This document shows, one piece after another, positions 1 through 64,000 of a stretch of DNA of 64,000 nucleotides. A program made the position numbers and the translations under genes. The notes under the pieces are model-generated. The model did not search any database and was not told where the DNA came from. It worked only from the letters and a program-made list of their open reading frames with translations. The stretch lies in the sequence record PZ445523.1; one strand, given 5' to 3'. The number at the start of each line of letters is the position of its first letter. The stretch's first letter is position 1. The DNA is from a phage.

Positions 1-429
1 ATCAGCCAACATACGGTTCATTTCTTCAAGTGTTTGATACTCAGAATGATGATTACGAGTAAATGCCAAAGCTAACTGACCTTTACCAAATCCTGTCGTC
101 AGAGGTTTCATCTTAGAAGCAGGAAGATAAAATACTGTGTATGGAACATTGTTATTTGCAATAGTACGTGCAAGCTGAGACCGACGTTGACGAATATGAC
201 TTAGAACTGCACTGAATCCTTGCTTAGAACGCTGATTACCTACATAAAATCGTGCAGACACGCACGGATTACTAAATGGACGACCATCTAATTTACTCAC
301 TAAAAAGTAAAATCCAGGTTTAGATAAAATATCTTTATGCGGAGTTCCCAAAAACCACTCACCACCCTTGATTGTACCAATAATAGTTGCGCCTGCATTG
401 TTCAGATCAGTAACAGTCATATATTTCAT
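1..429 (-). CDS. ndd: Nucleoid disruption protein Ndd, C-terminal end cut by window edge
   Basis: ATG at 429 (MKYMTVTD...) with GAGG SD; frame open for 143 codons to position 1; translation recognised as T4 Ndd; lies downstream of denB as in T4. Confidence 0.6.
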
Positions 430-490
430 ATTAATTTCCTCTAAAATTATTTTCTACTCCAAGGCCGCATGAATACACACGGCCATTAAA

Positions 491-706
491 TTAATCGTCG
501 CAGTCGACGCTCAATTCCCAAAACTCTTCTACGGTATAAGTTTCAGTATCATTTTCAATACAGAAACGTTCATTACTATTATTTTCTAAAGTAGCGTTAA
601 CTGTCATTTTCTCGCTGGTGCTCTTAAGAGGTGAAATACGAATTAACTGATCACCGTTATCTAAACAAAAAATTTCACCAACTTTTACATCTTTAAAAAT
701 TTTCAT
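491..706 (-). CDS. hypothetical protein (71 aa)
   Basis: ORF track; ATG with GAGGTG SD. Confidence 0.45.
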   Translation of the reverse strand: MKIFKDVKVGEIFCLDNGDQLIRISPLKSTSEKMTVNATLENNSNERFCIENDTETYTVEEFWELSVDCDD

Positions 707-821
707 AATTCACCTCAAGGAGTATAAAATCCAAATGCAGTTGTTGACCATCCCATCCAATATGGGAAATTTGCACCAATGTAAAACATAAGAATATAAA
801 ACCAACCGCTCAGCAAATTCA

Positions 822-1019
822 TCATTTTACACCATTCCAAATTGTTTCAACCACGGATTTTAAACCATTTTGATGAATATCAATTCCGACTACTGTCATC
901 AAATAGATTCCAACTACAACTGAACCTAAGGCAAAAATCAGCATGAAAATGAATAAAGCCGGAAAAATATTATCGAAAAACCATTCAATAAATGTAAAAG
1001 CATTACGTTTACGCTTCAT
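822..1019 (-). CDS. small hydrophobic membrane protein (65 aa from internal ATG)
   Basis: ORF track 822..1040 begins at TTG; first ATG at 1019 is preceded by GAGGAAAAT; product mostly hydrophobic. Confidence 0.4.
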   Translation of the reverse strand: MKRKRNAFTFIEWFFDNIFPALFIFMLIFALGSVVVGIYLMTVVGIDIHQNGLKSVVETIWNGVK

Positions 1020-1026
1020 ATTTTCC

Positions 1027-1140
1027 TCACATAAATCCAAAATAAACGTTTAATACATCAATCATTAAAACGATTGGGAATATACTCAAAACTACTAGTA
1101 TTATAACTACATTCCATATAGCTTTAATAATCTTTTTCAT
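1027..1140 (-). CDS. small membrane peptide (37 aa, MKKIIKAIWNVVIILVVL...)
   Basis: ATG at 1140 directly downstream of early promoter and GGAGGAACACAAA leader; upstream part of ORF-track entry 1027..1275 is a translated promoter. Confidence 0.4.
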   Translation of the reverse strand: MKKIIKAIWNVVIILVVLSIFPIVLMIDVLNVYFGFM

Positions 1141-1168
1141 TTTGTGTTCCTCCGTAGTTGATAGTTGT

Positions 1169-1198
1169 ATAATACCACAGAGGAACAGTCTTGTAAAC
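1169..1198 (-). promoter_or_regulatory. T4-type early promoter (GTTTAC -35, 18 nt spacer, TATTAT -10)
   Basis: plus strand shows ataata-N18-gtaaac, with A/T-rich UP-like tract upstream. Confidence 0.6.
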
Positions 1199-1383
1199 AA
1201 CTTTTTTAAAAATATTCGTAATAAATGTGAATACCAACTACTACCGCTGAAACCTGTGCAACCCACCACGCACAAGCAATAAGTACAGAATTCAAAATTT
1301 TCATAATAACCTCATCACAAAAGTAAATGTTAAACAAATTACTGGAATACTAATTAACCAAACAAAACACCACCATAATGAAC

Positions 1384-1647
1384 TCATAGTTCAATCTCAG
1401 CGATTTTCATTTCATTACTATTAATAGCCGCTTTAAGACTATCTGAAAGAATTACATTCCAGTGGTCATTCATATGACCATTAACTAAGCGTGTAATTTC
1501 TTCGGGAGTTGAAAAATAAGGCGTATCAGACTCCCAATGCGATAATCCTAAGCGAGTATAAATCATACCTTCATCATCGCTAGAATATTCAACTGACACA
1601 AACTCATCAGTTATTTTATGCTTAGCATAATAAAATTTAAATTTCAT
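1384..1647 (-). CDS. hypothetical protein (87 aa)
   Basis: ORF track (TTG at 1656); first ATG at 1647. Confidence 0.4.
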   Translation of the reverse strand: MKFKFYYAKHKITDEFVSVEYSSDDEGMIYTRLGLSHWESDTPYFSTPEEITRLVNGHMNDHWNVILSDSLKAAINSNEMKIAEIEL

Positions 1648-1652
1648 TTTAC

Positions 1653-1859
1653 TCAATAATCCGCTAAAAGATCAACGATTGCATCACGAAGACACTTATT
1701 CGCAATACGTTTAAGAGCAATTTCAGTTTCTGGAGCATTTTGAATAATCATTGAATTCAATTCAGCCTCAGCAAACTGAAGTTCTTTAACTAATTCAGCT
1801 TTATATTTTCCTTGTCCTTTCTTAGCTTTTGCTCGTTTTAATTCAGCTGTAGTAAACAT
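1653..1859 (-). CDS. hypothetical protein (68 aa)
   Basis: ORF track trimmed to ATG at 1859 after GGAGAATAAA leader; early promoter just upstream. Confidence 0.5.
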   Translation of the reverse strand: MFTTAELKRAKAKKGQGKYKAELVKELQFAEAELNSMIIQNAPETEIALKRIANKCLRDAIVDLLADY

Positions 1860-1896
1860 TTTATTCTCCAAATCCGTATCAGTAGTTGATAGTTGT

Positions 1897-1926
1897 ATAG
1901 TACCACGGTCCTTGTGGTATGTAAAC
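1897..1926 (-). promoter_or_regulatory. T4-type early promoter
   Basis: atagta-N18-gtaaac on plus strand; CCAC...GTGG inverted repeat in spacer. Confidence 0.6.
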
Positions 1927-1941
1927 CGTTTTGTGAAATTT

Positions 1942-2499
1942 TTAAATGGAAAGATACCATCCGTTGTAGTTGCTTTTTCTTACAACCTTACGAAGGTCTT
2001 CTCTGTCACCGATGAACTTCGGAGTGTACTGGATGACACCTGGATGAATTTCTTTAGTGTTGAATATAATTATACAGTCAGCGACTTGATGATTTAGAAT
2101 GGGCCCTAGATTTATTCCAGAACCATATGGATACTCTCCGCTGCATCCTGTTGTCACCGAAATCCAACGTGAGTCAGTTTGATGTGTCTTAACTTCTACA
2201 CGAAGCCCACAGTATCTTGGATGTGCTAAAACATCCCATGCATATGTGTACGGATCATCGACATCTTCTTGACCTTTATTGACATATCCACTTAGCCAAT
2301 CTGCCACAAAAAACTCTGCGTACACAGCGATACGGCATCTTTCGATAACTTCTGCTTTATCCTGGTTCGGGTTTTGTTTTAAAGAATATCTTGCTGTATC
2401 AGCAATTTTGACCTTCATTTCACTAGTCAAGTCACTGTTCGATAGGGTAAATGTCGGAATCTGAAATAGTCTCTGTAACCCAGGATTCGTTTTCTGCAT
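1942..2499 (-). CDS. denB: endonuclease IV (DenB), 185 aa
   Basis: 185-aa ORF recognised as T4 DenB by sequence and by position next to rIIB. Confidence 0.8.
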   Translation of the reverse strand: MQKTNPGLQRLFQIPTFTLSNSDLTSEMKVKIADTARYSLKQNPNQDKAEVIERCRIAVYAEFFVADWLSGYVNKGQEDVDDPYTYAWDVLAHPRYCGLRVEVKTHQTDSRWISVTTGCSGEYPYGSGINLGPILNHQVADCIIIFNTKEIHPGVIQYTPKFIGDREDLRKVVRKSNYNGWYLSI

Positions 2500-2554
2500 T
2501 TAAACTTTCCTTTATGTCGGAATCACTGATATTCATATAATAAATCATAATTTC

Positions 2555-2583
2555 TCTTAAAACAAAAGGGCCGAAGCCCTTAT
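2555..2583 (-). terminator. UUCG-tetraloop hairpin (AAGGGC-UUCG-GCCCUU) plus U-rich tract
   Basis: aagggccgaagccctt at 2566-2581 immediately after stop of 2584..2778; U-rich tract follows on transcript. Confidence 0.6.
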
Positions 2584-2778
2584 TTATTTGAATTGTGCAA
2601 TTCTTTTCTCTAAACAGTCAGCATAAGATTTCATTGAGATAAACTGCGAAAGCAGCAGTTCTTGCTCAACTGCACTAACTGTTAGAAACTTTGTGCTTTC
2701 TAAAAATTTACTCAGTGCATTAATTTTGAGCATTAATTGATCGTATTCTTCTTTTACTCGTGCTTGATAACCTAACAT
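2584..2778 (-). CDS. hypothetical helical protein (64 aa)
   Basis: ORF track; ATG with AAGGAAAAT SD; flanked by two identical hairpins. Confidence 0.5.
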   Translation of the reverse strand: MLGYQARVKEEYDQLMLKINALSKFLESTKFLTVSAVEQELLLSQFISMKSYADCLEKRIAQFK

Positions 2779-2796
2779 AATTTTCCTTAATATGAT

Positions 2797-2812
2797 AAGG
2801 GCCGAAGCCCTT
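2797..2812 (-). other. UUCG-tetraloop intercistronic hairpin overlapping rIIB stop codon
   Basis: aagggccgaagccctt; identical copy of element at 2566-2581. Confidence 0.55.
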
Positions 2813-3749
2813 ATTTAAATTGTTCAGTAACGTCTTCAACTACTTCGTATTGACAGGTACGCATTTTAGCATCGTTGTAATCAATCGGAATTGATACTAC
2901 ATCACGAGGATGAACTTTAACTTTTACAACTCGGCTGGTTGAACTGCCAAAGTGACGAATATAAGATTTAGAACACACATGCAGACCACGAGAACAAGTT
3001 TGTGTATCATCGTCATTCACACGAGTACGTGGCATTTTAACTACTTTACCCGGACTGTTATCAAAGGTGTTTGAGTGACAGTCAAAGTAATTGCTGCGAA
3101 CTACTTTCCAAGCATAGAAGTAACCATCTTCTGTAATTTCAATATCGTTTGCTACCAAGAAATCAAAGAGTCGAGATACCGCTTTTTGGCTTGGGTTTTC
3201 CAGCAGATTTTCCAAGAACGGAAAATAAAATTCAAAGTTTTCGCCTTTTTCCATCGAGTCAAGAATACGATCAACCAAACCAGACCGCAATTCGATATTT
3301 TGATAGAACAAGCTTCCACCTTCAATTCGAACATCGCCGGAAATATATTTTTCAACAGCGCGACGAACATTAATTTTTTGTGCCGCTTCTTCCAGCTTAT
3401 CCGCTACAAGCAGATTAAGAATTTCCTGGAAGTTTGAATGAGTATTAGGAGTTGCGTTATAAGTTACGCCATCAACAGTAATTGAAATGAATTTTTTAGA
3501 TGCATTCCAAATAATGTCAGATTTAGCAACTGGAGCAATAACTGCATCGCTATTAACTTTAACTGTAATATCACCGCTAATAGTAACTTTAGGGTGTTTA
3601 GCATATTCAGCATTTTTCAAAACACGACGAATTGTGTCAACCGATACACCTTGCCAATCAGCCAATTCCTGTTGGGTGTAATTACCACTTGAATACAGTT
3701 TAACAATTTCAGCTTGTTCGTTTTTGGTCAGGCATTTAATATTGTACAT
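2811..3749 (-). CDS. rIIB: rIIB rapid-lysis protein, 312 aa
   Basis: 312-aa ORF recognised as T4 rIIB; adjacent to rIIA. Confidence 0.9.
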   Translation of the reverse strand: MYNIKCLTKNEQAEIVKLYSSGNYTQQELADWQGVSVDTIRRVLKNAEYAKHPKVTISGDITVKVNSDAVIAPVAKSDIIWNASKKFISITVDGVTYNATPNTHSNFQEILNLLVADKLEEAAQKINVRRAVEKYISGDVRIEGGSLFYQNIELRSGLVDRILDSMEKGENFEFYFPFLENLLENPSQKAVSRLFDFLVANDIEITEDGYFYAWKVVRSNYFDCHSNTFDNSPGKVVKMPRTRVNDDDTQTCSRGLHVCSKSYIRHFGSSTSRVVKVKVHPRDVVSIPIDYNDAKMRTCQYEVVEDVTEQFK

Positions 3750-3760
3750 AATTTTCCTTA

Positions 3761-5938
3761 TTAGGCCGCAAGGGCCTTCATAGTTTTAGCGATTTGAGAA
3801 ACTTCATCATCACTTAAAGAGTTGCGATAACCGATGAAGTCGGAAACAATACGGAATTTCTTGGTAAACTCAGCAACCATTTTATCACTGTTTTTTGAAG
3901 CATTATTTGATAATACATCAAAAAGATTAGTTACTGTCCAGATGTCATGACCGATGGTATCTTTTCCACCATTAAAATATACACCCTGTAATGAACTAAC
4001 CATATTAGCGAGTCGTGTATATTCTTCAGAAACTTCATCTACACTGAAATACTTCATCATAAAATCTAACTCAGGATACTTGATAATTTTATCAATATAT
4101 CGTTTAGCTGAACTTGAATAACCTACATACTTATCATAATCTACATCATCAAAAGCATCTACATATAAATCACGCAAAGCTTCAAAAATACATTGGCACT
4201 GACCGAGTTCTTTTACCTTTTTCTGTAAAAGCGGACGAATAACATAAAATTCATTAATGCCAATAAGATTAGCCATACGAATCAAAATATTCATAGATGG
4301 ATGACAAAGAGATGTAGTACCATCCATAGAGAAAATATCAGAACGATGCATATACGCTACATAACCAGTAATTTCATCTGCTTCTGACGTAAGTGTAAAT
4401 AGTTCCTCTTTTTCCCATCGCCCGTCTTTAATTTCAAACTTAAATGCTGTAGCAGCTTTAGGACGAGGAGCTTTACTTTTAACTACCTTTGGAATATAGC
4501 TTTTAACTAAAGCTTCAATTTCTGACAAATAATGAATGTTAACTTCATCACTTTCAAACATCGCCATAATGTCAGGAAGCAAATCAATCTGCGATTCTAC
4601 TTCTGGATTAATAAACAGAAGGCGTTCGTTGTGATGAATATTCAAAGTGTTATTAAATTCACTATCATCTAACGCATGCGCTAATCCACGGACAATATTA
4701 ACACGATTTTTAATATTATCAATAACGATATTAATTTTTGTTGTATTAATACCAAACAGACGATAACTTGATGCAACGGCTGAAGTTTCATGACTTTGCT
4801 TAATGCGCTTCAGTCGAGGGTCAAGATTTACTTCATACACAACTCCTGCATTGCATAACTTACTGTCAGGTTCAAACATGCTCTGCATCTTTTTATATGA
4901 CAAATTTTTAGTCGTGAATTTGACTGAATTACTAATCATATAATCTCGAGCAGAATATCCCATCTTCATCAATTCACGATATGTGTGACGAGGAGATGTA
5001 GATTCTTTAAATCGTTTTACATCTTCATTAAATGCTTTCTCACTGAGTTCTTTAACTCGTTCAATGATATTTTTACGAGTACGATCATCTAGTGAAAGAG
5101 CTTCGCGTGATGGAGCAATATCAAGTGAACCCATTGGAAACTTAATGTAATTCACTTCATTGCGGATGCTTAGCCAGTTACGGTCTTTAATAACACCATC
5201 GATAGGATAAACAATACCGCCATAGATAGCATATAATCCACCACGATCAGGCCAGTATCTTTCTGGATTTACGCCGTAATAATCATCAAAATCCGGAAAA
5301 TAATCAATTTCGCGGTCAAGACCATTAATGATAGCCAAATCTTTGAACGGTCGCATGATATAAGAAACTTCATAAGCAAAGTTTCTAAAGTCTTTTTCTT
5401 CAACTGGAACTACGATTTCAATACCAGTTTTATCATCTGGACCCATTTCTTTTACGAATGTAGGTTTAATCTGTGGACCATCACCATCCATGTAAGCTAC
5501 ATAACCACGAATTTCACCTTTATGATACGAAGTAATACTAAACGTATCAGTATAACTAAACGGAGATTTAGAACCTAAACCAAATCCGCCAATAAAGTCA
5601 TTAGATTCAGCCTTAGATGAACTGAAATATGAATTATACAGACCAGGAGAATTATCATCACCTTGAATATCAAAATCACTCATACCCGGACCAAAATCTC
5701 GACAAACAAATCGCGGGTCTAATCGTCCTGGAACTTGAATGATAAATTTTTCAGGATTTCCATTGAGAGCATGGGCATCAATCATGTTGGTAATCAATTC
5801 ACGGACTACTGCGCGAATCTTGTTTGTATACAAATCAGATGACAGAATTTTAAATACTTTAGGAGATGCTGTGATGCTAAATGCTTTTGATTTAGAACCA
5901 TTACCAAGAATTGTTTCTTTTTCAGTAGTGATAATCAT
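3761..5938 (-). CDS. rIIA: rIIA rapid-lysis protein, 725 aa (HATPase-like N-terminus)
   Basis: 725-aa ORF recognised as T4 rIIA by sequence and length. Confidence 0.9.
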
Positions 5939-5948
5939 AATTTCCTCA

Positions 5949-6152
5949 TTAATTCATATTACGCTTAATAACTTCAGCAACTTCTAGTAGTTCATCTTTA
6001 GTTGCAGTGTCGGATTGAATTTTATCTCTAATATCTTTAAAGCGGTTTTTAAATTCTTCGGCTTCTCCCATATCAAAAAAGCGTTGAATGATTCTATATT
6101 CTCGATGAACTGCTTTATCAAAAAGTTCTAAATTTACTTTATATGATTTCAT
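5949..6152 (-). CDS. rIIA.1-like small protein (67 aa)
   Basis: ORF track; ATG start; position between topoisomerase gene and rIIA. Confidence 0.6.
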
Positions 6153-6177
6153 TTCAATATCCTCATTTGCCCAATTA

Positions 6178-6207
6178 ATTATACCACATCCTTGTGGTAA
6201 AGTAAAC
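6178..6207 (-). promoter_or_regulatory. T4-type early promoter (GTTTAC, 18 nt, TATAAT)
   Basis: attata-N18-gtaaac on plus strand; upstream of rIIA.1/rIIA. Confidence 0.65.
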
Positions 6208-8024
6208 TATTGGCTCATCCATTCTTTACGAAGGTCAGCATTATCTCCCATGAGCATTTCAAAAAGCTCTTTCCAGTTCTCAGGAAGTTTAACAACATCA
6301 TATACTGGGTTTTGAATCATCTCACGATATTCAGATTTTTCCAAAGAGCCAAGTCCCTTAATATAACGGATGCTATGTTTAGGTAGAGCATCTTTAGCAC
6401 TCTCATATTCAGCGACTGTATAAAACCATTCTTGTTTTTTACCGACCTGAGCGATGATTACAGGAGTTTTGACAAAGCGAATTCGTCCTTGCTCAAACAA
6501 TTCTGGCCAATTACTAAAAAATCCAAGCAGAGAAGGATAAATGCTTCCTAGACCATCATGGTCAGCATCAGTCATAATAGCGATATTATGATAATTCAAG
6601 TTTTCAGCTTTTTCACCGAGAACTAATCCAGTGATTGCGCAAATATCAAATAGTTCTTTGTTTTTAAGCATATCTGCATAAGACATACCCCAACTGTTGA
6701 GAACTTTACCACGCAATGGATAACCACCGTGAAGTTCTTTATCACGAACATCAATAAGATATCCGATAGCAGAATCACCCTCAGTCAAGAAAAGAGTAGT
6801 GTCAGCATCTTTACCACAAAGATTCGCTTTGATATGTTTATGAACCTTAGCTTTAGAAGCCTTTTTAGCTGCTTTAGTTTCTGCTGCTTTTTCTGCCGCC
6901 AATTTACGAGCCAAAGCAGCTTCAATAATCGGCATTAGAATTGCTTCATTATTCAAAATAGCGCGTGAAATCTTTTTAGCATCAAGCTGAATATGACTAC
7001 GGATTTCACCAAATGGAGAAGTCAAACGCTCTTTAGTTTGAGAATCAAATCGCATGTTTTTCATATCACGAACAAACATAACGATAGTCAAACATTCTTT
7101 AACGCGTGCTTTAGTTACATCAATTTTGAACTTACGTTTGATTTGTGGAATAAGGTCTTCACAAATATCATCCATAACGCAGTCAATGTGATGGCCACCA
7201 TTCTTAGTATGAATGTTATTCACATAAGTTAATTGGCGAAATCCATCCGGTGAACGACCAACCGCAATAGAACAATTTTCTTGTTCTTGAACGATAGCAT
7301 GCTCATCATATTGGCGTGCATATTTCTTAAAATTGCCCTGAACCTTTTTACCATTAAAGGTAAATTGAATATCAGGATAAACTACTGCAAGTGTCTGGAG
7401 ACGATCTAGTGTAATGTCAAGATAAACTTGTGACAGCTCATTAGTTTCAAATGACATAAAATCAGGAATGAAAGTAACACGAGTTCCTTTCCATTTTCCA
7501 GGAATATCTTCCCATGATTTATTTTCCATGCCATTTGAACAACGAACTACAATATTATTTTGACCGTCGCCAGTTTCACCAACAAACATCACAGAAAAAA
7601 TGTTTGTCAAACTAGAACCAACACCATTCATACCGCCAGTGACGCGCTCTTTGTCATCACCAAAGTTACCACCTGCTTTTGGAATAGTCCACGCAGCAAC
7701 AGGACCAGGAATTTCTTCACCGGTAGGTGTCTTAACCATCGCTTGTGGAATACCACGACCGTTATCTTCAACTGTTACTTGATTGTTTTTAATAGTAACA
7801 TTAATTTTATTTGCGAATTTAAACTTAGTACGAATACCTTCATCTACTGAGTTATCGATAATTTCATCAATAAGCTTAACAAGACCAGGTACATACTGAA
7901 CACTTTCCCATTTACCAAACAGAAAGCGCTCATGCATTTCATTAGCTGAAGAGCCAATGTACATGCCGCTACGCTTTTTGATATGTTCAATATCGCTCAG
8001 AATTTTAATTTCATTCTTAATCAT
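6207..8024 (-). CDS. 39: DNA topoisomerase II large subunit, fused gene 39 + gene 60 homolog (605 aa)
   Basis: Continuous ORF (ORF-track start is GTG at 8027; ATG at 8024); N-terminus matches T4 gp39; no interruption, bypass element or inserted mob gene visible. Confidence 0.85.
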   Translation of the reverse strand: MIKNEIKILSDIEHIKKRSGMYIGSSANEMHERFLFGKWESVQYVPGLVKLIDEIIDNSVDEGIRTKFKFANKINVTIKNNQVTVEDNGRGIPQAMVKTPTGEEIPGPVAAWTIPKAGGNFGDDKERVTGGMNGVGSSLTNIFSVMFVGETGDGQNNIVVRCSNGMENKSWEDIPGKWKGTRVTFIPDFMSFETNELSQVYLDITLDRLQTLAVVYPDIQFTFNGKKVQGNFKKYARQYDEHAIVQEQENCSIAVGRSPDGFRQLTYVNNIHTKNGGHHIDCVMDDICEDLIPQIKRKFKIDVTKARVKECLTIVMFVRDMKNMRFDSQTKERLTSPFGEIRSHIQLDAKKISRAILNNEAILMPIIEAALARKLAAEKAAETKAAKKASKAKVHKHIKANLCGKDADTTLFLTEGDSAIGYLIDVRDKELHGGYPLRGKVLNSWGMSYADMLKNKELFDICAITGLVLGEKAENLNYHNIAIMTDADHDGLGSIYPSLLGFFSNWPELFEQGRIRFVKTPVIIAQVGKKQEWFYTVAEYESAKDALPKHSIRYIKGLGSLEKSEYREMIQNPVYDVVKLPENWKELFEMLMGDNADLRKEWMSQ

Positions 8025-8076
8025 CACTTATCCTCGTTTGGTTTCGGGAATATTATACTCCGGTAATCATAAAGCT

Positions 8077-8094
8077 AAAGGCCCGAAGGCCTTT
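8077..8094 (-). terminator. UUCG-tetraloop hairpin after lipoprotein gene
   Basis: aaaggcccgaaggccttt. Confidence 0.5.
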
Positions 8095-8354
8095 TATTTA
8101 AAACGGATAGTCGAATCCTTAAAGAACAGCCCAGAACACACGGTTCCTTCTACTTTCTGCCCGGTAGGTCCAATAGCACGAAATCCAGTATGTTGGAAAT
8201 CATTTTCAGAGCAACCGAACCAGTTATATCCAGTGATTTCAATATTAGTAAAACCACTTGAAGACAAAACTTTGGTTGCATTATCAGCATCAGTACATCC
8301 TACTAAAGACACTACTAATACTAATGCTGCGATAGAACGATTAATATATTTCAT
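8094..8354 (-). CDS. putative lipoprotein (86 aa; signal peptide and lipobox LVGC)
   Basis: N-terminal hydrophobic signal followed by Cys; ATG start. Confidence 0.55.
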   Translation of the reverse strand: MKYINRSIAALVLVVSLVGCTDADNATKVLSSSGFTNIEITGYNWFGCSENDFQHTGFRAIGPTGQKVEGTVCSGLFFKDSTIRFK

Positions 8355-8358
8355 AATT

Positions 8359-8730
8359 TCACTTAAATTTAATGGCTTGAAGGAGACTAATAACTCTCAA
8401 ACGACTTCTTTCATCTTTAACTGTAAAAGAAAGAGGGTCACCAGACTTCATAGTAATAGTGCATTCAAAATCAAAACCTTCGGGAACTTCTTCGAATAGG
8501 TCAAATTCTTCATCATAAATTAGAACATTACTCTGAAAACTGTGAAGAATTTTTCCGTCATTTCCAGATGCTGTACTAATCATTGTAACATTATTACCTT
8601 TCATATCTTCAACGATAAATTCGCTTGTAGATATTACATTACTAATAGAACCATTCCTATAAATAGCAGAAAATAGATATTTCTTTTCTTCACCTTCGCG
8701 AATGCGATATTTCTTACCAATTTTAAACAT
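8359..8730 (-). CDS. hypothetical protein (123 aa)
   Basis: ORF track; ATG start. Confidence 0.5.
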   Translation of the reverse strand: MFKIGKKYRIREGEEKKYLFSAIYRNGSISNVISTSEFIVEDMKGNNVTMISTASGNDGKILHSFQSNVLIYDEEFDLFEEVPEGFDFECTITMKSGDPLSFTVKDERSRLRVISLLQAIKFK

Positions 8731-8732
8731 AA

Positions 8733-8909
8733 TTACCCTTTAAGTAAGTCGTAAAATCCACCATTCACATGCTTAGGGGCAGAGACTAACCGAATAGCAA
8801 TCCGATGACAATCAGGACATACATCAGTATCTCTTTCAGAAATTTTCTTGATTTTTTCGTATTCTTTTGCACAGTCTTCGGATTGGCATTTATAATCATA
8901 AAGCGGCAT
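8733..8909 (-). CDS. small zinc-ribbon protein (58 aa; CxxxxC...CxxC, FmdB-like)
   Basis: Not in ORF track (below 60 aa); translated manually: MPLYDYKCQSEDCAKEYEKIKKISERDTDVCPDCHRIAIRLV...; fills gap between flanking genes exactly. Confidence 0.5.
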   Translation of the reverse strand: MPLYDYKCQSEDCAKEYEKIKKISERDTDVCPDCHRIAIRLVSAPKHVNGGFYDLLKG

Positions 8910-8911
8910 AA

Positions 8912-9325
8912 TTATTCCTTAAAGTGAACTTTCAACATCTGATACAAAGACCATGCCTGTTCATTATTTTCAATAGTAACTTTCATGATCGGGAATTCAG
9001 ATGGTTCAGTTACTGGTGCAGGGTCTTCCTGCTCTTCAGCAGCCTGATATGGATTTTCCACTTCATTAAAGAACTCGGCTTCGTTGCTAGAAAGCCAGAT
9101 AAAGTTTTCGTCAATGACTGTACCTCGTGATGAATATCCAACTATGCCAGTAGATGTCACAATTTTAGTAGGACGCCCGTAATAGTCAACATCTAAAATT
9201 TTAAAAGGTTCCATACCTAAACGCCGCGCATAGATTCCGTTATCAGTATGGTCTTTAATAAAAGATTCTTGAGCTTGTTTATTTTTGAATTGATACCATT
9301 TATTAACTTCAAATTTAATAGCCAT
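8912..9325 (-). CDS. hypothetical protein (137 aa); occupies the T4 goF position
   Basis: ORF track; ATG; position relative to motB and gene 39; identity to GoF not verified. Confidence 0.45.
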
Positions 9326-9543
9326 TAATAAATTTCCTTCCAGTAAGTTGTGCCATCTTCAGTAATTTCACGAAATACACCGTAAATTGGCTGTTTATCA
9401 CCGACTTTCTCATACACATAAACCGAAGTCAAGTGAGTAAACTTGATGGTGTGTTCCTTTTGAACTACTACCAAATCTGGATCGAATAATACATCTTCAA
9501 ATTCATCATTAGTGCAATTCTGAACAATTTTACGTTTCATCAT
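9325..9543 (-). CDS. hypothetical protein (72 aa); occupies the T4 cef position
   Basis: ORF track; ATG; ATGA overlap with downstream gene. Confidence 0.4.
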
Positions 9544-9712
9544 AATTTCCTCATTAATTGAACATTGGAGCGATGCGTTTCAGAAGAGTATCAGCACCTT
9601 TAACGAATTATCCATTTTATTCTCCAAGTTGTTTTCTGTATCAGTAGTTGATATTGATATAGTACCATAATCAACTACTGATGTATATAGTTTTATGAAA
9701 AAATTTTAAACT

Positions 9713-10204
9713 TTATGCATAGCGAGCTTTGCTGTAGTGTTTAATCCAACTTTCAGGAATGACTTTGTATGTTCCTAAAAATACCGCGTTGTATAACTTA
9801 ACGCCATCTTCTACCCATTGATCAGTAATGTATGCACACACAGCGCGAGTACGCCGAGGAAGTGGTTGTCCACCTTCGGTAAATTCAAACTCATAAGGAG
9901 CAATGAACTTGATAGCTTGACCAAGTTTCCACTTAAAGTCTACACCTACATGCGAAGTATCAATCGTTTCAATTCCTTTAGCAGGAACATCTTTCAAAAA
10001 CGCAGGCTCAAGAAATTTCCATCGAACATAACCAAACTGGGGCTTAGACATTCCATCTTTAGCAATGATACGTACTTTTACTTCAGAATCTTCATCTTTA
10101 ACACCGTGTTTAAGCTGAATGCTTACAACTTCAACCAATTTTCCTGCTGCTTTAGAACGGGATTTATCAGATACACGAGCAATTTCGCCGATATTAATAT
10201 TCAT
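9713..10204 (-). CDS. motB: MotB-like protein (163 aa)
   Basis: Length and position match T4 motB; shares C-terminal module with next gene. Confidence 0.6.
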   Translation of the reverse strand: MNINIGEIARVSDKSRSKAAGKLVEVVSIQLKHGVKDEDSEVKVRIIAKDGMSKPQFGYVRWKFLEPAFLKDVPAKGIETIDTSHVGVDFKWKLGQAIKFIAPYEFEFTEGGQPLPRRTRAVCAYITDQWVEDGVKLYNAVFLGTYKVIPESWIKHYSKARYA

Positions 10205-10280
10205 AATTATCTCTCACTTGTTAAAAAGATTTTATACTCCACAGGACCATTATACTCTGGTCCCAAGAGTTTGTAAACTA

Positions 10281-10823
10281 TTAATTCAAAATAGCTACCA
10301 CTGCACTACGAGGTACTACGCTAAAATCACCTGCATGAACAACGTTCAGAAGTTCAACACCATCTTCAATCCACTGGTCTGTTACCCAACCACAGACCGA
10401 AATAAATGGGGTCTTGATAGCTACAGCACGAGTCAAAAGGTCAGTAGGATCACATTCTTGGAAGAGGATAAGCTCTGCTTCAAAGACTATAGTTTTAATT
10501 ACTTCATCATTATCTAAGCGATGTGCTCGAATCACATAAGCTTTATTCTTATCATACCAATTACTTTTTGAAAAACTTTTAACTACAAACTCGCCTTCAC
10601 CAAAAACACTAGTCAATGCTTTATAACCCAAATCTAGTTCAGTAGTTTTAATTTCAGTTTCAACCAGTTTGTAGGTTTTGCCAATTTCGATGGTCCGAGC
10701 AGTCATAAATGTTTCCTTAATTTCTAATGGTTTAATAAGAGTGCCGTACATGCTTGCTATATCCATATCAAACAGCTTATCTGCAGGATTCGGTGTGTAT
10801 TCAGGATTATAATTAAATTTCAT
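10281..10823 (-). CDS. MotB paralog (180 aa)
   Basis: C-terminal ~35 aa (WVTDQWIEDGVELLNVVHAG...VPRS) align with MotB C-terminus. Confidence 0.55.
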   Translation of the reverse strand: MKFNYNPEYTPNPADKLFDMDIASMYGTLIKPLEIKETFMTARTIEIGKTYKLVETEIKTTELDLGYKALTSVFGEGEFVVKSFSKSNWYDKNKAYVIRAHRLDNDEVIKTIVFEAELILFQECDPTDLLTRAVAIKTPFISVCGWVTDQWIEDGVELLNVVHAGDFSVVPRSAVVAILN

Positions 10824-10825
10824 AA

Positions 10826-11338
10826 TTATCTCATTTCAATAAAATCTATAAGTTCAGCATGGGATTTACGGAACATTACTTGGTGTCCGCCAATGATAAC
10901 TTCATCTTCAGGAACTTCATAAATCGCAATGTACATTCCACGATCTTTTAAGTCTTCACGCTCTTCTCGGGTGAACCATCTCATCATATCATATTCACTA
11001 GCGAAAGCAAAATGATATAATGAAATAAGCCACAATGGAATATAATTTTCAAATTGTGAGTAATCTTTATTCCATTTAGTTTTAATAGCATCATTAGCAT
11101 TTTCAACTAATAACTTATCATCATGCGGAATAGGAATACTTTCATGACTTTCATAATTATCGCTATGATGATGAAATGATGATGAATTAATACCGCAAAA
11201 TTTTAGCCAAGTTCGAGTTTTCATAGAATCAAATCCACGATAAGGAGTTGATTGAACGCATAACTCTTGCCTAATTTTCATTATACCACTATCATCATTT
11301 AATGCACTAAACGATGATTCAACACGATAAATTTTCAT
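10826..11338 (-). CDS. hypothetical protein (170 aa from ATG at 11338)
   Basis: ORF track trimmed: upstream portion is translated early promoter. Confidence 0.5.
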   Translation of the reverse strand: MKIYRVESSFSALNDDSGIMKIRQELCVQSTPYRGFDSMKTRTWLKFCGINSSSFHHHSDNYESHESIPIPHDDKLLVENANDAIKTKWNKDYSQFENYIPLWLISLYHFAFASEYDMMRWFTREEREDLKDRGMYIAIYEVPEDEVIIGGHQVMFRKSHAELIDFIEMR

Positions 11339-11365
11339 TTTATTATCCTCAGTAGCTATGGTGTT

Positions 11366-11395
11366 ATAGTACCACAACTAACCGAGGAAGTAAAC
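11366..11395 (-). promoter_or_regulatory. T4-type early promoter
   Basis: atagta-N18-gtaaac. Confidence 0.6.
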
Positions 11396-11401
11396 AACTT
11401 T

Positions 11402-12085
11402 TTATCGTTTTGTTGGAATAGATAGAGGATCGCATTCTTCCTCTGATGGAGCGTCTTCAAGACCCATAGCATATCGCAAAGCATACTTCATCATCAGGAT
11501 GTCTTTTGCACAGTCATGAATAGAATCATGTGCAACGAATCCATCTAAAGTTCCCTTTGGAAGAGGACATGTGGTCATATCACGAACAAGCAGAAGTGCT
11601 TCAATTCTGGTACGAATATCACGCTGATTCCAGAATTTACATGGTTCTAACTTAAATGTGTCAAGCTCATTCTCAGATACACCGTTAAGGCGTTGAATAT
11701 CACGAATGAGATCGACTAAAATTGGAAAATCAAACGACATTCCACGGCACCAGCCTTGAGATTTCCAAGGATCGATATTATGTGCATTGATGTAATCATT
11801 AAATTTTACAATACCATCGATAGTGCTTACATCTTCATCGGATGGTGCAATATTTTTTCGAGCTTCAGGGGATTGATTCTTCCACCATTCGATAGTGCTT
11901 TTAGTAAAAAGACGATGTCCTTTTTGGCTTTTTAAATCAAATTTGATTTTAATGCCACGTGAAACTAATTCATCAAACGTTTCAACGACTTCTGGATTAG
12001 GGTCAAAAGCAATTACAGCCAAATCAATAACCGCTGCTTTTTCACCACTTCCCATTGTTTCAAAATCTATAATAAAATCAAACAT
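11402..12085 (-). CDS. dexA: exonuclease A (DexA), 227 aa
   Basis: 227-aa ORF recognised as T4 DexA; gene order. Confidence 0.8.
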   Translation of the reverse strand: MFDFIIDFETMGSGEKAAVIDLAVIAFDPNPEVVETFDELVSRGIKIKFDLKSQKGHRLFTKSTIEWWKNQSPEARKNIAPSDEDVSTIDGIVKFNDYINAHNIDPWKSQGWCRGMSFDFPILVDLIRDIQRLNGVSENELDTFKLEPCKFWNQRDIRTRIEALLLVRDMTTCPLPKGTLDGFVAHDSIHDCAKDILMMKYALRYAMGLEDAPSEEECDPLSIPTKR

Positions 12086-12327
12086 TAAATTTTCCTCGCT
12101 AAATCACGAATTTGACCTACAGTATAGTCTTGAATATAAACTTTATTAATAGGCTCATCAATAAATTTTGCCATAGATTCAATATCTTTTTGTATTTCTT
12201 CAAGACTGTATACTATCTTTGAAGCTTTTTCGCGAATAGTAATATTTTCAGGACCAGGATTTTCCTCAATGACAGCTTTAACATTTGTCATAAGAGATTT
12301 AAACTGATACCAACTCAATTCAATCAT
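12085..12327 (-). CDS. dexA.1-like small protein (80 aa)
   Basis: ORF track; ATGA overlap with dexA. Confidence 0.5.
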   Translation of the reverse strand: MIELSWYQFKSLMTNVKAVIEENPGPENITIREKASKIVYSLEEIQKDIESMAKFIDEPINKVYIQDYTVGQIRDLARKI

Positions 12328-12580
12328 TAATAATCGCCTTATAAAGATAGCTAATTTCGCCTAAAACATAATCATTGATTGTAACAGTTTTCACTTCACC
12401 ACAAAAGAATTCTAACGCAATTAAATCCCGTTCAATTTCTTCTAATTGAAGCATCAACTTACTAGATTCAATTTTTACAGTTTCACGATTTTTGCTATAA
12501 GCTATTTCATAAATTTCGCTTACTTTATCCTGAAGAAGATAAAACTGATCTTTAGTTATTTCCACGAATAGCTTCCTCAA
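12320..12580 (-). CDS. small protein paralogous to previous gene (86 aa)
   Basis: Similar residue pattern to 12085..12327; apparent TTG start, start uncertain. Confidence 0.4.
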   Translation of the reverse strand: MRKLFVEITKDQFYLLQDKVSEIYEIAYSKNRETVKIESSKLMLQLEEIERDLIALEFFCGEVKTVTINDYVLGEISYLYKAIIND

Positions 12581-12812
12581 ATTTAATCAGTAATTTACAA
12601 ACACTTTCATCTAATGTAATTACCGTATCTGTATTACTGTGATATGATTGTTTTTCAATTCGTTTAATTGCTAATATAGTATCACTTATAAGATAAAGCT
12701 TATGAAGGAGCTCAGCTCCTGTTACCATAACATTAAGATTATCTTGCTTATTAGTATGCTTCCTTATACCATCTATTAGACGATTTAAATATTTTGAATT
12801 GATGTTAATCAT
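12552..12812 (-). CDS. hypothetical protein (86 aa)
   Basis: ORF track; ATG. Confidence 0.45.
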   Translation of the reverse strand: MININSKYLNRLIDGIRKHTNKQDNLNVMVTGAELLHKLYLISDTILAIKRIEKQSYHSNTDTVITLDESVCKLLIKFEEAIRGNN

Positions 12813-12818
12813 ATATCC

Positions 12819-14138
12819 TCACACATAAAATACGTCATAACGACCACGGGTAACACCAACATAAAGAAGTTGTTGAGCCAATTCAGCATCTGCATAATGA
12901 ATACAAGGCGTATAAATGAAAGCACGGTCTACAGACATACCTTGCGCTTTATGGAATGTTGATGCAGGAAGTGCTTTCACTTTACTAAACTGTGATTTAG
13001 CATCCCAAAAATCACTCCATGGAGCTTTTCCGCCTTTATTCCAATTTTTATAAGTTTCTGCTGTTTTACCTAAAAATAGGTTAAACTTATATAATTCTTC
13101 ATCAGATGAAATTATTTTAATCTTTTCACGATAATATTCATCATCGCCGTAAGTTTCTACTGTTAAATCCCAATGACGAATTAAGTATTCTCCATGAACA
13201 CCACGAGCTTTAACAAACGTTGATGTATACTCTGCTTCTATAATACGAACTAATTGTCCGTTATTAAAAATAATTTCTGACACAGGCTTTCCATCAATTT
13301 TATATGTTTTAATTAATGGTTCCTGCATTACAATAATTTCACCGACAATAAAATCTTTATCAGTTTCAAAAATCTTTTTACGAATAATGCTATTTAACTT
13401 GTCAACAGATTTATTCGTAAATGCCATTACGCGATTTTCAAACAAATCATCTAGTGATTTTACGATTGAAAAATAATTTACCATAAAATCTCGTAAAGCG
13501 GTATCACCAGTAAATCCACGTACTCCATGCCCGTCAACAATTTTATCATAAATCCACTTACCGTTACGAACGTCAGTAGCTACATCAATAATAGGAGCAT
13601 TACTGCGTTTAACTTCAGTGAGTTCACACTGATAAAAATCTTTATGTGTAAAGAATGGACTGATATAAGCAGTATTTTCTCCTGGGTCAACAGGTCTAAT
13701 TTGCTTATTATCACCTATTCCAATTATAGTACACCACGGCGGAATAGTTGAAAGCAGAATTTTAAATAGCTTTCTATCATACATTGACACTTCGTCGCAG
13801 ATTAATACCCTGCATTTAGCTAAATCTGGTACTTCCTTCTGCTCAAAGAGGACATTTTCTTCATATGTTACTGGGTTAATTTTAAGAATACTATGAATAG
13901 TACTCGCTTCTTTCCCTGATAGTTTTGAAAGAATCTTTTTAGCCGCATGCGTAGGAGCTGCTAAAATAATACCAGTTTCACCCGTAGATATTAGAGCTTC
14001 AATGATGAATTTAGTAAGAGTAGTCTTACCGGTACCAGCAGGTCCATTAATAGTTACATGATGTTTCTTTTCTTTAATAGCCTTCATAACAATGTTAAAG
14101 GCATTTTTCTGGCCTTCGGTCAAATCATCAAATGTCAT
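12819..14138 (-). CDS. dda: Dda DNA helicase (SF1), 439 aa
   Basis: Walker A GPAGTGKT; 439-aa ORF recognised as T4 Dda. Confidence 0.9.
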   Translation of the reverse strand: MTFDDLTEGQKNAFNIVMKAIKEKKHHVTINGPAGTGKTTLTKFIIEALISTGETGIILAAPTHAAKKILSKLSGKEASTIHSILKINPVTYEENVLFEQKEVPDLAKCRVLICDEVSMYDRKLFKILLSTIPPWCTIIGIGDNKQIRPVDPGENTAYISPFFTHKDFYQCELTEVKRSNAPIIDVATDVRNGKWIYDKIVDGHGVRGFTGDTALRDFMVNYFSIVKSLDDLFENRVMAFTNKSVDKLNSIIRKKIFETDKDFIVGEIIVMQEPLIKTYKIDGKPVSEIIFNNGQLVRIIEAEYTSTFVKARGVHGEYLIRHWDLTVETYGDDEYYREKIKIISSDEELYKFNLFLGKTAETYKNWNKGGKAPWSDFWDAKSQFSKVKALPASTFHKAQGMSVDRAFIYTPCIHYADAELAQQLLYVGVTRGRYDVFYV

Positions 14139-14446
14139 CGTAAATTCCCTGCAATTGGTATACTAACAATACGCCCAGTATCTAAAATTCGCCGATATAG
14201 TCTTTGTGTGTCTACATCAGGCTTAACATGTTTAACTTCTATTTTATTAAACCAAAATTTACGTGGAGTCTCAACTAATCTTGGAATTCCCTTACCTAAA
14301 GCTAGTCGATACTGCTCTTTAAGAGTAGTAAATACTTTATCAGCAATCTTCCATTCAAAAAATACAGCAGGACGATGTTCATCAAGCGGAACTGGCGCTA
14401 TAAATCCGTCTTTGTCTCGGTAAACTATCGCATATACATAAACCAT
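14135..14446 (-). CDS. dda.1-like hypothetical protein (103 aa)
   Basis: ORF track; ATGA overlap. Confidence 0.5.
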   Translation of the reverse strand: MVYVYAIVYRDKDGFIAPVPLDEHRPAVFFEWKIADKVFTTLKEQYRLALGKGIPRLVETPRKFWFNKIEVKHVKPDVDTQRLYRRILDTGRIVSIPIAGNLR

Positions 14447-14447
14447 A

Positions 14448-15194
14448 TTATCCTCGGATAAGTTTAAAAATTGAACAATTTAGCGGATATCCTCTTTTCA
14501 GTTTAAGTTTATCAATAAAAGACAAGTTTTGATACCGCTCTACACCTTGAATAATTTTATCACACATATCATATTGCATTTCTGCTTCTGACAACTTTTT
14601 CACAATTTTCCAATCCGAGCCTTTAAGAAGAACGTTCAATTTAACAACTTCAGCGCCTTCTGCTATGCGAGAACCATCAATACGAGCTTTAAGTGCTATA
14701 ATTCTTAGCTTAATGTCAGAGGTCTGTTTTGATTTAGAAAGCTGAGAAATGTGTTCAATTCGGTTTTCACGTTTTTTCTGTATAGCTTTAATTTGATTAT
14801 AAGTCTTTTTGATTTTAGCCCATTTCTTTTCATCTAAATTTAGTTTATGAACTTTTTTCGCAGATGAACGACCAATTCGCAAAGCAAATAAATCACGCTT
14901 TTCAATCAACTCTTCTAAAGTATAATCAGAACGAAATGTATTATACTTTTTCTTTACTGCAATAACATTCCCTTTAATGTATCCAACGTTATTATCAAAA
15001 CGTTCTAATGATAATTTCTCTCCTTCAATACGATTATCAAAAGGTTCTCCCGAGTAAGCACAAACTTTTTGATCTAAAATGTTCTTAATGTAATTGAAGT
15101 CTAAGTTAAAATCTTTAGAACGTCTTTTTGCAGATGCCTGAGTATGCTCTAGACGACGTTTAATTTTACGAATTTGGTTATTAGACAGTTTCAT
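14448..15194 (-). CDS. srd: Srd-position protein (248 aa), basic; contains a degenerate HNH-like segment
   Basis: Position between dda.1 and modA and size match T4 srd; segment CAYSGEPF...LERFDNNVGYIKGNVIAV looks HNH-derived; identity not verified. Confidence 0.45.
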   Translation of the reverse strand: MKLSNNQIRKIKRRLEHTQASAKRRSKDFNLDFNYIKNILDQKVCAYSGEPFDNRIEGEKLSLERFDNNVGYIKGNVIAVKKKYNTFRSDYTLEELIEKRDLFALRIGRSSAKKVHKLNLDEKKWAKIKKTYNQIKAIQKKRENRIEHISQLSKSKQTSDIKLRIIALKARIDGSRIAEGAEVVKLNVLLKGSDWKIVKKLSEAEMQYDMCDKIIQGVERYQNLSFIDKLKLKRGYPLNCSIFKLIRG

Positions 15195-15230
15195 ATTTTT
15201 CTCACATCTTACGGACGGTTAACTACTTAT

Positions 15231-15260
15231 ACTATAACATTTTTACTTTAACTTGTAAAC
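15231..15260 (-). promoter_or_regulatory. T4-type early promoter (TATAGT -10)
   Basis: actata-N18-gtaaac. Confidence 0.55.
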
Positions 15261-15317
15261 AACTTTATGTAAAAATGCTTTAAAACTTTCATGGTATAAT
15301 GAATCTAAGTCCTTCCA

Positions 15318-15920
15318 TTATAGATTAAATCCTTCAAAATCAAGAGTATAGATAGTGTATGTTGAATACTTTTTGTACTCATATCTATCTGCAATTCTAA
15401 ATACACTTCCAGCCGGTATCATTACTTCTTGTTCATCTGAAACTAATTCCATATTACGATAACGATGGCTATCCGGAAACTTAAAGTTTGGATTGTATTC
15501 TTTACAGCGTAGAGCTTTTATAGCATACTCCTGGAAATTGAATACCATAGGAGCTTTGAATTCAAAAATAACTTGTGTGTTATACTCTAAACCGGAAGCA
15601 AAATGTAGAGCTATATTTTTATCATATGAAGCTGATACTACTTTATCAAATGTAATAATATCAATTCCTTGATTTAATACTTGTTTAGTCTCAGCTGGAA
15701 CACCTCTCCAAAGAGGTTTATCGTTTGGAACCAAACGAGATTTGATTATTTCATTTAACCAAGTATGGTCATCTGGTTTATTAGTAATACAATGAATTAA
15801 AAGTTCAATTTCAGATAAATTAAACCCTTCAGAAAGTAATTCTTCACGAATAGAAGCACGCACCGATGCATCCATTGATTTTATTTTAAAATCTTTTAGT
15901 TGCATTACTGAGTATTTCAT
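15318..15920 (-). CDS. modA: ADP-ribosyltransferase ModA, 200 aa
   Basis: 200-aa ORF; length, order (modB-modA, ATGA overlap) and sequence recognised. Confidence 0.75.
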   Translation of the reverse strand: MKYSVMQLKDFKIKSMDASVRASIREELLSEGFNLSEIELLIHCITNKPDDHTWLNEIIKSRLVPNDKPLWRGVPAETKQVLNQGIDIITFDKVVSASYDKNIALHFASGLEYNTQVIFEFKAPMVFNFQEYAIKALRCKEYNPNFKFPDSHRYRNMELVSDEQEVMIPAGSVFRIADRYEYKKYSTYTIYTLDFEGFNL

Positions 15921-16540
15921 TCAACTACCTCAATATCATAAACTTTAAATGTTCCAAATGAATCGTGTAATTTTTCTTTTGAAATAGAAGTTATTCTATA
16001 CTTTCCAATTGGAATCATCCATTCTTGTTCACGCACAATCATCATTAAGTTATCAGTACGCTCTGAATCTAGTCCATCAGTATCTTCATACGTGTACTTA
16101 AACTCAGTATTAGGAGAAGAAAGTATAATATCGCTGATATGGTCAGAATAATTAAAAGCTTTATCAGTTTTTAAACGAAGTATTATTTTAGTAAAATATT
16201 CAGCATAAGAAAAAGAACATGCTGTGAGCAAACTAGTAGTAAATGAATCTACTCTGTTCGTTGAAAACACTTCTCCAACTTGTAAATCTTTAATAAGTTC
16301 TTTTGTCGATTTTGATATACCACGATATAACTGATATGGTGATTTAGTTAAATGCTTTTTAACGATTTTATTCAACTGCCGATGAAGAGCTTCATTCTTT
16401 TTGGCTTCCATACATTGCCAAAGAATTGACTGCTCAAAGTCAGTAAATTTTTCACAGACCTTTTTATACATATCATATTGAAAATCAACGCTTTCAGCTT
16501 TTATAGATAACTGTTCAACATCTGCAAGATTAATAATCAT
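15917..16540 (-). CDS. modB: ADP-ribosyltransferase ModB, 207 aa
   Basis: 207-aa ORF upstream of modA; GGAGG SD. Confidence 0.75.
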   Translation of the reverse strand: MIINLADVEQLSIKAESVDFQYDMYKKVCEKFTDFEQSILWQCMEAKKNEALHRQLNKIVKKHLTKSPYQLYRGISKSTKELIKDLQVGEVFSTNRVDSFTTSLLTACSFSYAEYFTKIILRLKTDKAFNYSDHISDIILSSPNTEFKYTYEDTDGLDSERTDNLMMIVREQEWMIPIGKYRITSISKEKLHDSFGTFKVYDIEVVE

Positions 16541-16566
16541 GATAGCCTCCGTATACTTCAGAAGCT

Positions 16567-16596
16567 ATCATATCATCGTTAGAAAGGAAAGTAAAC
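16567..16596 (-). promoter_or_regulatory. T4-type early promoter
   Basis: atcata-N18-gtaaac. Confidence 0.5.
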
Positions 16597-16607
16597 AACT
16601 TTTTGAA

Positions 16608-16790
16608 TTATTTTGCCCAGGGAGCCCAGGGCGGAGGGTCAAGATGGTATGAAGCTAGTTCTTCTAGAAGAGCATCTGGGGCTTCAATTCCATAATTCTG
16701 TAATATTATACGGTACTCTTTCTTATAATCACTAGAATCATTCTGGATATTCGTAGAATGATTATCTTCTAACATCTCAAATAAATCCAT
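16608..16790 (-). CDS. hypothetical protein (60 aa)
   Basis: ORF track; ATG. Confidence 0.4.
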   Translation of the reverse strand: MDLFEMLEDNHSTNIQNDSSDYKKEYRIILQNYGIEAPDALLEELASYHLDPPPWAPWAK

Positions 16791-16798
16791 ATTAATTC

Positions 16799-17269
16799 CT
16801 AGCGATAAAAACCAAATTGACGATTAGCTTCAATAATCTTTCTTTCTTCTTCGGACATTCTCCAGCGTAGTCCAACGTCAAAATGAGCCCAGACCATCTT
16901 AACAAATGCATTTATATCTTTAATATCTTCAATAATGAATGTTTTACTTTTCGAAGGTTGACTCGCTAATTTAACTTTATCATCTTCAAACAGGTCAAAA
17001 AGACCGTATTCATAAGCTCTTTTATAGCCTTTAATAGTTAAAGCCTCAGAAGAAGAAAACGGTGAATCGGTATTATGCAAAATATCTTCAGTATGCTTTA
17101 TAATTAGAATAACATTTTCTGGATATTTTCTTTCTTTTATATCTTCAATTAAAAAATCCGGATTTTCTGCTAAAGGAATAATTAATGAGCATTTTTTACC
17201 AAGAGTATTTACTGATTTATCTTCTTTAGACATGAATTCTACTGAATAATGTTTTGCTACTTCAATCAT
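16799..17269 (-). CDS. hypothetical protein (156 aa)
   Basis: ORF track; ATG. Confidence 0.5.
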
Positions 17270-17412
17270 GTGATTTCCTTTTGCCTACTAATGGACCATC
17301 GGGAATTTTGTTTTCCTGGATATATTTCTCATTTTCTTCCATCATTTTACTGCCGATTTTAAGAAGCAAATCCAGTGCTTCATTTGCTTTTGCTTTAGCC
17401 TCATATCTTTGT

Positions 17413-17616
17413 TCATGATTTATCACCATAGATGTCTCTCATCAATTTAAGCGCTGAGCGTTCTAATTTCTTTTCTTTCTCAGCACTAATCATTGATTTC
17501 ATCCATTCTTCCGATTCGTTCTGCATTTCTTTATTTGCTTGTTCAACCCAACCATCATCAATATACATTGAGTTTGGTCTATTGAACCATTCAAGAATCT
17601 TCTTGAGAGCTTTCAT
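17413..17616 (-). CDS. hypothetical protein (67 aa)
   Basis: ORF track; ATG. Confidence 0.4.
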
Positions 17617-18076
17617 TTATTTTACCTAAAACAATAGTAGGAGCATCGTCAAATTTATGAATTTTTAGCAAATTTGGATTTAAATTATTCCATAAAGAGG
17701 TAATAAAATATGATAGCGCACTTTCGTCCGTAATTATAAATTTATTTCCTTTATCTATTTTCCAATCATATATTGAATCATATGAATAGAAGGATAACGG
17801 TTTATTATTATAATATGCTTCAGCAACATCAATATAGTTAGATTTAGTAAATGCTTGAATTGCCATAAATGGAGAATTTTGTACAGTTTCAATAATTCCG
17901 ATCTTTTTAAGTTTTATTTCAACATCTTCTGGAATTGGCATTGAAATAAAATCTTCTACTAGATACATGTTATTGTCATATCTTTTATCAATCATTACTG
18001 CTACGGTAATTGGAACATCCTTGACAAACGCCATACTAATACTATTGATAGACATTTCAAACAAAATTGCTTCCAT
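17591..18076 (-). CDS. mrh: Mrh-like protein (161 aa from ATG at 18076)
   Basis: Trimmed to ATG gives 161 aa, matching T4 mrh size and position upstream of soc; not verified. Confidence 0.45.
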
Positions 18077-18084
18077 AATTTTCC

Positions 18085-18417
18085 TCAATCACAAGATGTA
18101 GATGAACAACTAGAATCACAAGAACTTCCACATGAATCACCTGCCCATACATGAACAGGAACATTAGTGTCATATGAATCAGAACTAGATTGTGCATTAG
18201 ATGATGTAGTAGGTGTTGACCAGCGCCAAGGATTTTTATAATATTCTTGGGCTTCTTCATAAGTCATAGTGACTGCTTCTACTGTTCCATCTCCCATATA
18301 AACATATTCAACTACAGTTAAAGGAAGGTAATCGTTTGAAATAGGAACTACACCTTCTCCAGGAGTCGTAGAGAAAAAATCCGTAAAGAAACTTTTAAAC
18401 CAATTAAAGATAAACAT
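18085..18417 (-). CDS. hypothetical protein with Cys/Ser-rich C-terminal tail (110 aa)
   Basis: ORF track; C-terminus [18 protein letters not shown]. Confidence 0.45.
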
Positions 18418-18623
18418 TACAAAAAGCCTCTCTTAAATTCGACTTGTTTATCGCCATAATCATATCGAATCTCTGCATTAAATTCGACAGAGCCATCTGC
18501 GTACATCATAAATGAATGCACAACAACTTCTGTAGACCATGGTTGTAGTTCATATTTCTTCATTACGTGTCGTGAAATGATAATATCTAAATCTTCATTT
18601 GGTTTAATCCAACGATTTAACAT
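18417..18623 (-). CDS. hypothetical protein (68 aa)
   Basis: ORF track; ATG directly downstream of early promoter. Confidence 0.45.
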   Translation of the reverse strand: MLNRWIKPNEDLDIIISRHVMKKYELQPWSTEVVVHSFMMYADGSVEFNAEIRYDYGDKQVEFKRGFL

Positions 18624-18649
18624 AGTGCTCTCCTCTATAAGATAATTCT

Positions 18650-18679
18650 ATTATACCATACTCATTTTGGAAAGTAAAC
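18650..18679 (-). promoter_or_regulatory. T4-type early promoter
   Basis: attata-N18-gtaaac, immediately after soc terminator. Confidence 0.6.
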
Positions 18680-18692
18680 CATTTAAATGAAA

Positions 18693-18714
18693 AAGGACTC
18701 CCGAAGGAGTCCTT
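18693..18714 (-). terminator. intrinsic terminator after soc (AGGACUCC-CGAA-GGAGUCCU stem-loop, UUCG loop on transcript)
   Basis: perfect 8-bp stem, tetraloop, U-rich tract on transcript. Confidence 0.65.
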
Positions 18715-18718
18715 AAAT

Positions 18719-18964
18719 TTATTCACCAGTTACTTTCCACAAATCTTCATTTGCAGCAATCCATGCAGCACGTTGATTTTCTTCATATACTGTAGAATAT
18801 GCTGCTTTTTCTGAAGGGAATGTCTGGTAATGAGCACCAGAAATTTTGTGAACGTCAGAATAAAGAGGGAAAGCTACGGAAATTTCCTTTCCTTCAATTT
18901 TCTTATTTCCATCTAATTTCTGCTCAAATGTTTTGATATTAACATAACCGCGAGTACTAGCCAT
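18719..18964 (-). CDS. soc: small outer capsid protein Soc (81 codons)
   Basis: MASTRGYVNIKTFEQKLDG... recognised as T4 Soc; late promoter TATAAATA upstream. Confidence 0.85.
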   Translation of the reverse strand: MASTRGYVNIKTFEQKLDGNKKIEGKEISVAFPLYSDVHKISGAHYQTFPSEKAAYSTVYEENQRAAWIAANEDLWKVTGE

Positions 18965-18980
18965 GTAATTCTCCTTTTAT

Positions 18981-19190
18981 TTAAATTACATGATTATTTA
19001 TAATAAATTCTCGCGGAACGTTAAAATACCCAATTTTAGTTAATATAACAACATCGCCGTTAATAATTACCGGAGAATAATCGGCTGGAGCATTAAATTT
19101 CCAATGGGCTCTAATATTATATCCATCAGAACCAAATGCTCGACTAGCCGGTCTCCCGGCTTTTTGCCATGCATAAAAATCAAATTTCAT
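18981..19190 (-). CDS. hypothetical protein (69 aa)
   Basis: ORF track; ATG. Confidence 0.45.
   Translation of the reverse strand: MKFDFYAWQKAGRPASRAFGSDGYNIRAHWKFNAPADYSPVIINGDVVILTKIGYFNVPREFIINNHVI
18996..19003 (-). promoter_or_regulatory. late promoter (TATAAATA) for soc
   Basis: tatttata on plus strand about 30 nt upstream of soc ATG. Confidence 0.6.
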
Positions 19191-19390
19191 TTTGAATGCT
19201 CTATAATTAATTTTAAGGCTTCTTCACGCACCAACTTGTCTAATGGTATATGCCCAGTTTTAATTATGTAAGCTTTGTGGAGCTGATTAGATAAGAGCTC
19301 ACATACGAGCTCCTTGTCATAATCTTTAAATAGCTGGTCAATACGTTTCTTGCGGGCTTTCTTGAGCTGGCGTTTATTTAAACGAGCCAT
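19187..19390 (-). CDS. hypothetical basic protein (67 aa)
   Basis: ORF track; ATGA overlaps. Confidence 0.45.
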   Translation of the reverse strand: MARLNKRQLKKARKKRIDQLFKDYDKELVCELLSNQLHKAYIIKTGHIPLDKLVREEALKLIIEHSK

Positions 19391-19908
19391 TAATAACCTC
19401 GGTCTTGACGAGCGAAATTTTCAGCATTTTTCAGATAATAAAGTTTAAAGATTTCTTCAGCTGACATTCCAAGAGCAATAAATTTATTCATGAAAAAGTG
19501 AAATTGGTCAATCAGTTCAAATTTAATTTCAAGCTGATCTTCGGGAGATAAATCTTGAATTTTCTTGGATTGCATTTCAGAATAACGTTTCTTCCAAGGT
19601 TTCCATACAGCAGAAGCTTCTTTTTCACCATTACTCATACCACCAAGAGAAGTATATAGCTCGCGAGTTTCGTCTGCGATATAATCGTCTTGGTTTCGCA
19701 GCCAAGCAAGAACTTCTCCTGCGGTTTCAAGTGAATCAGGATGACGATTTGTTTCTGGCTTATCATTAGCCAAACGAATCTGTAAAGACCGCTGCATATC
19801 AAGCATAACCTGCAATGGGTCTTTTTCATCACCGAGAATATCCCAGTATTCATTTTGAGCTTTATCAACACCTTCGATCAAATGAGCACATTCATTAAAG
19901 TGAGCCAT
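19390..19908 (-). CDS. 56: dCTPase/dUTPase gp56 (172 codons from ATG at 19908)
   Basis: ORF track trimmed to MAHFNECAHLIEGVDKAQNEYW..., recognised as T4 gp56; AAAGGAAAA SD. Confidence 0.8.
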   Translation of the reverse strand: MAHFNECAHLIEGVDKAQNEYWDILGDEKDPLQVMLDMQRSLQIRLANDKPETNRHPDSLETAGEVLAWLRNQDDYIADETRELYTSLGGMSNGEKEASAVWKPWKKRYSEMQSKKIQDLSPEDQLEIKFELIDQFHFFMNKFIALGMSAEEIFKLYYLKNAENFARQDRGY

Positions 19909-19942
19909 TATTTTTCCTTTCAATTCATGGGTTAGTAGATTA

Positions 19943-19966
19943 ATTATACAATAAATATATAAAGCA
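19943..19966 (-). promoter_or_regulatory. MotA-dependent middle promoter (TGCTTTA box, 11 nt, TATAAT) for gene 56
   Basis: plus strand attata...taaagca. Confidence 0.5.
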
Positions 19967-19979
19967 ATAAGGAGGACAT

Positions 19980-20180
19980 ATGGTACAAAAATTAATGGCA
20001 CTTGTTGATGCCATAAAAGGTAATAAGAAACGTATAGCTTTTACTATTTCTGCTATGGTAGGAATTTTACTCTGGAACTTTATTTTATCACCTGTTGCAA
20101 TTGCTCATGATGTTAATATTCCAGTAGTTACTCTTGATACATTCGTAGATTTAGCATTTGCTTTAGTTGGGTTAATTTAA
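19980..20180 (+). CDS. plus-strand small hydrophobic protein (66 aa)
   Basis: ATG preceded by AAGGAGG; fills the 56-61 gap exactly with only a 4-nt tail overlap with gene 61; predicted membrane helix. Confidence 0.45.
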   Translation: MVQKLMALVDAIKGNKKRIAFTISAMVGILLWNFILSPVAIAHDVNIPVVTLDTFVDLAFALVGLI

Positions 20181-21205
20181 ATCTTAGCATATTTAGATAG
20201 TCGCATTTTAGCCATCAACCCCTGGGCAATATTATTTTTCATATATTCCATAATTTGTTCAGTGGTTGCACCTTCCTTTCTAATCATATCATTAACATCT
20301 TTTGATTTCCAGGGAGATTTATCCCAAAACATAACCCTTTCTCCTGCATCAACTAATTTAGTCATTCGCTTAATAGTGTCAGGATGACGAGGTTCATTAT
20401 CTAAAACCCACACACGTCTATCTTTAAATGGAACAACTTCTAGGTCTAATTGACCACCCGTAATAGCTATACCATTTTCAATAAAAAGTGAATCTATAGG
20501 TCCTTCTAGAACATATACATCACCATCTTTAACTCGTTCGACTCCATAGATTTTTGTTGCCTCAGGATAAGCTTTGATGGTGATATATTTTTGAGGAGCA
20601 TCTTTCTTTAATGCACGTCCTTGAAACGACTCAGCTTTTCCATTAGCATTATAAATTGGAATAACAAGACGAGGCTCAGAAATTTCCTTTTTGTATGTTC
20701 CCGGTGCTATACTATTAACTAATTTAGGCCATTCGGTTGTAAACCAAAGATATTTCCATTTATCCTTTGGAATACAACGAGCTTTTACATATTTTATAAT
20801 TGGATGGTCTTCCGCCAGTTTATCTAATCTAACACATGACGGAAGAGATTTAATTATTTTCTTCTCAGGTTGTTTAGGAAGTTCTTTAGGTTTTTCTACT
20901 GGACGACTTTTACCTTTTTCTTTTCTTATTTCAAAGATATACTCACGATATAAATCAGGTTCAAACTCCTTTAAATATATTCCGATTGGTGCATGATAGT
21001 TACAGTTATAACAATGAATATTTCCTTCATTATTATCACCATAATACCATCCACGGGCTTTATTTTGGTCGGTTTTTGAATCTCCACACACTGGGCATCT
21101 AAACCGTAATTTAAAAGTTGAACTATTATTTACTTGTGTGAATTTAGGTAAATGAGCTAATGCACGGTATGCAAACTCATTATCAATCCAAGGTATTGAT
21201 GACAT
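20177..21205 (-). CDS. 61: DNA primase gp61, 342 aa
   Basis: Zinc ribbon CPVCGD...CYNC, TOPRIM-like core; recognised as T4 gp61. Confidence 0.9.
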   Translation of the reverse strand: MSSIPWIDNEFAYRALAHLPKFTQVNNSSTFKLRFRCPVCGDSKTDQNKARGWYYGDNNEGNIHCYNCNYHAPIGIYLKEFEPDLYREYIFEIRKEKGKSRPVEKPKELPKQPEKKIIKSLPSCVRLDKLAEDHPIIKYVKARCIPKDKWKYLWFTTEWPKLVNSIAPGTYKKEISEPRLVIPIYNANGKAESFQGRALKKDAPQKYITIKAYPEATKIYGVERVKDGDVYVLEGPIDSLFIENGIAITGGQLDLEVVPFKDRRVWVLDNEPRHPDTIKRMTKLVDAGERVMFWDKSPWKSKDVNDMIRKEGATTEQIMEYMKNNIAQGLMAKMRLSKYAKI

Positions 21206-21207
21206 TT

Positions 21208-21372
21208 TTACTCTTCTTTTTCTTTAGATTCCTCTTTTTTCTTTTTAGGAATCTGTTCAGGACCTTTATTTACTACAGCGCCTGACGTTGTTCCAGTAGA
21301 GATATTTTCAGGATTACCACCTGAATCTCCAGCGACCATATCTTCTTTGATAAATTCTTTATATGTTTTCAT
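21208..21372 (-). CDS. 61.1-like small acidic protein (54 aa)
   Basis: Not in ORF track; translated manually (MKTYKEFIKEDMVAGDSGGNPEN...KEKEE); matches size of T4 61.1. Confidence 0.55.
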   Translation of the reverse strand: MKTYKEFIKEDMVAGDSGGNPENISTGTTSGAVVNKGPEQIPKKKKEESKEKEE

Positions 21373-21373
21373 A

Positions 21374-22000
21374 TTAACCTCTATTCATAAAAGCATTAAA
21401 AATTTGGTCATCAATAGAAACATTTACTTTAGACTGTTTTTCAGATGGCAATTCATAACCACATATTACAATTTTATGATCAATATCAAAATACACAGAA
21501 GCAATATGATTAATGATATTTTCAGTGAAGTCTAAATCAACATCAATGTCTTTTTGACCAAAGCCCAAAGGATAAATAATGCGAGTAATTCGATTATCTT
21601 TAACAAAGATTCCACCGACATACTCTGTGCTGCGTTTAAAGTCTACACGCCGACGAAATGAAAAATATTCAGACTCTTTATGAGCTCGGCTTATAGGGCA
21701 CAACGAATAACTAGAATAAGAGATGTCAAATCCTACGCCTTCAATATGAACTAAATTGTCATGATTAAACCAATTATAATCATATGCCAAGTCCATTAGA
21801 TTGTCATATGTGAAAGGCACCGGATTAACATCATTGGTCACAAGCATATAATTAGCAACTGCTATAATTTCATTATTTTTAACGAATACAAACCGTGATT
21901 GATGCGAATGACCTGGACCTGTGTTTTCACGATTAATGATATAACACTGGGCACCTTTATATTTGTACGTGTCTTTACACTTGTGCATTTGATAAAGCAT
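21374..22000 (-). CDS. 61.2-like hypothetical protein (208 aa)
   Basis: ORF track; ATG. Confidence 0.55.
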   Translation of the reverse strand: MLYQMHKCKDTYKYKGAQCYIINRENTGPGHSHQSRFVFVKNNEIIAVANYMLVTNDVNPVPFTYDNLMDLAYDYNWFNHDNLVHIEGVGFDISYSSYSLCPISRAHKESEYFSFRRRVDFKRSTEYVGGIFVKDNRITRIIYPLGFGQKDIDVDLDFTENIINHIASVYFDIDHKIVICGYELPSEKQSKVNVSIDDQIFNAFMNRG

Positions 22001-22293
22001 TATTCACCTACCACTTCAGCGATGATATTTTTATTATTAAAGTTTTTATCGCAATACAGAACATAATTATACTGCATTACACCGCCAGACTTAAGTTGTT
22101 TTTGTACTTCAGCTTTCATTTCAGGACGATCACGCTCAACGATATTCATAATATCTGCTTCAATTTGAGTTTCAACCTCAGTCTGATCCGCAGTCATAGA
22201 CCATTCACACAAATCTTTATCATAACCTGCCATAGCAGGCTGAGCAGCACAAGAAGCTAAAGCAAAAATTGTAACAAAGATAAATTTTTTCAT
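22000..22293 (-). CDS. sp: spackle periplasmic protein Sp (97 aa, signal peptide)
   Basis: 97-aa secreted protein recognised as T4 Sp; early promoter upstream. Confidence 0.75.
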   Translation of the reverse strand: MKKFIFVTIFALASCAAQPAMAGYDKDLCEWSMTADQTEVETQIEADIMNIVERDRPEMKAEVQKQLKSGGVMQYNYVLYCDKNFNNKNIIAEVVGE

Positions 22294-22321
22294 GATAATC
22301 TCCTCAGTAGTTTATGTTTAT

Positions 22322-22351
22322 ATAGTATCTCAATTTCCAACAAAAGTAAAC
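22322..22351 (-). promoter_or_regulatory. T4-type early promoter
   Basis: atagta-N18-gtaaac. Confidence 0.6.
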
Positions 22352-22353
22352 AG

Positions 22354-22650
22354 CTATTTTAAAATTTCTGCGTAATCACATGTTACAAGCTGTTTCTCTA
22401 GCTTGACGATTTTACGAAAGTATCTTTTGCATTGGCGAATCTGCCGCTTCGTAGGGCGAACAACAAACTTAATAAATTCCACTCGACCAAATGGAGGACT
22501 TTCTTCTGCTGGAATATCTAACACCAATTCCCACGTATCTGCAATAAGTGCTTTAAATTGCGTATTTTTCCTGACGTTATACGGAGTAGGTTTAAATAAA
22601 ACAATATGCATATTATCCTCGGCAATCCACTTCACATACTTTCTTGTCAT
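22354..22650 (-). CDS. hypothetical basic protein (98 aa); T4 61.4 position
   Basis: ORF track trimmed to ATG at 22650. Confidence 0.5.
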   Translation of the reverse strand: MTRKYVKWIAEDNMHIVLFKPTPYNVRKNTQFKALIADTWELVLDIPAEESPPFGRVEFIKFVVRPTKRQIRQCKRYFRKIVKLEKQLVTCDYAEILK

Positions 22651-22795
22651 CAATGAAAGCTTTAACTAATGCTTTATTAACTTCAGCATATTGAGCAGTA
22701 GCCCATTGAACGTCATCTTTCATCATTGTGGTTTCTTTAGTAAACATGCTTTCATTCTTAAACCACCCCATAAAAACTACCTTTACCAATTCCAT
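22613..22795 (-). CDS. dmd: Dmd, discriminator of mRNA degradation (antitoxin against RnlA/LsoA), 60 aa
   Basis: MELVKVVFMGWFKNESMF... recognised as T4 Dmd; GAGGAG SD. Confidence 0.8.
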   Translation of the reverse strand: MELVKVVFMGWFKNESMFTKETTMMKDDVQWATAQYAEVNKALVKAFIDDKKVCEVDCRG

Positions 22796-22824
22796 AACAA
22801 TCTCCTCATTTAACCAACAAGACT

Positions 22825-22854
22825 ACTATACCATAGTCTTGTCAGCTTGTAAAC
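22825..22854 (-). promoter_or_regulatory. T4-type early promoter
   Basis: actata-N18-gtaaac. Confidence 0.55.
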
Positions 22855-24281
22855 TAAAATTTTAATTCATTTGCCAAAGCATCTAACTGAGCTCGAGTCG
22901 ATTCATTTCTTTGATAGCGATTCTGTTCAGCCTGAATCTGTTGTGAACCTGCTACTTCGTTCACTTCAGTTGGAGTAGAATCTTGTTCAATTTCTACCCA
23001 TTTTTGATTTCCTTTTTGAACACCCATCAAAAACTTATTCCACTTATTCTTATCACCATATCGTGATTTGATTTGCTTAATGAGTTGTTGTTCAGCAGCT
23101 GCTAACTCCTCGGTTTCAATGACCGCAAGCATAAAATCAGCTGTTGCTGGAAGACCAGCAGATTCTGCAATATCGCTCATGTTAACATCAGAAGAATCCC
23201 AAGCTTGTTTGCCGACCTGCGCTGCAGTCCAAAGAACAGTTTCGGTTTCAACAGCCAGAGCACGCAATTCCTCTGCAATAGCTTTAACAGTTGTGTAACT
23301 ATTTTCTGAATAAACTCTAATGCGGCAAGATTTACAAATACCTAGATAGTCGACAATAATGATAGTTGGAACAAAATTCTTCTTGAGCTTCAATTCATTC
23401 AAGAGAGACCTGAATGTGTTAGCATCTGCTCCACCAGTAGGATACTGTTTAACAATTAAACGACCGAGAGTAGATTTCTCACGCCATTTTTCCATTTTTC
23501 CTTTATACTCAGCGTAAGAAATATGCCCATCATCAATATCATCAAGAGAAACATCAAGCATATTAGCATCAATACGCTTAGCACAGACTTCTTCTGCCAT
23601 TTCCATGGAAATGTAAAGAACATTATGTCCGAGCTGCAAATAATCTGCTGCCAATGAACACAATCCTAATGACTTACCAACGTTAACTCCAGCCATTAAA
23701 ACGTTCAGTGTTCCAGTCTCAGCTCCGCCTTTAGTAATTTTGTTTAGAATTCTGAGTTTAAATGGAACCTTACGAGCTTTATTCATATAAGATAGCCAAC
23801 GTGCTTCGTAGTCATCCATCCAATCATGGCCAACGTAGCTATCAAATGAAATAGATAATGCTTGGCGCATGATGTCAGGAATAGCACCAACATCCGGCAT
23901 TTTCTTATTTCGTTTTTCCGGAGGAAGCTCAGCATTAGTTTGAATTTCGATTATTTTAGACGTAGCATTAAACATCGCCCTTTGCTGAACATATTTTTCT
24001 GTTTCTTTTATTAACCAACTGTGGTCTTCCGGAGAATCAGCTAGTTTTGAAATAAGTGTTTTTACACCAGAATATTCTGTTTCAGTAAATGAACTATTTT
24101 CTAATGCAACATTTAACGCATTAATAGATGGAACGCTATGATACTCATTGACATGAGATTTAATTAATTTGAATGTATTTTTAGCTGGACCACTTTCAAA
24201 ATATTCTGAATCCATATATGGCCAAACTTTTGAAAAATAAGCTTGATCAAATATGAGATGAGAAAGAATAATTTCTACCAC
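22854..24281 (-). CDS. 41: replicative DNA helicase gp41, 475 aa
   Basis: DnaB-like Walker A GVNVGKS; recognised as T4 gp41; apparent GTG start. Confidence 0.9.
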   Translation of the reverse strand: MVEIILSHLIFDQAYFSKVWPYMDSEYFESGPAKNTFKLIKSHVNEYHSVPSINALNVALENSSFTETEYSGVKTLISKLADSPEDHSWLIKETEKYVQQRAMFNATSKIIEIQTNAELPPEKRNKKMPDVGAIPDIMRQALSISFDSYVGHDWMDDYEARWLSYMNKARKVPFKLRILNKITKGGAETGTLNVLMAGVNVGKSLGLCSLAADYLQLGHNVLYISMEMAEEVCAKRIDANMLDVSLDDIDDGHISYAEYKGKMEKWREKSTLGRLIVKQYPTGGADANTFRSLLNELKLKKNFVPTIIIVDYLGICKSCRIRVYSENSYTTVKAIAEELRALAVETETVLWTAAQVGKQAWDSSDVNMSDIAESAGLPATADFMLAVIETEELAAAEQQLIKQIKSRYGDKNKWNKFLMGVQKGNQKWVEIEQDSTPTEVNEVAGSQQIQAEQNRYQRNESTRAQLDALANELKF

Positions 24282-24290
24282 ACTTACTCC

Positions 24291-24635
24291 TTAAAAGAAT
24301 TTAAATTTTTTCTTTGACCTTTTATTAAATGCATCTTGTAGTTGCATTGTAATACATTTTTCTACATGAGGAGCTAACTCAGCTTTTCTTTCTTGGTCAA
24401 GAACAGCAAAGTCCATTACAACCTTTCCATCAACCCAATCCAGTTTTGTTACATACACTATATGTGTAGAACCATCTTCTAGTTTAATGACAATCTCCTG
24501 GATAACATTTTCCATAGCGGATTTAATTATCTTAAGAGATTCATTAAAAAGACGTTCTTTTCTTTCTTCTTCCCCCTCCGAAGAGGGGGATTCATCGATA
24601 ATTTCTAGATCTAAATCTAAATCATCTTTATTCAT
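24291..24635 (-). CDS. 40: gp40-like head vertex assembly chaperone (114 aa from ATG at 24635)
   Basis: Position between uvsX and 41; ORF-track start is GTG at 24653. Confidence 0.55.
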   Translation of the reverse strand: MNKDDLDLDLEIIDESPSSEGEEERKERLFNESLKIIKSAMENVIQEIVIKLEDGSTHIVYVTKLDWVDGKVVMDFAVLDQERKAELAPHVEKCITMQLQDAFNKRSKKKFKFF

Positions 24636-25809
24636 TAAATTCTTCCATATCACTTAACTGTTCGAGGTCAGTTTCTAAATCAGCAGCTGATTTACTTTTA
24701 CTTTCTGGAGATTTAAATTTTTCAACCTTTGAGTTAATCAATTCATCGACTTCAGCCTCAACAATTTCATTACTATCAATAGCACCTAACTGATAAGCAC
24801 GTTTAATAGCATCTCGGAATGGTTGATGCTTAAATAAAGGACCCCAGAATGTAGTGCAGTTGGTATCTTTTGCACGCCAAGATTTTTCTTCGCGAATCAT
24901 CTCGCCGGTTTCTTCATCAAGAAATTCACGAGCATACCAACCATTCTTAGGTTTTACCACGAATCCTAATTCTAGAGCCATATCTAACAATCCAGAATAA
25001 GGATCGATACCACCGTCAAATTTAACATCAATAAAGAATTTACTTTTTTCTTTAACGGTACGAGATTTTTCTACATTTAGAACAAATTGATACCCCTGAA
25101 GATCAGAACCATCTTTAATCTGGCGCTTACCGATAATGAATACAGTATCAGCCGAATACATTACGCCTGTACCACCTGTCATCACGGTTTTACTAAACAT
25201 TTCAATGGTTTCAATTGTATGGTTAACCGCAACACATGGAATATTTTTAATGCTAAAATAAGGAGTAACAATACGGAATAATGACTTCAGTGATTTAGCA
25301 CGAGTCATATCTGCCACAGATTTTTCATTCAAGGCATCTTCCGTTTCTTTCTTAGAAGCCATATTACCAATTGAGTCGATGAATACAATAACCTTTTCAC
25401 CACGCTCAATAGCTTCAAGCTGATTCACCATATCAATTTTCAGTTGTTCAACTGACTGGATTGGCGTATGAATTACTCGTTCTGGGTCAACTCCCATGGA
25501 TCGCAAATAAGCTGGAGTAATACCAAATTCGCTATCATAGAATAGACAAACTGCATCAGGATATTTGTTCAAATACGCTGCAACCATAGTCAAAGACATA
25601 TTTGATTTAAAGTGTTTAGAAGGCCCTGCGAAAATAGTTAAACCAGACTGCATACCGCCATCAATCGCGCCAGAAATAGCAATATTAAGCATTGGGATTT
25701 TTGTACGGATTACATCCTTTTCATTAAAGAATTTAGATGTAGTCAGTTCAGCAGTCATTTTAGAAGTGGAAGCTTTAATCAAACGGGATTTTAAATCTGC
25801 AATAGACAT
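24628..25809 (-). CDS. uvsX: UvsX recombinase (RecA-like), 393 aa
   Basis: Recognised as T4 UvsX; Walker A GPSKHFKS. Confidence 0.9.
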   Translation of the reverse strand: MSIADLKSRLIKASTSKMTAELTTSKFFNEKDVIRTKIPMLNIAISGAIDGGMQSGLTIFAGPSKHFKSNMSLTMVAAYLNKYPDAVCLFYDSEFGITPAYLRSMGVDPERVIHTPIQSVEQLKIDMVNQLEAIERGEKVIVFIDSIGNMASKKETEDALNEKSVADMTRAKSLKSLFRIVTPYFSIKNIPCVAVNHTIETIEMFSKTVMTGGTGVMYSADTVFIIGKRQIKDGSDLQGYQFVLNVEKSRTVKEKSKFFIDVKFDGGIDPYSGLLDMALELGFVVKPKNGWYAREFLDEETGEMIREEKSWRAKDTNCTTFWGPLFKHQPFRDAIKRAYQLGAIDSNEIVEAEVDELINSKVEKFKSPESKSKSAADLETDLEQLSDMEEFNE

Positions 25810-25886
25810 TCATTTTTTCCATAGGCATCATTATATTTTCCTCACTGGTTAAAGATAGAGTAATTATAACACAATAAATTTAGGCA

Positions 25887-26729
25887 TTAATCAACTGCTA
25901 TTGGATGAATAGCATTAAACTTATGAAATGCTTCTGATTTTTCTTTACGCGAAACACACATGCGAAGAACCTTTAGTGGTTCATCTTCTTCACCCAACGA
26001 TTTTCGTTTTTCAATATTCGATGTTTTCCAACGAGCTTGCTCTGGAAACTCTCTATTGATTTGTTCAAGCGCTCTATTATGTTTAGAATTACTACGAATT
26101 GAACTACACCCACCGGGAGCGTGTGATTTTCCAGATACAACCAGATATTTGAACAAGGCCAAATGCGGATAACCTTGATTAATTAAATTGAGAAATGCAT
26201 ACATATCTTCGCATAAATCAATTTTTCCGTACCCAATTTGTTCTGTGGTAAGTTTTCCGAGGTCATACCATGTATTCGTGAATCCATATGAATTTTCACG
26301 ATAATTACCCCAAGATGAAGTAATTTTAAAAATTGGTAAACGAGCATGACCATGATAATACCCGCAATCCATGGCATCCTCAACATATTGAATCAATTCA
26401 TAGAACTGTTCACGAGTCAATTGATTGACTTTATCTACACAACGCCGATCATCTCTTTTTCGCATTGAACTCATACGAATAGTAGTATCATCGTCAATCA
26501 TCCAGATTCGTTGACCTGCATACATATCAGTAATTGCTTTACGAGTTCCGGCAATTCCGTTTACATCATCAGGAATAGTTATAATTTTAGCTCTAGACCC
26601 ATAGGCATCATAATAAGCTTTTTCTTCGTGTTCACGCACTACAATATGTGGTTCATAATCAGTCGGAAACATATCAAGGGCAGAAACTGCCCCGACACGC
26701 TGATAGCTTGGAATTACGAATTGAATCAT
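25887..26729 (-). CDS. putative hydroxymethylcytosine glycosyltransferase at the beta-gt locus (280 aa), not T4 beta-gt
   Basis: Position between gene 42 and uvsX; ATGA coupling to gene 42; no similarity I recognise to T4 beta-gt; T2/T6 encode a different transferase here. Confidence 0.4.
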   Translation of the reverse strand: MIQFVIPSYQRVGAVSALDMFPTDYEPHIVVREHEEKAYYDAYGSRAKIITIPDDVNGIAGTRKAITDMYAGQRIWMIDDDTTIRMSSMRKRDDRRCVDKVNQLTREQFYELIQYVEDAMDCGYYHGHARLPIFKITSSWGNYRENSYGFTNTWYDLGKLTTEQIGYGKIDLCEDMYAFLNLINQGYPHLALFKYLVVSGKSHAPGGCSSIRSNSKHNRALEQINREFPEQARWKTSNIEKRKSLGEEDEPLKVLRMCVSRKEKSEAFHKFNAIHPIAVD

Positions 26730-27466
26730 TTCCACTCACCGTTATAATCTTTTTTCACAATATGAGTTTCGCCAGTATTCCACCAATGATCAACCAAGTA
26801 AAAATGACGAGAATATACATGAAGACTTCCAACATTCCATATAATAGAACCTGCTTTATACTGACGAGTTGAATCGCCTGCATTCAAATCAGATACTAAT
26901 TTATCTAATACGTATTTTTGCCATGCATAATCATTACGGAATCCGAAGACCACGTCATTTGAGCGCATGCTTACTACTGCATTGACTTTCTTATCACGAA
27001 TCAGGTACTGTACTGTATTAGTACACATGAAATCTGACATACCATCTTTATTGTAGTCAAATTGCATGGATGGACGAGTATAAATCATGATACCACGTCG
27101 AGAATCAGGATTTTGACCAAGTTCAGCTAAACACATATCATACTGAGCATAGTTATCTTCTGACCAGATAGCCCAACCATAATTCGAGTTAATTTCGCCT
27201 TTAGAAGATGCTACCTGCTGCCAAATCTTTGGTGTTTCACCTGGAATATCTTTAACAAACAAGCTTTTAGATTTATACCATTCAAGTTCACGCTGAATGT
27301 ATTCATCATTAAGAGCGCCAAAAATAAACGGTTCATCTGCTACAAATGATGCGCCAATAATTTCAATAGTTTTAACACCAGTTTTATCAACTACGAAATC
27401 TTTTTCTTTTAATGCAAGCCCCAAATGAAGACGGATTTCTTCAACTGTCATAGAGTCACTAATCAT
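26726..27466 (-). CDS. 42: dCMP hydroxymethylase gp42, 246 aa
   Basis: Thymidylate-synthase-like; recognised as T4 gp42. Confidence 0.9.
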   Translation of the reverse strand: MISDSMTVEEIRLHLGLALKEKDFVVDKTGVKTIEIIGASFVADEPFIFGALNDEYIQRELEWYKSKSLFVKDIPGETPKIWQQVASSKGEINSNYGWAIWSEDNYAQYDMCLAELGQNPDSRRGIMIYTRPSMQFDYNKDGMSDFMCTNTVQYLIRDKKVNAVVSMRSNDVVFGFRNDYAWQKYVLDKLVSDLNAGDSTRQYKAGSIIWNVGSLHVYSRHFYLVDHWWNTGETHIVKKDYNGEWK

Positions 27467-27619
27467 TTAAACCTCAATTGATACATTCATATTTAACTTG
27501 TAACAGTAATAAGCTCCAACCTAAAATAATAGTTGGAATCATAAGAGGAACCGTTACACTATAGTATATACTTATTATAATCATCAAGATTAAAAGCAAT
27601 GCTGCTATAATTTTGCTTT

Positions 27620-27871
27620 TCATTCCTTCTCTCTGATGATAATTACTTGATTTGGCTGTGCAGACTTTTTGGTTTCACCCGCAATTGACCAAATAAATGT
27701 AATAAACCAACCAATAATTGACCAGTTAAACAGTAAAGACGTGAAAAAGATTCCTACTGTCGATTTTGACCCACGCATCAAGGCGATAAACCATGGAAGC
27801 ATGTATATAATAATAGCCAACACACCTGAAACTAAAACCATAAAAATTGAACCTGCTACTAAAGTTTCCAT
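27620..27871 (-). CDS. imm: superinfection immunity membrane protein Imm (83 aa)
   Basis: 83-aa two-helix membrane protein; position downstream of gene 43. Confidence 0.75.
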   Translation of the reverse strand: METLVAGSIFMVLVSGVLAIIIYMLPWFIALMRGSKSTVGIFFTSLLFNWSIIGWFITFIWSIAGETKKSAQPNQVIIIREKE

Positions 27872-27878
27872 GTTTTCC

Positions 27879-28259
27879 TCACTTAGTCAAATTTTTTACA
27901 CATGAATTATAAGAATTCACTACATACTCCATCGGAGCATTTTTACCTGTACGCCATTGGTAATTATTAGCCCAATTTGCCCAAAGTTCAGCGCAGTAGT
28001 TTTCAATTTTTTCTTCGCGTGTAATTACATCCGAATTACGATATGCTTGAGCAGATTCATCTGGACGAATAGCTTCGTCAAAATTCGCCTGCATTTGTTC
28101 TACTGTCTGTTTTGGAGCTTCTTTATAACACTTGACATTAGGATTATAAAATTTGCTTGAACAGTTTACAATTTTTCCTACATCAGACTGATTTACTACC
28201 GGTCCTTGAGCTACACAACCAGTAAGACCTAATGCAATAACCAAAATAGCGATTTTCAT
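27879..28259 (-). CDS. putative lipoprotein, imm.1 position (126 aa from ATG at 28259)
   Basis: MKIAILVIALGLTGC signal and lipobox; ORF-track N-terminus is translated promoter. Confidence 0.5.
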   Translation of the reverse strand: MKIAILVIALGLTGCVAQGPVVNQSDVGKIVNCSSKFYNPNVKCYKEAPKQTVEQMQANFDEAIRPDESAQAYRNSDVITREEKIENYCAELWANWANNYQWRTGKNAPMEYVVNSYNSCVKNLTK

Positions 28260-28293
28260 TTCATTCTCCAAATCCGTATCAGTTGATAGTTGT

Positions 28294-28323
28294 ATAGTAC
28301 CACAGAGGAACAGTCTTGTAAAC
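28294..28323 (-). promoter_or_regulatory. T4-type early promoter
   Basis: atagta-N18-gtaaac. Confidence 0.6.
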
Positions 28324-28411
28324 AGTTTTGTGAAAAAATTTTTTAATGAATTCAAAGGGTCCAGAATCATCTGTTTTTCATAAGTATAGATTTATATTAC
28401 TTGTATGAAAA

Positions 28412-28429
28412 AGGGACCCGGAGGTCCCT
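28412..28429 (-). terminator. intrinsic terminator after gene 43
   Basis: agggacc-cgga-ggtccct hairpin followed by U-rich tract on transcript. Confidence 0.6.
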
Positions 28430-28441
28430 AGATTTATTCTA

Positions 28442-31138
28442 TCAGCCAAACAGGAAGTCTAACGAAGCTTTTTCTTCATAGTCCATACCAGCCGATTCAC
28501 ACATGCCTGCAAGCGGTTTAACAAACGATTTTTGGAACAAAGTTGAGTAGTCAATCCAAGACAGTACGTCAGAACGAATTTCCTTTGGAAGTTCTGTGCC
28601 CGACGGCCAAGCAATACACTTGTCACCAAATGGATTTCCTTCACGTAATGGAAGAACCATTACCTTATTTCCATCCAAAATTGGAGCTACACCCAGACCA
28701 CTAACAGCTCGACGATAAGTTAGCACACCACGAATATGGAACGGGCATTTAAATCCTGGCCAACCTTTATCATCATATTTCGCTATATCGTTCGCAGTTT
28801 TTACTTCAGCAATAACTTTATAGTCGAGTTGACGATATTCTTTCTCGAAGTTCTTGTAATATTCTTGGACAGACTCTTCACCTTCCTGAAGAATACGACG
28901 AATACTTTCTTCGAGAGCTTCTTGCACTGCCTTTGGTGTTGAACTCTGCTGAGTTTCCATACCCATGATTTTTAGATGCGGTTCAGCAAATCGCTTATCT
29001 TCCATATCATAAACGTTCAGAGCATAACGCTTTTTCGCTTTCCAAAATCCACCAACACCCTTTGAACCAAGCGGAGGGCAAGAAATAGCTTCACGGTCCA
29101 TATGCATCAGATGCTCGCGGTTATTCATATAATCACATAACTCACGATATGCAACATCAATCATAGGTTCCATCTTTTTCTTACCGAACTGATTCATGAA
29201 TTCAACCAAATCGTTCTGCTCTTTGAATCGGTCAAGACCTACTTTTTCAATAACTTTATCTACACAAACATATACCGAATCAGTATCACCTGCTGCGATG
29301 AAATCTTCATCATTAGTTCCGCATACTTTATTCAGATATTCATTAATTTTACGAGCAATCCACTGAATACCAACTTGGCCGAAAATTGTGATAGCAGTAG
29401 CATTTCGCAAATCATAGTAACGGAAATGAATATTACCAAGAGCACCATAAAGACTGTTAATGAGAATTTTACGGTTCAGCTGATTTGTATTAGCAAGTGT
29501 AGCCGCTTTTTCGCATTCCTCAATCAGACTATTGAGAACAGATTCAGTATAATTCGATAGTTCATTTAAGAAATCATCACTGAACTTAACATATCGTTCA
29601 ACTTCTGGTTTAGTTGAACAGGACCCTGCGCCTTTCATAATAATCTTTTTAATAGCTTCGGCATTCATTTCTTCAGCGAACATTTTCTTTTTCCAATCTT
29701 TACGCTGGAAAAATACTTTAGCGATTTCCTTTGGAATGATACCTTCTTGATGCTTATCATACATCCATCCATTCGGAGAACAAGAATATTCATCACTCGG
29801 TTTAGGAGCTGTTCCTGCGATATATTCATGAATTGGATGAACTTTAAACTGACCACGAATAGTCTCAGGACTAATGTTAACCTGACGAATAATGCTCGGA
29901 TACAGAGACGTCAAGTCAAAACTCATAATATATCGACGAGCAATTGGTTTAGGTTCAAATACAAATGCACCCGGAAAACTTTGTTTAACGTGCGAACCTT
30001 GTTGAGGAATAACCTTGTGTTCACCTTTCAATGAGTTAAAAATAATAGCATCCCAAGTTTTAATAGGACTCATTACACCAGAAAAAGGCATTTTAGCATA
30101 ATAAGACATACTTAAAACTAGATCGATAAACCCGCGAATTTTATCAATTGCTTGAACTGATTCTACGTCAATGATGTTATAACTAATGTATCGTTGATGA
30201 TTAGTCTCACGAAGTTTATTAATAGGACCGTCGTATGGTAATTTACCTTTTTTGGTTTCATGTTGAGCAACTGATTCCAAAGAGAATGACGGCAAATTAG
30301 TAAATGCGAACTTCTTGTACAAATCTAAATAATCAAGAATAGATACGCCATCAATAGAATAAATTTCTTTGCTACCGTACATATTTTGAATTAGTTTAGA
30401 TTTTACTCGACCGATTGGAGAGAAGCGTTTCATACTGCGTTCACCTAGAATCATTTTAACACGATTCATGATATACGGAACGTCAAATCCCTCAATATTC
30501 CAACCAGTAAAAATAGCAGGTCGTTTCTGTTCCCAGAGATTGATATATTCCATGAGCATATCACGCTCATTATCGAATGGCATATAAATTACTCGGTCAA
30601 GAATTTCTTGAGGAACTTCATCACCACCTTCACAGTCAAGCTTAGCAGCTAACTTTGCATCCCATTTTGATACTGAACCGTACATTGAATTCAAAAGGTC
30701 GAAAACATAAAAACGATCATCAATTGAATCGTAATGAGTGATAGCATCAATTTCATATTCTGCTTTCATTGGGTCAGGAAATTTATCACCGGTAACCTCA
30801 ATGTCACAGTTAGCTACACGAACAAATTTTCGGTCATAAACAATTTCTGAACCATATGTATCACTGATATAAGCGAGTTTAAAGTCGTTCATACCGAGAG
30901 CTTCGAGACCGATGTCTTCCATTCGCTTCATCCAATCTCGAGCATCTTTCATTGATGGAAATTTTTGAGGAGCGCAATTTTTACCATAAATGTCTTTGTA
31001 TTTTGACTCTTCCTTACAATGCCTAAACATAGTCGGAAGATATTCTACTTCACGAGTACGTTCCTTTCCGTTTTCATCAATATAACGTTCAACAATGTTA
31101 TTTCCGACTGTTTCGATAGAGATATAAAATTCTTTCAT
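28442..31138 (-). CDS. 43: DNA polymerase gp43 (family B), 898 aa
   Basis: 898-aa ORF recognised as T4 gp43. Confidence 0.95.
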   Translation of the reverse strand: MKEFYISIETVGNNIVERYIDENGKERTREVEYLPTMFRHCKEESKYKDIYGKNCAPQKFPSMKDARDWMKRMEDIGLEALGMNDFKLAYISDTYGSEIVYDRKFVRVANCDIEVTGDKFPDPMKAEYEIDAITHYDSIDDRFYVFDLLNSMYGSVSKWDAKLAAKLDCEGGDEVPQEILDRVIYMPFDNERDMLMEYINLWEQKRPAIFTGWNIEGFDVPYIMNRVKMILGERSMKRFSPIGRVKSKLIQNMYGSKEIYSIDGVSILDYLDLYKKFAFTNLPSFSLESVAQHETKKGKLPYDGPINKLRETNHQRYISYNIIDVESVQAIDKIRGFIDLVLSMSYYAKMPFSGVMSPIKTWDAIIFNSLKGEHKVIPQQGSHVKQSFPGAFVFEPKPIARRYIMSFDLTSLYPSIIRQVNISPETIRGQFKVHPIHEYIAGTAPKPSDEYSCSPNGWMYDKHQEGIIPKEIAKVFFQRKDWKKKMFAEEMNAEAIKKIIMKGAGSCSTKPEVERYVKFSDDFLNELSNYTESVLNSLIEECEKAATLANTNQLNRKILINSLYGALGNIHFRYYDLRNATAITIFGQVGIQWIARKINEYLNKVCGTNDEDFIAAGDTDSVYVCVDKVIEKVGLDRFKEQNDLVEFMNQFGKKKMEPMIDVAYRELCDYMNNREHLMHMDREAISCPPLGSKGVGGFWKAKKRYALNVYDMEDKRFAEPHLKIMGMETQQSSTPKAVQEALEESIRRILQEGEESVQEYYKNFEKEYRQLDYKVIAEVKTANDIAKYDDKGWPGFKCPFHIRGVLTYRRAVSGLGVAPILDGNKVMVLPLREGNPFGDKCIAWPSGTELPKEIRSDVLSWIDYSTLFQKSFVKPLAGMCESAGMDYEEKASLDFLFG

Positions 31139-31176
31139 AGATATTCCTTAGTTTATAGCCCGAGTTATTAGGCTCT
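31139..31176 (-). promoter_or_regulatory. gene 43 translational operator (hairpin with AAUAACUC loop plus SD)
   Basis: transcript reads GAGCCUAAUAACUCGGGCUAUAAACUAAGGAAUAUCUAUG, the gp43 autoregulatory operator. Confidence 0.65.
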
Positions 31177-31196
31177 TGATATATTATACTCCAAAT

Positions 31197-31214
31197 AAGG
31201 GGCCGAAGCCCCTT
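31197..31214 (-). other. UUCG-tetraloop hairpin (AAGGGGC-UUCG-GCCCCUU)
   Basis: aaggggccgaagcccctt. Confidence 0.5.
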
Positions 31215-31216
31215 GC

Positions 31217-31438
31217 TTAAATTAGTACTATTTGTCGGTGAAAAATTGTCATTCCATCTGCATTAATTGACTTAACGACTGCGGTAAAGTGTTTTTGTTC
31301 TGGATGAATTAATTTTTGAAATTCTACCTGAAATTTTAGTTGAAGGTTTTCTGGTAAATCAAAAAGTGTTTCTGTTGCAGAAAGATTATATTTTTCTTTA
31401 AGAGACGCCATGTATTCTTGCGGAGTTATAGCAGTCAT
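31217..31438 (-). CDS. hypothetical protein (73 aa) between regA and gene 43
   Basis: ATG at 31438 one nt after regA stop, no SD of its own. Confidence 0.4.
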   Translation of the reverse strand: MTAITPQEYMASLKEKYNLSATETLFDLPENLQLKFQVEFQKLIHPEQKHFTAVVKSINADGMTIFHRQIVLI

Positions 31439-31439
31439 A

Positions 31440-31808
31440 TTAATTACCAATCGTATATTTAGGAACGAGTTTCCATTCATGTTTTTGTTTAAAAGAAATA
31501 ACTCGGAAGTTATTAGTTAAATCTTTCATAAAAGTTCTTTGACCAGGAACGATTTCAATCAGTCCCCAATCTTCTAACAACCATGCTATTGAATCACGAC
31601 GAACTTCATCTTCTTCTGTCATTTCAACTTGACGACCATCCATACGAAGCATTTCTTTAAAATGAACGATATAGTATAGTCCTTTTTTCTGAAGAATATG
31701 ACAGGACTGATACAGAACTTTATCTTTATTATTAGCAATTCCCATACGAGTCAAAGTTTCTTTTACTTTCAGAAAATCTTCAGGTTTTTTAAGAGTAATT
31801 TCAATCAT
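31440..31808 (-). CDS. regA: translational repressor RegA, 122 aa
   Basis: 122-aa ORF recognised as T4 RegA. Confidence 0.85.
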   Translation of the reverse strand: MIEITLKKPEDFLKVKETLTRMGIANNKDKVLYQSCHILQKKGLYYIVHFKEMLRMDGRQVEMTEEDEVRRDSIAWLLEDWGLIEIVPGQRTFMKDLTNNFRVISFKQKHEWKLVPKYTIGN

Positions 31809-31809
31809 T

Positions 31810-32373
31810 TTACCATTCCAATGCTAGTTTTTTGAGTTGTTTCTGTTCTTTTACGTTCTTAGTCACTTCTTTCAAAAAATCATCCGTGACTAAACCTTTT
31901 AGTTCTTTTAATACTAAAGGAAGTTTTCCATTTTTAGTAAGAATTGATTTATAGTTAATTGCATCATTTGTATTAACTTGATACCGCTTAGCAAGTAACT
32001 TAATAATCAATACTTCGGTGGAATCTTCAACCAGTTTTGCCCATTTACCGTATCTTTTACCACGAGGAACTGCAGCCATTAGATAATTAAAATGAGCTTC
32101 ATCACTTAATCCAGAACCGATTAAATTCATTGCATATACAGCTGGCATGCACTCTGGAAATTGTGATAATGCATTTTCAACCATGAATTTTGAATAATCT
32201 TTTTGAGCAATTGAGCATTTAGTTTTATTATTAATAGCTCCAATTATTTCAAAAAATTCATTTTCAGCTTTTTCTTTAAAAGAATCAGCAGCAGATTGGA
32301 CAGCTGTCCAATCTTTTGAATACCAAGCAACTTGATGCTCGTTTAATTGAATATCATCTTCAAATAAGCTCAT
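31810..32373 (-). CDS. 62: clamp loader small subunit gp62, 187 aa
   Basis: Length and order 44-62-regA. Confidence 0.85.
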
Positions 32374-32374
32374 A

Positions 32375-33334
32375 TCACTTCCACTGCATTTCGCATGCTA
32401 ATTGAATGAAAAGATAAGCTAGATGCAATTCAGTATTAGCTGCAATTCCATGATACTGATTATTTTCGCCGACAATTTCGTACATACGAATAATACTTTG
32501 TGGAGTTACACGTGAATAGATTTCTTCGGCAAGTTTACCAACGAACCATGAATAATCAGCTGCATATTTTGGTGCTAAAGCTCTGAGTTGTTTAACATCT
32601 TTATTTTTGAGAGACTCAAGAACATCATCAATAGCACCACGATCGTTAGTAACCAGTGATAAAATACCAGCATCCAAAACACCTTTAGATGAATAACTAT
32701 CGAGCTCGCCAATAGTTTTACGAAAATCAGGAAAATTCTTTTTAACCAAAGCTGCTACAACTTTCATATCAGCTATAGCAATTCCTTCATGCTTGCAGAT
32801 TTCAGTCAATCGACGAATCATCTGCTTCATCATTTCAATTTTATCTTCATCAGTTGGTTGACCGAATGTAATAACTCGGCAGCGTGACTGAAGCGGTTTA
32901 ATAATACCATCAATATTGTTAGCAGTAATAATAATACTACAGTTTGAACTATAAGCTTCCATAAAGGAACGAAGATGTCGCTGAGACTCTGCTAGCCCTG
33001 AACGGTCAAATTCATCAATAACGATTACTTTTTGACGACCATCAAATGAAGCTGCACTGGCAAAATTAGTCAAAGGACCACGAACGAAATCAATTTTACA
33101 GTCTGATCCATTCACAAACATCATATCAGCATTTACATCATGACACAATGCTTTTGCTACAGTTGTTTTACCTGTTCCTGGAGAAGGAGAATGAAGAATA
33201 ATATGTGGAATCTTACCTTTACTTGTAATAGATTTAAAGGTTTCTTTATCAAAGGCGGGAAGAATACATTCATCGATAGTAGATGGACGATATTTCTGTT
33301 CAAGAATGTGTTCTTTTTCATTTACGGTAATCAT
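32375..33334 (-). CDS. 44: clamp loader ATPase gp44, 319 aa
   Basis: Walker [10 protein letters not shown]; ORF-track TTG start trimmed to ATG (MITVNEK...). Confidence 0.9.
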
Positions 33335-33366
33335 AATTTCCTCATTCAAGTTTTAGTGTAAATTAT

Positions 33367-33384
33367 AAAGGGCCGAAGCCCTTT
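33367..33384 (-). other. UUCG-tetraloop intercistronic hairpin between genes 45 and 44
   Basis: aaagggccgaagcccttt. Confidence 0.5.
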
Positions 33385-33385
33385 A

Positions 33386-34072
33386 TTAAAAATCGTGGGT
33401 AGAATCAGCTTCAAGAGCTACTACATAATTCGCATGTTCACCTTCAAATTTAGCAGCGCCTTGTTTACCTTTTGCCCAGAGCAGAAGTTTATAATTTCCT
33501 GGTTGCATTTTCATATTTGCCATATTGATAATGAAATTAAATGTATTTTCACCATCATAATCACCAAGAGTCAAAGAATATTTAACACGGGTCAGAGCAG
33601 AATCTTCTACTTTATTAAAACCGTTAATTACGATTTTACCTTCTTTTACTGTGATAGCAATTGTATCAATCTGCAGACCACGAGATACACGCAACAGTTG
33701 TTGAAGGTCTTCAGCTTTAATTTCAGTAACAACAGATGCTACCGGGAATGGAATTGGTTTATTAGGAGCAACTACTGTACTCGGATCGGCTGCTGGCCAA
33801 AAAATTGTTGAGCGGGCATCAGCAATTTTAATATTTCCATCTTCTGACTGGGAAATTTCTGCATCATCATTAACTAGAGACAGAATACCGAGAAAACCGT
33901 TCAAATCGTAAATTGCTACATCAAAATCAATAACGTCAGAAATATTTGCTTCCGCATAAGTTGTGCCATTAACTGCGCGAGTCATAATAAATTGACCGGA
34001 TTTAAGCATAATACCGGAGTTAATAGTAGCGAAATTTTTAAGCAGAGCAGTAGTATCTTTAGACAGTTTCAT
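33386..34072 (-). CDS. 45: sliding clamp gp45, 228 aa
   Basis: 228-aa ORF recognised as T4 gp45. Confidence 0.9.
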   Translation of the reverse strand: MKLSKDTTALLKNFATINSGIMLKSGQFIMTRAVNGTTYAEANISDVIDFDVAIYDLNGFLGILSLVNDDAEISQSEDGNIKIADARSTIFWPAADPSTVVAPNKPIPFPVASVVTEIKAEDLQQLLRVSRGLQIDTIAITVKEGKIVINGFNKVEDSALTRVKYSLTLGDYDGENTFNFIINMANMKMQPGNYKLLLWAKGKQGAAKFEGEHANYVVALEADSTHDF

Positions 34073-34101
34073 GTAATTTCCTTCAATTCAAATGAGATTT
34101 A

Positions 34102-34126
34102 ATTTTATAACTAATTTAATAAAGCA
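34102..34126 (-). promoter_or_regulatory. MotA-dependent middle promoter for gene 45 (TGCTTTA, 12 nt, TAAAAT)
   Basis: plus strand atttta...taaagca. Confidence 0.55.
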
Positions 34127-34127
34127 A

Positions 34128-34517
34128 TTAACGATTAAAATCAGCCGCAATTGTTTCCGCAACAATTTGTGCAGCAACAATTAGACGTTCATCTGCATTG
34201 CCGCAATAATCATCTTCAAGGCGTTCACCACATGAAGTCATAATAAATTTAGCACCGGCGTTTAGGGATTCTGCAGTATGTTTGCGCATTAGTTCAATCC
34301 ATTTATTACTTACTTCACGATCGATAGCTTCATAATACGCATGACGAGCAGGTGCAGATTTAATTTTGTTCTGAATAACTTCCATTGCGTTATCAGAAAG
34401 AGACAAAACCCATGCTCGACGAATTTTATTTTGGTTTTGTGGATTTGATTCAGAACGCACGTGTTTTGGCTGAATATCTTTTACATCAACAGTATAATTC
34501 ACAGTAATTTTAGTCAT
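34128..34517 (-). CDS. rpbA: RNA polymerase-binding protein RpbA, 129 aa
   Basis: Length and position upstream of gene 45. Confidence 0.7.
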
Positions 34518-34526
34518 AATACACCT

Positions 34527-34715
34527 TTAGTCATAATAATCAGTAACAGTCCAAGCTTCATTTCTATTGGACATTATTTTTGTATATTCTGCTTTAAATG
34601 CATTCTTAAGCATAGATTCAGTAACTATATGCTCTTCATTGGAAAAATTATTTCTCAGAATATATCGTTTTATTTCAGGAATAGTTAATAGATGCTGTCC
34701 AGTTGAATATTCCAT
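34527..34715 (-). CDS. 45.2-like small protein (62 aa)
   Basis: ORF track. Confidence 0.45.
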   Translation of the reverse strand: MEYSTGQHLLTIPEIKRYILRNNFSNEEHIVTESMLKNAFKAEYTKIMSNRNEAWTVTDYYD

Positions 34716-34770
34716 GTTTTTCCTCCATAGAGATTATACTCTAATAAATTAAAGCATAATCTCTTATAAA

Positions 34771-36453
34771 TTAAACCATTACAGTAAATCGACCAACTTT
34801 CTTCATTTGAAGATGCTGACCGTATGCTTGCGGGTCATGGTCTCTATGCGAAATAACAAAAACATTAGTATTTTTTAAACTATCTAAAATAGTTGAAATA
34901 GCTTTTACACCTTCAACGTCGGTCGCTGAATCAAAAACTTCATCAAGAATTAGTGTGTTTATTTTAACACCTGAAACTTTTTCAGCAATATCACGCCAAG
35001 TAAATAAAAGAGCAATATCAATTCGTGCTTTTTCACCTTGACTGAATGAAGCATAACTAAAATCTTCGCGACCACGGGATTTAATTGTCTCATTAAATTC
35101 TTCATCTAATGTAAACACATAATCCGCTTCCATTATTTTAAGATAATGGTTAATCTGCTTATTAAATAATGGAATGTACTTTTTAATAATAGCACCTTTA
35201 ATACCAGAATCTTTGAGCATATCAGTCAAAATTCCTCGGTGGTATTTTTCCATTACTAAATTAGTTTTTGTCTTAACAATTTTATCAAGTTCTTCTTGAA
35301 GCAGTGCTATTTCATCAGCATGGTCAATAAACTCAGAAGATGCTTTTTCTATAGCCGCTTTAACTTTTTTAGCTTTATCTACCGTCGTGATTAGAGATTG
35401 CTTTTTATTGCGAATATCATTTGCCAACGACTGTTGGGTTTTAATATTATCTCGGTATTCATCAACAAGAACTTTTAAATTATCACGATGTGTTGAAAGC
35501 TGTTCAAACGAATGCGTACATTCAGAAACTTTATCTTTAATTTTAGAAACAACTTTATCACCGGAACTTAATTGTGACAAGCAGGTTGGACATAATCCAC
35601 CTTCGTGATACATATTAATGACTTTATTATACGAGTCAATTTTTGATTTAATTAAAACTGCTTCTTGACCGATTTTATTAAATGCATCAGTCGGGTCTTC
35701 ATCTAAAACAATATTAACTAATCTTTCGTTAGCTTCTTCTATTTCCGATTTTAGCGTTCTAGCTTCTTTTGCCAAATCATCATACATATTTTGCAGACGA
35801 GTAAGGTTGTCACCCGTTAATTTTTTCTGGCGTTCAACGTTATCATTATATATTTTAATTTGTTGGATAATACTATCTTTTTTAACATCAAGCACTTGGT
35901 TCTGCGAATTTAATTCACGTATTAGTGCTTTATTAAGCTTATCCATTTCAGCTAATGTTCCTACCTCAAGCAGGTCTTCCACAAGCTTTCTTCGCGCAGG
36001 GGTCGACAAACCCATGAAAGGGGTATACCCTGCTGTACCAAGGACAACAATCTGCTTGAAACTGGCATATGACATTCCGATAAGCTGTTCAAATTCTGCT
36101 TGGAAATCTTTACTGCTGGCAGATTCATTAAGACGTGTACCGTTAACGGTGATTTCGAAAACGTTTGGTTTTTGTCCTCTTTTGATATAGTACTTTTTCT
36201 CATCATATTCCATCCACAGTTCAACTAAAAGTTCTTTCTTATTTGTGCTGTTTATTAATTGGCCTTTCTTTACATCACGAAATGGCTTGCCAAAAAGCCC
36301 AAATGTGATGGCTTCCAACATAGTAGACTTACCACCGCCATTTCGTCCAGTAATAAGAGTTTTTTGAACCTTATCTAATTGAATGTCAATAGGATTTCCA
36401 CCTACTGACATTATATTTTGATACCTAACTCGGTTTAGTTTAAAATTCTTCAC
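34771..36453 (-). CDS. 46: recombination nuclease subunit gp46 (Rad50/SbcC-like ATPase), 560 aa
   Basis: Walker A GRNGGGKST, coiled coil with CPTC zinc hook, signature/Walker B region. Confidence 0.9.
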   Translation of the reverse strand: MKNFKLNRVRYQNIMSVGGNPIDIQLDKVQKTLITGRNGGGKSTMLEAITFGLFGKPFRDVKKGQLINSTNKKELLVELWMEYDEKKYYIKRGQKPNVFEITVNGTRLNESASSKDFQAEFEQLIGMSYASFKQIVVLGTAGYTPFMGLSTPARRKLVEDLLEVGTLAEMDKLNKALIRELNSQNQVLDVKKDSIIQQIKIYNDNVERQKKLTGDNLTRLQNMYDDLAKEARTLKSEIEEANERLVNIVLDEDPTDAFNKIGQEAVLIKSKIDSYNKVINMYHEGGLCPTCLSQLSSGDKVVSKIKDKVSECTHSFEQLSTHRDNLKVLVDEYRDNIKTQQSLANDIRNKKQSLITTVDKAKKVKAAIEKASSEFIDHADEIALLQEELDKIVKTKTNLVMEKYHRGILTDMLKDSGIKGAIIKKYIPLFNKQINHYLKIMEADYVFTLDEEFNETIKSRGREDFSYASFSQGEKARIDIALLFTWRDIAEKVSGVKINTLILDEVFDSATDVEGVKAISTILDSLKNTNVFVISHRDHDPQAYGQHLQMKKVGRFTVMV

Positions 36454-36713
36454 AAAAGATTCCTTTTAATGTATCTTTTAGACCATTCTATCATATCATC
36501 ATAATCTAAAAAGTATTCATCAAATTCAGCCATGCAAACAACACCTTGCGCTGTTTTTGATGTAATATAAATTATTCCAACATATCTAGAATCTTCTTCT
36601 GTATAATCAATATTTGCTATGAATTCATCATTAATGTCAAATGTCGAAAACTTCACAATACGCATCCTTAATACAAGATATAGCCATATCTCGCAATGAT
36701 TTAGGTGTGTCAT
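36450..36713 (-). CDS. 46.1-like hypothetical protein (start uncertain)
   Basis: ORF track; overlaps next gene; alternative ATG at 36665. Confidence 0.4.
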   Translation of the reverse strand: MTHLNHCEIWLYLVLRMRIVKFSTFDINDEFIANIDYTEEDSRYVGIIYITSKTAQGVVCMAEFDEYFLDYDDMIEWSKRYIKRNLL

Positions 36714-36900
36714 TATCTAAAATGTTGAAGTTAAAAGATACAGCCCAGTCAGTGCAGACCGTAACCTTTTTAATACAATTATCTTCAACCTCTAGTGGTT
36801 CAAACCAGTATTCAATAATTTCTTTATGCCCAATATCATCTTTTACTTCGCATTCAAAATGCTGACTCATCATAACATTTTTAAATTCATCAAAAGTCAT
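36637..36900 (-). CDS. 46.2-like hypothetical protein (87 aa)
   Basis: ORF track. Confidence 0.45.
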   Translation of the reverse strand: MTFDEFKNVMMSQHFECEVKDDIGHKEIIEYWFEPLEVEDNCIKKVTVCTDWAVSFNFNILDNDTPKSLRDMAISCIKDAYCEVFDI

Positions 36901-37916
36901 TGTGTTGCCTCTACATATAGCTGATTTGCATATTGAATAAGTGCTTCACGGTCAGAATCAGTGATGTCTGGAATTGCATTAATATACTCTTCCATTAATG
37001 TCTGAAGCGATTGAACTTCAACTTCTTCACTGTCATCTGACTCGACAGAGTTATCAATCTTTGACACAACTCGTAATGAATGCACAACTTTTTCTAGTTC
37101 AGATTCGAACTTCGTTAGATTTTTGTCTACTTCAGCTACTATAACACGTACTGATAGATTTGTAAAATCTTTATAGTCAATTTTTCCTTTAAATGGATAA
37201 TGAATTCTACGGTGCCAGGTAGTATTGTTTGGAATAAATTCCATTCGTTCTGTTTCTGTATCAAACATCCAGAACCCACGAGGGTCATTCTCGTCACCTG
37301 CAGTTAGTGTCCATGGTGTCCCAATATATCTGACGTTAGCAGCCTCAGAGATAGTATGGAAGTGACCAGACCACACCTCTTTATAAGTCTTAAGGAAATC
37401 AGGTTCAAGACCGTGAGATTTCATTCCTTTATAAAAATAAAATCCATTCAGCTCCCAGTGACCAACACAAAAAGAAGCAGATGAAGTTTTGATGTGCTCA
37501 AGAATTTCACCAGTATTTTCTTCGCACATCCAAGGAATCAAATCAATCAAACATCCGTCAAAATCTACTGTAGTAGGCTTATCATATACTTTAACATTAG
37601 GATATTTAGCCAAAAGCTCAGTAGAAGCATTTGGAGTTAAAGTATTTTTAAAGTGCATATCATGGTTTCCTACAACAGTATGTAGGGTAATACCAGCATC
37701 ATCAAGCATTTGAACTATTTCACGAGCGAACTCCATAGTTTTATGCGTGATTGCTTTTCGCACATCAAAAATATCGCCGTATTGAATCCAGGTAGTAATT
37801 CCATTTTTCTTAGAATATTCTATCGCTTGCTTAATTCCATCCAACTGAATGGATTGAACCCACTCATCATCGGCTTTAACGCCTAAATGCCAATCACCTA
37901 AATTTAAAATTTTCAT
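36897..37916 (-). CDS. 47: recombination nuclease subunit gp47 (Mre11/SbcD-like), 339 aa
   Basis: Phosphoesterase motifs (GDWH, GNHD); length and order. Confidence 0.9.
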   Translation of the reverse strand: MKILNLGDWHLGVKADDEWVQSIQLDGIKQAIEYSKKNGITTWIQYGDIFDVRKAITHKTMEFAREIVQMLDDAGITLHTVVGNHDMHFKNTLTPNASTELLAKYPNVKVYDKPTTVDFDGCLIDLIPWMCEENTGEILEHIKTSSASFCVGHWELNGFYFYKGMKSHGLEPDFLKTYKEVWSGHFHTISEAANVRYIGTPWTLTAGDENDPRGFWMFDTETERMEFIPNNTTWHRRIHYPFKGKIDYKDFTNLSVRVIVAEVDKNLTKFESELEKVVHSLRVVSKIDNSVESDDSEEVEVQSLQTLMEEYINAIPDITDSDREALIQYANQLYVEATQ

Positions 37917-38053
37917 ATATCAAGAACCGTCATTGAAATGCAAAATAAAATTATTGAAATAAATCCATCTGGAGTGCTAAAGAACCCAATCCAACATGCT
38001 CTAGTGAATAGATAAAATGCAAGAAAAAGTATCACATATCCAAGAAATATCAT
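37913..38053 (-). CDS. small membrane peptide (46 aa), coupled to gene 47
   Basis: Manual translation MIFLGYVILFLAFYLFTRACWIGFF...; GGAG SD; stop overlaps gene 47 ATG. Confidence 0.4.
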   Translation of the reverse strand: MIFLGYVILFLAFYLFTRACWIGFFSTPDGFISIILFCISMTVLDI

Positions 38054-38076
38054 TATATCAAACTCCGTATAAAGCT

Positions 38077-38094
38077 AAAGGGCCGAAGCCCTTT
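38077..38094 (-). other. UUCG-tetraloop hairpin overlapping alpha-gt stop codon
   Basis: aaagggccgaagcccttt. Confidence 0.5.
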
Positions 38095-39295
38095 ATTTTG
38101 TAATAATGTCAAACTGTTCTTTAAAGCAGAAGCTTGAATCTTGATGCTGATACAAAAATTCATATGCTTTTTCACGTTCGCGGTCATAAAGAGCTCGGTC
38201 AGATGACAGTTCTTTAATACGTTCAAATGTTGATTCCATGTCATTTTCATCAAACCAAATGATACCGCTATCATGCGAGGTCAAAGGAGTATTATCAACA
38301 CGGAATTTTAAATTTTCGCCAGTAGATTTCCAAAATACCGGAATTGTTCCACATGCACCAAGCTCGAGATGAGTATATTCTAAAGAACGTTGTAGATATT
38401 TTTTGTCCAACTTACTCAACTGATAACCAAATCCGGATTTACTCATGCGTTCAAGCATTTCGCTATTTACATAACGGTCAAGAATTTGCGTTGGCAAATT
38501 AGGAGCAATTTTAATTTGGTCTACTTGATGAAGACGATAATACTCGTATGGAATTCCTTTTTCTTTAATAGGAATGAACGCTGGAGAACGTTCCAGACCT
38601 TCCATAATAGTACTTAGTCCTGCAGGTTTAAGATGTTTTTCATGAAAATCAAACATCTGATAAAAACCTTTCCATGTAGTCGTACGACCAATCCAACGGT
38701 TGATATTCATGTTAATTTCAGAAACATCTTTCCAGTATGTTGATCGAACCTTTGCAATATCCATCGGAGGCTGAAAGTTATATACGGTCGGTGCTTCTTC
38801 AATATCATCAAACAGAGAAACAGTTTCTGGATACCACTCTTTCATCAGAACTTTATTAAAATCACCATTATCAGAATGGCTAAAAATAATATCAGCTCGA
38901 CGAACAGTTTCTTCTAATCCCAAATTTCGACGCAAAGAAAGAGAAGAATGGTCATGCTGATAAACTACAACACGAACCGAAGGTTTAATGTTATCAATAA
39001 TTTTTTTATAGTTATTAATAGTGTCTTCTTCAACTGAAGTAGCAGGAACTGAATTGATAATTAGAATATCACAATCATTTACCAGCTTAAGTGTTTTATC
39101 GTATTCTTTTGCCAATAAAACCGGAATTGAAAATGATTTATAATCATGTGCACAGTTACGAGTAAATGATTTATCTTTAGCATAAACCAAAGTTACTTCA
39201 TGACCATTTTTAATAAACCAATCACGCTGCTCGAGTGAGAATTTTGTTACACCACAACCTTCAAGACCTCGAGCCATAAAAATACATACTTTCAT
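38093..39295 (-). CDS. a-gt: DNA alpha-glucosyltransferase, 400 aa
   Basis: 400-aa ORF recognised as T-even alpha-gt; position downstream of gene 55. Confidence 0.85.
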   Translation of the reverse strand: MKVCIFMARGLEGCGVTKFSLEQRDWFIKNGHEVTLVYAKDKSFTRNCAHDYKSFSIPVLLAKEYDKTLKLVNDCDILIINSVPATSVEEDTINNYKKIIDNIKPSVRVVVYQHDHSSLSLRRNLGLEETVRRADIIFSHSDNGDFNKVLMKEWYPETVSLFDDIEEAPTVYNFQPPMDIAKVRSTYWKDVSEINMNINRWIGRTTTWKGFYQMFDFHEKHLKPAGLSTIMEGLERSPAFIPIKEKGIPYEYYRLHQVDQIKIAPNLPTQILDRYVNSEMLERMSKSGFGYQLSKLDKKYLQRSLEYTHLELGACGTIPVFWKSTGENLKFRVDNTPLTSHDSGIIWFDENDMESTFERIKELSSDRALYDREREKAYEFLYQHQDSSFCFKEQFDIITK

Positions 39296-39319
39296 TTAAT
39301 ATCCTCTTTGTTTTGGTTT

Positions 39320-39343
39320 ATTTTACCAAAAATTTATAAAGCA
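39320..39343 (-). promoter_or_regulatory. MotA-dependent middle promoter for alpha-gt
   Basis: TGCTTTA box, 11 nt, TAAAAT on minus strand. Confidence 0.5.
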
Positions 39344-39361
39344 ATATAGGAGCCGAAGCTC

Positions 39362-39535
39362 CTATCCACATAATACGCCATACAGAGGCTCGTTAGAACT
39401 TTTAAATTTTATGCGCTTATATGTTATAGTTCCTTCTGCTTTAGCTTTATCATGAGACTCTTTAAAGCGTCTCATCATTTCCTCTTTAGAGGAACGAATT
39501 TTATTATAATCTATTTCAGAAGTCTGGGTGTTCAT
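39362..39535 (-). CDS. small hypothetical protein (57 aa)
   Basis: Manual translation MNTQTSEIDYNKIRSSKEEMMRRFKES...; stop inside UUCG hairpin. Confidence 0.4.
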   Translation of the reverse strand: MNTQTSEIDYNKIRSSKEEMMRRFKESHDKAKAEGTITYKRIKFKSSNEPLYGVLCG

Positions 39536-39538
39536 CTT

Positions 39539-39745
39539 TCACAGTTGCCACCATTTTTTAACTTGATAAGAATCAACCCACACTTTCATATTAGGGTCTG
39601 CTCTTACAATAGGAGGATTAACTTCTTTAATTGAACTATCATGGTATTCTTTTTCAGAAATTTTCACACAAAGATGACCATTCAAAGATTCAGTAAATCC
39701 TGCATTAATTTTAAGACGCTTGAATTTTACGTGTGTAAGCATCAA
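39539..39745 (-). CDS. hypothetical protein (68 aa)
   Basis: ORF track. Confidence 0.4.
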   Translation of the reverse strand: MMLTHVKFKRLKINAGFTESLNGHLCVKISEKEYHDSSIKEVNPPIVRADPNMKVWVDSYQVKKWWQL

Positions 39746-40028
39746 TCATATCCTCAATTTGCGATCTAGTAGTCTTCCAAAGAATACTGATGAGTTCATC
39801 GTTATATGGCTGTTTTAGAATATCCCGACTTTTCTTGATAGCATATTCGTATTGAGCAAAATTATTATTTTCAGCTGCAATCTGAGCGTGCTTATAAAGA
39901 CGATTCAGTTCGCGTTTGTTTTTAGACAATAACTTATTTGCTTTTCTTTCTGCTTCAAGACGGTTCTTTTCTTCAATAGAAGAAATAAGCTTTTCCACTT
40001 CATCATTAATTTCGGGTTTATCAGTCAT
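39711..40028 (-). CDS. hypothetical coiled-coil protein (105 aa)
   Basis: ORF track. Confidence 0.45.
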   Translation of the reverse strand: MTDKPEINDEVEKLISSIEEKNRLEAERKANKLLSKNKRELNRLYKHAQIAAENNNFAQYEYAIKKSRDILKQPYNDELISILWKTTRSQIEDMIDAYTRKIQAS

Positions 40029-40029
40029 A

Positions 40030-40248
40030 TTATTTCTCTAATATAAAATAAAAATCATCATCTGTTAAATGATACCGATAGTTTAATTCTACACCATTAG
40101 ATTTAAAAGCGGTATCATACGGATTTTCTGGATCAATATCAATGTCAAGAGCTAAAACTTCCCTGAGATACATTTTAAGTAAATAGGGAATAGCTTCAAC
40201 TTCAGGTATTTCTTCCAAGAATCCGGAGAGGTTAATCGTTAGCCTCAT
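40030..40248 (-). CDS. hypothetical protein (72 aa)
   Basis: ORF track. Confidence 0.45.
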
Positions 40249-40789
40249 ATAAAAAATCCAAACTAGGAGAATCGTCTACAACACTTTTCTTTTCAGCCCC
40301 CGGTGTTCTATAGGTTGATTCTTCGTAATGCGTCATTTTATCGTAGATGTCTTGAATAAAAGTTTCATCTACTAACGCAACCATATCGTCGTCACGGCTG
40401 TCATAGACATTGTGAACGAAGTAACTATATTTCTTTGCAACTTCCTTACGTTCTTTTTTAATACGTTGGACGAATGCATTAAAACAAGCTTGAGTTATAT
40501 ACGCATGTGGGTTTTTATATTTCGTTTCATCAAAATTGTGAAGTCCCTTAATAGAAGCTTCTATACCATCTGCAATCATTTCTTGTTTCCAAGACTGGGT
40601 GTATCCTGAAAAGTTGAAACGTTTAGATAAGCCTTCTGCAATAAGCATAATGGCTAATCCGATAGTATCATTCTGACGAACTACTTTATTTGGGTCTTTA
40701 TTATTTGCTAATTCTGTTTTCCAATCAATAATAGCTTGTAAAAGCTCTTTATTGTTTACGTAATTATATTTAGGCTTAGTTTCTGACAT
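40232..40789 (-). CDS. 55: late-transcription sigma factor gp55, 185 aa
   Basis: ORF-track GTG trimmed to ATG ([21 protein letters not shown]...); recognised as T4 gp55; AGAGGTG SD. Confidence 0.85.
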
Positions 40790-40867
40790 TTTCACCTCTT
40801 AGCTCAATTCATAGATCTATTATATCATAATATTTGAAGATCTATCTTAAAGCATAGAGGATATCAG

Positions 40868-41137
40868 TTATCTAAGTAAGCAGTATGCTTGGAACACTTT
40901 CTCCATCATCTTTTTAAATTCATGAATATCTATGTAATGATCATTAATATCAGCGCGATATAAAAAGTCTAAAAACTTTTTATGGGTATTAGAATATTTA
41001 CTTCCAGTTAATTCAGAAACATGGCTTTCCCAATATCCAACACCAGTTTTATTTGGGAAAAATGAAATTTTCATGTATTGGTCAACATAGAAAATACCAA
41101 AATTTTCAATAGCAATAGAAATATTAATTAATTTCAT
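40868..41137 (-). CDS. hypothetical protein (89 aa)
   Basis: ORF track. Confidence 0.45.
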   Translation of the reverse strand: MKLINISIAIENFGIFYVDQYMKISFFPNKTGVGYWESHVSELTGSKYSNTHKKFLDFLYRADINDHYIDIHEFKKMMEKVFQAYCLLR

Positions 41138-41349
41138 ACATTCATCAACTTAGCCGCTTCAAGAGCTGCATCTAGTGAATCAAACTGGTCAACGTATTCA
41201 ATCAATTCGCCGTAATTGGCATATAACCACCATTGGCTAAATTCATACTCAAGGATGAATCCATTTCCTTCAATTTGAGTTAAACCAATGCCGTTTGTAT
41301 TTACTTCATATCCGGCAAGACGCAAATCGTTAATAAGAGCTTCGTTCAT
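41134..41349 (-). CDS. hypothetical protein (71 aa)
   Basis: ORF track; ATGA overlap. Confidence 0.45.
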   Translation of the reverse strand: MNEALINDLRLAGYEVNTNGIGLTQIEGNGFILEYEFSQWWLYANYGELIEYVDQFDSLDAALEAAKLMNV

Positions 41350-41358
41350 AATTATACC

Positions 41359-41679
41359 TTAGTAATTTTCAGGTCTGCAAATTTTTTTCTTGCGTTGATT
41401 TTTCATGCGACGAATAGTTTTATCGGAAATTTCATGCTTTTGATAAGCTTTAGATTCTACACCAAAAGCTTTAACATCAAATTCTGACAAGATATATTGA
41501 ACCAACAATTCACGGATAGTGTTGCGTCCAATCTTCTGATCATTCTGTTTCATCGTCTGATGAAGCTCTTTTTCCCATTTATCCAAAATTTGAGGAGTTA
41601 CAATATCGCCTTTTTCTAGTAAAGAAACTACTTTATCATATGCGTAAGAATTGATGGCGTTTTTAATTTGAATAGTCAT
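41359..41679 (-). CDS. hypothetical protein (106 aa)
   Basis: ORF track. Confidence 0.45.
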   Translation of the reverse strand: MTIQIKNAINSYAYDKVVSLLEKGDIVTPQILDKWEKELHQTMKQNDQKIGRNTIRELLVQYILSEFDVKAFGVESKAYQKHEISDKTIRRMKNQRKKKICRPENY

Positions 41680-41717
41680 ACATTATCCTCAATTGCGTTA
41701 AAATTTTATTATCCAAA

Positions 41718-41733
41718 AAGGGCCGAAGCCCTT
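41718..41733 (-). terminator. UUCG-tetraloop hairpin with U-rich tail
   Basis: aagggccgaagccctt. Confidence 0.55.
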
Positions 41734-41932
41734 AGCTAAACTTTTTGGCACCCTTCCAGCCTTCGTACATCATTGCGGCTGATATTAATATTGCTCCTGA
41801 GCAACTTGAATATTTGTGATTCCAAAACCAGTTTAGAAAAACTTCGTCATCAATACCTTGGGCTATCATATTTTCAAAGAACTGACGACGAGCTTCGGCA
41901 ATTCGCTGCGATAATTTAGATTCAGGATTCAT
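41732..41932 (-). CDS. hypothetical protein (66 aa)
   Basis: ORF track. Confidence 0.4.
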   Translation of the reverse strand: MNPESKLSQRIAEARRQFFENMIAQGIDDEVFLNWFWNHKYSSCSGAILISAAMMYEGWKGAKKFS

Positions 41933-42072
41933 TTAAATTTTCCAGTTACCGTTTTCATCAATAAATTCAATCCAGTCATTTACTGACCACTTAGTTGTAT
42001 CACCTTTTTGGAGTAACATTTAAAGTGTATAACCCCTGCTTAAAAAGCATTCGTTTGATATTCATATTTTCC

Positions 42073-42411
42073 TCAGCTGTAACGATAACACTCGTTTGAT
42101 TTACGTTTAGCAACTCGTTGAGATGTATTATAATCTAATTCATCGTCGATGTAAACATCTTTTTTCAACTTTCTCACTTCATTACGTAATTGACGATTTA
42201 ATTCATTCTTAACCTCTGAATCAACACCTCGCATACGTCGCCATTTATCTGAACGAAAAATGTTTTCAACCATATCTTTATGACTTACACCATCAGGAGC
42301 TTTACGCTTTCCGAAATAGTCATAATCACGTACTTTTAAATCTTTACGACGATACGTTTTACCCATGGAGTTTAATTTCCTTAGCAACTGAACTAAATAC
42401 AGCACGGTCAC
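42073..42411 (-). CDS. hypothetical basic protein (112 aa)
   Basis: ORF track. Confidence 0.45.
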   Translation of the reverse strand: MTVLYLVQLLRKLNSMGKTYRRKDLKVRDYDYFGKRKAPDGVSHKDMVENIFRSDKWRRMRGVDSEVKNELNRQLRNEVRKLKKDVYIDDELDYNTSQRVAKRKSNECYRYS

Positions 42412-42541
42412 AAATCATCTGTTTATGTAACTTAAGTATAAGATAATAAACTTCAAAACCGTTTACATAAGTAACACGAACAACATTACCATTAATAAAA
42501 TAATATTGTCCCCTTTTAATTTCTTTATCAACCACAACCAT
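42359..42541 (-). CDS. hypothetical protein (60 aa)
   Basis: ORF track; ATG downstream of early promoter. Confidence 0.4.
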   Translation of the reverse strand: MVVVDKEIKRGQYYFINGNVVRVTYVNGFEVYYLILKLHKQMICDRAVFSSVAKEIKLHG

Positions 42542-42571
42542 ATCAAATCCTCAAAGGCAATTCATATGTCA

Positions 42572-42601
42572 ATAATACCACAGTTTGAACTTGTTGTAAA
42601 C
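42572..42601 (-). promoter_or_regulatory. T4-type early promoter
   Basis: ataata-N18-gtaaac with conserved UP-like tract. Confidence 0.55.
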
Positions 42602-42681
42602 AACTTTGTGAAAAATATTTTAGGGAATGACAAGAAGGGAACGATAGCTTAGAATGGTAATATACAGAATGCGAGAAAGAA

Positions 42682-42694
42682 AGGCCCAGAGGGC
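42682..42694 (-). terminator. GC hairpin with U-rich tail after nrdH
   Basis: ggccc-aga-gggcc. Confidence 0.5.
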
Positions 42695-42699
42695 CCGTC

Positions 42700-43023
42700 T
42701 TAATCTTCTATGATATCTCTATCATATCCAAGTGAAATGAGAGTTTCTTTGAAGTGTTTAATGTTCTTTTGTCTAGAATCATTAATGAAAATGACTGGAT
42801 AACGAATGTTAAGAGATGTGAATCCAGCGCGTTTAGCAAGAGATACAATCAGTGGACGATCATACTCAATCTTACCGTTATTTGTAAGAACTTTATAGAA
42901 AGTAAAAGGAGCATTGAGCTCCTTTAGAAGTTTTGTAACTGATTGACATCCAGGACAACGACCTACTTCATCTGGAATTCCATAGACTTCAATCTTATTC
43001 TTTAAGTTCGAGTTTTGTTCCAC
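42700..43023 (-). CDS. nrdH: glutaredoxin-like NrdH (about 107 aa; start uncertain, GTG with AAGGA SD)
   Basis: CPGC redox motif in KIEVYGIPDEVGRCPGCQ; position next to nrdG; N-terminus of ORF-track entry is hydrophobic read-through. Confidence 0.55.
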   Translation of the reverse strand: MEQNSNLKNKIEVYGIPDEVGRCPGCQSVTKLLKELNAPFTFYKVLTNNGKIEYDRPLIVSLAKRAGFTSLNIRYPVIFINDSRQKNIKHFKETLISLGYDRDIIED

Positions 43024-43306
43024 GAGAAATAATTCCTTGGTAAGCCCAATAAGGAGGATTAACAGAATCATCACCAGAATTTTCTTCAGGGAAATAAACC
43101 TGGATAACGAAGCCGGATTCATCAAAGGTGAAATAAGTAGTAGGCAGTTCACCTAACAAATCGGCACGAGCGTTGATTTCTTCGAGGTCTTGTTCACGTC
43201 CAGCCCAGAAGCTTGGGTTCAGACTACATTCATAGAAATAATAGTCATTACCGAACATATCAAAACCATTCCAACTCTCTACTACATACCGCTCAAAACT
43301 AATCAT
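42995..43306 (-). CDS. hypothetical acidic protein (103 aa)
   Basis: ORF track. Confidence 0.45.
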   Translation of the reverse strand: MISFERYVVESWNGFDMFGNDYYFYECSLNPSFWAGREQDLEEINARADLLGELPTTYFTFDESGFVIQVYFPEENSGDDSVNPPYWAYQGIISRGTKLELKE

Positions 43307-43308
43307 AA

Positions 43309-43524
43309 TTAAGCCTTTTTATCAAGAACAGCATTCAGCTTGTTAGTAATTTTATCCAGACGCTCATTGAACTCACTAGAAGATAAGCCCTTTTCTGGAG
43401 AAATTAAACTAATAACGAAAAATACAACAATAAAAGGAATAAGAAAAATAGCTCCAACTGCCATAAACAGAAAGAATGTTACAGTTGTAAGAAAATCAGC
43501 TAAACCTTTACGAAATTTATACAT
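43309..43524 (-). CDS. small membrane protein (71 aa)
   Basis: ORF track; hydrophobic helix. Confidence 0.45.
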   Translation of the reverse strand: MYKFRKGLADFLTTVTFFLFMAVGAIFLIPFIVVFFVISLISPEKGLSSSEFNERLDKITNKLNAVLDKKA

Positions 43525-43639
43525 ATTTTACCCTTAATTGATTAACCAAGCATTAATAAGCACTAAACTATATTGCGAATAAAATTCTGGACCAAAATGA
43601 AAAATCATATCATTTATAGTATCCATAATGTAATTCAAT

Positions 43640-44110
43640 TTAATCATGTGTCCACCCCTCATCGGTATTTGACCAAAGTCGCTGATTATCTGATCCTCGC
43701 CACAGCTTTTTGGTAGGAAGATTTTTCTCATACTTCCCATCAATAATAACATCAACATATTTAAGCATTTCTAGTTGTTTAATATCTTCAAACTTATATC
43801 CTGTCCACAACCAAATGCTTTTATTGGGATAAAGATTTTTAATAGTTTGAACCACAGAGTGAATCACGTCTCTGTTATCAGGATAAAGAGGGTCTCCTCC
43901 AGTTATAGTTAATCCTTCTATATAATCATTATTCAAACATTCAATTAATTGCTCTAGTGTTTCACCAGTGAATGGAATGCCATTTCTAGCATTCCATGTT
44001 GATTTATTATAACACCCTTCACATTTATGCAAACAACCTGTAACGAAAAGAACGACCCTGCAACCAGGGCCATTCACAAAATCGCAAGGATAAAATCTAT
44101 CATAATTCAT
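43640..44110 (-). CDS. nrdG: anaerobic ribonucleotide reductase activase NrdG (radical SAM), 156 aa
   Basis: CxxxCxxC-type cluster CLHKCEGC; ATGA overlap with nrdD. Confidence 0.85.
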   Translation of the reverse strand: MNYDRFYPCDFVNGPGCRVVLFVTGCLHKCEGCYNKSTWNARNGIPFTGETLEQLIECLNNDYIEGLTITGGDPLYPDNRDVIHSVVQTIKNLYPNKSIWLWTGYKFEDIKQLEMLKYVDVIIDGKYEKNLPTKKLWRGSDNQRLWSNTDEGWTHD

Positions 44111-45924
44111 TGGTGTTTAACCCTATGCATGATTTCTTTATTTTTACCGAGATTAAATCCGCGTTCGTTCGGATTTCCCAAATAACCACATGTTCTTCTT
44201 ATTGTGTTCATCTTTTTAGGATCAGTTTCTCCACAAATAGAACAAACAAATCCGTTTTCAGTAGGAGTCATTTCATGGGTACTTCCGCATGTAAAACATT
44301 TATCTACCGGCATGTTAACACCAAAATAATCTAAATGTTGTGCAGCATAATCCCATACGGCCTCAAGACCTTTTAAGTTATTTTTCATATCAGGAAGTTC
44401 AACATAAGAAATGTGACCACCTGTCGCAATGAAATGATATGGTGCTTCGCGGGAAATCTTTTCAAACGGAGTAATATTTTCTTCTACTGAAACATGGAAA
44501 CTGTTAGTGTACCAGCCTTTATCGGTAACATCTTTTACGCTTCCATATTTTTCGGTATCGAGTTTACAGAAGCGATAACAAAGGTTTTCAGCAGGAGTCG
44601 AATATAAACTAAAAGCAAATCCGGTTCTTTCAGTCCACTGTTTAAGATGAGCATTCATTTTAGTTAAAATTTCTCGTCCAATATCACGACCGACAAGAAT
44701 ATTCAATTCGTGAATACCAATGTATCCTAAAGACACTGAACTTCTACCATTTTTAAATAACTCAATTATGTCGTCATCAGGTTTAAGACGAACCCCGAAT
44801 GCACCTTCTTGGTAAAGAATAGGAGCAACAGTTGCTTTAACTCCTTTTAAGGAACTAATTCTACACATCAAAGCTTCAAAACACAAATCCATTCGTTCAT
44901 TAAATAGCTCAACAAATTTCTGTTCATTGAACTGTGTTCCAATATAAGAATCTAACGCGATGCGAGGAAGATTCAGTGTTACAACACCAAGATTATTACG
45001 TCCATCAAGAATTTCATTGCCAGTCGAATCTTTCCATACGCTCAAGAAACTACGGCAACCCATTGGAGAAACAGGAACAGATGAACCAGTGATAGCTTTA
45101 TTGTTCTTAGCTGAAATAATATCAGGATACATCCTTTTGCTTGCACACTCTAGAGCAAGCTGTTTAATATCATAGTTCGGATCGTCTTTATAAAGATTAA
45201 CACCTTCTTCAACAAACATAACAAGCTTAGGGAAAATAGGAGTTATCCCATCACGACCAAGACCTTTAATACGATTTTTCAGAATTGCTTTCTGAATCAT
45301 TCGTTCAGTCCAGTCAGTTCCCGTACCAAATGTAATTGTTACAAAAGGCGTTTGTCCGTTTGAACTAAAGAGAGTATTTACTTCATATTCATAAGCTTGG
45401 AATGCATCGTATACGTCTTTTTCTGTTTTAGATTGAGCATAATTCAACGCATCGGCGATTTGCCATTTTTCTGCATCCTCAATGTGTTTTGCATAGGTGC
45501 GTTTAACATAAGGAGAAAGTACTTTATCTACATTCGCAAAAGTCGTTCCGCCGTATTGGTGAGAAGCAACCTGCGCAGTAATTTGTGCCATAATCGCAGT
45601 AGCAACGCCAATTGATTTAGGGGTTTCAATCTGCGCATTACCTAGCTTAAATCCGTTCTCAAGCATTCCTTTTAAATCTACTAAACAGCAATTAGTAAAT
45701 GGAAGAGCAGGGGAATAATCAATATCGTGGAAATGGATAATTCCGCTTTCATGTGCTTTCATAATAAAAGACGGGACCATATTTTTGGCAATGTGTTTAG
45801 ACACAATACCAGCCATAAGGTCCCGTTGAGTTGGAAAAACACGAGAATCTTTATTAGCATTCTCGTTTAAAAGGTCTTTATTAGTTTTATGAATCAATCC
45901 TTCAATTTCTTTTTCAATTGTCAT
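44107..45924 (-). CDS. nrdD: anaerobic ribonucleoside-triphosphate reductase NrdD, 605 aa, uninterrupted
   Basis: 605-aa continuous ORF with C-terminal CxxC...CxxC and glycyl-radical region; no intron-like interruption. Confidence 0.9.
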   Translation of the reverse strand: MTIEKEIEGLIHKTNKDLLNENANKDSRVFPTQRDLMAGIVSKHIAKNMVPSFIMKAHESGIIHFHDIDYSPALPFTNCCLVDLKGMLENGFKLGNAQIETPKSIGVATAIMAQITAQVASHQYGGTTFANVDKVLSPYVKRTYAKHIEDAEKWQIADALNYAQSKTEKDVYDAFQAYEYEVNTLFSSNGQTPFVTITFGTGTDWTERMIQKAILKNRIKGLGRDGITPIFPKLVMFVEEGVNLYKDDPNYDIKQLALECASKRMYPDIISAKNNKAITGSSVPVSPMGCRSFLSVWKDSTGNEILDGRNNLGVVTLNLPRIALDSYIGTQFNEQKFVELFNERMDLCFEALMCRISSLKGVKATVAPILYQEGAFGVRLKPDDDIIELFKNGRSSVSLGYIGIHELNILVGRDIGREILTKMNAHLKQWTERTGFAFSLYSTPAENLCYRFCKLDTEKYGSVKDVTDKGWYTNSFHVSVEENITPFEKISREAPYHFIATGGHISYVELPDMKNNLKGLEAVWDYAAQHLDYFGVNMPVDKCFTCGSTHEMTPTENGFVCSICGETDPKKMNTIRRTCGYLGNPNERGFNLGKNKEIMHRVKHQ

Positions 45925-46394
45925 TTTAAACTCTTTCTAAGCTGCTTCTTAAATGAAGCTATTAACTGTGTTTTGGTGTCAGATTCATTATATTCAAATC
46001 CTCTTTGAAGCATCTCGGCCATCATTTCCTCTTTTCCTAAACGAGAAAATTCCTTTGATTTATCTCCAACAAAGTTAGGGTGAATATTATTTTGGGTGTA
46101 ATCGGATTTTAAGTAAGTAAGTAAATTTTCTAACCATTCAAGATAATCAACACCTTGTCCCTTTAAGCCAGAACGATTAAATTTGTGCTTCATTTGACCT
46201 TCTGCAGCATTGCAAAGATTACAAAGCAATCCACGTACCTTTCCTGCTTTTGGTCCATTTAATTCATGGTCATGATCAAGATGATTAGCTTGAACATCAG
46301 GATTTAGTTCTCGTTGGCAAATTAAGCATTTACCGTTTTGTGCATCATAAAATTTCTGTTTTTCTTCTTTATATAATTTGCCAGTCAATAACAT
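45921..46394 (-). CDS. 49: endonuclease VII gp49 (Holliday junction resolvase), 157 aa
   Basis: Zinc-binding CLICQ...CNLCN; length matches T4. Confidence 0.85.
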   Translation of the reverse strand: MLLTGKLYKEEKQKFYDAQNGKCLICQRELNPDVQANHLDHDHELNGPKAGKVRGLLCNLCNAAEGQMKHKFNRSGLKGQGVDYLEWLENLLTYLKSDYTQNNIHPNFVGDKSKEFSRLGKEEMMAEMLQRGFEYNESDTKTQLIASFKKQLRKSLK

Positions 46395-46399
46395 AATAA

Positions 46400-46424
46400 A
46401 CCCTTACCTTAAATAGATAAGGGT
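46400..46424 (-). promoter_or_regulatory. hairpin sequestering the gene 49 ribosome-binding site
   Basis: transcript ACCCUUA-N11-UAAGGGU, 3' arm contains the SD 5 nt before AUG; matches known gene 49 structural control. Confidence 0.5.
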
Positions 46425-46435
46425 ATTTATTATTT

Positions 46436-46921
46436 TCAAGTATTGTAAAACATTTGATGCAATCGCTTATATTGCCGAATCTTTTGGTCAGAAAAAGAAA
46501 TTTGAGTTTCAAGCCATTCAATGTACTCTGCGGCAGCTTGCATTAAATTTCCTTCATAACCATCGTTATTTTCTTGTGCAGCTAATTTAGCTAATGCGTA
46601 TGAAATACGTTCACCTTGAAAAGCGGATTCAGGCTTCTGAACATCTTGACTAGTTCGCTCTACGACTTCTTCAATTTCGCCATTTTCTACTGATTCAGTA
46701 TTCCATAAGCACCAATACGCAGTTGGCTTATCGTAGATGTTAATAATCTTTCCGTCGGAAAGTTCAATTTCAATAATTCCAGTATCAGGTTCTATATCAT
46801 CTTCACATTCTTTTGCAAGTTCACGAACTTTAAAGACAGTACCTGCACTAAGTTCCGGCCAGTAATTACATAGCTCTTTATCAGCACGATTAATTCTAAA
46901 CCACTTATCTACTGTAATCAT
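46436..46921 (-). CDS. pin: Pin-like protease inhibitor (161 aa from ATG at 46921)
   Basis: ORF-track TTG start trimmed; size and position next to gene 49; not verified. Confidence 0.5.
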   Translation of the reverse strand: MITVDKWFRINRADKELCNYWPELSAGTVFKVRELAKECEDDIEPDTGIIEIELSDGKIINIYDKPTAYWCLWNTESVENGEIEEVVERTSQDVQKPESAFQGERISYALAKLAAQENNDGYEGNLMQAAAEYIEWLETQISFSDQKIRQYKRLHQMFYNT

Positions 46922-47044
46922 GTCCCATCTCCATATCAATTAAGTCATTTATCGTTGGTTCATTATATACTGTTTCTTCATCAGTGTAAACCGGTTCTTC
47001 CGGCTCTGGCTCTACAGTTTCCCATCTAGCCGCCCACCAAGGTT

Positions 47045-47365
47045 TTATAGCGTAATCCATTCTCGTACTGTCTGAATTACTACACGTTCTCGAAGCTCAA
47101 CCAGTTCAACGGTAGGAACTGCATAATACCAGTCAGAATGGTAAGAACCTGAGCGAGATTCATTTACAGAAACATATACGTGGTGTTTTGGGCTAAAGTA
47201 AATTACTCGACGATATTGGCATTTGCCTTGTTGAGTCCATTCTTCGGATTCAATCTGAATAAGATAGTCGGAAAAATCGAAATCATAGTTTTCCGAAAAT
47301 GCATCATGGTCTTCGATGATTTCACTCAGAACTGCATCAACATCTAATTTATTTTCAATAGTCAT
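47045..47365 (-). CDS. hypothetical acidic protein (106 aa)
   Basis: ORF track. Confidence 0.45.
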   Translation of the reverse strand: MTIENKLDVDAVLSEIIEDHDAFSENYDFDFSDYLIQIESEEWTQQGKCQYRRVIYFSPKHHVYVSVNESRSGSYHSDWYYAVPTVELVELRERVVIQTVREWITL

Positions 47366-47376
47366 TTTTTCACCAA

Positions 47377-47586
47377 TTAATTTCGCAATTTATTAAGTTC
47401 TTCATAATCAATCCAGGATTCTAATCCTGATGGCAAATCAGATTCAATTTCCCAAAGAAGCTCTTCAATTTTCTGAAGACGATCTAGTTCTTCAGCTGGA
47501 ATAGTAACCATTGATGGAGTTCTTGATACACTAATATCGTAAATCATATTTACCCCAGTTTGACCATACAATCGCCGTATTTCCAC
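47377..47586 (-). CDS. hypothetical protein (69 aa; alternative start at 47547)
   Basis: ORF track. Confidence 0.4.
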   Translation of the reverse strand: MEIRRLYGQTGVNMIYDISVSRTPSMVTIPAEELDRLQKIEELLWEIESDLPSGLESWIDYEELNKLRN

Positions 47587-47765
47587 TTAGAAATAGACTT
47601 TTCACCATTAGAATAATAAACTTCGAGTTTAGCACGATTATTTTTAATTTGAATAACCTTGGCTGTCATCAAAGTTCCATACCCATAGTAAACTGCAACT
47701 TCATCACCTACATATACCGCGCTTCCGCGGTAATCATGGATATAATCAGTTCCTTCGAGAATCAT
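47550..47765 (-). CDS. hypothetical protein (71 aa)
   Basis: ORF track. Confidence 0.45.
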   Translation of the reverse strand: MILEGTDYIHDYRGSAVYVGDEVAVYYGYGTLMTAKVIQIKNNRAKLEVYYSNGEKSISKWKYGDCMVKLG

Positions 47766-48025
47766 TTAAAGTATTCCCGCAATTGGTCAAATCCACCAAT
47801 ATGACTTCCATCAGGAGCAAATACCTGAGGCATTGTCAAGCCGATTTGAGTATCACGACCTAGTTTCGTTAGAAGCTCAGCAATTTTCTCATCATCAAAA
47901 ACACCTTTTTCCGGCATAATGTTGATAAATTCAAACGGCTGTTTCTTCACGGTCAAAAGACGTTTTGCATTATCGCAATACACGCATTTGTGGATGTTGC
48001 TATCATAACCATATACTTTAAACAT
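47762..48025 (-). CDS. nrdC: thioredoxin/glutaredoxin NrdC, 87 aa
   Basis: CVYC redox motif; 87 aa as in T4. Confidence 0.8.
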   Translation of the reverse strand: MFKVYGYDSNIHKCVYCDNAKRLLTVKKQPFEFINIMPEKGVFDDEKIAELLTKLGRDTQIGLTMPQVFAPDGSHIGGFDQLREYFK

Positions 48026-48026
48026 A

Positions 48027-48269
48027 TTATTCCTTAATTCCTAGTACTTGTTTGAAGGTCTCAGTATAATCGGAGTATTGACCGGTTTGTTCTTTATATT
48101 TGTTCATAATATCATAAACTTCTAAACGCATATTATTATACGAACGGGTTAAAGCGGATTTCAATACTGAATAACTATCCGGAAATTTACCATGTTCTTT
48201 ATAATAGGCCAGAGTTAATTCACGGACCGCTTTATCAGCAGTCTCAAGATATTCTTTACGCTTTGCCAT
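48027..48269 (-). CDS. hypothetical protein (80 aa from ATG at 48269)
   Basis: ORF track trimmed. Confidence 0.4.
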
Positions 48270-48570
48270 TTTCTTCTCGCTCAAATCGGTGTTTACAATG
48301 GCGACATTTATAACGAAGATTATTAGTCTGCCAATGGACCAATTGCACCTGTTCAGTTCCACATTCAGGGCAATTAGGAACGTTTTTAGAAGCCCTTTCG
48401 CGACGTTCAATCATGACCATTACAGAATCCCAATTAACAGGAGGGCTATAATCATCACAACCATGAATCTTTCCACGCATTTCCAGATCGTCTTCTTCAC
48501 CAGCCATAATAATTTTAATTAAACTGGAATTACTTGAAGCTGCAATGTCTTCTAATAGACGCTTTTTCAT
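48256..48570 (-). CDS. zinc-finger protein (104 aa; CPECG...CRHCKH)
   Basis: ORF track; Cys pairs. Confidence 0.5.
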
Positions 48571-49493
48571 TTCAATACCTCAATAGCATTACGTAAACCA
48601 TTTGCTTTGGCGGTTAAAGCCTTAAGAACTTTAGTATGCTCTTCAATTTGTTTTTCAACTTCAATCAAACGAGCATTGAGATATTCGCGTTCTTCTTTCA
48701 TAGTATCATTTCCATGATTGGATTTTGGTGTAGGTTTAAATTCACTAGGGTCCTTTAATTTAATAACAAATTTAGTTTCAAACAGTGAAAGACCATAATT
48801 CGTATTATCATCAAAGGATTTGACTACATCCATATCAGATAATAACACGCGCAAATTATAAGCCAAAGAACTAATAGTTTCATTGTGTTTATTAGCTTCG
48901 CGTGGTTTCATATACGGAAGATTTTTATATATCTCATGCGGAGCGCAAACGATAATTGACAATTCAAATTGTCCATTCTGGGACGATGGAGTGAATTTAG
49001 CCGTAACCCAGTCTTTTACATTCACATTAATAGTACGGTTATCACCATGACAAAACAGTCTACGAGAATGCTTAAAAAGCATATTCACGTTATTATTGAA
49101 TTCGTGTGAAAATTCACTAGCAAATTTTTCTTTACTATCTTTAGAAAACCATTCTTCTAAATAAGTTCTTTTCACGTCGTTAATAATATTAAATGTAACA
49201 ACATTAGCATTTGATACATTAGTCTCAATGTAGCTTGGATACATAAATTTTTTAACATTATTAACAGCTATCACAGAAGATAGTAATCGGGAACGTTTGA
49301 ACCACTCGAGCAAAGAACCAAGAGAATGTGAATACGCATTTTGTGTATCTTTACAAATATGGTTTTCCCATCCAATATAGTCTAAAAAATCACGAAGAAT
49401 ATTATTGATTACTGCTCTGTGTCCGATCTGATAATTACGGTGTTTAGTAATAAGACTGTCAAAATAATCAATATAATGTTTACGAGTTTTCAT
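48567..49493 (-). CDS. tandem paralog family member 1 (308 aa), C-terminal coiled coil
   Basis: ORF track; shares central motif and coiled-coil tail with the next three genes. Confidence 0.6.
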   Translation of the reverse strand: MKTRKHYIDYFDSLITKHRNYQIGHRAVINNILRDFLDYIGWENHICKDTQNAYSHSLGSLLEWFKRSRLLSSVIAVNNVKKFMYPSYIETNVSNANVVTFNIINDVKRTYLEEWFSKDSKEKFASEFSHEFNNNVNMLFKHSRRLFCHGDNRTINVNVKDWVTAKFTPSSQNGQFELSIIVCAPHEIYKNLPYMKPREANKHNETISSLAYNLRVLLSDMDVVKSFDDNTNYGLSLFETKFVIKLKDPSEFKPTPKSNHGNDTMKEEREYLNARLIEVEKQIEEHTKVLKALTAKANGLRNAIEVLK

Positions 49494-49545
49494 GTTCTTC
49501 TCACTTGGTTAATGGTTTATACTCCGAGCCATCCTTGGCTTTAAA

Positions 49546-50547
49546 TTACTTAATTAACTGTAAAGCTTGTTCAAGACGATCCAGGCGATTAACAGATTCT
49601 TCCCAAATCCTTTTAGCCTGCTCATATTCTTTCTGTGCTTTATTAGAAATTTCTAGAACTTCTTTATAAGCTTTTTCTAGTGCAATAACTTCTGGACGAA
49701 TTTCTATCGGTTCAGGTGAATCGTCAAGACATTCCATTAGTTCCTCAAGGGTAGTTTCTTCTTTAGGAGTATTCACAATTTCATCACATTTTTGCTGGTA
49801 AATTTCTTTATCAGTCGGTGAGTACGCACACTTTACTTCACGAAGACTAACTACAATTTTATATCCTTCCCAACCGCATATATTCTTAAAAGGATAAGTA
49901 TGAATATTTTCTACTGTTTCCATACAAAGTAATGCAGTCTCTAACTGACGAGTTATATCACTAGCAATTGAGAAAAATTTATTAATGTTCTTTTGATTAG
50001 CTTCTGGTGTAAAAAATTCATAATTCACAAAAATAGCTGCTTTATTTTTATCAAGTTCATATTCTTTTATGATAATCATATCAGAAGCCAAAGGATGAAT
50101 TTGACGATAATCGCCATAACATAATTTAGAAGCTGATTTTAGAATTTGCTTCTTGAAAAGTCTAAAATTACTAACCCAACGACGAGTAAAAATATTCTCA
50201 GGGTCTTCTTTATTATTAAGATGATAAGAATTAACATCACCGAACCAGCTGTATCCTACTACATTTTTAGTTCGTTTAATTTCTTTCCCAAATTTACTAA
50301 GAATATCTTGATTAACTAAATATGAAAGAAGACGAGACTCTTTAAAGGTTTTCTTGATATTATCTTTATCTACACGGCTAGAAATTTTACGAATTTCATG
50401 AATAAATTTAGCAGAAGAAACAATACCTGCATCAACACTATTGAGCCATTGATTGATAATAGAAAGAACGCTATTTTGGCCAAACATCGGTATAGCTTTA
50501 CCATCAATAACGCTATTGAATGATTTGATATATTCGTTACGAGTCAT
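49546..50547 (-). CDS. tandem paralog family member 2 (333 aa from ATG at 50547)
   Basis: ORF track trimmed (GAGGAG SD); early promoter upstream. Confidence 0.6.
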   Translation of the reverse strand: MTRNEYIKSFNSVIDGKAIPMFGQNSVLSIINQWLNSVDAGIVSSAKFIHEIRKISSRVDKDNIKKTFKESRLLSYLVNQDILSKFGKEIKRTKNVVGYSWFGDVNSYHLNNKEDPENIFTRRWVSNFRLFKKQILKSASKLCYGDYRQIHPLASDMIIIKEYELDKNKAAIFVNYEFFTPEANQKNINKFFSIASDITRQLETALLCMETVENIHTYPFKNICGWEGYKIVVSLREVKCAYSPTDKEIYQQKCDEIVNTPKEETTLEELMECLDDSPEPIEIRPEVIALEKAYKEVLEISNKAQKEYEQAKRIWEESVNRLDRLEQALQLIK

Positions 50548-50575
50548 AATAATCTCCTCAGTAGAAAGTAAGAAC

Positions 50576-50605
50576 ATTATACCACATCCTTGTGGCAAAG
50601 TAAAC
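50576..50605 (-). promoter_or_regulatory. T4-type early promoter (near-identical to the one at 6178-6207)
   Basis: attataccacatccttgtggcaaagtaaac. Confidence 0.6.
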
Positions 50606-51627
50606 TAGTTCAGTGCATTTAGTGCATTGTTCAGTTTAGAACGTTGCTTTGCCAGATTTTGAACCCTTGACTGCGCTTGTTCTAACACCTTTTCAGCTTC
50701 TAGCACTTCATTGGTCGCTTTAACGAGTTCATCATCTACTGCCTTAAGAGACTTCTCAATCGCATCAGCGTGCCATTTTTCTACAGGTTTAAAATTTGAA
50801 TTTTCAGTAGGAAGAAAATTCACTTTATTAAGTTTACATGCATCTATATTGCTTGAGCTATACATCCAAAATTTAGGATCGTTTGAGGAGTAATTAGATG
50901 AATTTAAGGTATCTTGCACTTCCTGCTTTTTCTCTTGAACAACTTCGTCCTTTCTCAAAAATTCATATTTAAATGAAACGACCATATCAAGTTCATATGT
51001 TGTTGTGTCTAATTTAAATCGTTCGAAATGCCGCGAAATCCTAGACTGAACACCAGCAACAACATCCATATACTTAAATGCTTCTGTCAACTGTGATTTA
51101 AGGCATTCACAAATTGAAAGAGAATTTTTTGTATTAGGTTTAAAGCTAATTCGTGCAGTTCTATTATTTTCTTTTAACGGTCTTACTTCCATCTGAAGAG
51201 TATAACCATCAAATTTAAGATTCTTTAAGTTAATATCAGAACCTTTTAATCGACTAGCAGTAGACAAAATTTGCTTTAATTGTTTACGGAATAAAGCAAT
51301 AAATCTCCATTCAAGACGATAATGATTTGGATTAAAAAATCCAGTTGATAGATCGGTCTTACTTTGACCAACGCCTCGAACAAATAGAGGATTTTTATAA
51401 TCAATAGTTTTACAGAAATCAACGAGCTGCTCGCGAGCAGTCATTTGTGTAATATACCCTGATTCATTAAAATTACGCACCCATTCACTGCTGTTCAGAT
51501 GTTTAAAGGCGTGAATGGAACAATTAACTTTATTAAGGTCTAAATTATTTTCACACAAAAATGTCATAACATCACGATTATAGCTGGCATTACGAACCAT
51601 ATCTTCAATTTGAGAACGAGTTTTCAT
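50605..51627 (-). CDS. tandem paralog family member 3 (340 aa)
   Basis: ORF track. Confidence 0.6.
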   Translation of the reverse strand: MKTRSQIEDMVRNASYNRDVMTFLCENNLDLNKVNCSIHAFKHLNSSEWVRNFNESGYITQMTAREQLVDFCKTIDYKNPLFVRGVGQSKTDLSTGFFNPNHYRLEWRFIALFRKQLKQILSTASRLKGSDINLKNLKFDGYTLQMEVRPLKENNRTARISFKPNTKNSLSICECLKSQLTEAFKYMDVVAGVQSRISRHFERFKLDTTTYELDMVVSFKYEFLRKDEVVQEKKQEVQDTLNSSNYSSNDPKFWMYSSSNIDACKLNKVNFLPTENSNFKPVEKWHADAIEKSLKAVDDELVKATNEVLEAEKVLEQAQSRVQNLAKQRSKLNNALNALN

Positions 51628-51635
51628 GGTGTTCC

Positions 51636-52550
51636 TTAAGATTTAAGTAAATCAACAATTTTAATTAACTTTTCACGCTCAGATTTAGCTTTACTACTCA
51701 GTCCAGATAGTCTGAAAATTTCATCGTCATATTGTTGAATAGAAATATTCAGCTCTTCAATTTGCTTATTAAAATAATCAATTTGCTCAGAATGTTTTTC
51801 GTTACTACGAACTGGTGCAGGTTTTGTAGGCAATTTAGTTGAACTGGATTCATCCGGGCGATAAATTAAAATACAATTTGAACCAATCGGGCATTTAGCA
51901 CCAGACACATATTCTAATGTTCCAGCTTCTTTTAAAACTTCAAAAGCTAAACAGAGATGATGCCCCATATTAACATAATCTGTAGAGCGAGCTCTGATGT
52001 AATAATCATCTCCACGAGTACTAAATTTAAAGCATTTAAGGTCTTCTGTATTATTAGTTTTAAAAATCATTTGTTTATCTAGACCTTTAGCTAATCGAGC
52101 GCCTAATGCTAATAATCGTCGTTGATTTTCCCACAAATCCGCAATCATTTGGTCGAATGATAATTTCGGCATTAGTCGGCCATAAAGGTCATATCCTTTA
52201 TTATAATTACGAAGGATTTCACTCGCGTTAATACGAGACAATGCTCCAATTTTATTAAGGGCTTTCATAATGCGATTAGATAAACTCATTCCAGACCCAT
52301 TTGTTCGCTGTAAATGTTTTTCTAATCCAAATCCAATATCAACTTTAAATTTATCTAAAATTTCAGCATGAACATCTCTGTCAATAACATTCAAATCCAA
52401 AGTTGGGTTAAATCTATGAAAAAATTTATCTGGCTCTCCACGACGAAATACAGTCCATTCATTCATCATTTTTTTATTAACTAAGGATTTAATTACTGCA
52501 TTGACATTATTAATTACTACTGACATATTTTCCTCACTCAATTTTACCAA
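51636..52550 (-). CDS. tandem paralog family member 4 (304 aa)
   Basis: ORF track. Confidence 0.6.
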   Translation of the reverse strand: MVKLSEENMSVVINNVNAVIKSLVNKKMMNEWTVFRRGEPDKFFHRFNPTLDLNVIDRDVHAEILDKFKVDIGFGLEKHLQRTNGSGMSLSNRIMKALNKIGALSRINASEILRNYNKGYDLYGRLMPKLSFDQMIADLWENQRRLLALGARLAKGLDKQMIFKTNNTEDLKCFKFSTRGDDYYIRARSTDYVNMGHHLCLAFEVLKEAGTLEYVSGAKCPIGSNCILIYRPDESSSTKLPTKPAPVRSNEKHSEQIDYFNKQIEELNISIQQYDDEIFRLSGLSSKAKSEREKLIKIVDLLKS

Positions 52551-52935
52551 TTACGCGGAATAAGATTGAACAGACTATATAAGTACCACATATAGATTGA
52601 ACTAATGCCATTCCAAAGAACCAAACAATATTATCAAACCATGTCTGTTTTACGTCGAAAGGACGTAAACTTACAGTAATATTATCACCTTTTTCTATTG
52701 ATGAATACATCTCTGGGGAAATATATTCACTAAATCTATAACCGTCTTTGAGTTCATATACGGCAATAAACGATAAACTAGACCCCTTTCCTTGAGTTCC
52801 TGTAAGGGTATTAACTACAGGAACATCATAATCTTTATAATGCATATAATCATTAATTGCGTAATAACCATATGCAATTACTATACATAAACAACATATC
52901 AATAAATTCAATCTTTTAATTATCAACTGTTTCAT
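52534..52935 (-). CDS. membrane protein (133 aa, N- and C-terminal hydrophobic helices)
   Basis: ORF track. Confidence 0.5.
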   Translation of the reverse strand: MKQLIIKRLNLLICCLCIVIAYGYYAINDYMHYKDYDVPVVNTLTGTQGKGSSLSFIAVYELKDGYRFSEYISPEMYSSIEKGDNITVSLRPFDVKQTWFDNIVWFFGMALVQSICGTYIVCSILFRVIGKIE

Positions 52936-52990
52936 AATAATCTCAATTAAAAGGGCTTAGAACCATTATACCATCCTTGGTATAAAGCGG

Positions 52991-53518
52991 TTATGCGAGT
53001 ACCGTCTTTAACCGTTCTTCAAACTTCCGAAGAGTATTCTGGCGTTCAGCTCTTTGCTTTTTGTAAGTTTCAATACGCTCTGAAATGAGAGTGTATCGTT
53101 CATTTACTGATTCTTTCATAAAATCAGGAATTTCACGAGAAGCTTTAATCTCGTCAAATTTATCAATAACAGCTTGCTCTTCAGCAATTAAGTTATCATA
53201 CATCAAAATATCTTTCTTGATGAACTCAATATCTTCTTGAGTTACACGAGATAACTTAGATGCTTTATCCTTTTTGTACTGTTCGTTAGTATCACGAGAC
53301 CAGTGTAATGTACGATTTTTATTCGTATTCTTGTAAATTTCTACAATACCAATCTCATCAATAATAACGATCCAATTCCAACGGGATTTGTAAATTTGTC
53401 CTCCATCAACAGTGATTTCACCTCCGATTGAGATGTCATTAAAGAACTTGCTTTGTGCTTCAGATTTAAATTTACCATCGTTGTAATTTACCAGGTTGAA
53501 AATATCTTTAGCGTTCAT
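52991..53518 (-). CDS. hypothetical protein (175 aa from ATG at 53518)
   Basis: ORF track trimmed: upstream part is translated promoter/leader; GGAGGA SD. Confidence 0.5.
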   Translation of the reverse strand: MNAKDIFNLVNYNDGKFKSEAQSKFFNDISIGGEITVDGGQIYKSRWNWIVIIDEIGIVEIYKNTNKNRTLHWSRDTNEQYKKDKASKLSRVTQEDIEFIKKDILMYDNLIAEEQAVIDKFDEIKASREIPDFMKESVNERYTLISERIETYKKQRAERQNTLRKFEERLKTVLA

Positions 53519-53546
53519 TTTGTGTTCCTCCGTAGTTGATAGTTGT

Positions 53547-53576
53547 ATAGTACCACAGAGGAACGGTCTTGTAAAC
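53547..53576 (-). promoter_or_regulatory. T4-type early promoter
   Basis: atagta-N18-gtaaac; near-identical to cassette at 1141-1200. Confidence 0.6.
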
Positions 53577-53578
53577 AA

Positions 53579-53893
53579 CTAAAAGAAACTTCTTTCACAA
53601 TTTTTTCCACTGAACCACGCGCTCACTGCTTTCTTAGTCTCAGGAGCAGTATTATCCATAAACCATTCAAAGGCAGCCTTTTTATGATTCTGGAGGGCTT
53701 CTCGGGCTTTAATCTGCTCACGGTCTATTAACACTAACATATGAGCCTTTCTTGTCACCATGGGCTTCTTATGATTTTTTGAATACTCCCAATCATTTGT
53801 CCATCGCATCGTTGTTGCGAACTGGAATACAGCTTCTTTAATTTTAGTTTCGTAAATTTCACGAGCCTTTGAGTATAACATCACTACCTCCAT
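53579..53893 (-). CDS. hypothetical protein (104 aa)
   Basis: ORF track. Confidence 0.45.
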   Translation of the reverse strand: MEVVMLYSKAREIYETKIKEAVFQFATTMRWTNDWEYSKNHKKPMVTRKAHMLVLIDREQIKAREALQNHKKAAFEWFMDNTAPETKKAVSAWFSGKNCERSFF

Positions 53894-53963
53894 TTACCAG
53901 TTTAATTCTAGTCATCTTTTTGATGGCAGTCCATATAATCTATTTCTGAACTGCCTTTTTGTC

Positions 53964-54683
53964 TTATGATTCTTCTAAATGTCTTTTCTGAAAAGTTGAT
54001 ACCATACTACGATAAGGTTCATTTGGATACCCGTGTTTTATAGCTTCCTTTGTAAATTTTCTCCATCCGTATTTAGTTTCTTTCCAAAGCTCGAATAATT
54101 CATCTTCATACTGCCATATAGTTAAATGAGAACGCTTTGCAGCTTTAATTCCATTAATGTGCTTTTCTTTTACTGTAGGATTGCTTAGTGTCTTTTTAAT
54201 AATATTACTAACTTTTCTAACAAAAGCTGGGTCCTTATATCGTTGTGAAGTTTTTATTGAAGTGTTTAATTTAGCTTCCGGCGTGGATGTGACCTCTTTC
54301 ATCTTTTTCTTCATATGCTCTATATGATTAGGATTTTTCCATAAATTTATAGAATGCTTTTTACATTTTATCCTAGTTTCATCTGCAACCTTTCCTCCTT
54401 CACCCCCATATGACAGGTTAACGCAGTTTTTTCCATATTTCAATTTACCTGCCATGATATATAATATTTCGGCTTGTACCATTTTATCATAATTATCAAA
54501 AACTTCTAAAACCGTTTTTGATAATATATGGTCATTTGACACTTTTACACGTTCTATATAATTTCCACTACCAACATACGAATCATTGATGTTATTAGTT
54601 ATATGTCGACCATAATAGTATTTCTTAATACCTGTCTTTAAATTTAATATTTCAGTTTTATAGATAGTAAAATATTTTTTCAT
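53964..54683 (-). mobile_element. GIY-YIG-type homing endonuclease-like gene (Seg-like), 239 aa, possibly degenerate
   Basis: N-terminus FTIYKTEILNLKTGIKKYYYGRH resembles GIY...YIG...R..H; lysine-rich helical C-terminus. Confidence 0.45.
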
Positions 54684-55648
54684 TTTAATAATACCGTTTC
54701 AGCAATTTCTTCCCAATGGTTTTTGTCGGTCATAATAAAGTCAGCAAGATAAAGTGCAGTACGCAGTGAAACATTGCGTAAACGATTAACATTGACTTTC
54801 ATCCATGATAATGCTTTATAAGTTTCTTCATCAGAAAGACCGCGCTTTTGCATCATGTCAGTTGAAAGAATAACATCTTCAACCCTGACCATAATTTCTT
54901 CATTAGTGTGAACACCCAAATCTAAATAAACTGAGCGGGACACTAATGCTTGTAAATGTGGAGCAAGTTTAGTACCACGGTCTAATTCGCGGTCAATATC
55001 AACGTTTGTGATAAAAACAATCGTTCCTTTAAATTCAAACTCACGCTCAATGCCTTTTTCTTCTAAGTAAGAAGATGCAGTGCTCCAGCAGACTTTACGG
55101 GTCTCTCCAGTGTCCAGAGCAGCTTTCAGAAGATTAAGAATGTCCATATCAGAGAAAACATCCACATCATCAATCAAAAGGACAGAATTCTCTTCACGAT
55201 TATTCCAAAGCTGTTCATAAAGACCGATACCAGAGATTTTACCATTAATGCTTTTATACTCAATGTATCCAATATCATTTGCTTTATTCAAAGCTTTATC
55301 TAAAGAATACGTTTTACCAATACCTGCCGCACCAGAGATAATTAATGAACGAATGTTTCCGTTAATAATACCATTCGTCATCATTCCCATAACATTAAAT
55401 CTTTTATTAATGCGGGTTTTCATATCTTCATATGATTCTTTAACTTCTTCAACTTTTACACCATCATATGAAATGTCTGATTTGTAAACCCAAACACCGC
55501 GACGTTTACCATCAATTTCAACAAAAACTTTACCGTCTCCTTGTGCATCTACCGGAGCATTATCTGGGAACCATTCGCCTAAGAGCTCAAAAGTTCCAGA
55601 AATTTCTTTACCGAAGTAGATACCCTTATTGATAGTTACAGTTTTCAT
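54680..55648 (-). CDS. P-loop NTPase (AAA-like), 322 aa from ATG at 55648
   Basis: Walker A GAAGIGKT, Walker B LLIDDVD, sensor-like FITNVD; ORF-track N-terminus is translated promoter/terminator. Confidence 0.6.
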   Translation of the reverse strand: MKTVTINKGIYFGKEISGTFELLGEWFPDNAPVDAQGDGKVFVEIDGKRRGVWVYKSDISYDGVKVEEVKESYEDMKTRINKRFNVMGMMTNGIINGNIRSLIISGAAGIGKTYSLDKALNKANDIGYIEYKSINGKISGIGLYEQLWNNREENSVLLIDDVDVFSDMDILNLLKAALDTGETRKVCWSTASSYLEEKGIEREFEFKGTIVFITNVDIDRELDRGTKLAPHLQALVSRSVYLDLGVHTNEEIMVRVEDVILSTDMMQKRGLSDEETYKALSWMKVNVNRLRNVSLRTALYLADFIMTDKNHWEEIAETVLLK

Positions 55649-55682
55649 TTTATTCTCCAAATCCGTATCAGTTGATAGTTGT

Positions 55683-55712
55683 ATAGTACCATAAAGCTTT
55701 ATGCTTGTAAAC
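55683..55712 (-). promoter_or_regulatory. T4-type early promoter
   Basis: atagta-N18-gtaaac. Confidence 0.6.
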
Positions 55713-55742
55713 AACTTTGTGAAAAATTTTTGAAATAAAAAA

Positions 55743-55762
55743 GGGGAGCCCGAAGGCTCCCC
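55743..55762 (-). terminator. intrinsic terminator (GGGGAGCC-UUCG-GGCUCCCC plus U tract)
   Basis: ggggagcccgaaggctcccc followed on transcript by a long U run. Confidence 0.7.
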
Positions 55763-55763
55763 A

Positions 55764-56777
55764 TCATTTATAATAACTTCGGTGGTTTTCAAGATAGACC
55801 TTCTCAAGGAAGTCATCCCAGAAACTCATGTCTACTTTTTGCTGCATACCGTTCTTAGAAGCTTCAGTAGATGCTGCTTCTACTTGATCGACCACATCTT
55901 CCAAAAACTCTTGAACCGTTTTAAATGGATGTTTACCCAACTTCACGTCGAGAATAAATGGAGCATCTTGGAGTGGATAAATCAAGTCGCCAGTTTTGTA
56001 AATTTCCAATAGTTGAAGTCCACCACGACAAGCATGGCTCAGAGCTTTCCAGTCAATACCTTCATTGGCTTCAGCCTTACGAGCACGTTCACCGTATTCA
56101 GCATCTAATTTGTTCAGTGACTGCTTAAGCTCAATAAGAGAAAGCGTTGTCTGATATTTACGACCCAACACAGTGTAGAACGTTTGTGGGCCTGTTTTCT
56201 CATGATTATGGAACACCCATTCACAGAATTCGTTTTCTGGAAGACGATGCTTAATATCTTCAACTTTAGTGCGACGCTGCTTAATAGAACCATCTTCTTG
56301 GTAATCAACCCATTGCTCAGGGATTTGATTAACTACTTTCAATACATCACGTAATGCAGCCAAACGAGAACCCTTGACACCGTATTTAGAAGCTTGCTTG
56401 CGGACATATCCTAAATATGATTTCATGTTAGTCGTATAAAAACGAGAACGGTTGTCTTGAATAAACTTCCACACATCAGGCAAATCAGATTTAACCACTA
56501 GTTCAGGTGGAGTGTGAAGCATATCTAATGCTACAGTTTCACCATCTGCTGCTAATTTAAAGAAATATTTAAGACTGTATAGTTCATGGTCAATATCATC
56601 TTTAGTGTTTTTAGATGATGTGTTGTTAGTGTTTTTACTCATATGCTCTTTAACATTTCCGATAAGAATATCGCGAGCAGGAGGAACAAAGATTTCTTTA
56701 AAATCTACATCAGATTCTGGGGTAGAAGTTCCATAAAGATGACTACCAAAATAGCTTTTCATTACTGTTTTCATCAT
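55764..56777 (-). CDS. predicted nucleotidyltransferase (minimal NTase fold), 337 aa
   Basis: N-terminal GSHLYGTSTPESDVDF fits G[SG]-x9-13-D-x-[DE] nucleotidyltransferase motif. Confidence 0.5.
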   Translation of the reverse strand: MMKTVMKSYFGSHLYGTSTPESDVDFKEIFVPPARDILIGNVKEHMSKNTNNTSSKNTKDDIDHELYSLKYFFKLAADGETVALDMLHTPPELVVKSDLPDVWKFIQDNRSRFYTTNMKSYLGYVRKQASKYGVKGSRLAALRDVLKVVNQIPEQWVDYQEDGSIKQRRTKVEDIKHRLPENEFCEWVFHNHEKTGPQTFYTVLGRKYQTTLSLIELKQSLNKLDAEYGERARKAEANEGIDWKALSHACRGGLQLLEIYKTGDLIYPLQDAPFILDVKLGKHPFKTVQEFLEDVVDQVEAASTEASKNGMQQKVDMSFWDDFLEKVYLENHRSYYK

Positions 56778-57235
56778 TCAGCCTTATATTCAATAACAGG
56801 ACATACTTTAGCTTTACGAGCTTTTAAAAATTCAACGATAATCGATTTCTTGGGTTGAATAGGAGGTAAACCTTTATACGCCCTATCAATATTTTCTATG
56901 TGTAAAGCATAATCCTTTTTCCATTTATAATCTTTATATTTTTCACGCAAATGTGCAGGAATAACAAATGAACCGATAATAAGTAAAACAACCAAAAGCG
57001 CAAGTATAAATGCTGATGGAAGCAAAGTCCATAAACTACCAAAAATAAGCCAACGTTGTAGGCTTTCTGCACAAATAATTGTTAGCCCTACGAGTATAGC
57101 ACACCCAAAAATAGAAACGAAAAATGTAGGAATAGCAATAGACCAAAAATATGCGCATAGTGTCTTAGGTCGTTGCCATTCATCGTTAAACAATTTGAAT
57201 AATTTATAGTGCCAAGAGTTTTCATTAATAATCAT
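56774..57235 (-). CDS. multi-pass membrane protein (153 aa)
   Basis: ORF track; two to three hydrophobic segments. Confidence 0.5.
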   Translation of the reverse strand: MIINENSWHYKLFKLFNDEWQRPKTLCAYFWSIAIPTFFVSIFGCAILVGLTIICAESLQRWLIFGSLWTLLPSAFILALLVVLLIIGSFVIPAHLREKYKDYKWKKDYALHIENIDRAYKGLPPIQPKKSIIVEFLKARKAKVCPVIEYKAE

Positions 57236-57237
57236 AA

Positions 57238-57759
57238 TTATCCTTTCATTGAAGGCGTAACGGTTGTTAAATACTTAATCATAGCTTCAGCTTCTGATTT
57301 TGATAATGAAATTTCTCCATTGTTTTGACGAATAGAAATAAAATCCGGATGACGGTCACCACCAGCTTTTAAAACACACATATAAGTATCAACTTCGCCT
57401 TCAATATTTGAAATGATTGAAGCAGTTCCACATGAATGTGGTTTTTGATAAATCAATACAGCTTTTCTTCCGCCATTTGACTGTTCATATGCTTTTAACA
57501 CATCAAGCAAATCAGTTCTTTTATCAATAGCTAAAATGTTATTTTCATCTTCAATGTTAAATCCTTCGGATACTTCATAAAGCGTTACCCATAAATCACC
57601 AATGTCAATAACAGCATTTACGTTTCCACGGCTTTCAAGAGCATGACAAATTTTCTTGATTTCGTCATAACTCATTTTAATAATATCATCTCCTTGAATA
57701 AGAAAGATGTCATTTTTAAATTCAACACGAATTAAACCACTTCCACTTGAAATAAACAT
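57238..57759 (-). CDS. hypothetical protein (173 aa), paralog of next gene
   Basis: C-terminal ...EAEAMIKYLTTVTPSMKG resembles ...EAIALKTYLDSVIPTMISK. Confidence 0.5.
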   Translation of the reverse strand: MFISSGSGLIRVEFKNDIFLIQGDDIIKMSYDEIKKICHALESRGNVNAVIDIGDLWVTLYEVSEGFNIEDENNILAIDKRTDLLDVLKAYEQSNGGRKAVLIYQKPHSCGTASIISNIEGEVDTYMCVLKAGGDRHPDFISIRQNNGEISLSKSEAEAMIKYLTTVTPSMKG

Positions 57760-57765
57760 ATTTCC

Positions 57766-58320
57766 TCACTTTGAAATCATAGTTGGAATGACAGAATCAA
57801 GATAAGTCTTTAGCGCAATAGCTTCGTCTTTGGTAAATGTGACAATATGTGCTCGAGAATCATCAATTTGGCGAACAAGTACGACATCGCCATCTTCATA
57901 AGAAGTCTTGACATCCAAAGTCGTAGTATAATTTGCAGCTACTGGATTAATAATGCTAGCACCGCGATCTTTAGCCCATTGAAGTTTAGACTTTTCGGGT
58001 GTTTCGACTGTTTCAGATTCCAAGAATTCTTTCACCTTGGCAACGAATGTTGCCCAATTGTTGATAGAAAGACACGCAAGTTCAGTTTCAATATTACCAC
58101 CGTGAGTGCCACGATAAAAACGAACTTGGAGGTCGTCTGTAATATTAGTTACACAGGTAACTCCTGAGGGAGCATAAGATAAAATCGCAGGCAATTCCAT
58201 AGGAAGAATAGTAATACTATCGTCTTCCTGCGTCAGAACGTATATATTACCACGTTTTTCGATAACCAGGTCACCGAACAAATCAGTTGTTTCAATTACA
58301 GCTTTCATATTATTTACCAA
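57766..58320 (-). CDS. hypothetical protein (184 aa), paralog of previous gene
   Basis: ORF track; shared C-terminal motif. Confidence 0.5.
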   Translation of the reverse strand: MVNNMKAVIETTDLFGDLVIEKRGNIYVLTQEDDSITILPMELPAILSYAPSGVTCVTNITDDLQVRFYRGTHGGNIETELACLSINNWATFVAKVKEFLESETVETPEKSKLQWAKDRGASIINPVAANYTTTLDVKTSYEDGDVVLVRQIDDSRAHIVTFTKDEAIALKTYLDSVIPTMISK

Positions 58321-58495
58321 TTAAAGTTTCAATATAAGAATCAAGATTTACTTTAGCTTCTTCCATAAGAGTTTTGTATTTAATCTTGTTGGCATGTCCG
58401 GAGAAAGCTGATTCATCAATAATTGTTGATGTATGAACAGCTTTACTATACGTCTCAATTAATTCTCTTAATTTAAAAGCCTGCTCACTTGTCAT
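58310..58495 (-). CDS. small helical protein, ~60-aa paralog family (61 aa)
   Basis: MTSEQAFKLRELIETYSKAV...; shares pattern with five neighbours. Confidence 0.5.
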   Translation of the reverse strand: MTSEQAFKLRELIETYSKAVHTSTIIDESAFSGHANKIKYKTLMEEAKVNLDSYIETLIGK

Positions 58496-58626
58496 TACAT
58501 ACTCCTCTGAATCATATCAATAATGTTGTTCACCAGATTATAAGTAAACATTGGGTAATTATATTGAATCATCACATACACAACAAACAAAACTTTCATT
58601 CTCTTCTCCTTGGCAGTTGACAAGAT

Positions 58627-58656
58627 TACTATACCATAACCTTGCCAACTTGTAAA
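58627..58656 (-). promoter_or_regulatory. T4-type early promoter
   Basis: actata-N18-gtaaac. Confidence 0.5.
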
Positions 58657-58658
58657 CC

Positions 58659-58834
58659 ATTAAATGACGTTTTCGATAAAATTCTGAAGCTTTGTATGAG
58701 CATCAACCATGATTTTCATTTCTTCTTTGGCGAAAGCTATACCTCTTTCACGAGAAGAATATTCATAGTCAGAAACTGCATTAGCATATTCTTCAATTAG
58801 CTTTCATTAAAAACATCTGCTTTTCAGTTTTCAT
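58659..58834 (-). pseudogene. frameshifted member of the ~60-aa family (two +1 shifts)
   Basis: Frame 1 gives MKTEKQMFLMKAN*, +1 frame continues IEEYANAVSDYEYSSRERGIAFAKEEMKIMVDAHTKLQN, and a further +1 after a T5 run gives FIENVI*; joined product aligns with 58310..58495. Confidence 0.45.
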
Positions 58835-59018
58835 TATTCCACCTAATCATTTCAAGATATTGAACTAACTTAGCTTTGGATTTATCCAAATCCTTTTTAG
58901 CTGCTTCTATACCGTCGTATGAATATCCTTCACAATGCTCAACTGCTAATTGATATGAATCTATTTCAATATCATGCGCTAATTTAATGATTTTTTCAAA
59001 CTGTTCGTGTGTTAGCAT
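58824..59018 (-). CDS. small helical protein, ~60-aa family (64 aa)
   Basis: ORF track; MLTHEQFEKIIKLAHD... Confidence 0.5.
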   Translation of the reverse strand: MLTHEQFEKIIKLAHDIEIDSYQLAVEHCEGYSYDGIEAAKKDLDKSKAKLVQYLEMIRWNNEN

Positions 59019-59020
59019 AC

Positions 59021-59203
59021 TTACACTCTCGTATTATGATCGATAATTTCATCAAGAAACATATCTAACGCTTCTAAAGCATTATCAACTTTAGCTTCAA
59101 ATTCTTCAATACCTGATAAGGCAAAGTTAACGCGTTCCTCATCTGCTTTACGAATTAAAGCTACCAATTCCTTAATTTTATCCGCTTGTTCAATACTAAT
59201 CAT
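59021..59203 (-). CDS. small helical protein, ~60-aa family (60 aa from ATG at 59203)
   Basis: ORF track trimmed; [17 protein letters not shown]... Confidence 0.45.
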   Translation of the reverse strand: MISIEQADKIKELVALIRKADEERVNFALSGIEEFEAKVDNALEALDMFLDEIIDHNTRV

Positions 59204-59391
59204 TATTCCACCACATATGAAAGAGAGAATATTGCACACGCCATGTGAGTTGCAGCTTCATCACACATATTATAACGTTTCTTAAGAAGTTCTACAAGTT
59301 CTTCACTAGTGACTTCATCCATGTCGACGAAAAAATCACCATTAATGATGACGTAGATATTTCCTTCTTGATTGAGTGCTTCAATTTTCAT
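59203..59391 (-). CDS. hypothetical protein (62 aa from ATG at 59391)
   Basis: ORF track trimmed; GAGGAG SD; early promoter upstream. Confidence 0.45.
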
Positions 59392-59419
59392 GATGTTCTC
59401 CTCTTTATCCGATGGTTGT

Positions 59420-59449
59420 ATAGTACCACAGCTCAAACGGAAAGTAAAC
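59420..59449 (-). promoter_or_regulatory. T4-type early promoter
   Basis: atagta-N18-gtaaac. Confidence 0.6.
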
Positions 59450-59463
59450 CGGTAAAATGAAAA

Positions 59464-59481
59464 AAGTCTCCCGAAGGAGAC
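59464..59481 (-). terminator. intrinsic terminator after rI.-1
   Basis: agtctcc-cgaa-ggagact hairpin and U-rich tail. Confidence 0.6.
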
Positions 59482-59486
59482 TAATG

Positions 59487-59873
59487 TTATTCGAGGGAAA
59501 GAAGATACTTACTCTGGTAAAACATTCCAGTAATATCATCTATCGTGCTTTGGATGGCTGGAGGCATTTCTTTATAAATGCTGTTAGATTGGTCTAGTAT
59601 GCGATCAATCATTTTAATTGTGTCGGTAGGAAGTTTACTGGCATCTGGAATTGAAGGTGTGTATTTTCGACCAGAATACCCCAAATATTGCTCACCAAAT
59701 TTATCAATCAAATCTGGCAACTCGGAGAAAATAAAATCGTATGCTTTGTGTCTAGCATAACTTTTAGTTTCAAAATGTGCAGAATGAAAATAAGCTTGTG
59801 CAGCCATTAATAAACCTAAGTATTCATCTGCCTTTGAAGGTTTTCCACTTTGTGAAAAGTCGCTGAATTTCAT
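59487..59873 (-). CDS. rI.-1-like protein (128 aa)
   Basis: Position immediately downstream of rI; ATGA overlap. Confidence 0.55.
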
Positions 59874-60163
59874 TCAGTCTCCAATTTAATGTTCATAATT
59901 CTAGCGTATGATTGTGCCATCTCCGCGCCTCGTTCTATACATTCAAAATCAGAAGAGCACGGGTCATTTTTATAGGTCGTTCTCATAAAACTATAGAATT
60001 GTTCAGACGATTCTACGCTTTTATTTTCAAAAAGCATATAAACGTGCCTAATACCAGATTCCATAAATTTATCAAAATGAGGATCGGCATTCGCTTCAAT
60101 CGATGGAGATAAAACAAATGACAATCCTAGCATGGCAAATAGTGCCGTTGCTTTTAAGGCCAT
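59870..60163 (-). CDS. rI: lysis inhibition regulator RI (97 aa, signal-anchor)
   Basis: MALKATALFAMLGLSFVLSP... recognised as T4 RI. Confidence 0.85.
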   Translation of the reverse strand: MALKATALFAMLGLSFVLSPSIEANADPHFDKFMESGIRHVYMLFENKSVESSEQFYSFMRTTYKNDPCSSDFECIERGAEMAQSYARIMNIKLETE

Positions 60164-60175
60164 AAAGGCCTCCTA

Positions 60176-60388
60176 TCATTTTTGTCCTGTATTTACTTTA
60201 TGCCGATGCACGGCCTTAACTTTATCAAGGTATTTTTCAAAATTTCGCAATCTAGTATAGTCTGCCGGAGATTGGTTGAGTGATACTTCTCGACGCAAAG
60301 CTGAAATGATATTTCCAACTTCCCTACGAATTTCATCTAATTGAAGCACAGTAAGATTGCGAAGTTGCTTTTCAGTTAATTGTAGCAT
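60176..60388 (-). CDS. rI.1-like protein (70 aa)
   Basis: ORF track; late promoter upstream. Confidence 0.5.
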
Positions 60389-60403
60389 ATATACCCCTTT
60401 AGT

Positions 60404-60411
60404 TAGATAAA
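60404..60411 (-). promoter_or_regulatory. late promoter TATAAATA upstream of rI.1/rI
   Basis: tatttata on plus strand. Confidence 0.5.
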
Positions 60412-60430
60412 CCTATTTATAACTTTTGCA

Positions 60431-61012
60431 CTAACCGAGCTTTTTAGTTAATTCATTCCAATGTTTTCTACACAAAGAAACATAAATTTCATCACCAATA
60501 CAGATTTGATTACCTTCTTTAACTGATGTTCCATCTTCCATTAATCGAGCTGTCATAATCGCTTTTTTACCACAATGACAAACTGCCTTTAGTTCAATAA
60601 GTTTATCTGCAATCGCTAAAAGTTCTTTAGAACCTTCAAACAATTTTCCAGCGAAATCAGTCCTTAATCCATAAGCCATAACAGGAACATTATATGTATC
60701 AACAATTCGGCTCAATTGATGCACCTGTTCAGTTTTTAAAAATTGGGCTTCATCTACAAATATGCAATGAATATCTTTTTGTGCTTCAGCCCATTTATAG
60801 AACTCGAAAATATCCATATCATCCGTAATAATATTCGCTTCCTGCTTAATTCCAATGCGAGAAACGACTTCACAGACAGAATCGCGAGTATCAATAGCAG
60901 GCTTAAGAACTAATACGCCCATTCCGCGTTCTTTATAATTGTGTGCAGCAGTCAAAAGAGAAGCAGATTTTCCAGCATTCATTGCTGCATAAGTAAAAAT
61001 TAAACTCGCCAT
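60431..61012 (-). CDS. tk: thymidine kinase, 193 aa
   Basis: P-loop AAMNAGKS; C-terminal zinc ribbon CHCG...CRKH; 193 aa as in T4. Confidence 0.9.
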   Translation of the reverse strand: MASLIFTYAAMNAGKSASLLTAAHNYKERGMGVLVLKPAIDTRDSVCEVVSRIGIKQEANIITDDMDIFEFYKWAEAQKDIHCIFVDEAQFLKTEQVHQLSRIVDTYNVPVMAYGLRTDFAGKLFEGSKELLAIADKLIELKAVCHCGKKAIMTARLMEDGTSVKEGNQICIGDEIYVSLCRKHWNELTKKLG

Positions 61013-61013
61013 T

Positions 61014-61202
61014 TTAGTCCTTAGTTAAATTTTCTAAATATGTTTCTAAATCATTTTCAGCTTTATCGATAGATTTTACTAATTCGTAATATGTTTCGGC
61101 ATCTCCATATTCAGAAGATATTTCAAAAGACAAATCCTTTTCTAAACTAATAATTTCACCAACTAAAAATAATATTTCGTTCTTTTGTTCGCGAGTAATC
61201 AT
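61014..61202 (-). CDS. small acidic helical protein, ~60-aa family (62 aa)
   Basis: MITREQKNEILFLVGEII... Confidence 0.5.
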   Translation of the reverse strand: MITREQKNEILFLVGEIISLEKDLSFEISSEYGDAETYYELVKSIDKAENDLETYLENLTKD

Positions 61203-61384
61203 AAAGAATTTATATAATCAATGAGTTCTTGCTCTTTATCGTCGAAATCTTTACACAGTTCTTCGTATTCGTCAGTATTAAAAGGACCGCATTCATTACA
61301 AACTTTTTCCAATTCACTATTTTTATCCATAACTTCGTGGATAAGAGAAAAGAGTTTGTCTTTTTGTTCTTTGCTTAGGCTCAT
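61199..61384 (-). CDS. small acidic helical protein, ~60-aa family (61 aa)
   Basis: MSLSKEQKDKLFSLIHEV...; ATGA overlaps. Confidence 0.5.
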   Translation of the reverse strand: MSLSKEQKDKLFSLIHEVMDKNSELEKVCNECGPFNTDEYEELCKDFDDKEQELIDYINSL

Positions 61385-61554
61385 ATATTAATTTCCAGAA
61401 GTTTTAAAATAATTCGCTTTTGCTTAAATATTTCCACAGTTAAATGATCAGTATCTTTTTGACCAATTCCAATGGCAAAACCTTTATTAACAGCGAGTTC
61501 AATTAAATTATCAAGTTCACGTAACACTTCGTATTGTAACTCAGAACTATTCAT
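61381..61554 (-). CDS. small hypothetical protein (57 aa)
   Basis: Manual translation MNSSELQYEVLRELDNLIELAVNKG...; ATGA overlaps with both neighbours. Confidence 0.4.
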   Translation of the reverse strand: MNSSELQYEVLRELDNLIELAVNKGFAIGIGQKDTDHLTVEIFKQKRIILKLLEINI

Positions 61555-61763
61555 TTTGGTTTACCTTCTTTAACGAAATCAGGATAAGGATAAAATCCTG
61601 AATAAAATCCTTCACCTTTATGATTGATGCATCCTTTATTAGAACAATAGCACCAATAATCGAAATCACAAGCCATTTCATCATTGCATAAAGCAAAAAC
61701 AACCGGCCACTTACACTTTTCACAGTGGGCATTTTTAAGAATACTAGTTTGGCTCATAACCAT
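61551..61763 (-). CDS. Cys-rich small protein (70 aa)
   Basis: ORF track; CEKCKW...CNDEMAC...CYCSNKGC. Confidence 0.45.
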   Translation of the reverse strand: MVMSQTSILKNAHCEKCKWPVVFALCNDEMACDFDYWCYCSNKGCINHKGEGFYSGFYPYPDFVKEGKPK

Positions 61764-61966
61764 GTCACCTTTAAGCAGTATTCTTCTACATGTTGTTTAC
61801 GACCTTTCTTATCAATAAAGGTATATTCAACGAATGTTCCAATGTAGTCTTTATCTACATCATGTGGACTATTAATTGGACATTTAGTACGGCAAATGCG
61901 TTCCCATTGACGAATAATTACTGCCTTATTCTTTGGGTCATACGGATGTGGATAATGTATATTCAT
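61754..61966 (-). CDS. hypothetical protein (about 70 aa)
   Basis: ORF track trimmed to ATG at 61966. Confidence 0.4.
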   Translation of the reverse strand: MNIHYPHPYDPKNKAVIIRQWERICRTKCPINSPHDVDKDYIGTFVEYTFIDKKGRKQHVEEYCLKVTWL

Positions 61967-62430
61967 AATAACGGTTCCCAATCAACAATCACAATTTCTA
62001 ATTTAGAGGAATATGTATCTAAAATCCCCTCAATAATATCCCAGTTCCCTTTACCTATGCCTGCACCAATCCTAGGCATATAGATTGTAGGTTTAATCAG
62101 TTTATTTTCACCAAACTCATTTAATTCTAACATACAATTCATTAAAGCGGAATACTCAAAATTTGGCCCTGGTTGAAATTGAGTATAAAGATTGAAGCAG
62201 TAAGCTTTATGAGTCCTAAAGTATTTTTCATAGACTGAGTAAGAACCGAGTTTAGTTACATCGCCCCATTCTGTCTGTAATTTATCAGCTTCCAAAATTT
62301 TAGGGAAAGCTTTGGTTAATTGACCCGCTACGCCTGAACCCATAGTATGAAAACAATTGCATCCATGCGCAATATTTTTACCTTCAGCGAAAAGGGCGAC
62401 AATATCGCCCTTGATATATTTTACAATCAT
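61963..62430 (-). CDS. macro-domain-like protein (putative ADP-ribose binding or hydrolysing), 155 aa
   Basis: IKGDIVALFAEGKNIAHGCNCFHTMGSGVAGQL and IGAGIGKGNW resemble macro-domain ligand-binding loops; not verified. Confidence 0.45.
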   Translation of the reverse strand: MIVKYIKGDIVALFAEGKNIAHGCNCFHTMGSGVAGQLTKAFPKILEADKLQTEWGDVTKLGSYSVYEKYFRTHKAYCFNLYTQFQPGPNFEYSALMNCMLELNEFGENKLIKPTIYMPRIGAGIGKGNWDIIEGILDTYSSKLEIVIVDWEPLL

Positions 62431-62774
62431 CTAGTACTCAATCCTCGATTATAAGAATCTACCAAACGGTCAACCATTGAATGACAAGCGGCTTTATCTT
62501 TCTCCTCCGCAACTGAGCATTCTAAGGTATTCCACTTTTTAGCATATCGTTTTAATAATGTATCGTTTTTGTATCTGCTTGATTTATCTCTTTCTCCGTC
62601 TTTATATGCATATATTAATTTCTGTGCAAATTCAGCTTGGCATGCTTTATTTTTCCCACAATAATCTGCCGCAGTGCGGTTTACATATTCTCTAATTTCA
62701 GTATATGATGTATCTGCTGACGCAGAAGCAGAAAATGAAATTAATCCTATACATAAAACCAAAATTTTAGTCAT
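62427..62774 (-). CDS. secreted protein (115 aa, signal peptide); T4 vs position
   Basis: N-terminal signal MTKILVLCIGLISFSASASA; position between SLT-like gene and macro gene. Confidence 0.45.
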   Translation of the reverse strand: MTKILVLCIGLISFSASASADTSYTEIREYVNRTAADYCGKNKACQAEFAQKLIYAYKDGERDKSSRYKNDTLLKRYAKKWNTLECSVAEEKDKAACHSMVDRLVDSYNRGLSTR

Positions 62775-63312
62775 TTACTATTTCCAAAAGTTTATTATTT
62801 TTAAGGTAATTAGCCTTTTCTAGGACTTCAGAAGCATATTTAGAACCAGCTTTAACATTCCATCCCGAATTATAAGAGGATATTGCTTTTCTTATATCGC
62901 CCTTATGTATATTTAACCAATAAGAAAGTTCAATGTACGCCCAGGAAGCTGAATTGGATCGTTTATTCAACATTCTTTTTATTTCAGCATCGGTCATATT
63001 ATAACCAAGTTCCTTAACTCTTGCTCGCATAGTAGGCAAATAATTTTGGAACATTCCATAGGCGTGATGCTTTGGTTTAGATTTTAAATTAACTCCGCCA
63101 GAGCTTTCTTGCCATAAAATAGCAGCCATTATATGACCTAATCCGCTCTTGTGGATATTTTTGTGTGTTTTATATTTTCCATCCTTAGAAAATTGTTCCC
63201 CGAATTGATACGCGTAACGCATGTTATCGAGTTGGACATTACTGAAAGTATGCTCGGAGCTATGTGCCATCATTGAAATGGCCAATAGACCAGCGAGTAG
63301 TGCTTTTCTCAT
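62767..63312 (-). CDS. lytic transglycosylase-like secreted protein (SLT domain), 181 aa
   Basis: Signal peptide; AILWQESSG catalytic-Glu motif typical of SLT domains. Confidence 0.6.
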   Translation of the reverse strand: MRKALLAGLLAISMMAHSSEHTFSNVQLDNMRYAYQFGEQFSKDGKYKTHKNIHKSGLGHIMAAILWQESSGGVNLKSKPKHHAYGMFQNYLPTMRARVKELGYNMTDAEIKRMLNKRSNSASWAYIELSYWLNIHKGDIRKAISSYNSGWNVKAGSKYASEVLEKANYLKNNKLLEIVND

Positions 63313-63319
63313 GCTTACC

Positions 63320-63781
63320 TCATTGAGTTTTAATTACTGCTTTAGAAGCCTTTCCTGGTAAACGACGACTGTTGATAATTGCCATCCTACATTGAAGTGA
63401 CGGGTCTTTGAACTTCTCGTTAGGTTTACAAACTGTAAATCCAAGCCAAAGATTTCCATCTGTGATTTCTAAACGTCCAGGACGATATTCAACCCCATCA
63501 ATAAAATCCTCATCAATGTCAGGACGCGGAGGCATACTCAGGAATTCATTAACTTCTAAAACATGGTCTTTTATTTTATGGAATAATTCAAAAACGTATG
63601 TCTCATCAATCTCCCGTTGAATTGCACGATCAAGAAGATGCTGAGAATATTTTAGATGAAACGATGAGACCCCTGCTGCTTTTGATGCCTCACGAATCTC
63701 ATTGTTAATTTGACGAAACTCCGACTCAAAGTGACGACGAAGCTTATTTCGACGGATAAAAACTTCAGTGTTGATAGTCAT
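63320..63781 (-). CDS. regB: RegB endoribonuclease (cleaves GGAG in early mRNA), 153 aa
   Basis: 153-aa ORF recognised as T4 RegB; early promoter upstream. Confidence 0.8.
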   Translation of the reverse strand: MTINTEVFIRRNKLRRHFESEFRQINNEIREASKAAGVSSFHLKYSQHLLDRAIQREIDETYVFELFHKIKDHVLEVNEFLSMPPRPDIDEDFIDGVEYRPGRLEITDGNLWLGFTVCKPNEKFKDPSLQCRMAIINSRRLPGKASKAVIKTQ

Positions 63782-63808
63782 GTTATTCTCCTCTTAACTG
63801 ATAGGAAA

Positions 63809-63838
63809 ATTATACCACAGCCAAGAGGAAAAGTAAAC
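63809..63838 (-). promoter_or_regulatory. T4-type early promoter for regB
   Basis: attata-N18-gtaaac. Confidence 0.6.
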
Positions 63839-63841
63839 AGT

Positions 63842-64000
63842 TATTCTTTAAATCTAATCAATTTATTCATAGACTTTGAAACTTCTGCACGAACCTCATG
63901 TAAGTTTTTGAGCTGTTCAAGACGCTGCTCATAGTAAGCAATTTCATCTTCTTCGAGACAGTCCTGTGAATCTTCTTTAAGATAACGTGCATAGTCCTGG
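63842..64000 (-). CDS. 3' end of an upstream gene (C-terminal 52 codons; start beyond window)
   Basis: Open minus-strand frame ending with stop at 63842; acidic helical C-terminus. Confidence 0.4.

Follow-up and report, generated by a model that had tools for sequence, protein, structure and literature searches.

A conserved plus-strand reading frame converging on gene 61 of T4-like phages, with a late-promoter motif and a tentative link to lysis

T4 already has a holin, T. The superinfection-exclusion genes of the same phage, imm and sp, are early genes.

The late promoter consensus of T4, TATAAATA, spans positions −13 to −6 (PMC1524935). Among ∼50 T4 late sites, 32 are perfect and nine have an A at −13, the commonest variant, and late transcripts run in either polarity (PMC2988020). 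In phage Mu, gp25, or "releasin," whose family is DUF2730, is needed to free the endolysin, and in Mu-like phages the DUF2730 gene is located at most five genes away from that of the endolysin (PMC9239132). In RB69, the reading frame RB69ORF029w was reported in 2006 as a novel ORF, and a single membrane helix was predicted in it at residues 21–41 (Nolan et al., PMC1524935 supplement). The promoter search in RB69 published in 2006 called no late promoter before it.

The DNA analyzed here, referred to as the window, is a 64,000-nucleotide stretch of phage sequence (record PZ445523.1). It is a segment of a Tequatrovirus genome; the closest record is vB_Eco_QOTSP, with 98.2% identity, and T6 is 96.6% identical. 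Beside gene 61, the window carries an ortholog of RB69ORF029w. T4 has one as well, at 17738..17938 on the plus strand, inside the 309 bp gap between dam and 61, and it is left unannotated in both AF158101.6 and NC_000866.4. The RB69 copy was apparently called a novel ORF because the T4 copy had never been annotated. Orthologs are labeled "hypothetical protein" in hundreds of genomes, T6 included. Those with names are RB69ORF029w (a name that appears in the Shf125875 annotation), VR7 gp033, VR26 gp031–032, S16 gp16.1, Merlin gp33, and CkP1_0028. The gene is a member of a catalogued, uncharacterized family. A literature search for RB69ORF029w, for phrog_2024 (the family to which it belongs), or for unannotated ORFs of T4 returned no papers, and no transcript, ribosome-footprint, peptide, or phenotype data for the ORF were found in the literature.

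The reading frame between genes 56 and 61

Minus-strand ORFs cover 93% of the window. Against this background, the initial annotation had singled out a lone plus-strand gene candidate. When the plus strand was scanned for ORFs of at least 25 codons that lie mostly inside a gap and have both an ATG start and a Shine-Dalgarno site, this candidate was indeed the sole one in the window. The elements of the locus are as follows.

19980..20180, plus strand: coding sequence of 66 codons and a TAA stop, with an ATG start, from the ORF listing; member of phrog_2024
19969..19975, plus strand: Shine-Dalgarno site AAGGAGG, 4 nt before the ATG, read from the sequence
19390..19910, minus strand: flanking gene 56 (dCTPase), with its ATG at 19910
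20177..21205, minus strand: flanking gene 61 (DNA primase), convergent with the plus-strand ORF
20177..20180, both strands: TTAA, the 4 nt stop overlap, with the ORF stop at 20178–20180 (plus) and the gene 61 stop at 20177–20179 (minus)

The length of 66 codons and the strong AAGGAGG site reported in the initial annotation were both recovered. Its interval, 19909–20180, holds a real ORF but begins too early, as 19909 belongs to the start codon of gene 56. The frame had also been said to fit exactly between genes 56 and 61. It does occupy that gap, but the fit is not exact, since the stop overlaps gene 61 by 4 nt, the TTAA at 20177–20180 being a palindrome common to both stop codons. The true intergenic spacer is the divergent stretch of 69 nt at 19911–19979, which lies outside the ORF. 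The remark that dam occupies the 56–61 interval of T4 is correct (dam is at 16846..17625, between 56 and the T4 copy of the ORF), and so is the statement that the window has no methyltransferase here: a tblastn search of the window with T4 Dam gave a best E value of 0.78.

The product matches the phrog_2024 HMM over its full length (E = 3.1e-29; residues 2–66 against profile positions 1–65 of 65), a family catalogued as "unknown function." With tblastn, 699 phage records were matched, and in 691 of them the match covers at least 80% of the protein and the frame is kept open. Conservation in related phages, which had been named as a check on the candidate, was thus found at the same position across genera. 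Intact copies of the ORF are present in ∼690 records of T4-like phages, which represent at least seven genera, and the ORF is convergent with gene 61 wherever it was examined. The genera comprise Tequatro-, Mosig-, Gapriver-, Karam-, Gelderland-, and Moonvirus, plus the T4-like phages of Klebsiella. Identity between genera is 25%–50%, with the length constant at 62–70 amino acids. The upstream neighbor varies (gene 56, dam, a homing endonuclease, or a small MazG-like gene), and a Shine-Dalgarno sequence, AGGAGG or AAGGAG, is found at the same place in all genera examined. The 4 nt stop overlap is kept in all loci checked, namely, besides the window, T4, fPS-2, VR26 (second copy), CkP1, Shf125875, S16, Merlin, and kv_tblp5; ECML-359, whose annotation is too sparse, was left out.

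Substitutions in the frame follow a coding pattern. The dN/dS ratio is 0.10–0.50 within genera and ∼0.3 between genera, where dS is saturated, in a small sample to which IMG/VR contributed nine loci. Variable sites are distributed 20/6/21 over codon positions 1/2/3. Among 23 diverse family members, P38 shows no variation, and W32, N33, and P48 show almost none. Besides a basic patch and a hydrophobic helix, the conserved motif includes W-N-x4-P, a loop of the form G-x2-(L/I)-P, and an acidic tail. Judged by these patterns, the peptide is under purifying selection. The family is small and phage-restricted: when 1.84 billion representative proteins were searched, only 20 clusters matched at E ≤ 0.001. 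VR26 carries two subtypes of the family in tandem. The window copy has Asp44 where nearly all other members have Gly, and its exact sequence had no match in a collection of 15 billion proteins. A dual start at Met1 and Met6, considered at one point as a conserved feature, was found only in Tequatrovirus and was dropped.

The gap of 200 bp might instead hold no gene, being made up of the 3′ untranslated or terminator region of gene 61 and the promoter of gene 56. Such a reading would agree with both T4 reference records, which leave the ORF unannotated, and with the terminator-like hairpin and middle-promoter match on the minus strand described below. It is, however, scarcely tenable in the face of the conservation, the selection, and the family membership, and a 66-codon open frame would arise by chance at 34% G+C with a probability of only ∼0.007 (own arithmetic). 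The plus-strand ORF is taken to be a gene rather than a chance frame. On the comparative evidence, 19980..20180 (plus) is a genuine protein-coding gene of T4-like phages.

A late-promoter motif and elements of the opposite strand

The initial annotation had remarked that the candidate would be transcribed against the prevailing direction. This is no anomaly, as a late-promoter motif precedes the ORF and late transcripts of T4 are known in either direction (PMC2988020). Three further elements are relevant.

19950..19957, plus strand: T4-type late promoter variant AATAAATA, in which A replaces T at −13, located 22 nt ahead of the ATG
19943..19968, minus strand: MotA-type middle-promoter match of gene 56, with ATTGCTTTA (19968→19960), 11 nt, and TATAAT (19948→19943)
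19995..20014, minus strand (that of gene 61): terminator-like hairpin ATGGCAT-CAACAA-GTGCCAT followed by TAATTTTTGT, from a consensus scan

The sequence AATAAATA matches the late consensus at seven of eight positions and would place the transcription start near 19963, giving a predicted leader of 17 nt. In Tequatro-, Mosig-, and Gaprivervirus, ATAAATA stands 16–22 nt before the ATG despite differing flanks; the ORF is preceded by dam in T4 and by gene 56 in the window. The corresponding position is occupied by a perfect TATAAATA in a Klebsiella phage and by TATTAAATA in Karam-, Gelderland-, and Moonvirus, so that (A/T)TAAATA is found 16–22 nt before the ATG in every genus examined. The motif is otherwise scarce. 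In 64 kb, ATAAATA occurs three times on the plus strand and four times on the minus strand versus about 17–23 expected, a 4- to 6-fold depletion. Four of the seven copies stand 22–30 nt before a start codon, those of the plus-strand ORF, soc, gene 49, and rI.1/rI, and gene 49 is also preceded by AATAAATA. A consensus scan revealed no sigma-70-like promoter on the plus strand upstream of the ORF. From the conserved ATAAATA in a region depleted of it, together with the lack of a sigma-70-like site on that strand, we infer that the gene is probably made late, by gp55-dependent transcription. The gp55-type late RNA polymerase would read the ORF clockwise from AATAAATA, starting near 19963, and translation would begin from the strong Shine-Dalgarno site. 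With such signals, the ORF looks like a normal clockwise late gene of T4.

The middle-promoter match of gene 56, in which ATTGCTTTA would be the MotA box, shares positions with the late promoter of the plus strand. The annotation of Yersinia phage fPS-2 has a "predicted middle promoter" at the corresponding site. The hairpin at 19995–20014 sits inside codons 6–12 of the ORF. Because of this position, transcripts of gene 61 would have a 3′ untranslated end that is antisense to the ORF over its full length. The hairpin was found in the window and in T4 and is unrecognizable in other genera; the idea of a conserved minus-strand terminator inside the ORF was dropped for this reason, the hairpin existing only in Tequatrovirus. 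On the plus strand, no terminator-like site was found between the ORF and 24368, so a late transcript could run antisense into gene 61.

Such an arrangement raises the question of whether the RNA, rather than the peptide, is the key product, acting as an antisense to gene 61 and shutting off either partner, with the peptide secondary or resembling a type I toxin. The convergent genes with their 4 nt overlapping stops across genera, the lack of a plus-strand terminator-like site before 24368, and the hairpin that puts the gene 61 3′ end across the ORF would all suit an RNA of this kind, as would the weak match of one relative to Ldr_toxin (E = 0.1). But amino acid conservation at 25%–50% identity, with saturated synonymous sites, indicates that the peptide is selected, and the minus-strand hairpin is not conserved outside Tequatrovirus. 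A search of Rfam gave only a chance snoRNA match (E = 0.37), no separate small-RNA gene was seen, and non-T4 relatives keep the protein with no primase gene nearby. An RNA as the key product is accordingly rated as quite improbable, and the encoded protein is taken as the product in what follows.

The predicted membrane protein and its distant relatives

The description of the product as a hydrophobic, membrane-type peptide agrees with the structure prediction, the hydropathy profile, and the charge pattern of the family. An AF2 model, built from an alignment of 20 sequences, has helices at residues 2–12, 16–42, and 52–62, with moderate confidence (pLDDT 76, pTM 0.50), and hydropathy peaks lie at residues 23–41 and 47–65. 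Over 23 family members, the N-terminal flank has a mean of 4.5 K/R, the 6-residue loop after the helix has a charge of ∼0, and the C-terminal tail is acidic, with no K/R and two to three D/E; the charged segment is N-terminal. The product should be a 66-residue inner-membrane protein. Applied to the charge pattern of the family, the positive-inside rule places the N terminus in the cytoplasm and the loop in the periplasm. The basic N terminus, with five K/R, would then face the cytoplasm, and one long helix (∼16–42) would carry the conserved W32-N33…P38 face. A short uncharged loop, AH-G/D-V-x-I/L-P, would lie on the periplasmic side, and the acidic amphipathic C-terminal helix would be periplasmic or dip back into the membrane.

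Database searches with the window protein gave no matches in Pfam, NCBIfam, or PADLOC. A profile search of PDB sequences returned only noise (YejA, E = 0.12), and Foldseek found family members plus noise in BFVD and nothing in PDB.

By profile search, homologs were detected on E. coli chromosomes and among metagenomic phages. The prophage relatives, of 92–97 amino acids, match phrog_2024 at ∼1e-10, and of all cultured-phage proteins it is the T4-like ORF products encoded next to gene 61 that match them best. In the genomes of E. coli, Scandinavium, and Pseudescherichia, the relative lies five to six ORFs (0.9–1.5 kb) from a soluble lysozyme. The order in these three genomes starts with a tail fiber gene, an 81- to 106-residue membrane plus coiled-coil protein, and the soluble lysozyme on the other strand, and it ends with a GIY-YIG gene, p186, p103, and the family member of 70–97 amino acids; p103 was not detected in the Pseudescherichia locus. 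The E. coli and Scandinavium loci are at a prophage end, the E. coli homolog being the last prophage gene before the host gene yegD. The membrane plus coiled-coil protein, which adjoins the soluble lysozyme, is named "DUF2730 family protein" by PGAP and matches Pfam PF10805 just under the threshold (E = 1.4e-4). In four metagenomic phages, the order is a tail-tip or tail-fiber gene, a 94- to 98-residue membrane plus coiled-coil protein, Endonuclease VII, and the family member, and the genes overlap. A lysis cassette beside a lysozyme had also been considered in one metagenomic locus (L026) and was dropped, as no membrane proteins adjoin the lysozyme there.

A second line of evidence comes from weak profile similarity. 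Six family members match the C-terminal part of the Pfam family GTA_holin_3TM (PF11351), in overlapping ranges that end at profile position 114–117. The best match is that of a prophage relative of 92–97 amino acids (E = 7e-4, 20.5 bits) and the other five, with ranges ending at 116–117, score 11–15 bits, all below the gathering threshold of 24.8 bits. The window protein itself gave no match to PF11351. The three membrane helices of that family are not present in it; it has one long helix and an 11-residue C-terminal helix. The prophage relatives add an N-terminal hydrophobic segment. Together, these observations suggest that a holin-like protein of prophages could have a shortened relative in the T4-like protein, which would retain just the last long helix and the tail. 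In UniRef, the OE5505 copy is named "Holin," a label that had no traceable basis and was set aside.

Perhaps, then, the gene has a lysis-associated accessory role, a proposal that is made tentatively and with less than even confidence. The protein would act late at the envelope, for example by helping to time lysis or as a partner that is related to holins or resembles an antiholin, and would not be the main holin of T4. The evidence against a role in lysis is substantial. Holins are typically small, with at least one membrane helix, are encoded beside endolysin or other lysis genes, and have a highly charged cytoplasmic C-terminal tail. The product has the size and the helix (66 amino acids, AF2 helix 16–42) and lacks such a tail, and proximity to lysis genes is seen for the distant prophage relatives only, neither the window nor the T4-like phages having lysis genes beside the ORF. 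T4 t mutants do not lyse, and the ORF product therefore cannot be an autonomous holin for T4 lysozyme. Since the gene also travels with tail genes, Endonuclease VII, and p186-like genes, its nearness to lysozyme could be incidental. Homologs of p186, p103, and the membrane plus coiled-coil protein were not detected in the window.

This company of tail genes brings in a structural or assembly role, in which the product, made along with the other late proteins, would be anchored in the membrane and assist the assembly of tails or heads or the packaging of DNA. Outside the T4-like phages, the gene ends tail-gene operons and is linked consistently to the Endonuclease VII gene or to the p186-like protein, which weakly matches the PHROG "minor tail protein," and the late promoter motif would be as expected for an assembly gene. 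However, no virion-proteome report was found, and a hydrophobic protein of 66 residues is not likely to be part of the virion. No homolog of the p186-like or p103-like partner was detectable in the window, and a single cultured phage record matches p186. A helper of assembly is considered improbable.

The initial annotation had suggested a toxin-like or exclusion factor. In the latter role, be it superinfection exclusion, immunity, or anti-defense, the helix would block a membrane component of the host or of the incoming phage. A small protein that crosses the membrane once and has a conserved face on its helix would be suited to this, and the diverged subtypes, with the tandem pair in VR26, follow a pattern common for specificity-type genes. 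The position of the E. coli homolog before yegD is typical of accessory "moron" genes, and the family is limited to Enterobacterales phages and a small number of metagenomic ones. The expression signals do not agree with such a role: the only promoter signal is late, no plus-strand sigma-70-like site was found upstream, and in the four metagenomic phages the gene overlaps the late-operon genes that come before it, with apparent translational coupling rather than a promoter of its own. The searches of PADLOC, Pfam, and NCBIfam that gave no match also count against it, and the sole toxin-family match is that of one relative to Ldr, at E = 0.1. An exclusion factor thus seems unlikely, and what weak functional evidence there is points toward lysis rather than exclusion. 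As a whole, the earlier interpretation is supported as to a real membrane-protein gene on the opposite strand and the absence of dam; a toxin or exclusion role is not supported.

The account preferred here, a conserved late inner-membrane gene with a putative lysis-accessory role, is held with moderate confidence when taken as a whole. In its plainest form, the ORF appears to be an ordinary late gene of the T4 family with a weak lead to lysis. A bolder version, which is doubtful, would have the T-even phages carry an overlooked, late, shortened holin-family gene that sets lysis timing or lysis inhibition or depolarizes the membrane, with its transcript running antisense to gene 61 and helping the late shut-off of primase.

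Significance and comparison with known systems

Although T4 is a reference organism, its standard records, AF158101.6 and NC_000866.4, are missing a gene that is kept in at least seven genera of T4-like phages. As a consequence of this omission, proteomic, transcriptomic, and knock-down screens based on the standard T4 gene list would miss it. The "novel ORF" 029w of RB69 is in fact shared with T4. Within the literature that could be searched, four points seem to be unpublished: the conserved late-promoter signal, T4's own copy of the ORF, the connection with prophage proteins encoded near endolysin and DUF2730-like genes, and the subthreshold similarity to a holin family. If the lysis lead is true, the T-even system of lysis and lysis inhibition gains a member, and phrog_2024 becomes linked to holin-type prophage proteins. 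If the holin-family reading is true, it ties T4 lysis to a family shared with enterobacterial prophages and GTA-type holins. If the lysis lead fails, the result is a correction to the annotation, in which T4 17738..17938 (plus) is to be added.

The closest known counterparts are the other members of phrog_2024, which belong to the same family and lie at the same locus, with a length of 62–70 amino acids, on the plus strand, convergent with 61, and with overlapping stops; the window copy is alike in all of these. In its expression signals, the ORF resembles soc, gene 49, and rI.1/rI, where (T/A)ATAAATA likewise stands 22–30 nt before a Shine-Dalgarno site and ATG in a region depleted of the motif. 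These genes share the strand of the early genes around them, whereas the plus-strand ORF is on the opposite strand and converges on 61.

Analogous to the proteins of PF11351, the Mu gp25 releasin, and T4 T and RI, the product is small, probably late, and membrane inserted. PF11351 proteins have three helices, in contrast to the one long helix of the T4-like proteins, and no sequence-family match of the family to T4 T or RI was found. Holins have a charged cytoplasmic C-terminal tail, whereas the T4-like family members are without one and are not beside lysis genes. T4 Imm and Sp, and Ldr, are similar in being small membrane or envelope proteins and in the antisense overlap with a neighboring transcript. 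They have no significant sequence similarity to the product, and the plus-strand ORF differs in its late signal and in being without a dedicated antisense RNA gene.

Late-promoter cores and coding content of the window

The late-promoter core ATAAATA is 4–6 times rarer than expected in the 64-kb window, where seven copies were counted on both strands against approximately 35–45 expected. Four of the seven lie 22–30 nt upstream of a start codon, and one of these precedes the plus-strand ORF, a predicted inner-membrane protein of the uncharacterized family phrog_2024. Matches discussed here are as follows:

19001, minus strand, ATAAATA upstream of soc
46430, minus strand, ATAAATA upstream of gene 49
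60420, minus strand, ATAAATA upstream of rI.1/rI
19951, plus strand, ATAAATA upstream of the ORF
8658–8665, plus strand, perfect TATAAATA within a minus-strand gene
21572–21578, plus strand, ATAAATA

No convincing ORF was found behind the plus-strand TATAAATA at 8658 or the ATAAATA at 21572; either site may be an antisense late promoter or a match by chance.

Two further genes of the window deserve comment:

6207–8027, minus strand, single topoisomerase ORF of 606 aa
54084–54665, minus strand, probable seg-type GIY-YIG gene

The topoisomerase ORF appears to represent T4 genes 39 and 60 in fused form, in which case there would be neither a split gene nor a T4-like translational bypass segment here. 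Because it shows weak similarity to the T4 homing endonuclease SegF (E = 1e-7, 26% identity), the second is probably another gene of the seg type. The segF gene itself is missing from the interval between gene 56 and soc in the PZ445523.1 phage.

Genomic settings of phrog_2024 relatives

In enterobacterial prophages and metagenomic phages, members of phrog_2024 were seen in a recurrent late-operon module, located as follows (L-numbers denote loci of relatives):

L020, 5700–8300
L031, 2700–5200
L033, 470–2960
L023, L025, L026, L027, 5200–6800

The module begins with a tail fibre followed by a DUF2730-like membrane plus coiled-coil protein, continues with either lysozyme and GIY-YIG or Endonuclease VII, and ends with the partner proteins p186-like and p103-like and the phrog_2024 member, with gene order varying between loci. 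Both partners are present in L020, L031, L023 and L025 and both are missing from L026/L027; only L033 has p186 without p103. The E. coli module region, which adjoins yegD, was covered to at least 80% in 25 of 5426 complete genomes. One metagenomic context differs from every other:

L024, 129–1383, member P0118 with a RelA_SpoT-domain gene (352 aa) immediately after it, on a 2.2-kb contig

Tandem paralogs occur in Gaprivervirus VR26:

L003, 1795–1992 and 2001–2201, two adjacent phrog_2024 copies

The T4/RB69 subtype is represented by the first copy, whereas the second belongs to the subtype that occurs singly in T4-like phages of Klebsiella. The ECML-359 version of this second copy apparently has no proper start.

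Residue 44 and the start of the ORF

Codon 44 (20109–20111) is GAT, encoding Asp, in the PZ445523.1 phage; the codon is GGT, for Gly, in T4, in QOTSP (the closest genome) and in almost every other member of the family. In the 23-sequence family alignment, this protein alone has an acidic loop residue following the membrane helix, and one member carries a basic residue in this loop. The exact protein sequence had no match in a collection of 15 billion sequences.

The start of the ORF has its own arrangement:

19980–20014, plus strand, Met1 and Met6 with Lys4 between them, and a hairpin beginning at the Met6 codon

The Met1/Met6 and hairpin pattern is found in Tequatrovirus only and, with Lys4, is similar to the dual-start motif of some holins.

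Follow-up and report, generated by a model that had tools for sequence, protein, structure and literature searches.

The beta-gt locus of a T4-like phage

What does a T4-like phage encode between gene 42 and uvsX, where T4 carries its beta-glucosyltransferase gene (beta-gt), and which sugar pattern on hmC does that gene predict? The question is posed by a 64,000-nucleotide stretch of phage DNA (PZ445523.1), referred to throughout as the window. An earlier note on this DNA had placed at the locus a 280-aa open reading frame (ORF) translationally coupled to gene 42, and its coordinates, length, neighbours and coupling were all borne out (Table 1). The ORF belongs to a minus-strand T-even replication and recombination block made up of gene 41, gene 40, uvsX, the transferase, gene 42, a 49-aa ORF, imm, imm.1 and gene 43. 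It extends from an ATG at 26729 to a stop codon at 25889..25887, a length of 843 nt. An in-frame GTG at 26735, two codons 5' of this ATG, would yield 282 aa; we assign the start to the ATG because the T2 and T6 coding sequences are annotated from the same codon and the junction is identical, and regard the GTG start as an artefact of mechanical ORF calling.

The junction between gene 42 and the transferase gene, GGTGAGTGGAAATGATTCAA, is the same in the window, T2 and T6, and at the level of sequence the close coupling of the transferase to gene 42 is real. T4 differs on both sides of the locus: 23 nt separate its beta-gt from gene 42, in contrast to the ATGA overlap in the window, T2 and T6, and it has the segA homing endonuclease gene between beta-gt and uvsX, which is absent from the window's spacer. 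A tblastn search with T4 SegA gave no match at the transferase/uvsX locus. Scanning of 25700..27700 for promoters and terminators returned 14 consensus-level matches versus 8.8 +/- 2.7 in shuffled sequence, a number not clearly above expectation. In a close relative, Salmonella phage vB_Sen_BCPSen_003 (PV368562), an extra 213-aa ORF (positions 863-1504 of the extracted locus) separates the transferase gene from gene 42 and overlaps both of these neighbours; the direct overlap of the two genes is therefore not universal.

Table 1. Features of the window considered in this analysis, in order of position
Feature	Description	Coordinates	Strand	Basis
uvsX	downstream neighbour	24628..25809	minus	Pfam T4_UVSX_C
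77-nt spacer	ba-gt to uvsX	25810..25886	minus	sequence same in window, T2 and T6
CDS assigned to ba-gt / ggt / TAGT	280 aa plus stop	25887..26729	minus	ORF, T2/T6 identity, PHROG 842, PF20691, dN/dS
D79-D80-D81 codons (GAC GAT GAT)	DxD-type motif after fourth beta-strand of the GT-A domain	26487..26495	minus	alignment and model
ATGA overlap	ba-gt start codon on gene 42 stop codon	26726..26729	minus	read from sequence
gene 42	dCMP hydroxymethylase, supplies hmC for later glycosylation	26726..27466	minus	Pfam Thymidylat_synt; syntenic with T4, T2 and T6 gene 42
49-aa ORF	very hydrophobic, between gene 42 and imm; function unknown	27474..27623	minus	PHROG 3610
Small gene	between regA and gene 43; function unknown	31217..31480	minus	PHROG 3826, matches ORF residues 15-87
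alpha-gt	DNA alpha-glucosyltransferase, makes the alpha-glucosyl-hmC acceptor for ba-gt	38093..39295	minus	Pfam AGT, T4 identity

Identity of the encoded transferase

Alignment to the T2/T6 transferase, which the earlier note had proposed as a check, revealed full-length amino acid identities of 99% (T2, AP018813) and 98% (T6, AP018814) over 280 aa, at the same locus and with the same ATGA overlap. The ORF also matched PHROG 842, 'beta-glucosyl-HMC-alpha-glucosyltransferase' (3.4e-88), and the Pfam family PF20691 (TAGT) over profile positions 2-205 of 205, with a score of 38 bits against a gathering cut-off of 27.5 bits. Its ortholog is annotated ggt (beta-glucosyl-HMC-alpha-glucosyl-transferase) in T2 MH751506 and T6 MH550421. 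We conclude, with a probability of about 0.95, that the ORF encodes the Tequatrovirus beta-glucosyl-HMC-alpha-glucosyltransferase (ba-gt, ggt or TAGT), acting in the full pathway proposed below. The T2/T6 gene, also known as g-gt, was cloned and its sequence determined for the first time in the early 1990s; like the window's gene, it lies between gene 42 and uvsX, overlaps gene 42 by ATGA and has alpha-gt as its partner. The transferase is thus the known, already described second glucosyltransferase of T2 and T6 in its usual place, an ordinary feature that brings no new biology. PF20691 denotes TET-associated glycosyltransferases, a name taken from relatives linked to TET/JBP dioxygenases; unlike these namesakes, the window's enzyme would act on hmC that is made by gp42 at the nucleotide level and not by a TET enzyme.

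The partner gene, alpha-gt, is T4-like, as had been noted: its product matched Pfam AGT with 786 bits and is 91% identical to T4 alpha-gt across all 400 aa. A tblastn search of the whole 64-kb window with T4 beta-gt returned nothing at E <= 1, and neither a second TAGT nor a hidden beta-gt was found elsewhere in the window. Within the 64 kb of genome seen, alpha-gt is present without a T4-type beta-gt. We know of no beta-gt in any of the window's closest relatives.

Predicted fold and acidic motif

Sequence searches of the PDB detected no solved structure of the transferase family: the protein alone gave 0 matches, and with the family profile as query a marginal match to the GT2-type entry 9jma (E = 0.23) was the only result. 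A single-sequence AlphaFold model was unusable (pLDDT 40), whereas an AF2 model built on a 10-sequence alignment, with homologs down to 32% identity, reached a pLDDT of 70.6 and a pTM of 0.72. The N-terminal 80 residues of this model are confident, while the C-terminal third is weak, with pLDDT below 50 at residues 129-140, 196-211 and beyond 238. The model has one domain, a Rossmann-like alpha/beta/alpha fold similar to that of GT-A enzymes of known structure. Its best Foldseek matches in the PDB were all GT-A transferases of GT2 type, namely TarS, WrtF, K4CP (chondroitin polymerase) and RmlT, with probabilities of 0.97-1.0, modest TM-scores of 0.35-0.41 and 12-16% identity. The GT-A fold class is supported by the model, whose resolution does not extend to the geometry of the active site. 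An AF3 model of T6 TAGT was likewise reported to have a GT-A fold, sister to GT2 (PMC13216743). TarS of S. aureus illustrates both the likeness and the difference: it shares with the window's transferase a GT-A Rossmann-like domain and an acidic DxD-type motif, but TarS and the other GT2 structural matches act on cell-wall polymers, whereas this enzyme type acts on DNA.

GT-A enzymes usually have their DxD motif where the fourth strand ends. In the transferase, D79-D80-D81 is invariant across the 10-sequence alignment and falls where strand E74-79 of the model ends, and we infer that it is a motif for metal and nucleotide-sugar binding with a role in catalysis. GT2 enzymes invert anomeric configuration; judged from this family knowledge, the window's GT2-like transferase is probably inverting too, a mechanism that fits a beta-linked product from UDP-alpha-glucose.

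Comparison of transferase alleles

Of the codons of the transferase gene that differ between the window and T2, 28 are synonymous changes and 4 are non-synonymous (dN/dS 0.034), and to judge from these codons the gene is maintained by strong purifying selection. The four residue differences, from window to T2, are R11H, S202A, H203Q and P251S; comparison with T6 AP018814 gave six differing positions. The sole conserved position among the window, T2 and T6 differences is residue 11, which is R in the window, invariant in the family alignment and H in T2. Both H11 and S251 are specific to T2, and the window carries R11 and P251 like T6. S202 and H203 were considered as a novelty and rejected: both positions are variable in the family, and the same residues occur in a deposited Salmonella phage identical at 279/280 positions.

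Two deposited T6 genomes give conflicting sequences for ggt. In AP018814 (positions 4135-4974 of the extracted locus) one GAT of the DDD motif is missing, leaving 279 aa, while MH550421 (1138-1986) keeps the DDD motif but reads TAG, not CAG, at codon 10, so that its ggt coding sequence is annotated from Met20. The window's gene, with DDD intact and no nonsense codon, is free of either lesion. Laboratory stocks of T6 may not all carry the same form of this enzyme, unless one of the two records is in error; the conflict touches the reference phage for ~72% gentiobiosylation.

Predicted glucosylation of the phage DNA

In the proposed pathway, gp42 would make hydroxymethyl-dCMP, which would then be incorporated into phage DNA; alpha-gt would use UDP-glucose to glucosylate the hmC of the DNA in alpha linkage; and ba-gt, again with UDP-glucose as donor, would attach a further glucose to the first through a beta-1,6 bond, giving gentiobiosyl-hmC. 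This last step is the one described for the T2/T6 enzyme, in which the second glucose is beta-1,6-linked to alpha-glucosyl-hmC (PMC13216743; PMC13390438). We infer that the DNA of the window phage carries gentiobiosyl-hmC, in a proportion that is not predictable from sequence. Gentiobiosyl-hmC is reported to make up ~5% in T2 and ~72% in T6, the genes being near-identical (bioRxiv 10.64898/2026.02.25.707755; PMC13390438), and the presence of the gene therefore does not guarantee heavy diglucosylation. The earlier note had expected a sugar pattern like that of T2 and T6; the type of enzyme agrees with this expectation, but these T2 and T6 values contradict the idea that the gene's presence fixes the pattern. 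In three Durham Tequatrovirus phages, EL, BGP and Geo, which have alpha-gt and TAGT and no beta-gt, HPLC/MS found hmC, alpha-glucosyl-hmC and gentiobiosyl-hmC at roughly 1:2:2; in the same report, TAGT is stated to be syntenic with the position of T4 beta-gt (PMC13390438).

Given the T2/T6-type enzyme, a T2-like outcome is a minority prospect that still deserves weight: with diglucosylation limited to a few percent of hmC, the phage would carry essentially alpha-monoglucosylated DNA with ~25% bare hmC, and sensitivity to defence would resemble that of T2 rather than T6. The near-identical T2 protein works in a phage reported to have ~70% alpha-glucosyl-hmC and only ~5% of the gentiobiosyl form (bioRxiv 10.64898/2026.02.25.707755; PMC13390438), and no sequence feature is known to set the glucosylation ratio. 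Against this outcome, EL, BGP and Geo contain substantial gentiobiosyl-hmC with the same pair of genes (PMC13390438), and the window has R11, the family-invariant residue, and P251 in place of T2's H11 and S251. The two residues shared with T6 argue, but only weakly, against a T2-like outcome in the window phage. It seems improbable that the window's own allele (R11, P251, S202 and H203, with DDD intact) sets a level of diglucosylation unlike that of both T2 and T6. Comparison of near-identical alleles such as these could nevertheless show what determines the long-standing gap between ~5% and ~72% gentiobiosylation, which could be enzyme residues such as T2's H11, or the level of expression.

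Readings that give the enzyme another activity fare worse. T4 beta-gt occupies the syntenic slot, uses UDP-glucose as donor and likewise makes a beta linkage on the hmC DNA of the phage, as is well established (PMC13390438), but its acceptor is bare hmC, whereas that of the window's enzyme type is alpha-glucosyl-hmC. A TAGT that differs in acceptor or donor might, for example, attach glucose in beta linkage straight to bare hmC, thereby replacing beta-gt in function, or might transfer another sugar. TAGT homologs are noted to accompany alpha-gt, to accompany beta-gt or to stand by themselves, and it has been argued on this ground that the specificities of the wider family are not settled (PMC13216743), yet the 98-99% identity shared with the T2 and T6 enzymes makes such a change very unlikely. 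The window-specific S202 and H203 fall at variable positions and are common to other deposited phages, and the ~25% of hmC left unglucosylated in T2 and T6 shows that bare hmC is not a substrate of the enzyme. Less probable still, to the point of being already refuted, is that the ORF is a highly diverged T4-type beta-glucosyltransferase (GT63, GT-B fold). The common genomic position is the sole point in its favour. BLASTP against T4 beta-gt gave a best E = 2.2, noise only, in line with the earlier observation that the ORF does not look like this protein; PF09198 is matched by T4 beta-gt and not by the ORF; and the predicted fold resembles GT-A. The two transferases are unrelated in sequence and fold, and the T4-type candidate was rejected on all three counts.

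Predicted sensitivity to defence systems

Under the T2/T6-type assignment, the phage is a T2/T6-type Tequatrovirus with respect to DNA modification, predicted to carry alpha-glucosyl-hmC and gentiobiosyl-hmC and probably some bare hmC. T6 lacking ba-gt contains only alpha-glucosyl-hmC and shows raised sensitivity to the Brig1 glycosylase (PMC11078745), and the BapA deglucosylase accepts DNA of T6 lacking g-gt, but not wild-type T6 DNA, as a substrate (bioRxiv 10.64898/2026.02.25.707755). The second sugar would thus hide alpha-glucosyl-hmC from both enzymes. GmrSD is reported to target both stereoisomers of glucosyl-hmC as well as the gentiobiosyl form (PMC13216743), and gentiobiosylated DNA would remain a target of GmrSD-type enzymes. 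We predict that the second glucose gives the window phage partial protection from Brig1 and BapA, that the phage remains exposed to enzymes of the GmrSD/BrxU type, and that it is open to the hmC-specific Brig3 wherever its hmC is bare.

Distribution and annotation of the gene

In the phage collection, the transferase gene was found at >= 90% nucleotide identity in 475 records, compared with only 29 for T4-type beta-gt. Rather than being an unusual substitution, the arrangement is the majority state among Tequatrovirus genomes. These counts agree with a 2026 survey, in which alpha-gt with TAGT was the usual pairing and the alpha-gt with beta-gt of T4 was rare, making T4 the outlier (PMC13216743). 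Among T4-like coliphages, the T2/T6-type arrangement is usual and T4 itself exceptional. At the protein level the transferase was found in 689 records, ~200 of them from T4-like phages of Klebsiella, Enterobacter and Citrobacter at 60-80% identity, and relatives at 48-77% identity in T4-like phages of Klebsiella, Enterobacter, Citrobacter and Serratia share the TAGT domain. The closest overall relatives of the window are RB18 and Yersinia phage fPS-65 (~98% over 20 kb).

The practical value of the identification lies in correct naming of the gene, which helps annotation and the prediction of host range. Many deposited genomes name the transferase 'hypothetical protein' or 'putative beta-glucosyltransferase', and in RB55 and RB59 a true T4-type beta-gt is mislabelled 'beta-glucosyl-HMC-alpha-glucosyl-transferase'. 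Records AP018813 and AP018814 carry clearly wrong transferred names, an example being gene 41 of T2 AP018813, which is called 'major capsid protein'.

Other genes near the locus

The 49-aa ORF upstream of gene 42 overlaps the imm stop codon by 4 nt. In T4, the 153 nt that separate gene 42 from imm encode the same protein (100% identity) but carry no annotation in NC_000866. The ORF probably encodes a genuine small membrane protein that the T4 reference annotation overlooks. The genes regA and 43, which are only 78 nt apart in T4, T2 and T6, are separated in the window by an interval of 301 nt that is present at full length in 178 phage records, one of which annotates it as 'ORF43.1'. Outside this region, T4 SegA weakly matched an ORF at 53988..54623 (22% identity, E = 3e-6), presumably a different seg-type gene of the GIY-YIG class.

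Follow-up and report, generated by a model that had tools for sequence, protein, structure and literature searches.

PeSL-like early promoter-leader cassettes and polymorphic gene slots in the early region of a Tequatrovirus

A repeat of about 70 bp, built from a T4 early promoter and a stem-loop, was reportedly described by Repoila et al. in 1994 as flanking small ORFs that are shuffled among T-even phages. The cassettes discussed here share that promoter-repeat design, but the repeats were reportedly described only for the two internal-protein (IP) loci, both outside the window (the whole stretch of phage DNA analyzed, 64,000 nucleotides of record PZ445523.1). Composite terminator/promoter cassettes of a related kind, the promoter-early-stem-loops (PeSLs), flank ORFans in coliphages RB49 and phi1, where transcriptionally insulated modules are lost or gained by crossovers that fall either in the AT-rich tract or between the -10 element and the ATG (Arbiol et al. 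2010, PMC2839356). For the RB49 PeSLs, minicircles as well as promoter and terminator activity were demonstrated experimentally, and the authors speculated that a helper protein might act at the stem-loop. Those cassettes belong to a different genus, Krischvirus, and carry near-perfect TTGACA/TATAAT elements and polyG/polyC stems. For T4 and Yersinia phage PST, too, PeSLs have been described; their consensus is TTTACW-N17-TAYWAT, and an exchange of ndd.4/.5 serves as the worked example (Comeau, Arbiol & Krisch 2014, PMC4122927). The PeSL reading of such repeats, including those of T4/PST and of the ndd locus, is thus already known.

The genes of the window lie on the minus strand and make up an early region of Tequatrovirus (T4-like) type. 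Identity to Tequatrovirus genomes is 93-98%, the stretch between ndd and regB is collinear with that of T4, and positions 1-2600 are matched best by PST. The initial annotation proposed that promoter-leader blocks recur at five places, and repeats were indeed recovered at all of them, each on the minus strand. A repeat search placed 1128-1225, 28253-28350, 53506-53603 and 55642-55739 in one family, to which 1884-1943 was added. The 21-mer GTTGATAGTTGTATAGTACCA is present with at most one mismatch at all five sites and with three mismatches at 9647, and these six matches in the window compare with none in 100 shuffles. Promoter scanning of the window returned 22 early-type sites on the minus strand versus five weak ones on the plus strand, and no Rfam family matched anywhere in the window. 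T4 has the same cassettes upstream of ndd.6, ndd.4, imm.1, nrdC.8 and nrdC.10, and also of motA and e.8. In the GenBank phage collection, the family occupies 1398 places in 505 phage records. Population counts were drawn from this collection instead of IMG/VR, which was too thin for a population survey (21 loci on about eight contigs by 21-mer scan, and eight loci by denB protein search).

Every copy has the same order of parts: an A/T-rich, UP-like tract, a -35 element TTTACA, a 17-nt spacer that ends in TGn, a -10 element TACTAT or TATTAT, and a 30-40-nt leader with SD and ATG. All five fit the PST/T4 PeSL consensus given above, with TG ahead of the -10, and all five match the extended consensus of the T4 'uber' early promoters, namely UP, -35, TGn and -10 (review PMC2988021). 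From this match and from orthology to T4, each cassette is predicted to be an active promoter. The genes behind them, with ORF starts at 1140, 1859, 28259, 53518 and 55648, are ndd.4, an accessory ORF below denB, imm.1, nrdC.8 and nrdC.10. The likeness to the T4/PST PeSLs covers the genus, the A/T tract, the promoter consensus, the SD and the ATG, as well as a location next to indels in hyperplastic regions, and the published set includes degraded 'half' PeSLs (PMC4122927). The match to published PeSL cassettes proposed at the outset is largely borne out by T4-type promoter/leader anatomy and by coincident gene-content polymorphism.

The blocks had also been called almost verbatim copies, which overstates their similarity. 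Compared over their 91-100 nt, A/T tract through ATG, pairs of copies are 61-82% identical (mean 74%), against an average of 61% for 13 other early promoters of the window. Exact words common to copies are 16-40 nt long, and only TATACAACTATCAACT is common to all five. The exact shared stretches comprise the core TGGTACTATACAACTATCAACT, parts of the leader, and the terminator/UP/-35 half. Overall, the family is a mosaic in which one common core is combined with spacers of three types and leaders of two. The A-type leader, CTGATACGGATTTGGAGAAT(A/G)AAATG, is found at 1857, 28257 and 55646, and the B-type leader, CTACGGAGGAACACAAAATG, at 1138 and 53516.

The focal cassette (28257..28353, minus strand, as are the other cassettes, the hairpins and the denB cargo below) lies upstream of imm.1 (ORF 27879-28259), as does its T4 orthologue. 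Its A/T tract spans 28324-28353, its -35 TTTACA 28322-28317 and, after the 17-nt spacer, its -10 TACTAT 28299-28294; the leader carries GGAG at 28269-28266 and ends with the ATG at 28259-28257. This copy is a chimera that joins a B-type spacer (AAGACTGTTCCTCTGTGG) to an A-type leader. An A-type cassette just below denB (1857..1956) drives ORF-a, includes the denB stop codon (1942-1944) within its A/T tract, has a dyad ACCACAAGGACCGTGGT in its spacer, and ends its leader with GGAGAATAAAATG. The A-type cassette upstream of nrdC.10 (55646..55742; ORF 54680-55648) has a palindrome, CATAAAGCTTTATG, in its spacer and the same leader 3′ end. The B-type cassette upstream of ndd.4 (1138..1228; ORF 1027-1140) overlaps, with its A/T tract, the stop codon (1206-1208) of an ndd.5-like ORF, and its spacer GTTCCTCTGTGG is complementary to the SD-containing leader CTACGGAGGAAC. 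The B-type cassette upstream of nrdC.8 (53516..53606; ORF 52991-53518) shows the same spacer/leader complementarity, and its A/T tract overlaps the nrdC.9 stop codon (53579-53581).

Spacer and leader types have been recombined across loci and genomes. At the gene 43 locus, one spacer is found with the B leader in T2 and with the A leader in the window. Likewise, the denB locus has a single spacer, which the window, T2 and T4 combine with the A leader, and JEP6 and IME537 with a B-like one. Two spacer alleles, TTCTTCC(G/A) and TTCCTCTG, form a patchwork over the ndd.4 and imm.1 loci of five genomes. Moreover, the ndd.4 cassette of the window is 97% identical to the T4 nrdC.8 cassette and differs from T4's own ndd.4 copy. 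The ndd.4 and nrdC.8 cassettes sit in conserved contexts, but they have spacer alleles in common, and this patchwork suggests ectopic conversion.

These observations bear on an alternative in which selection alone explains the likeness. Each copy would independently have to be a very strong early promoter carrying both an optimal SD and a RegB/S1 site, the similarity would reflect convergence or conservation of function without any part in recombination, and nearby indels would be coincidental. The extended T4 early-promoter consensus (PMC2988021) and the A-type leader end, which corresponds to the RegB/S1 consensus, both agree with such convergence, as do the two cassettes with fully conserved contexts and the identity of about 61% that other early promoters already have among themselves. 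However, 'uber' promoters and RegB/S1 targets are functional classes rather than repeat families, and membership in them leaves the shared non-consensus sequence unexplained. The copies share stretches for which no consensus role is known, among them ACAACTATCAACTGATACGGATTT and entire 18-nt spacers, and identical spacer alleles recur at different loci in a genome-specific patchwork. Also speaking against selection alone are indel junctions that fall within the cassette, modules placed between two cassette copies, and a truncated cassette carried with its module into another genus (see below). We consider this explanation unlikely.

A PeSL, as defined for T4/PST, has a stem-loop just upstream, and here the copies differ. 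The nrdC.10 cassette is directly abutted by a terminator hairpin with a UUCG tetraloop and a trailing U run (GGGGAGCC-UUCG-GGCUCCCC; 55743..55762); seven pairs of its 8-bp stem are G-C, and together the two form the only complete stem-loop-plus-promoter unit among the five. The claim that several cassettes directly follow UUCG hairpins was accordingly too broad, since only the 55.7-kb copy abuts one. Behind gene 43, a terminator-like hairpin, AGGGACC-UCCG-GGUCCCU with a U run (28412..28429), has the loop UCCG, not UUCG, and lies about 59 nt upstream of the focal A/T tract, hence not adjacent to it. No terminator-like hairpin is found within 110 nt upstream of the copies at 1138-1228, 1857-1956 and 53516-53606; these three overlap an upstream stop codon instead and are promoter/leader halves, not complete PeSLs. 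Assignment of the family to the PeSLs is favored by the promoter, the leader and an association with indels at three of the five copies, and is weakened by the abutting stem-loop being present in one copy only.

Gene content was compared with T4, T2, JEP6, IME537 and JK23, of which only four served as whole-window comparators. Universal conservation without a breakpoint at the repeats is not what these genomes display at three of the five cassettes (denB, gene 43/imm.1 and nrdC.10), where gains, losses or replacements of different ORF modules have their junctions inside the cassette. By contrast, the four whole-window comparators all have the same context, and no breakpoint, at the ndd.4 and nrdC.8 cassettes. 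The denB slot has four states (window, T4, T2, and JEP6/IME537), with junctions at the ATG or within the leader. In the window its cargo consists of two ORFs without a Pfam match, ORF-a (1653-1859, 68 aa) and ORF-b (1384-1647, 87 aa). Both are absent from T4, ORF-b from T2, and ORF-a from JEP6 and IME537. A leader remnant, CGGATTATTGAGTAAAATG, is retained at the 3′ end of ORF-a. The imm.1 slot is empty in the window, T4, IME537 and UAB_60, is occupied by an ORF of 78-85 aa in JK23 and JEP6, and holds an unrelated 83-aa ORF in T2.

The nrdC.10 slot is empty in the window and in T4. In JEP6 it contains a two-ORF DUF4031 module between two promoters, and IME537 has the JEP6-type module with the first -35 deleted. 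T2 carries a ModA-like module between two copies of hairpin plus UP plus GTTTAC, and this module is 97% identical in Gelderlandvirus STML-198, where a truncated A-type cassette follows it. Most cargo ORFs have no Pfam match. Cargo frequencies are intermediate among the approximately 505 records (65 and 329, 317, 154 and 44); these figures count cargo presence, in place of empty versus occupied imm.1 junctions. Of the genes suggested to be recently exchanged cargo, only ORF-a and ORF-b (1384-1859) are clear accessory cargo here, and the imm.1 and nrdC.10 slots are empty in this phage. One record, MZ375356, gave the shortest match at the ndd locus and was considered as a natural cassette-to-cassette deletion; it was set aside as a labelled mutant T4 clone of 151,790 bp that resembles a reduced-genome construct.

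Eight of 72 indel endpoints fall in the five cassettes, compared with 0.59 expected under a uniform model (p = 1.6e-7). Nevertheless, 33 of 39 indel events lie away from the five cassettes, and many indels elsewhere are precise whole-ORF insertions at stop/start overlaps without a cassette, or homing-endonuclease genes. Against a gene-boundary null (about 100-110 boundaries in the window), the excess at the five cassettes is about 1.7-fold and not significant, by a rough estimate rather than a computed test. The enrichment of indels at cassettes over this null is modest. Overlaps at the junctions are short, at 7-19 nt, and at this length microhomology-driven illegitimate recombination combined with selection for expression is inseparable from homologous exchange.

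Perhaps the cassettes are passive landing pads, in that ORF-sized microhomology indels arise everywhere at gene starts through SD/ATGAAA-type repeats and survive preferentially just behind a strong promoter. If so, the cassettes would mark cargo tolerance rather than homology-catalysed recombination. The short overlaps are compatible with this view, particularly as several are at ATGAAAAT and not deeper in the cassette, and so are the other window-specific insertions, which are precise whole-ORF insertions at stop/start overlaps lacking a cassette, and the weak, partly roughly estimated enrichment over gene boundaries. However, the T2 and JEP6 modules in the nrdC.10 slot lie between two cassette copies of about 35-60 nt, as homologous exchange predicts, and the 14 other early promoters show no enrichment of breakpoints (two endpoints versus 1.7 expected). 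The minicircles and the crossovers between -10 and ATG established experimentally for RB49 PeSLs (PMC2839356) also argue against landing pads. We regard this explanation as possible but doubtful.

The polymorphism might instead be a by-product of co-conversion of flanking DNA by nearby free-standing homing-endonuclease genes during mixed infections. Such genes make up many of the other indels in the window (segF, mobB, mobC, mobD and I-TevII). A Seg-like GIY-YIG ORF (53964-54683) sits between the nrdC.8 and nrdC.10 cassettes in the window and in IME537 and is missing from T4 and JEP6, and JK23 and UAB_60 have an intron-like endonuclease gene by gene 42, about 1.5 kb from imm.1. Yet no endonuclease is encoded in the cassette-slot modules, and there is no such gene near the denB locus. 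Furthermore, the presence of the Seg-like ORF and the state of the nrdC.10 slot are unlinked: IME537 has both, JEP6 has the module without the endonuclease gene, and the window has the endonuclease gene without the module. Co-conversion appears quite unlikely as the source of the polymorphism.

It seems highly improbable that the cassettes are the ends or attachment sites of a dedicated mobile element, a site-specific system of integron type that brings its own recombinase. Short repeats that flank gene cassettes do recall such systems, as does the helper-protein speculation for RB49 (PMC2839356), but no recombinase is associated with the modules. Junctions lie behind the -35 or the -10, within the leader or right at the ATG. 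Because their positions vary along the cassette, homology-guided exchange fits and cleavage at a fixed site does not, and an integron-like mechanism was rejected.

The five blocks are thus very probably paralogous Tequatrovirus early expression cassettes that act as portable recombination homology, as in the PeSL model. The mechanism that we infer would operate as follows. Host sigma-70 RNA polymerase would fire the cassettes immediately after infection, each driving the first small gene behind it. Since the copies share exact stretches of 16-40 nt, they could serve the phage recombination system as portable homology, both between loci and between co-infecting relatives. A crossover within a cassette would insert, delete or replace an ORF module without depriving any gene of its promoter and ribosome-binding site, and crossovers would also homogenize cassette parts between loci.

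Our analysis independently recovers the PeSL mechanism in a further Tequatrovirus and leaves existing knowledge unchanged. To this it adds an allelic series at three slots and one cross-genus module transfer. It also flags ORF-a and ORF-b as accessory cargo and shows that, in relatives, additional ORFans, a DUF4031 module or a ModA-like ADP-ribosyltransferase occupy the imm.1 and nrdC.10 slots. Such a slot map helps annotation and the choice of insertion sites for phage engineering.

Three features described here are absent from PMC4122927: the two leader types, the RegB site and the spacer/leader complementarity. The RegB/S1 cleavage consensus of efficiently cleaved T4 early mRNAs is GGAGAAUAAAA, and the target is a single-stranded 11-nt site composed of GGAG and an A-rich heptamer. 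On the minus strand, GGAGAAUAAAA is exact at 1869, 9625 and 55658 and has one mismatch at 28269. The A-type leaders end with GGAGAAUAAAAUG, which is the RegB/S1 consensus and thus predicts that expression comes in a burst, after which the mRNA is rapidly inactivated; the correspondence is exact in the nrdC.10 leader. RegB would then be expected to cleave A-type leaders. The B-type leaders (GGAGGAACACA) deviate from the consensus, and nrdC.8, which is B-type, is reportedly cleaved only moderately by RegB.

Complementarity between the leader and the -35/-10 spacer is seen in the B-type cassettes and at many further early promoters. The predicted hairpin has the spacer as its 5′ arm, the -10 in its loop and the first transcribed nucleotides as its 3′ arm, and the SD lies within the 3′ arm in ndd.4, nrdC.8, motB.2 and regB. 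Computed folds of the two B-type copies have stems of 13-14 bp and energies of -19 to -20 kcal/mol (z -4.2 and -5.4), with four of four SD bases paired. The A-type copies were also considered as hairpins that sequester the ribosome-binding site and were rejected, as their folds are no better than those of shuffles (z 0.3 to 1.2). A promoter's own spacer/leader duplex is stronger than swapped pairs (-11.8 versus -8.3 kcal/mol; permutation p < 5e-5). Of 73 cases, 68 have a sense strand of greater stability than the antisense strand, with 213 G-U pairs. Among B-type orthologues, covariation is confined to one-sided or wobble changes. The dmd/mobD.2 family has a 15-bp stem that is 100% paired, five pairs of which are altered on both sides. 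An upstream terminator accompanies none of eight strong-hairpin promoters versus five of ten weak ones.

Because the 5′ arm is present only in read-through transcripts initiated upstream, the hairpin would be a post-transcriptional insulator. We tentatively speculate that many Tequatrovirus early promoters lie inside an RNA hairpin of this kind, as a functional alternative to a terminator. In that event, either translation of each gene would be confined to transcripts of its own promoter or the mRNA from upstream would acquire a protective 3′ structure, and the joint travel of spacer and leader as one cassette would be explained. Hairpins that sequester the ribosome-binding site and contain an internal promoter have been reviewed for T4 genes e, soc, 49 and I-TevI, all late-promoter cases (PMC3014915). 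By analogy, a B-type SD may be paired in the long transcript and free in the internal-promoter transcript, which has no 5′ arm. Those genes use a late internal promoter to impose a temporal delay, whereas the B-type cassettes have an early promoter whose own spacer is the predicted 5′ arm. The promoter-embedded hairpin is the only potentially new angle of this work, and older T4 literature may already describe it.

A weaker sixth member of the family lies upstream of cef (9613..9722) and has a degenerate -35, TATACA. A 13-bp inverted repeat, ATCAGTAGTTGAT...ATCAACTACTGAT, surrounds its -10, and its leader ends with GGAGAATAAAATG and opens an 11-codon mini-ORF. In T2, the ORF in the cef slot is longer by 200 bp.

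The five promoter-leader blocks listed in the initial annotation are genuine repeats and were recovered by a repeat search of the window. The 21-mer GTTGATAGTTGTATAGTACCA matches all five sites with at most one mismatch and a further site at 9647 with three, and it gave no match in 100 shuffles. Because all genes in the window are carried on the minus strand, the blocks need to be read as reverse complements. In that orientation, each opens with an A/T-rich tract and GTTTACA; the 17-nt spacer that follows ends in TGG and leads to TACTAT (TATTAT in the copy at 1198), the core ACAACTATCAACT, a leader containing GGAG, and finally an ATG. The genes behind these cassettes, all on the minus strand and named by orthology to T4, are ndd.4 (ATG at 1140), imm.1 (28259, behind the focal cassette), nrdC.8 (53518), and nrdC.10 (55648); the remaining cassette precedes an accessory ORF below denB (1859).

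The description of these copies as almost verbatim does not hold. Whole-block identity is 61-82% (mean 74%), compared with an average of 61% for 13 early promoters elsewhere in the window, and the exact words common to the copies span 16-40 nt. The family is a mosaic of one common core, three spacer types, and two leader types, termed A-type (CTGATACGGATTTGGAGAATAAAATG) and B-type (CTACGGAGGAACACAAAATG). The focal copy (28257-28353) is itself a chimera, with a B-type spacer and an A-type leader. A weaker sixth copy (9613-9722, minus strand) lies upstream of cef, and this slot is also variable, being 200 bp longer in T2. The cef copy has a degenerate -35 element (TATACA), its -10 element lies between the arms of a perfect 13-bp inverted repeat (ATCAGTAGTTGAT / ATCAACTACTGAT), and it opens only an 11-codon mini-ORF where T2 has an 89-aa ORF. 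In addition, the initial 12 nt (ATGAAAATCGCT) are the same in imm.1 and ndd.6, and thus cassette homology reaches four codons into genes that are unrelated to each other.

The window comes from the early-gene region of a T4-like myovirus of the genus Tequatrovirus, and chained blastn alignments reveal collinearity with T4 from ndd (T4 165.6 kb) via rIIA to regB (T4 ~63 kb). Positions 1-12000 include ndd, denB, rIIB, rIIA, gene 39, and dexA, and the best match to 1-2600 is Yersinia phage PST. The region 27000-30000, which carries DNA polymerase, imm.1, imm, and gene 42, is ~98% identical to hundreds of T4-like phages of Escherichia, Shigella, Yersinia, and Salmonella. Relative to T4, this phage is missing dam (and segF), mobB, mobC, and the nrdD intron with I-TevII, and its gene 39/60 topoisomerase subunit is unsplit (606 aa, without the mobA/gene 60 insertion); the corresponding sites are 19948-19969, 6207-8027, 39286-39311, 44090-44110, and 45386-45389.

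Promoter-early-stem-loop (PeSL) cassettes are already known for Tequatrovirus, and the interpretation in the initial annotation agrees with a model published for this same genus. In RB49 and phi1, a PeSL comprises an upstream stem-loop terminator, an AT-rich tract, a sigma-70-like promoter, an SD, and an ATG; promoter and terminator activities were demonstrated, and minicircles carried crossovers between the -10 element and the ATG or SD (Arbiol et al. 2010, PMC2839356). The model was extended to T4 and Yersinia phage PST with the consensus TTTACW-N17-TAYWAT, and degraded "half" PeSLs were described, with the ndd.4/.5 exchange as an example (Comeau et al. 2014, PMC4122927). Repoila et al. 1994 are credited in both papers (PMC2839356, PMC4122927) with the same idea at internal-protein loci.

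Although the cassette type was assigned correctly, and gene shuffling is evident at three of the five copies, just one of them represents a complete PeSL. Several copies had been said to directly follow UUCG hairpins, but this is true only of the copy at 55.7 kb (hairpin 55743-55762). For the focal copy, the nearest terminator is that of gene 43, which has a UCCG loop and lies ~59 nt upstream. The remaining three have no hairpin within 110 nt upstream, and in each of them the stop codon of the preceding ORF overlaps the A/T tract. Elsewhere, UUCG-loop hairpins of the CUCC-UUCG-GGAG type at 18695-18709 and 59465-59479 (minus strand) directly precede two unlisted early promoters (-35 elements at 18679 and 59449), which, judged by the stem-loop, resemble a PeSL more closely than do three of the five copies above.

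Whole homologous regions of T4, T2, JEP6, and IME537, each chained to the window, were compared, as were the focal regions only of JK23, UAB_60, and STML-198. The suggestion that cassette-flanked genes are exchanged cargo is borne out for the slots (first-gene positions) at denB, imm.1, and nrdC.10, but not for ndd.4 and nrdC.8, whose contexts are conserved with no breakpoint at either cassette in T4, T2, JEP6, or IME537. At denB, the same promoter half precedes four different states: ndd.6 directly in T4, ORF-b in JEP6 and IME537, ORF-a then ndd.6 in T2, and ORF-a (1653-1859), ORF-b (1384-1647), then ndd.6 in the window. The junctions fall at the ATG (9-nt overlap) or within the leader at 1879, and a decayed leader copy (CGGATTATTGAGTAAAATG) is kept at the 3′ end of ORF-a. 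In the window, ndd.6 (1384-1410, minus strand) has shrunk to eight codons (MKIAEIEL*), in frame as the C-terminus of ORF-b.

At imm.1, the cassette is fused directly to the gene in the window, T4, IME537, and UAB_60. JK23 and JEP6 have a 78-85-aa ORF inserted, and T2 carries an unrelated 83-aa ORF with a complete B-type cassette ahead; imm.1 retains its own SD (GAGGAAATTATTATG) in every occupied state. The clearest case of module exchange is nrdC.10. There, JEP6 has a two-ORF module, one ORF being DUF4031, with an early promoter on both sides, the first identical to that of the window through TACTATACAACTATCAA. IME537 carries the JEP6-type module behind a "half PeSL" whose promoter lacks the UP and -35 elements, and T2 has a ModA-like module between two copies of a hairpin plus TTTTATTTCAAAAATTTTTCACAAA and GTTTAC. 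In the IME537 half cassette, the terminator 3′ arm is fused to the spacer (~58060-58720 in the concatenated sequence). The slots of the phage studied here are mostly "empty", without such modules.

Among ~505 cassette-bearing records, every cargo segment occurs at intermediate frequency: ORF-a and ORF-b together in 65 and either one in 329, the JK23-type ORF in 317, the DUF4031 module in 154, and the ModA-like module in 44. The records with the last include Gelderlandvirus STML-198, in which the module is 97% identical to that of T2 and has a truncated A-type cassette (TACTATACAACTATCAACTGATACGGATTCGGAGAATAAAAT) behind it. This case is good evidence that cassette pieces travel between genera along with modules. 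The STML-198 half cassette (930-990 of the fetched region) is a hairpin remnant fused to TACTATACAACTATCAACTGATACGG directly after the module. Furthermore, the ndd.4 and imm.1 loci of the five genomes carry the two spacer alleles TTCTTCC(G/A)TGG and TTCCTCTGTGG in a patchwork distribution, and at one locus the same promoter half carries different leader types in different phages. The ndd.4 cassette of the window is 97% identical to the T4 nrdC.8 cassette, whereas the ndd.4 copy of T4 itself departs from it around the -10 element. Crossovers in the shared core would produce such a patchwork.

Across the four whole-region comparators, 39 separate indels or replacements were identified, and six of these events touch three of the five cassettes. 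Under a uniform model, 8 of 72 endpoints fall in cassettes versus 0.59 expected (p = 1.6e-7), and 14 other early promoters hold 2 versus 1.7 expected. However, a gene-dense phage can tolerate breakpoints only between genes. Against the ~100-110 boundaries in the window, the excess at the cassettes is by rough estimate only ~1.7-fold. Most events lie away from cassettes, at dam, whole-ORF insertions, and homing-endonuclease genes (segF, mobB, mobC, mobD, I-TevII, and a Seg-like ORF). The Seg-like GIY-YIG ORF (53964-54683, minus strand; 239 aa), between nrdC.9 and nrdC.10, is present in IME537 (annotated as an intron-like endonuclease) and absent from T4 and JEP6. The case for a recombination role of the cassettes is thus carried by the anatomy of the junctions more than by the number of events. 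A passive landing pad, in which cassettes would mark sites of tolerated cargo rather than drive recombination, is a less likely but plausible reading.

Small ORFs at 12590-12818, 31221-31439, 40863-41122, 8368-8727, and 61386-61752, missing from some or all four comparators, are inserted exactly at stop/start overlaps, and no promoter cassette is present at these junctions. ORFs are thus also gained and lost in a second way that does not involve the cassettes.

In T4 early mRNAs, the sites that RegB/S1 cleaves efficiently have the 11-nt consensus GGAGAAUAAAA in common, and cleavage of nrdC.8 is only moderate (Durand et al. 2006). The A-type leader carries the exact consensus at 1869 and 55658, as does the cef copy at 9625 (minus strand), and it occurs nowhere else on either strand of the window; the focal copy has one mismatch at 28269 (minus strand). 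B-type leaders have GGAGGAACACA at this position. Because the A-type leader coincides with the RegB/S1 consensus, leader conservation is likely in part under selection. Perhaps A-type cassettes serve as "burst then shut-off" expression units.

Predicted hairpins embedded in early promoters are a lead rather than a discovery. In the T4 reviews consulted (PMC3014915), RBS-sequestering hairpins are listed only around late promoters (e, soc, 49, I-TevI). The B-type spacer GUUCCUCUGUGG is predicted to pair with the leader CUACGGAGGAAC in a 13-14-bp stem (-19 to -20 kcal/mol; z = -4.2 and -5.4), with the -10 element in the loop and the SD fully paired. Such a hairpin is possible only in RNA reading through from upstream, because transcripts that begin at the expected site would lack its 5′ arm. 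No such stem is predicted for the A-type copies, the focal one among them (z between 0.3 and 1.2), in keeping with their chimeric origin and with the terminator that lies upstream of two of them.

The same architecture is found at many other early promoters, such as those upstream of regB, motB.2, dmd, mobD.2, and motB.1. Own spacer/leader duplexes are much stronger than swapped ones (-11.8 vs -8.3 kcal/mol; permutation p < 5e-5), and in 68 of 73 promoter instances drawn from five genomes the sense strand gives a more stable fold than the antisense, with 213 G-U pairs. In the dmd/mobD.2 family, the 15-bp stem has 105 of 105 cells paired, with five pairs changed on both sides. Within the window, an upstream terminator accompanies none of eight strong hairpin promoters versus five of ten weak ones. 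The strong set (predicted dG <= -18; minus strand) has -35 elements at 63838, 58657, 53576, 22854, 16596, 11395, 10278, and 1198. In seven of these, the stem joins the spacer to the earliest transcribed nucleotides, leaving the -10 element in the loop, and the SD is paired in four (regB, motB.2, ndd.4, and nrdC.8); the hairpin at 16596 differs in having a stem from the -10 region to the SD/ATG.

Follow-up and report, generated by a model that had tools for sequence, protein, structure and literature searches.

The window, that is, the whole 64-kb stretch of phage DNA analysed here, belongs to a Tequatrovirus (T2/T4-like). Four adjacent open reading frames (ORFs), all on the minus strand, matched the T4/T2 genes of the same names: nrdC.3 (copy A, 48567..49493, 308 aa), nrdC.4 (copy B, 49546..50547, 333 aa), nrdC.5 (copy C, 50605..51627, 340 aa) and nrdC.6 (copy D, 51636..52526, 296 aa). 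The preliminary description had placed four tandem genes of 300-340 aa between 48567 and 52550. The four consecutive genes and their sizes were borne out, while the 52550 end was not. The TTG at that position was rejected as the start of nrdC.6, and the ATG at 52526, with GAGGA just before it, was taken as the real start. Translation of nrdC.4 begins at the ATG at 50547, preceded by the Shine-Dalgarno sequence GAGGAG (50554..50559, minus strand). As in T4 and T2, nrdC.5 lies between nrdC.6 and nrdC.4. It is separated from nrdC.6 by 8 nt, the two genes being translationally coupled, and at the other end of the array the nrdC.3 stop overlaps the nrdC.2 start (ATGA). The space from the nrdC.5 stop to the nrdC.4 start is filled exactly by a predicted T4 early-type promoter (50576..50604, minus strand; GTTTACT as the -35 element and TGgTATAAT as the extended -10, in the arrangement TTTACT-17-TGgTATAAT), which would drive nrdC.4 and the downstream genes. 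The second copy thus has, as had been claimed, a putative early promoter of its own; another, nearly identical promoter sequence lies at about 6197. Transcription of nrdC.3 to nrdC.6 would be early and partly dependent on this promoter; PMC9391042 also terms nrdC.5 an early gene.

A central motif was found at collinear positions in all four proteins, as first described. The motif helix covers residues 124-151 of nrdC.3 (49041..49124; ...MLFKHSRRLFCHGD), 122-146 of nrdC.4 (50110..50184; RRWVSNFRLFKKQILKSASKLCYGD), 105-131 of nrdC.5 (51235..51315; LEWRFIALFRKQLKQILSTASRLKGSD; helix predicted at 104-124) and 129-150 of nrdC.6 (52077..52142; ADLWENQRRLLALGARLAKGLD; helices predicted over 124-156), each encoded on the minus strand. 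L127 and G129 (nrdC.5 numbering) were the only invariant internal columns in the four-family alignment, and the motif was the invariant block within the nrdC.6 family too. The C-terminal coiled coil of the preliminary description was recovered as well. The best 35-aa heptad window fell at the extreme C-terminus in four of four proteins (shuffle p of 0.055 for nrdC.3, 0.095 for nrdC.4, <0.005 for nrdC.5 and 0.03 for nrdC.6), and the same test saw no C-terminal heptad pattern in the controls nrdC.7, nrdC.8, nrdC.10 and nrdC.11. These segments occupy 48570..48704 in nrdC.3, 49549..49683 in nrdC.4, 50608..50742 in nrdC.5 and 51639..51773 in nrdC.6 (all minus strand). The AlphaFold models place long C-terminal helices at residues 284-339 of nrdC.5 and at 246-272 plus 278-295 of nrdC.6, the latter pair predicted as a helical hairpin or coiled coil. 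All four proteins show the heptad periodicity expected of a coiled coil, a long helix poor in Pro and Gly, and each ends in the conserved signature L..A(L/I)..LK.

The coiled coil and the motif helix were the most conserved modules, and variability was greatest in the N-terminal domain, the linker and the latter half of the core. The architecture that we consider probably common to all four proteins would start with a variable N-terminal helical domain, after which comes the motif helix, conserved as ...[AS][SR][KR]L..G.D. Next would be a core made up of beta-hairpin/helix/beta-hairpin, then a disordered linker ending in K/E/A-P-V/I/T, and last the conserved C-terminal coiled coil. The order of secondary-structure elements was identical in the nrdC.6 model (pLDDT 77) and in the low-confidence nrdC.5 model (pLDDT 51), the latter being too poor for direct structural comparison with the former.

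Paralogy among the four copies appeared real but graded, above chance yet uneven from pair to pair. Clear paralogs by sequence are nrdC.3 and nrdC.4, which hhalign aligned over about 225 columns at 97% probability (E 3e-11 to 7e-12). In phmmer searches, nrdC.4 of the phages VR7 and CLB_P2 bridged the two, and both matched phrog_1435 over their full length (E 5e-101 for nrdC.3 and 2e-166 for nrdC.4). The nrdC.5 protein is a probable paralog of this pair, with direct comparisons giving 41-89%. The combined nrdC.3/nrdC.4 profile aligned with it over 248 collinear columns (hhalign 89%, E 2e-6). With its coiled coil removed, nrdC.5 matched nrdC.4 (8e-5) and nrdC.3 (9e-4) directly in the first jackhmmer round. 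The pairwise and profile alignments proposed at the outset as a check related the proteins, nrdC.3 and nrdC.4 directly and nrdC.5 at profile level; for nrdC.6 direct comparison failed, and the connection came from intermediates and structure.

For nrdC.6, no significant match to another copy was obtained with blastp, no inter-cluster match with phmmer at E<1, and no hhalign probability above 5%. An HMM of nrdC.3/4/5 scored nrdC.6 at E=0.099, and the corresponding core HMM did not place it among the top nine. In a permutation analysis, the nrdC.3/4/5 profile scored 26.7 against that of nrdC.6, the null from column shuffling being 13.7+-2.2 (z=6, 0/100); once the coiled coil was removed, the score was 23.5 and the null 12.4+-2.2 (z=5). 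Proteins of other T4-like phages bridged the families. P0209 was matched by the nrdC.5 HMM at 1e-13 and by the nrdC.6 HMM at 8e-17. With the coiled coil excluded, the same two HMMs matched P0210 at 6e-7 and 5e-10, and P0213 was matched by all four (nrdC.3 6e-6, nrdC.4 2e-6, nrdC.5 2e-8, nrdC.6 8e-6), the control HMMs giving at least 1e-2 on bridging proteins. Jackhmmer searches seeded by each of the four proteins without its coiled coil brought in 40 of the 41 candidates and not one of the 391 decoys. In a network whose edges were confined to collinear alignments of at least 60 aa outside the coiled coil, all four proteins fell into one component at domain i-E<1e-4. The single edges tying nrdC.6 to the others were weak (13-18 bits). 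The profile used to pick the intermediates combined all four families, a choice that could favour sequences resembling several of them. Foldseek matched the nrdC.6 model to Mineola_080 (E 1e-3, prob 1.0) and to other T4-like proteins of 300-335 aa, and Mineola_080 aligned with nrdC.5 over 244 columns (hhalign 76%). Judged by profiles and models, nrdC.6 is the most divergent branch, joined to the others through these intermediates and structure. Homology outside the coiled coil had statistical support for all four proteins, placing them, at the level of sequence, in a single NrdC.3-6 superfamily.

In the databases this superfamily is split into three families, each without a known function and with no link between them. 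In Pfam, PF26897 (Phage_T4_Y04OP), DUF7235 (PF23882) and PF26899 (Phage_T4_Y05B) correspond exactly to nrdC.3+nrdC.4, nrdC.5 and nrdC.6, as do PHROGs 1435, 2351 and 2257, respectively; both members of the first group carry phrog_1435. The nrdC.5 protein matched DUF7235 along profile positions 1-307 of 307 (371 bits, E 5.8e-111; gathering score 30 bits). The same model reached merely 12 bits in nrdC.3, a sub-threshold hit in the coiled coil, and the Pfam scan gave no DUF7235 match in nrdC.4 or nrdC.6. Close homologs of nrdC.3 bear a precomputed PF26897 match, and all 109 nrdC.6 homologs, including 98%-identical ones, bear one to PF26899; phrog_2257 covered nrdC.6 at full length (E 3e-151). Clustering at 50% identity left about 33 representatives of the superfamily among 1.84 billion proteins. 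The preliminary description had conceded that the proteins might prove unrelated or fall into a known structural or enzymatic family; they were related, and none of the four matched a known fold, enzyme or defence family. Many GenBank records label these genes thioredoxin or glutaredoxin. We rejected this identity, as none of the four matched such models in Pfam or NCBIfam; the label arose because it was transferred from the gene name 'nrdC.x'.

Across T4-like phages, this slot holds one, two, three or four copies, depending on the genus. The presence of one to three copies in other phages indicates tandem expansion, probably from a single ancestral gene whose place in T4-like (Straboviridae) phages is immediately upstream of nrdC, and which would have given rise to four tandem duplicates. 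In uncultured T4-like phages, single-copy genes resembling nrdC.6 (P0210) and nrdC.3/4 (P0222) occupy the slot upstream of nrdC.1/nrdC/49.x/pin/gp49; Mineola_080 lies in it too. The array had been called rapidly diverging, which held in part. Pairwise dN/dS was 0.19-0.37 for nrdC.3, 0.20 for nrdC.4 and 0.28 for nrdC.5, well above the conserved neighbours (about 0-0.01 for gp49, nrdC and nrdC.8, 0.04 for nrdC.11, 0.08 for nrdC.10). However, the proposed dN/dS check gave 0.09-0.37 overall, with no value above 1, and nrdC.6 was well conserved in Tequatrovirus (95-99% aa identity, 474 genomes). Its constraint (dN/dS 0.09) resembles that of an ordinary accessory gene and fits an arms-race target poorly. 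Judged from these comparisons, the strongest signal of divergence is the allelic dimorphism of nrdC.3, whose alleles within one genus show either at least 90% or about 60% identity.

The functional anchor of the array is nrdC.5. At 88% aa identity and in the same position, it is by sequence and synteny the orthologue of T4 NrdC.5, the published anti-Dsr1 factor, with the activity shown for the T4 allele. In PMC9391042, expressing T4 nrdC.5 by itself in trans allowed a T4 deletion mutant to plate again on E. coli carrying the Dsr1 sirtuin defence. Among the neighbouring genes, the gp49.2 product is anti-OLD (PMC13096335) and nrdC.1 anti-Septu (bioRxiv 10.1101/2025.11.20.689424). The idea of a host-interaction module thus holds for nrdC.5 through the published trans rescue, and extends to nrdC.3, nrdC.4 and nrdC.6 by homology, locus and expression class. 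Since one paralog disarms Dsr1, these three are good candidates for immune-evasion factors. We favour, as the probable explanation, that nrdC.3 to nrdC.6 are deeply diverged tandem duplicates of one gene, whose early products would inhibit host anti-phage immune proteins without acting as enzymes.

Others have shown that the T4 orthologue of NrdC.5 neutralises the Dsr1 NADase. Dsr1 is reportedly triggered by a phage major capsid protein through a TPR sensor, in work on phage ZL19 and not T4 (preprint PMC12803255). We infer that the coiled coil would oligomerise the NrdC protein, while the variable N-terminal domain and core surfaces would bind the defence protein, in Dsr1 either the TPR sensor or the SIR2 domain. 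NrdC.5 may bind Dsr1 before the late-made capsid trigger appears, so that NAD+ depletion would never be switched on. The remaining three copies may have diverged towards different targets, either other defence proteins or further variants of the Dsr1 type. Such divergence would account for the variation in copy number and for the dimorphism of nrdC.3.

It is possible, if somewhat unlikely, that the genes are true paralogs of which NrdC.5 alone acts in counter-defence, the others having early non-defence roles (host takeover, regulation) or persisting by linkage as near-neutral remnants. In the literature searched, we found no report of a phenotype or function for nrdC.3, nrdC.4 or nrdC.6, and nrdC.6 is under ordinary purifying selection. 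In addition, one Tequatrovirus lineage (L005/L016) has nrdC.4 broken into two ORFs, the gene is deleted in a natural nrdC.5::nrdC.3 fusion (P0056), and phage ESCO47 has two copies only, which shows that the copies are dispensable. However, anti-defence genes are typically dispensable on laboratory hosts, and in hundreds of genomes every copy remains an intact ORF and evolves under purifying selection. The locus is also an experimentally supported anti-defence island, and host-dependent selection accounts more easily for the nrdC.3 dimorphism. The favoured reading of early inhibitors has a bolder form, unlikely as it stands, in which a modular 'anti-sensor' family with a coiled-coil scaffold and variable surfaces blocks, copy by copy, different capsid-sensing TPR-sensor or NAD+-depleting-sensor defences. 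Its targets might include Dsr1 clades, Avs7, related fusions and other NAD+-depleting sensors. If so, duplication, nrdC.3 allelic replacement and inter-copy recombination would let T-even phages track host sensors, and the family would parallel, in phages, the multigene families with which large eukaryotic viruses evade immunity.

That the paralogs act jointly, as one hetero-oligomeric complex held by their similar C-terminal coiled coils and not as inhibitors of separate targets, seems quite improbable. The signature common to the four coiled coils, the conservation of this module above others in each family and the nrdC.6/nrdC.5 coupling would suit such a complex. Yet, in PMC9391042, plasmid nrdC.5 alone rescues plating of the evo 3 clone (which leaves room for partner paralogs), copy number ranges from one to four between genera with single-copy phages among them, and nrdC.4 is naturally lost or pseudogenised. 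Most improbable of all is that nrdC.6 is an unrelated neighbour of three paralogs, its length, helix motif and coiled coil being convergent or due to chance, as the failed direct comparisons and separate database families would allow; the permutation scores, bridging proteins, decoy-free jackhmmer convergence, shared element order, the Foldseek tie to Mineola_080 and the common syntenic slot of single-copy genes all argue against it.

Taken together, these results place NrdC.5, until now an orphan anti-Dsr1 factor with no recognised relatives, in a small Straboviridae-restricted superfamily. T4 NrdC.5 would share its architecture with nrdC.3, nrdC.4 and nrdC.6, although these are no more than about 20-25% identical to it and are filed by Pfam and PHROGs as separate families of unknown function. 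Three such families are merged into one, the widespread 'thioredoxin' misannotation is corrected, and the three paralogs become specific counter-defence candidates in the best-studied phage. The paralogs, the two nrdC.3 alleles and the single-copy ancestors offer natural specificity variants for mapping the target-recognition surface.

A close functional analogy to NrdC.5 is DSAD1 of SPbeta-like Bacillus phages, a small non-enzymatic anti-DSR2 protein with which these phages shut down a defence-associated sirtuin. According to the structures published in PMC10981675 and PMC11087589, DSAD1 binds the sensor region and competes with the structural-protein trigger. The likeness is functional, as no sequence or structural similarity to DSAD1 was found, and a comparable sensor-binding mechanism might apply to NrdC.5. 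Within T4, the array resembles the other anti-defence sets (dmd-tifA-adfA, gp49.2 anti-OLD, nrdC.1 anti-Septu and the internal proteins IPI/IPIII), which are likewise non-essential accessory genes of the early class that cluster in hyperplastic regions, directed at one host system each and lost or amplified through microhomology recombination. Those islands consist of single unrelated small proteins, whereas nrdC.3 to nrdC.6 appear to represent one fold duplicated up to four times, with a conserved, putative oligomerisation module.

The four tandem genes lie on the minus strand, within a 5-kb region that was 94-96% identical to T2 and T4 and matched 596 phage records, so the window was assigned to a Tequatrovirus. 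Names followed from position and from how the genes are annotated in T4 GT7, T2 and the reference T4 record: nrdC.3 (48567-49493, 308 aa), nrdC.4 (49546-50547, 333 aa, with GAGGAG preceding its ATG at 50547), nrdC.5 (50605-51627, 340 aa) and nrdC.6 (51636-52526, 296 aa). The preliminary description had extended the array to 52550, which corresponds to a TTG-extended ORF; the real start of nrdC.6 is the ATG at 52526, after GAGGA. Tight coupling was seen between nrdC.6 and nrdC.5, which are 8 nt apart, and between nrdC.3 and nrdC.2, which overlap by ATGA. Many phage records label genes from nrdC.3 to nrdC.11 as thioredoxin (GenBank matches H3, H6, H9 and H16; compared loci L008 and L011). Since none of the four proteins matched any thioredoxin or glutaredoxin model, the label, judged from sequence, is a name-based misannotation.

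Between the nrdC.5 stop and the nrdC.4 start, at 50604-50576 (minus strand), we found GTTTACT-17 nt-TGGTATAAT. This element fits the T4 early promoter consensus, and the nrdC.4 early promoter predicted from the sequence reads GTTTACTTTGCCACAAGGATGTGGTATAAT (50576-50604, minus strand). A near-identical 30-nt twin is present at about 6168-6197 on the same strand. The reference T4 record holds no promoter annotation to back the nrdC.4 promoter. The promoter spacer forms a short stem-loop (CCACA-AGGA-TGTGG). Comparable hairpins with an AGGA loop beside TATAAT/TATAAA boxes in the nrdC.4/nrdC.3 (49524-49538) and nrdC.8/nrdC.7 (about 52960-52990) intergenic regions suggest that further early-like promoters may precede nrdC.3 and nrdC.7.

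The preliminary description had proposed a central motif and a C-terminal coiled coil common to the four proteins, and both were borne out. The motif occupied collinear positions in all four, was the most conserved block within families, and formed a predicted helix in the models of both NrdC.5 and NrdC.6. The best heptad window of each whole sequence fell at the extreme C-terminus (4/4), a pattern with no comparable counterpart in four neighbouring control proteins, and long terminal helices were predicted for NrdC.5 and NrdC.6. In a MAFFT alignment the four families were collinear through four blocks: F/L-K/N-x-S/G-x-L-S ... L..F/Y, the motif helix, a [KEAQ]-P-[VIT] motif ahead of the last helix, and a terminal L..[AV][LI]..L[KN]. 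Within families, variation was lowest in the coiled coil and motif helix and highest in the N-domain, the second half of the core and the linker.

The proposal that all four genes are paralogous held directly for nrdC.3 and nrdC.4 and by profile for nrdC.5; for nrdC.6, direct comparison failed but indirect tests succeeded. NrdC.3 and NrdC.4 were the sole significant pair in blastp among the four, a weak one (E 8e-4). They share one PHROG, aligned in hhalign with a probability of 97% over about 225 columns, and are bridged by the nrdC.4 products of VR7 and CLB_P2. Their joint profile matched that of NrdC.5 at 89% (E 2e-6, 248 collinear columns), and richer profiles gave 41% for NrdC.4-NrdC.5 and 31% for NrdC.3-NrdC.5. 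Without its coiled coil, NrdC.5 matched NrdC.4 (8e-5) and NrdC.3 (9e-4) directly in a 432-sequence database. KARL-1 gp164, from an Acinetobacter phage, reached 72% in hhalign to NrdC.3 over its C-terminal half only; it was left out, not being among the proteins recruited by the converged profile.

Direct comparison gave no support for NrdC.6. No significant blastp pair involved it, all-against-all phmmer of the first loci gave three clusters with no inter-cluster match at E<1, and its direct hhalign probability against each of the other three was at most 5%. When all 255 window ORFs were searched with HMMs of the other three combined, NrdC.6 was not significant with the full HMM (E 0.099), and with the core HMM it did not reach the top nine; searching in the opposite direction was likewise unsuccessful. 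Because these HMMs did not score NrdC.6 significantly, the motif alone could not be taken as proof of homology. With all direct tests failing, NrdC.6 was therefore tested in five independent ways. In a permutation test, the hhalign score between the combined profile and NrdC.6 was 26.7, against 13.7±2.2 (maximum 23.5) for 100 column-shuffled NrdC.6 profiles; the reversed profile scored 14.5 and unrelated families 11-16. With the coiled coil removed, the score was 23.5 against 12.4±2.2.

A profile of all four families, searched against 1.84 billion representatives, recovered 33 proteins at E<=1e-3, nearly all full-length (285-348 aa), and several were matched by the single-family HMMs of both NrdC.5 and NrdC.6. 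One bridging protein (P0209) was matched by these two HMMs at 1e-13 and 8e-17, respectively. A second (P0210) was matched outside the coiled coil at 6e-7 and 5e-10, and a third (P0213) by all four single-family HMMs at 8e-6 or better, again outside the coiled coil; control HMMs gave 1e-2 or worse. In a network at domain i-E<1e-4, from which the last 60 residues were cut and in which only collinear alignments of at least 60 aa were kept, all four window proteins fell into one component. Jackhmmer searches from each of the four proteins without the coiled coil, run against 41 candidates and 391 decoy ORFs, converged in 5-6 rounds on 40 of the 41 candidates, including all four, and recruited none of the decoys. 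Starting from NrdC.6, the other three appeared in round 2 (NrdC.4, NrdC.3 and NrdC.5, at 1e-3 to 9e-3), when the best decoy stood at 0.61.

The model of NrdC.6 (pLDDT 77) and the poor model of NrdC.5 (pLDDT 51) had their elements in the same order: N-terminal helices, the motif helix, a β-hairpin, a helix, a second β-hairpin, a disordered linker and one or more C-terminal helices. Foldseek with the NrdC.6 model retrieved full-length proteins of 300-335 aa from distant T4-like phages with a probability of about 1. One of these, the single-copy Jiaodavirus homologue Mineola_080, was related to NrdC.5 by hhalign (76%, 244 columns). Although the intermediates were chosen with the mixed four-family profile and individual edges were weak (13-18 bits), these results together make it very likely that NrdC.6 is a true homologue of the other three proteins.

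The NrdC.5 model itself did not recover its own family in Foldseek (BFVD). It matched tail-terminator/tail-completion proteins of about 130 aa (E 1e-4 to 1e-3) through its core (about residues 140-220; β-hairpin/helix/β-hairpin, model m22c9da2a4024). Given that defence sirtuins sense virion proteins, the match is intriguing; it is nevertheless unreliable and was not used, since the better NrdC.6 model showed no such likeness.

Across the whole 64-kb window, the converged profile matched these four ORFs and no others. It did not recruit nrdC.8 (52991-53518, 175 aa), whose charged helical end gave no significant heptad signal (p = 0.3). Between nrdC.9 and nrdC.10 lies a 239-aa ORF (53964-54683, minus strand) without a match in a Pfam search. 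It was present in only one other compared locus (L004) and missing from T4 and T2; its location and sporadic occurrence suggest that it is a mobile insertion resembling a homing endonuclease.

Every Tequatrovirus locus compared carried four copies of the family. Dhakavirus and Gaprivervirus had three, Mosigvirus two or three, Tegunavirus two dispersed copies, and the Jiaodavirus Mineola and two uncultured T4-like contigs one each. Of the single-copy genes, P0210 leans towards NrdC.6 (weak Pfam Y05B match) and P0222 towards NrdC.3/NrdC.4 (weak Pfam Y04OP match). Both occupy the same position upstream of nrdC.1, nrdC, 49.x, pin and gene 49, as does Mineola_080. Single-copy genes of both leanings in one slot are what tandem expansion from one ancestral gene predicts. 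In distant T4-like phages, we also noted that the family member is preceded by a conserved gene of about 260 aa. It is directly upstream of the single-copy member in three loci (L028, 7507-8295; L030, 5994-6773; L031, 2898-3686), and in another (L027, 6352-7143) it precedes gp94 by about 1.5 kb; nothing equivalent stands there in Tequatrovirus.

The nrdC.3-6 locus still recombines. In a metagenomic Tequatrovirus (contig about 167 kb), nrdC.4 is deleted and a natural in-frame nrdC.5::nrdC.3 fusion (P0056) joins about residues 146-275 of NrdC.5 to the part of NrdC.3 that starts at the motif helix and runs to its end, the junction being at a shared 'VN'; this shows that paralogs have recombined. 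NrdC.6 of Shigella phage Sf25 (P0057, 378 aa) contains an 82-aa internal tandem duplication that runs from the second half of the core through the linker into the start of the coiled coil. In one Tequatrovirus (L005, 7027-8083; L016, 7923-8979; IMG/VR UViG_2974742932), two ORFs of 202 and 159 aa take the place of an intact nrdC.4, which is therefore probably a pseudogene disrupted by a frameshift.

Across phage genomes, amino-acid identity with the window copy was bimodal for NrdC.3 (at least 90% in 138 genomes, about 60% in 294). It was 90-95% in 333 genomes and 80-90% in 115 for NrdC.4, 80-90% in 438 for NrdC.5, and 95-99% in 474 for NrdC.6; the gp49 reference was at least 99% identical in 442. 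Both nrdC.3 allele classes occur inside Tequatrovirus, where the adjoining nrdC.2 (48256-48570) likewise fell into classes of 96%, 78% and about 60%. In genomes otherwise about 95% identical, the nrdC.3/nrdC.2 classes look like cassette-type allelic replacement. Nei-Gojobori dN/dS against 7-8 Tequatrovirus loci was 0.19 for nrdC.3 (0.30-0.37 against the 60% allele), 0.20 for nrdC.4, 0.28 for nrdC.5 and 0.09 for nrdC.6. Controls gave about 0-0.01 (gp49, nrdC, nrdC.8), 0.04 (nrdC.11) and 0.08 (nrdC.10), and the accessory genes pin, nrdC.2 and nrdC.7 gave 0.26-0.33. By these values, the rapid divergence ascribed to the whole array applies to nrdC.3, nrdC.4 and nrdC.5, which are fast-evolving accessory genes, but not to nrdC.6, which is constrained; gene-wide positive selection was rejected, dN/dS being below 1.

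The finding is not categorically new, because the genes already carried annotations and a phenotype had been published for one of them. NrdC.3 and NrdC.4 were already joined in Pfam (Y04OP) and PHROGs (phrog_1435), which keep NrdC.5 (DUF7235) and NrdC.6 (Y05B) separate. Judged by the literature searched, what is new is the union of all four in one small superfamily, its expansion history from one copy to four, and, through that union with the anti-Dsr1 protein NrdC.5, the nomination of its three paralogs as candidate counter-defence genes. For specialists in phage immunity this is useful and directly testable, if not very surprising.

Searches of Pfam, NCBIfam, PADLOC and the PDB linked the proteins to none of the known families, folds or defence models: the first three gave sub-threshold coiled-coil noise only, and a sequence profile search of the PDB found nothing. 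A T4 clone lacking some accessory genes failed to plate on ECOR17 and on MG1655 carrying ECOR17 dsr1 (Srikant et al. 2022, PMC9391042). That deletion clone, evo 3, was rescued by nrdC.5 alone; its deletion, whose extent the text does not give, may have removed other paralogs as well. In the literature searched, nothing beyond their existence was reported for nrdC.3, nrdC.4 and nrdC.6. A few genes downstream are gp49.2, an anti-OLD protein (PMC13096335), and nrdC.1, an anti-Septu gene (bioRxiv 10.1101/2025.11.20.689424), which make the region an anti-defence island. Because a 2026 preprint reported that a phage major capsid protein triggers the Dsr1 TPR sensor (PMC12803255), we propose that NrdC.5, made early and oligomerising via its coiled coil, would bind Dsr1 before the capsid protein, a late product, is present. 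NrdC.3, NrdC.4 and NrdC.6 may have diverged towards other targets. The proposed action of NrdC.5 would be like that of DSAD1 on DSR2 in logic, but unlike it in sequence and fold.
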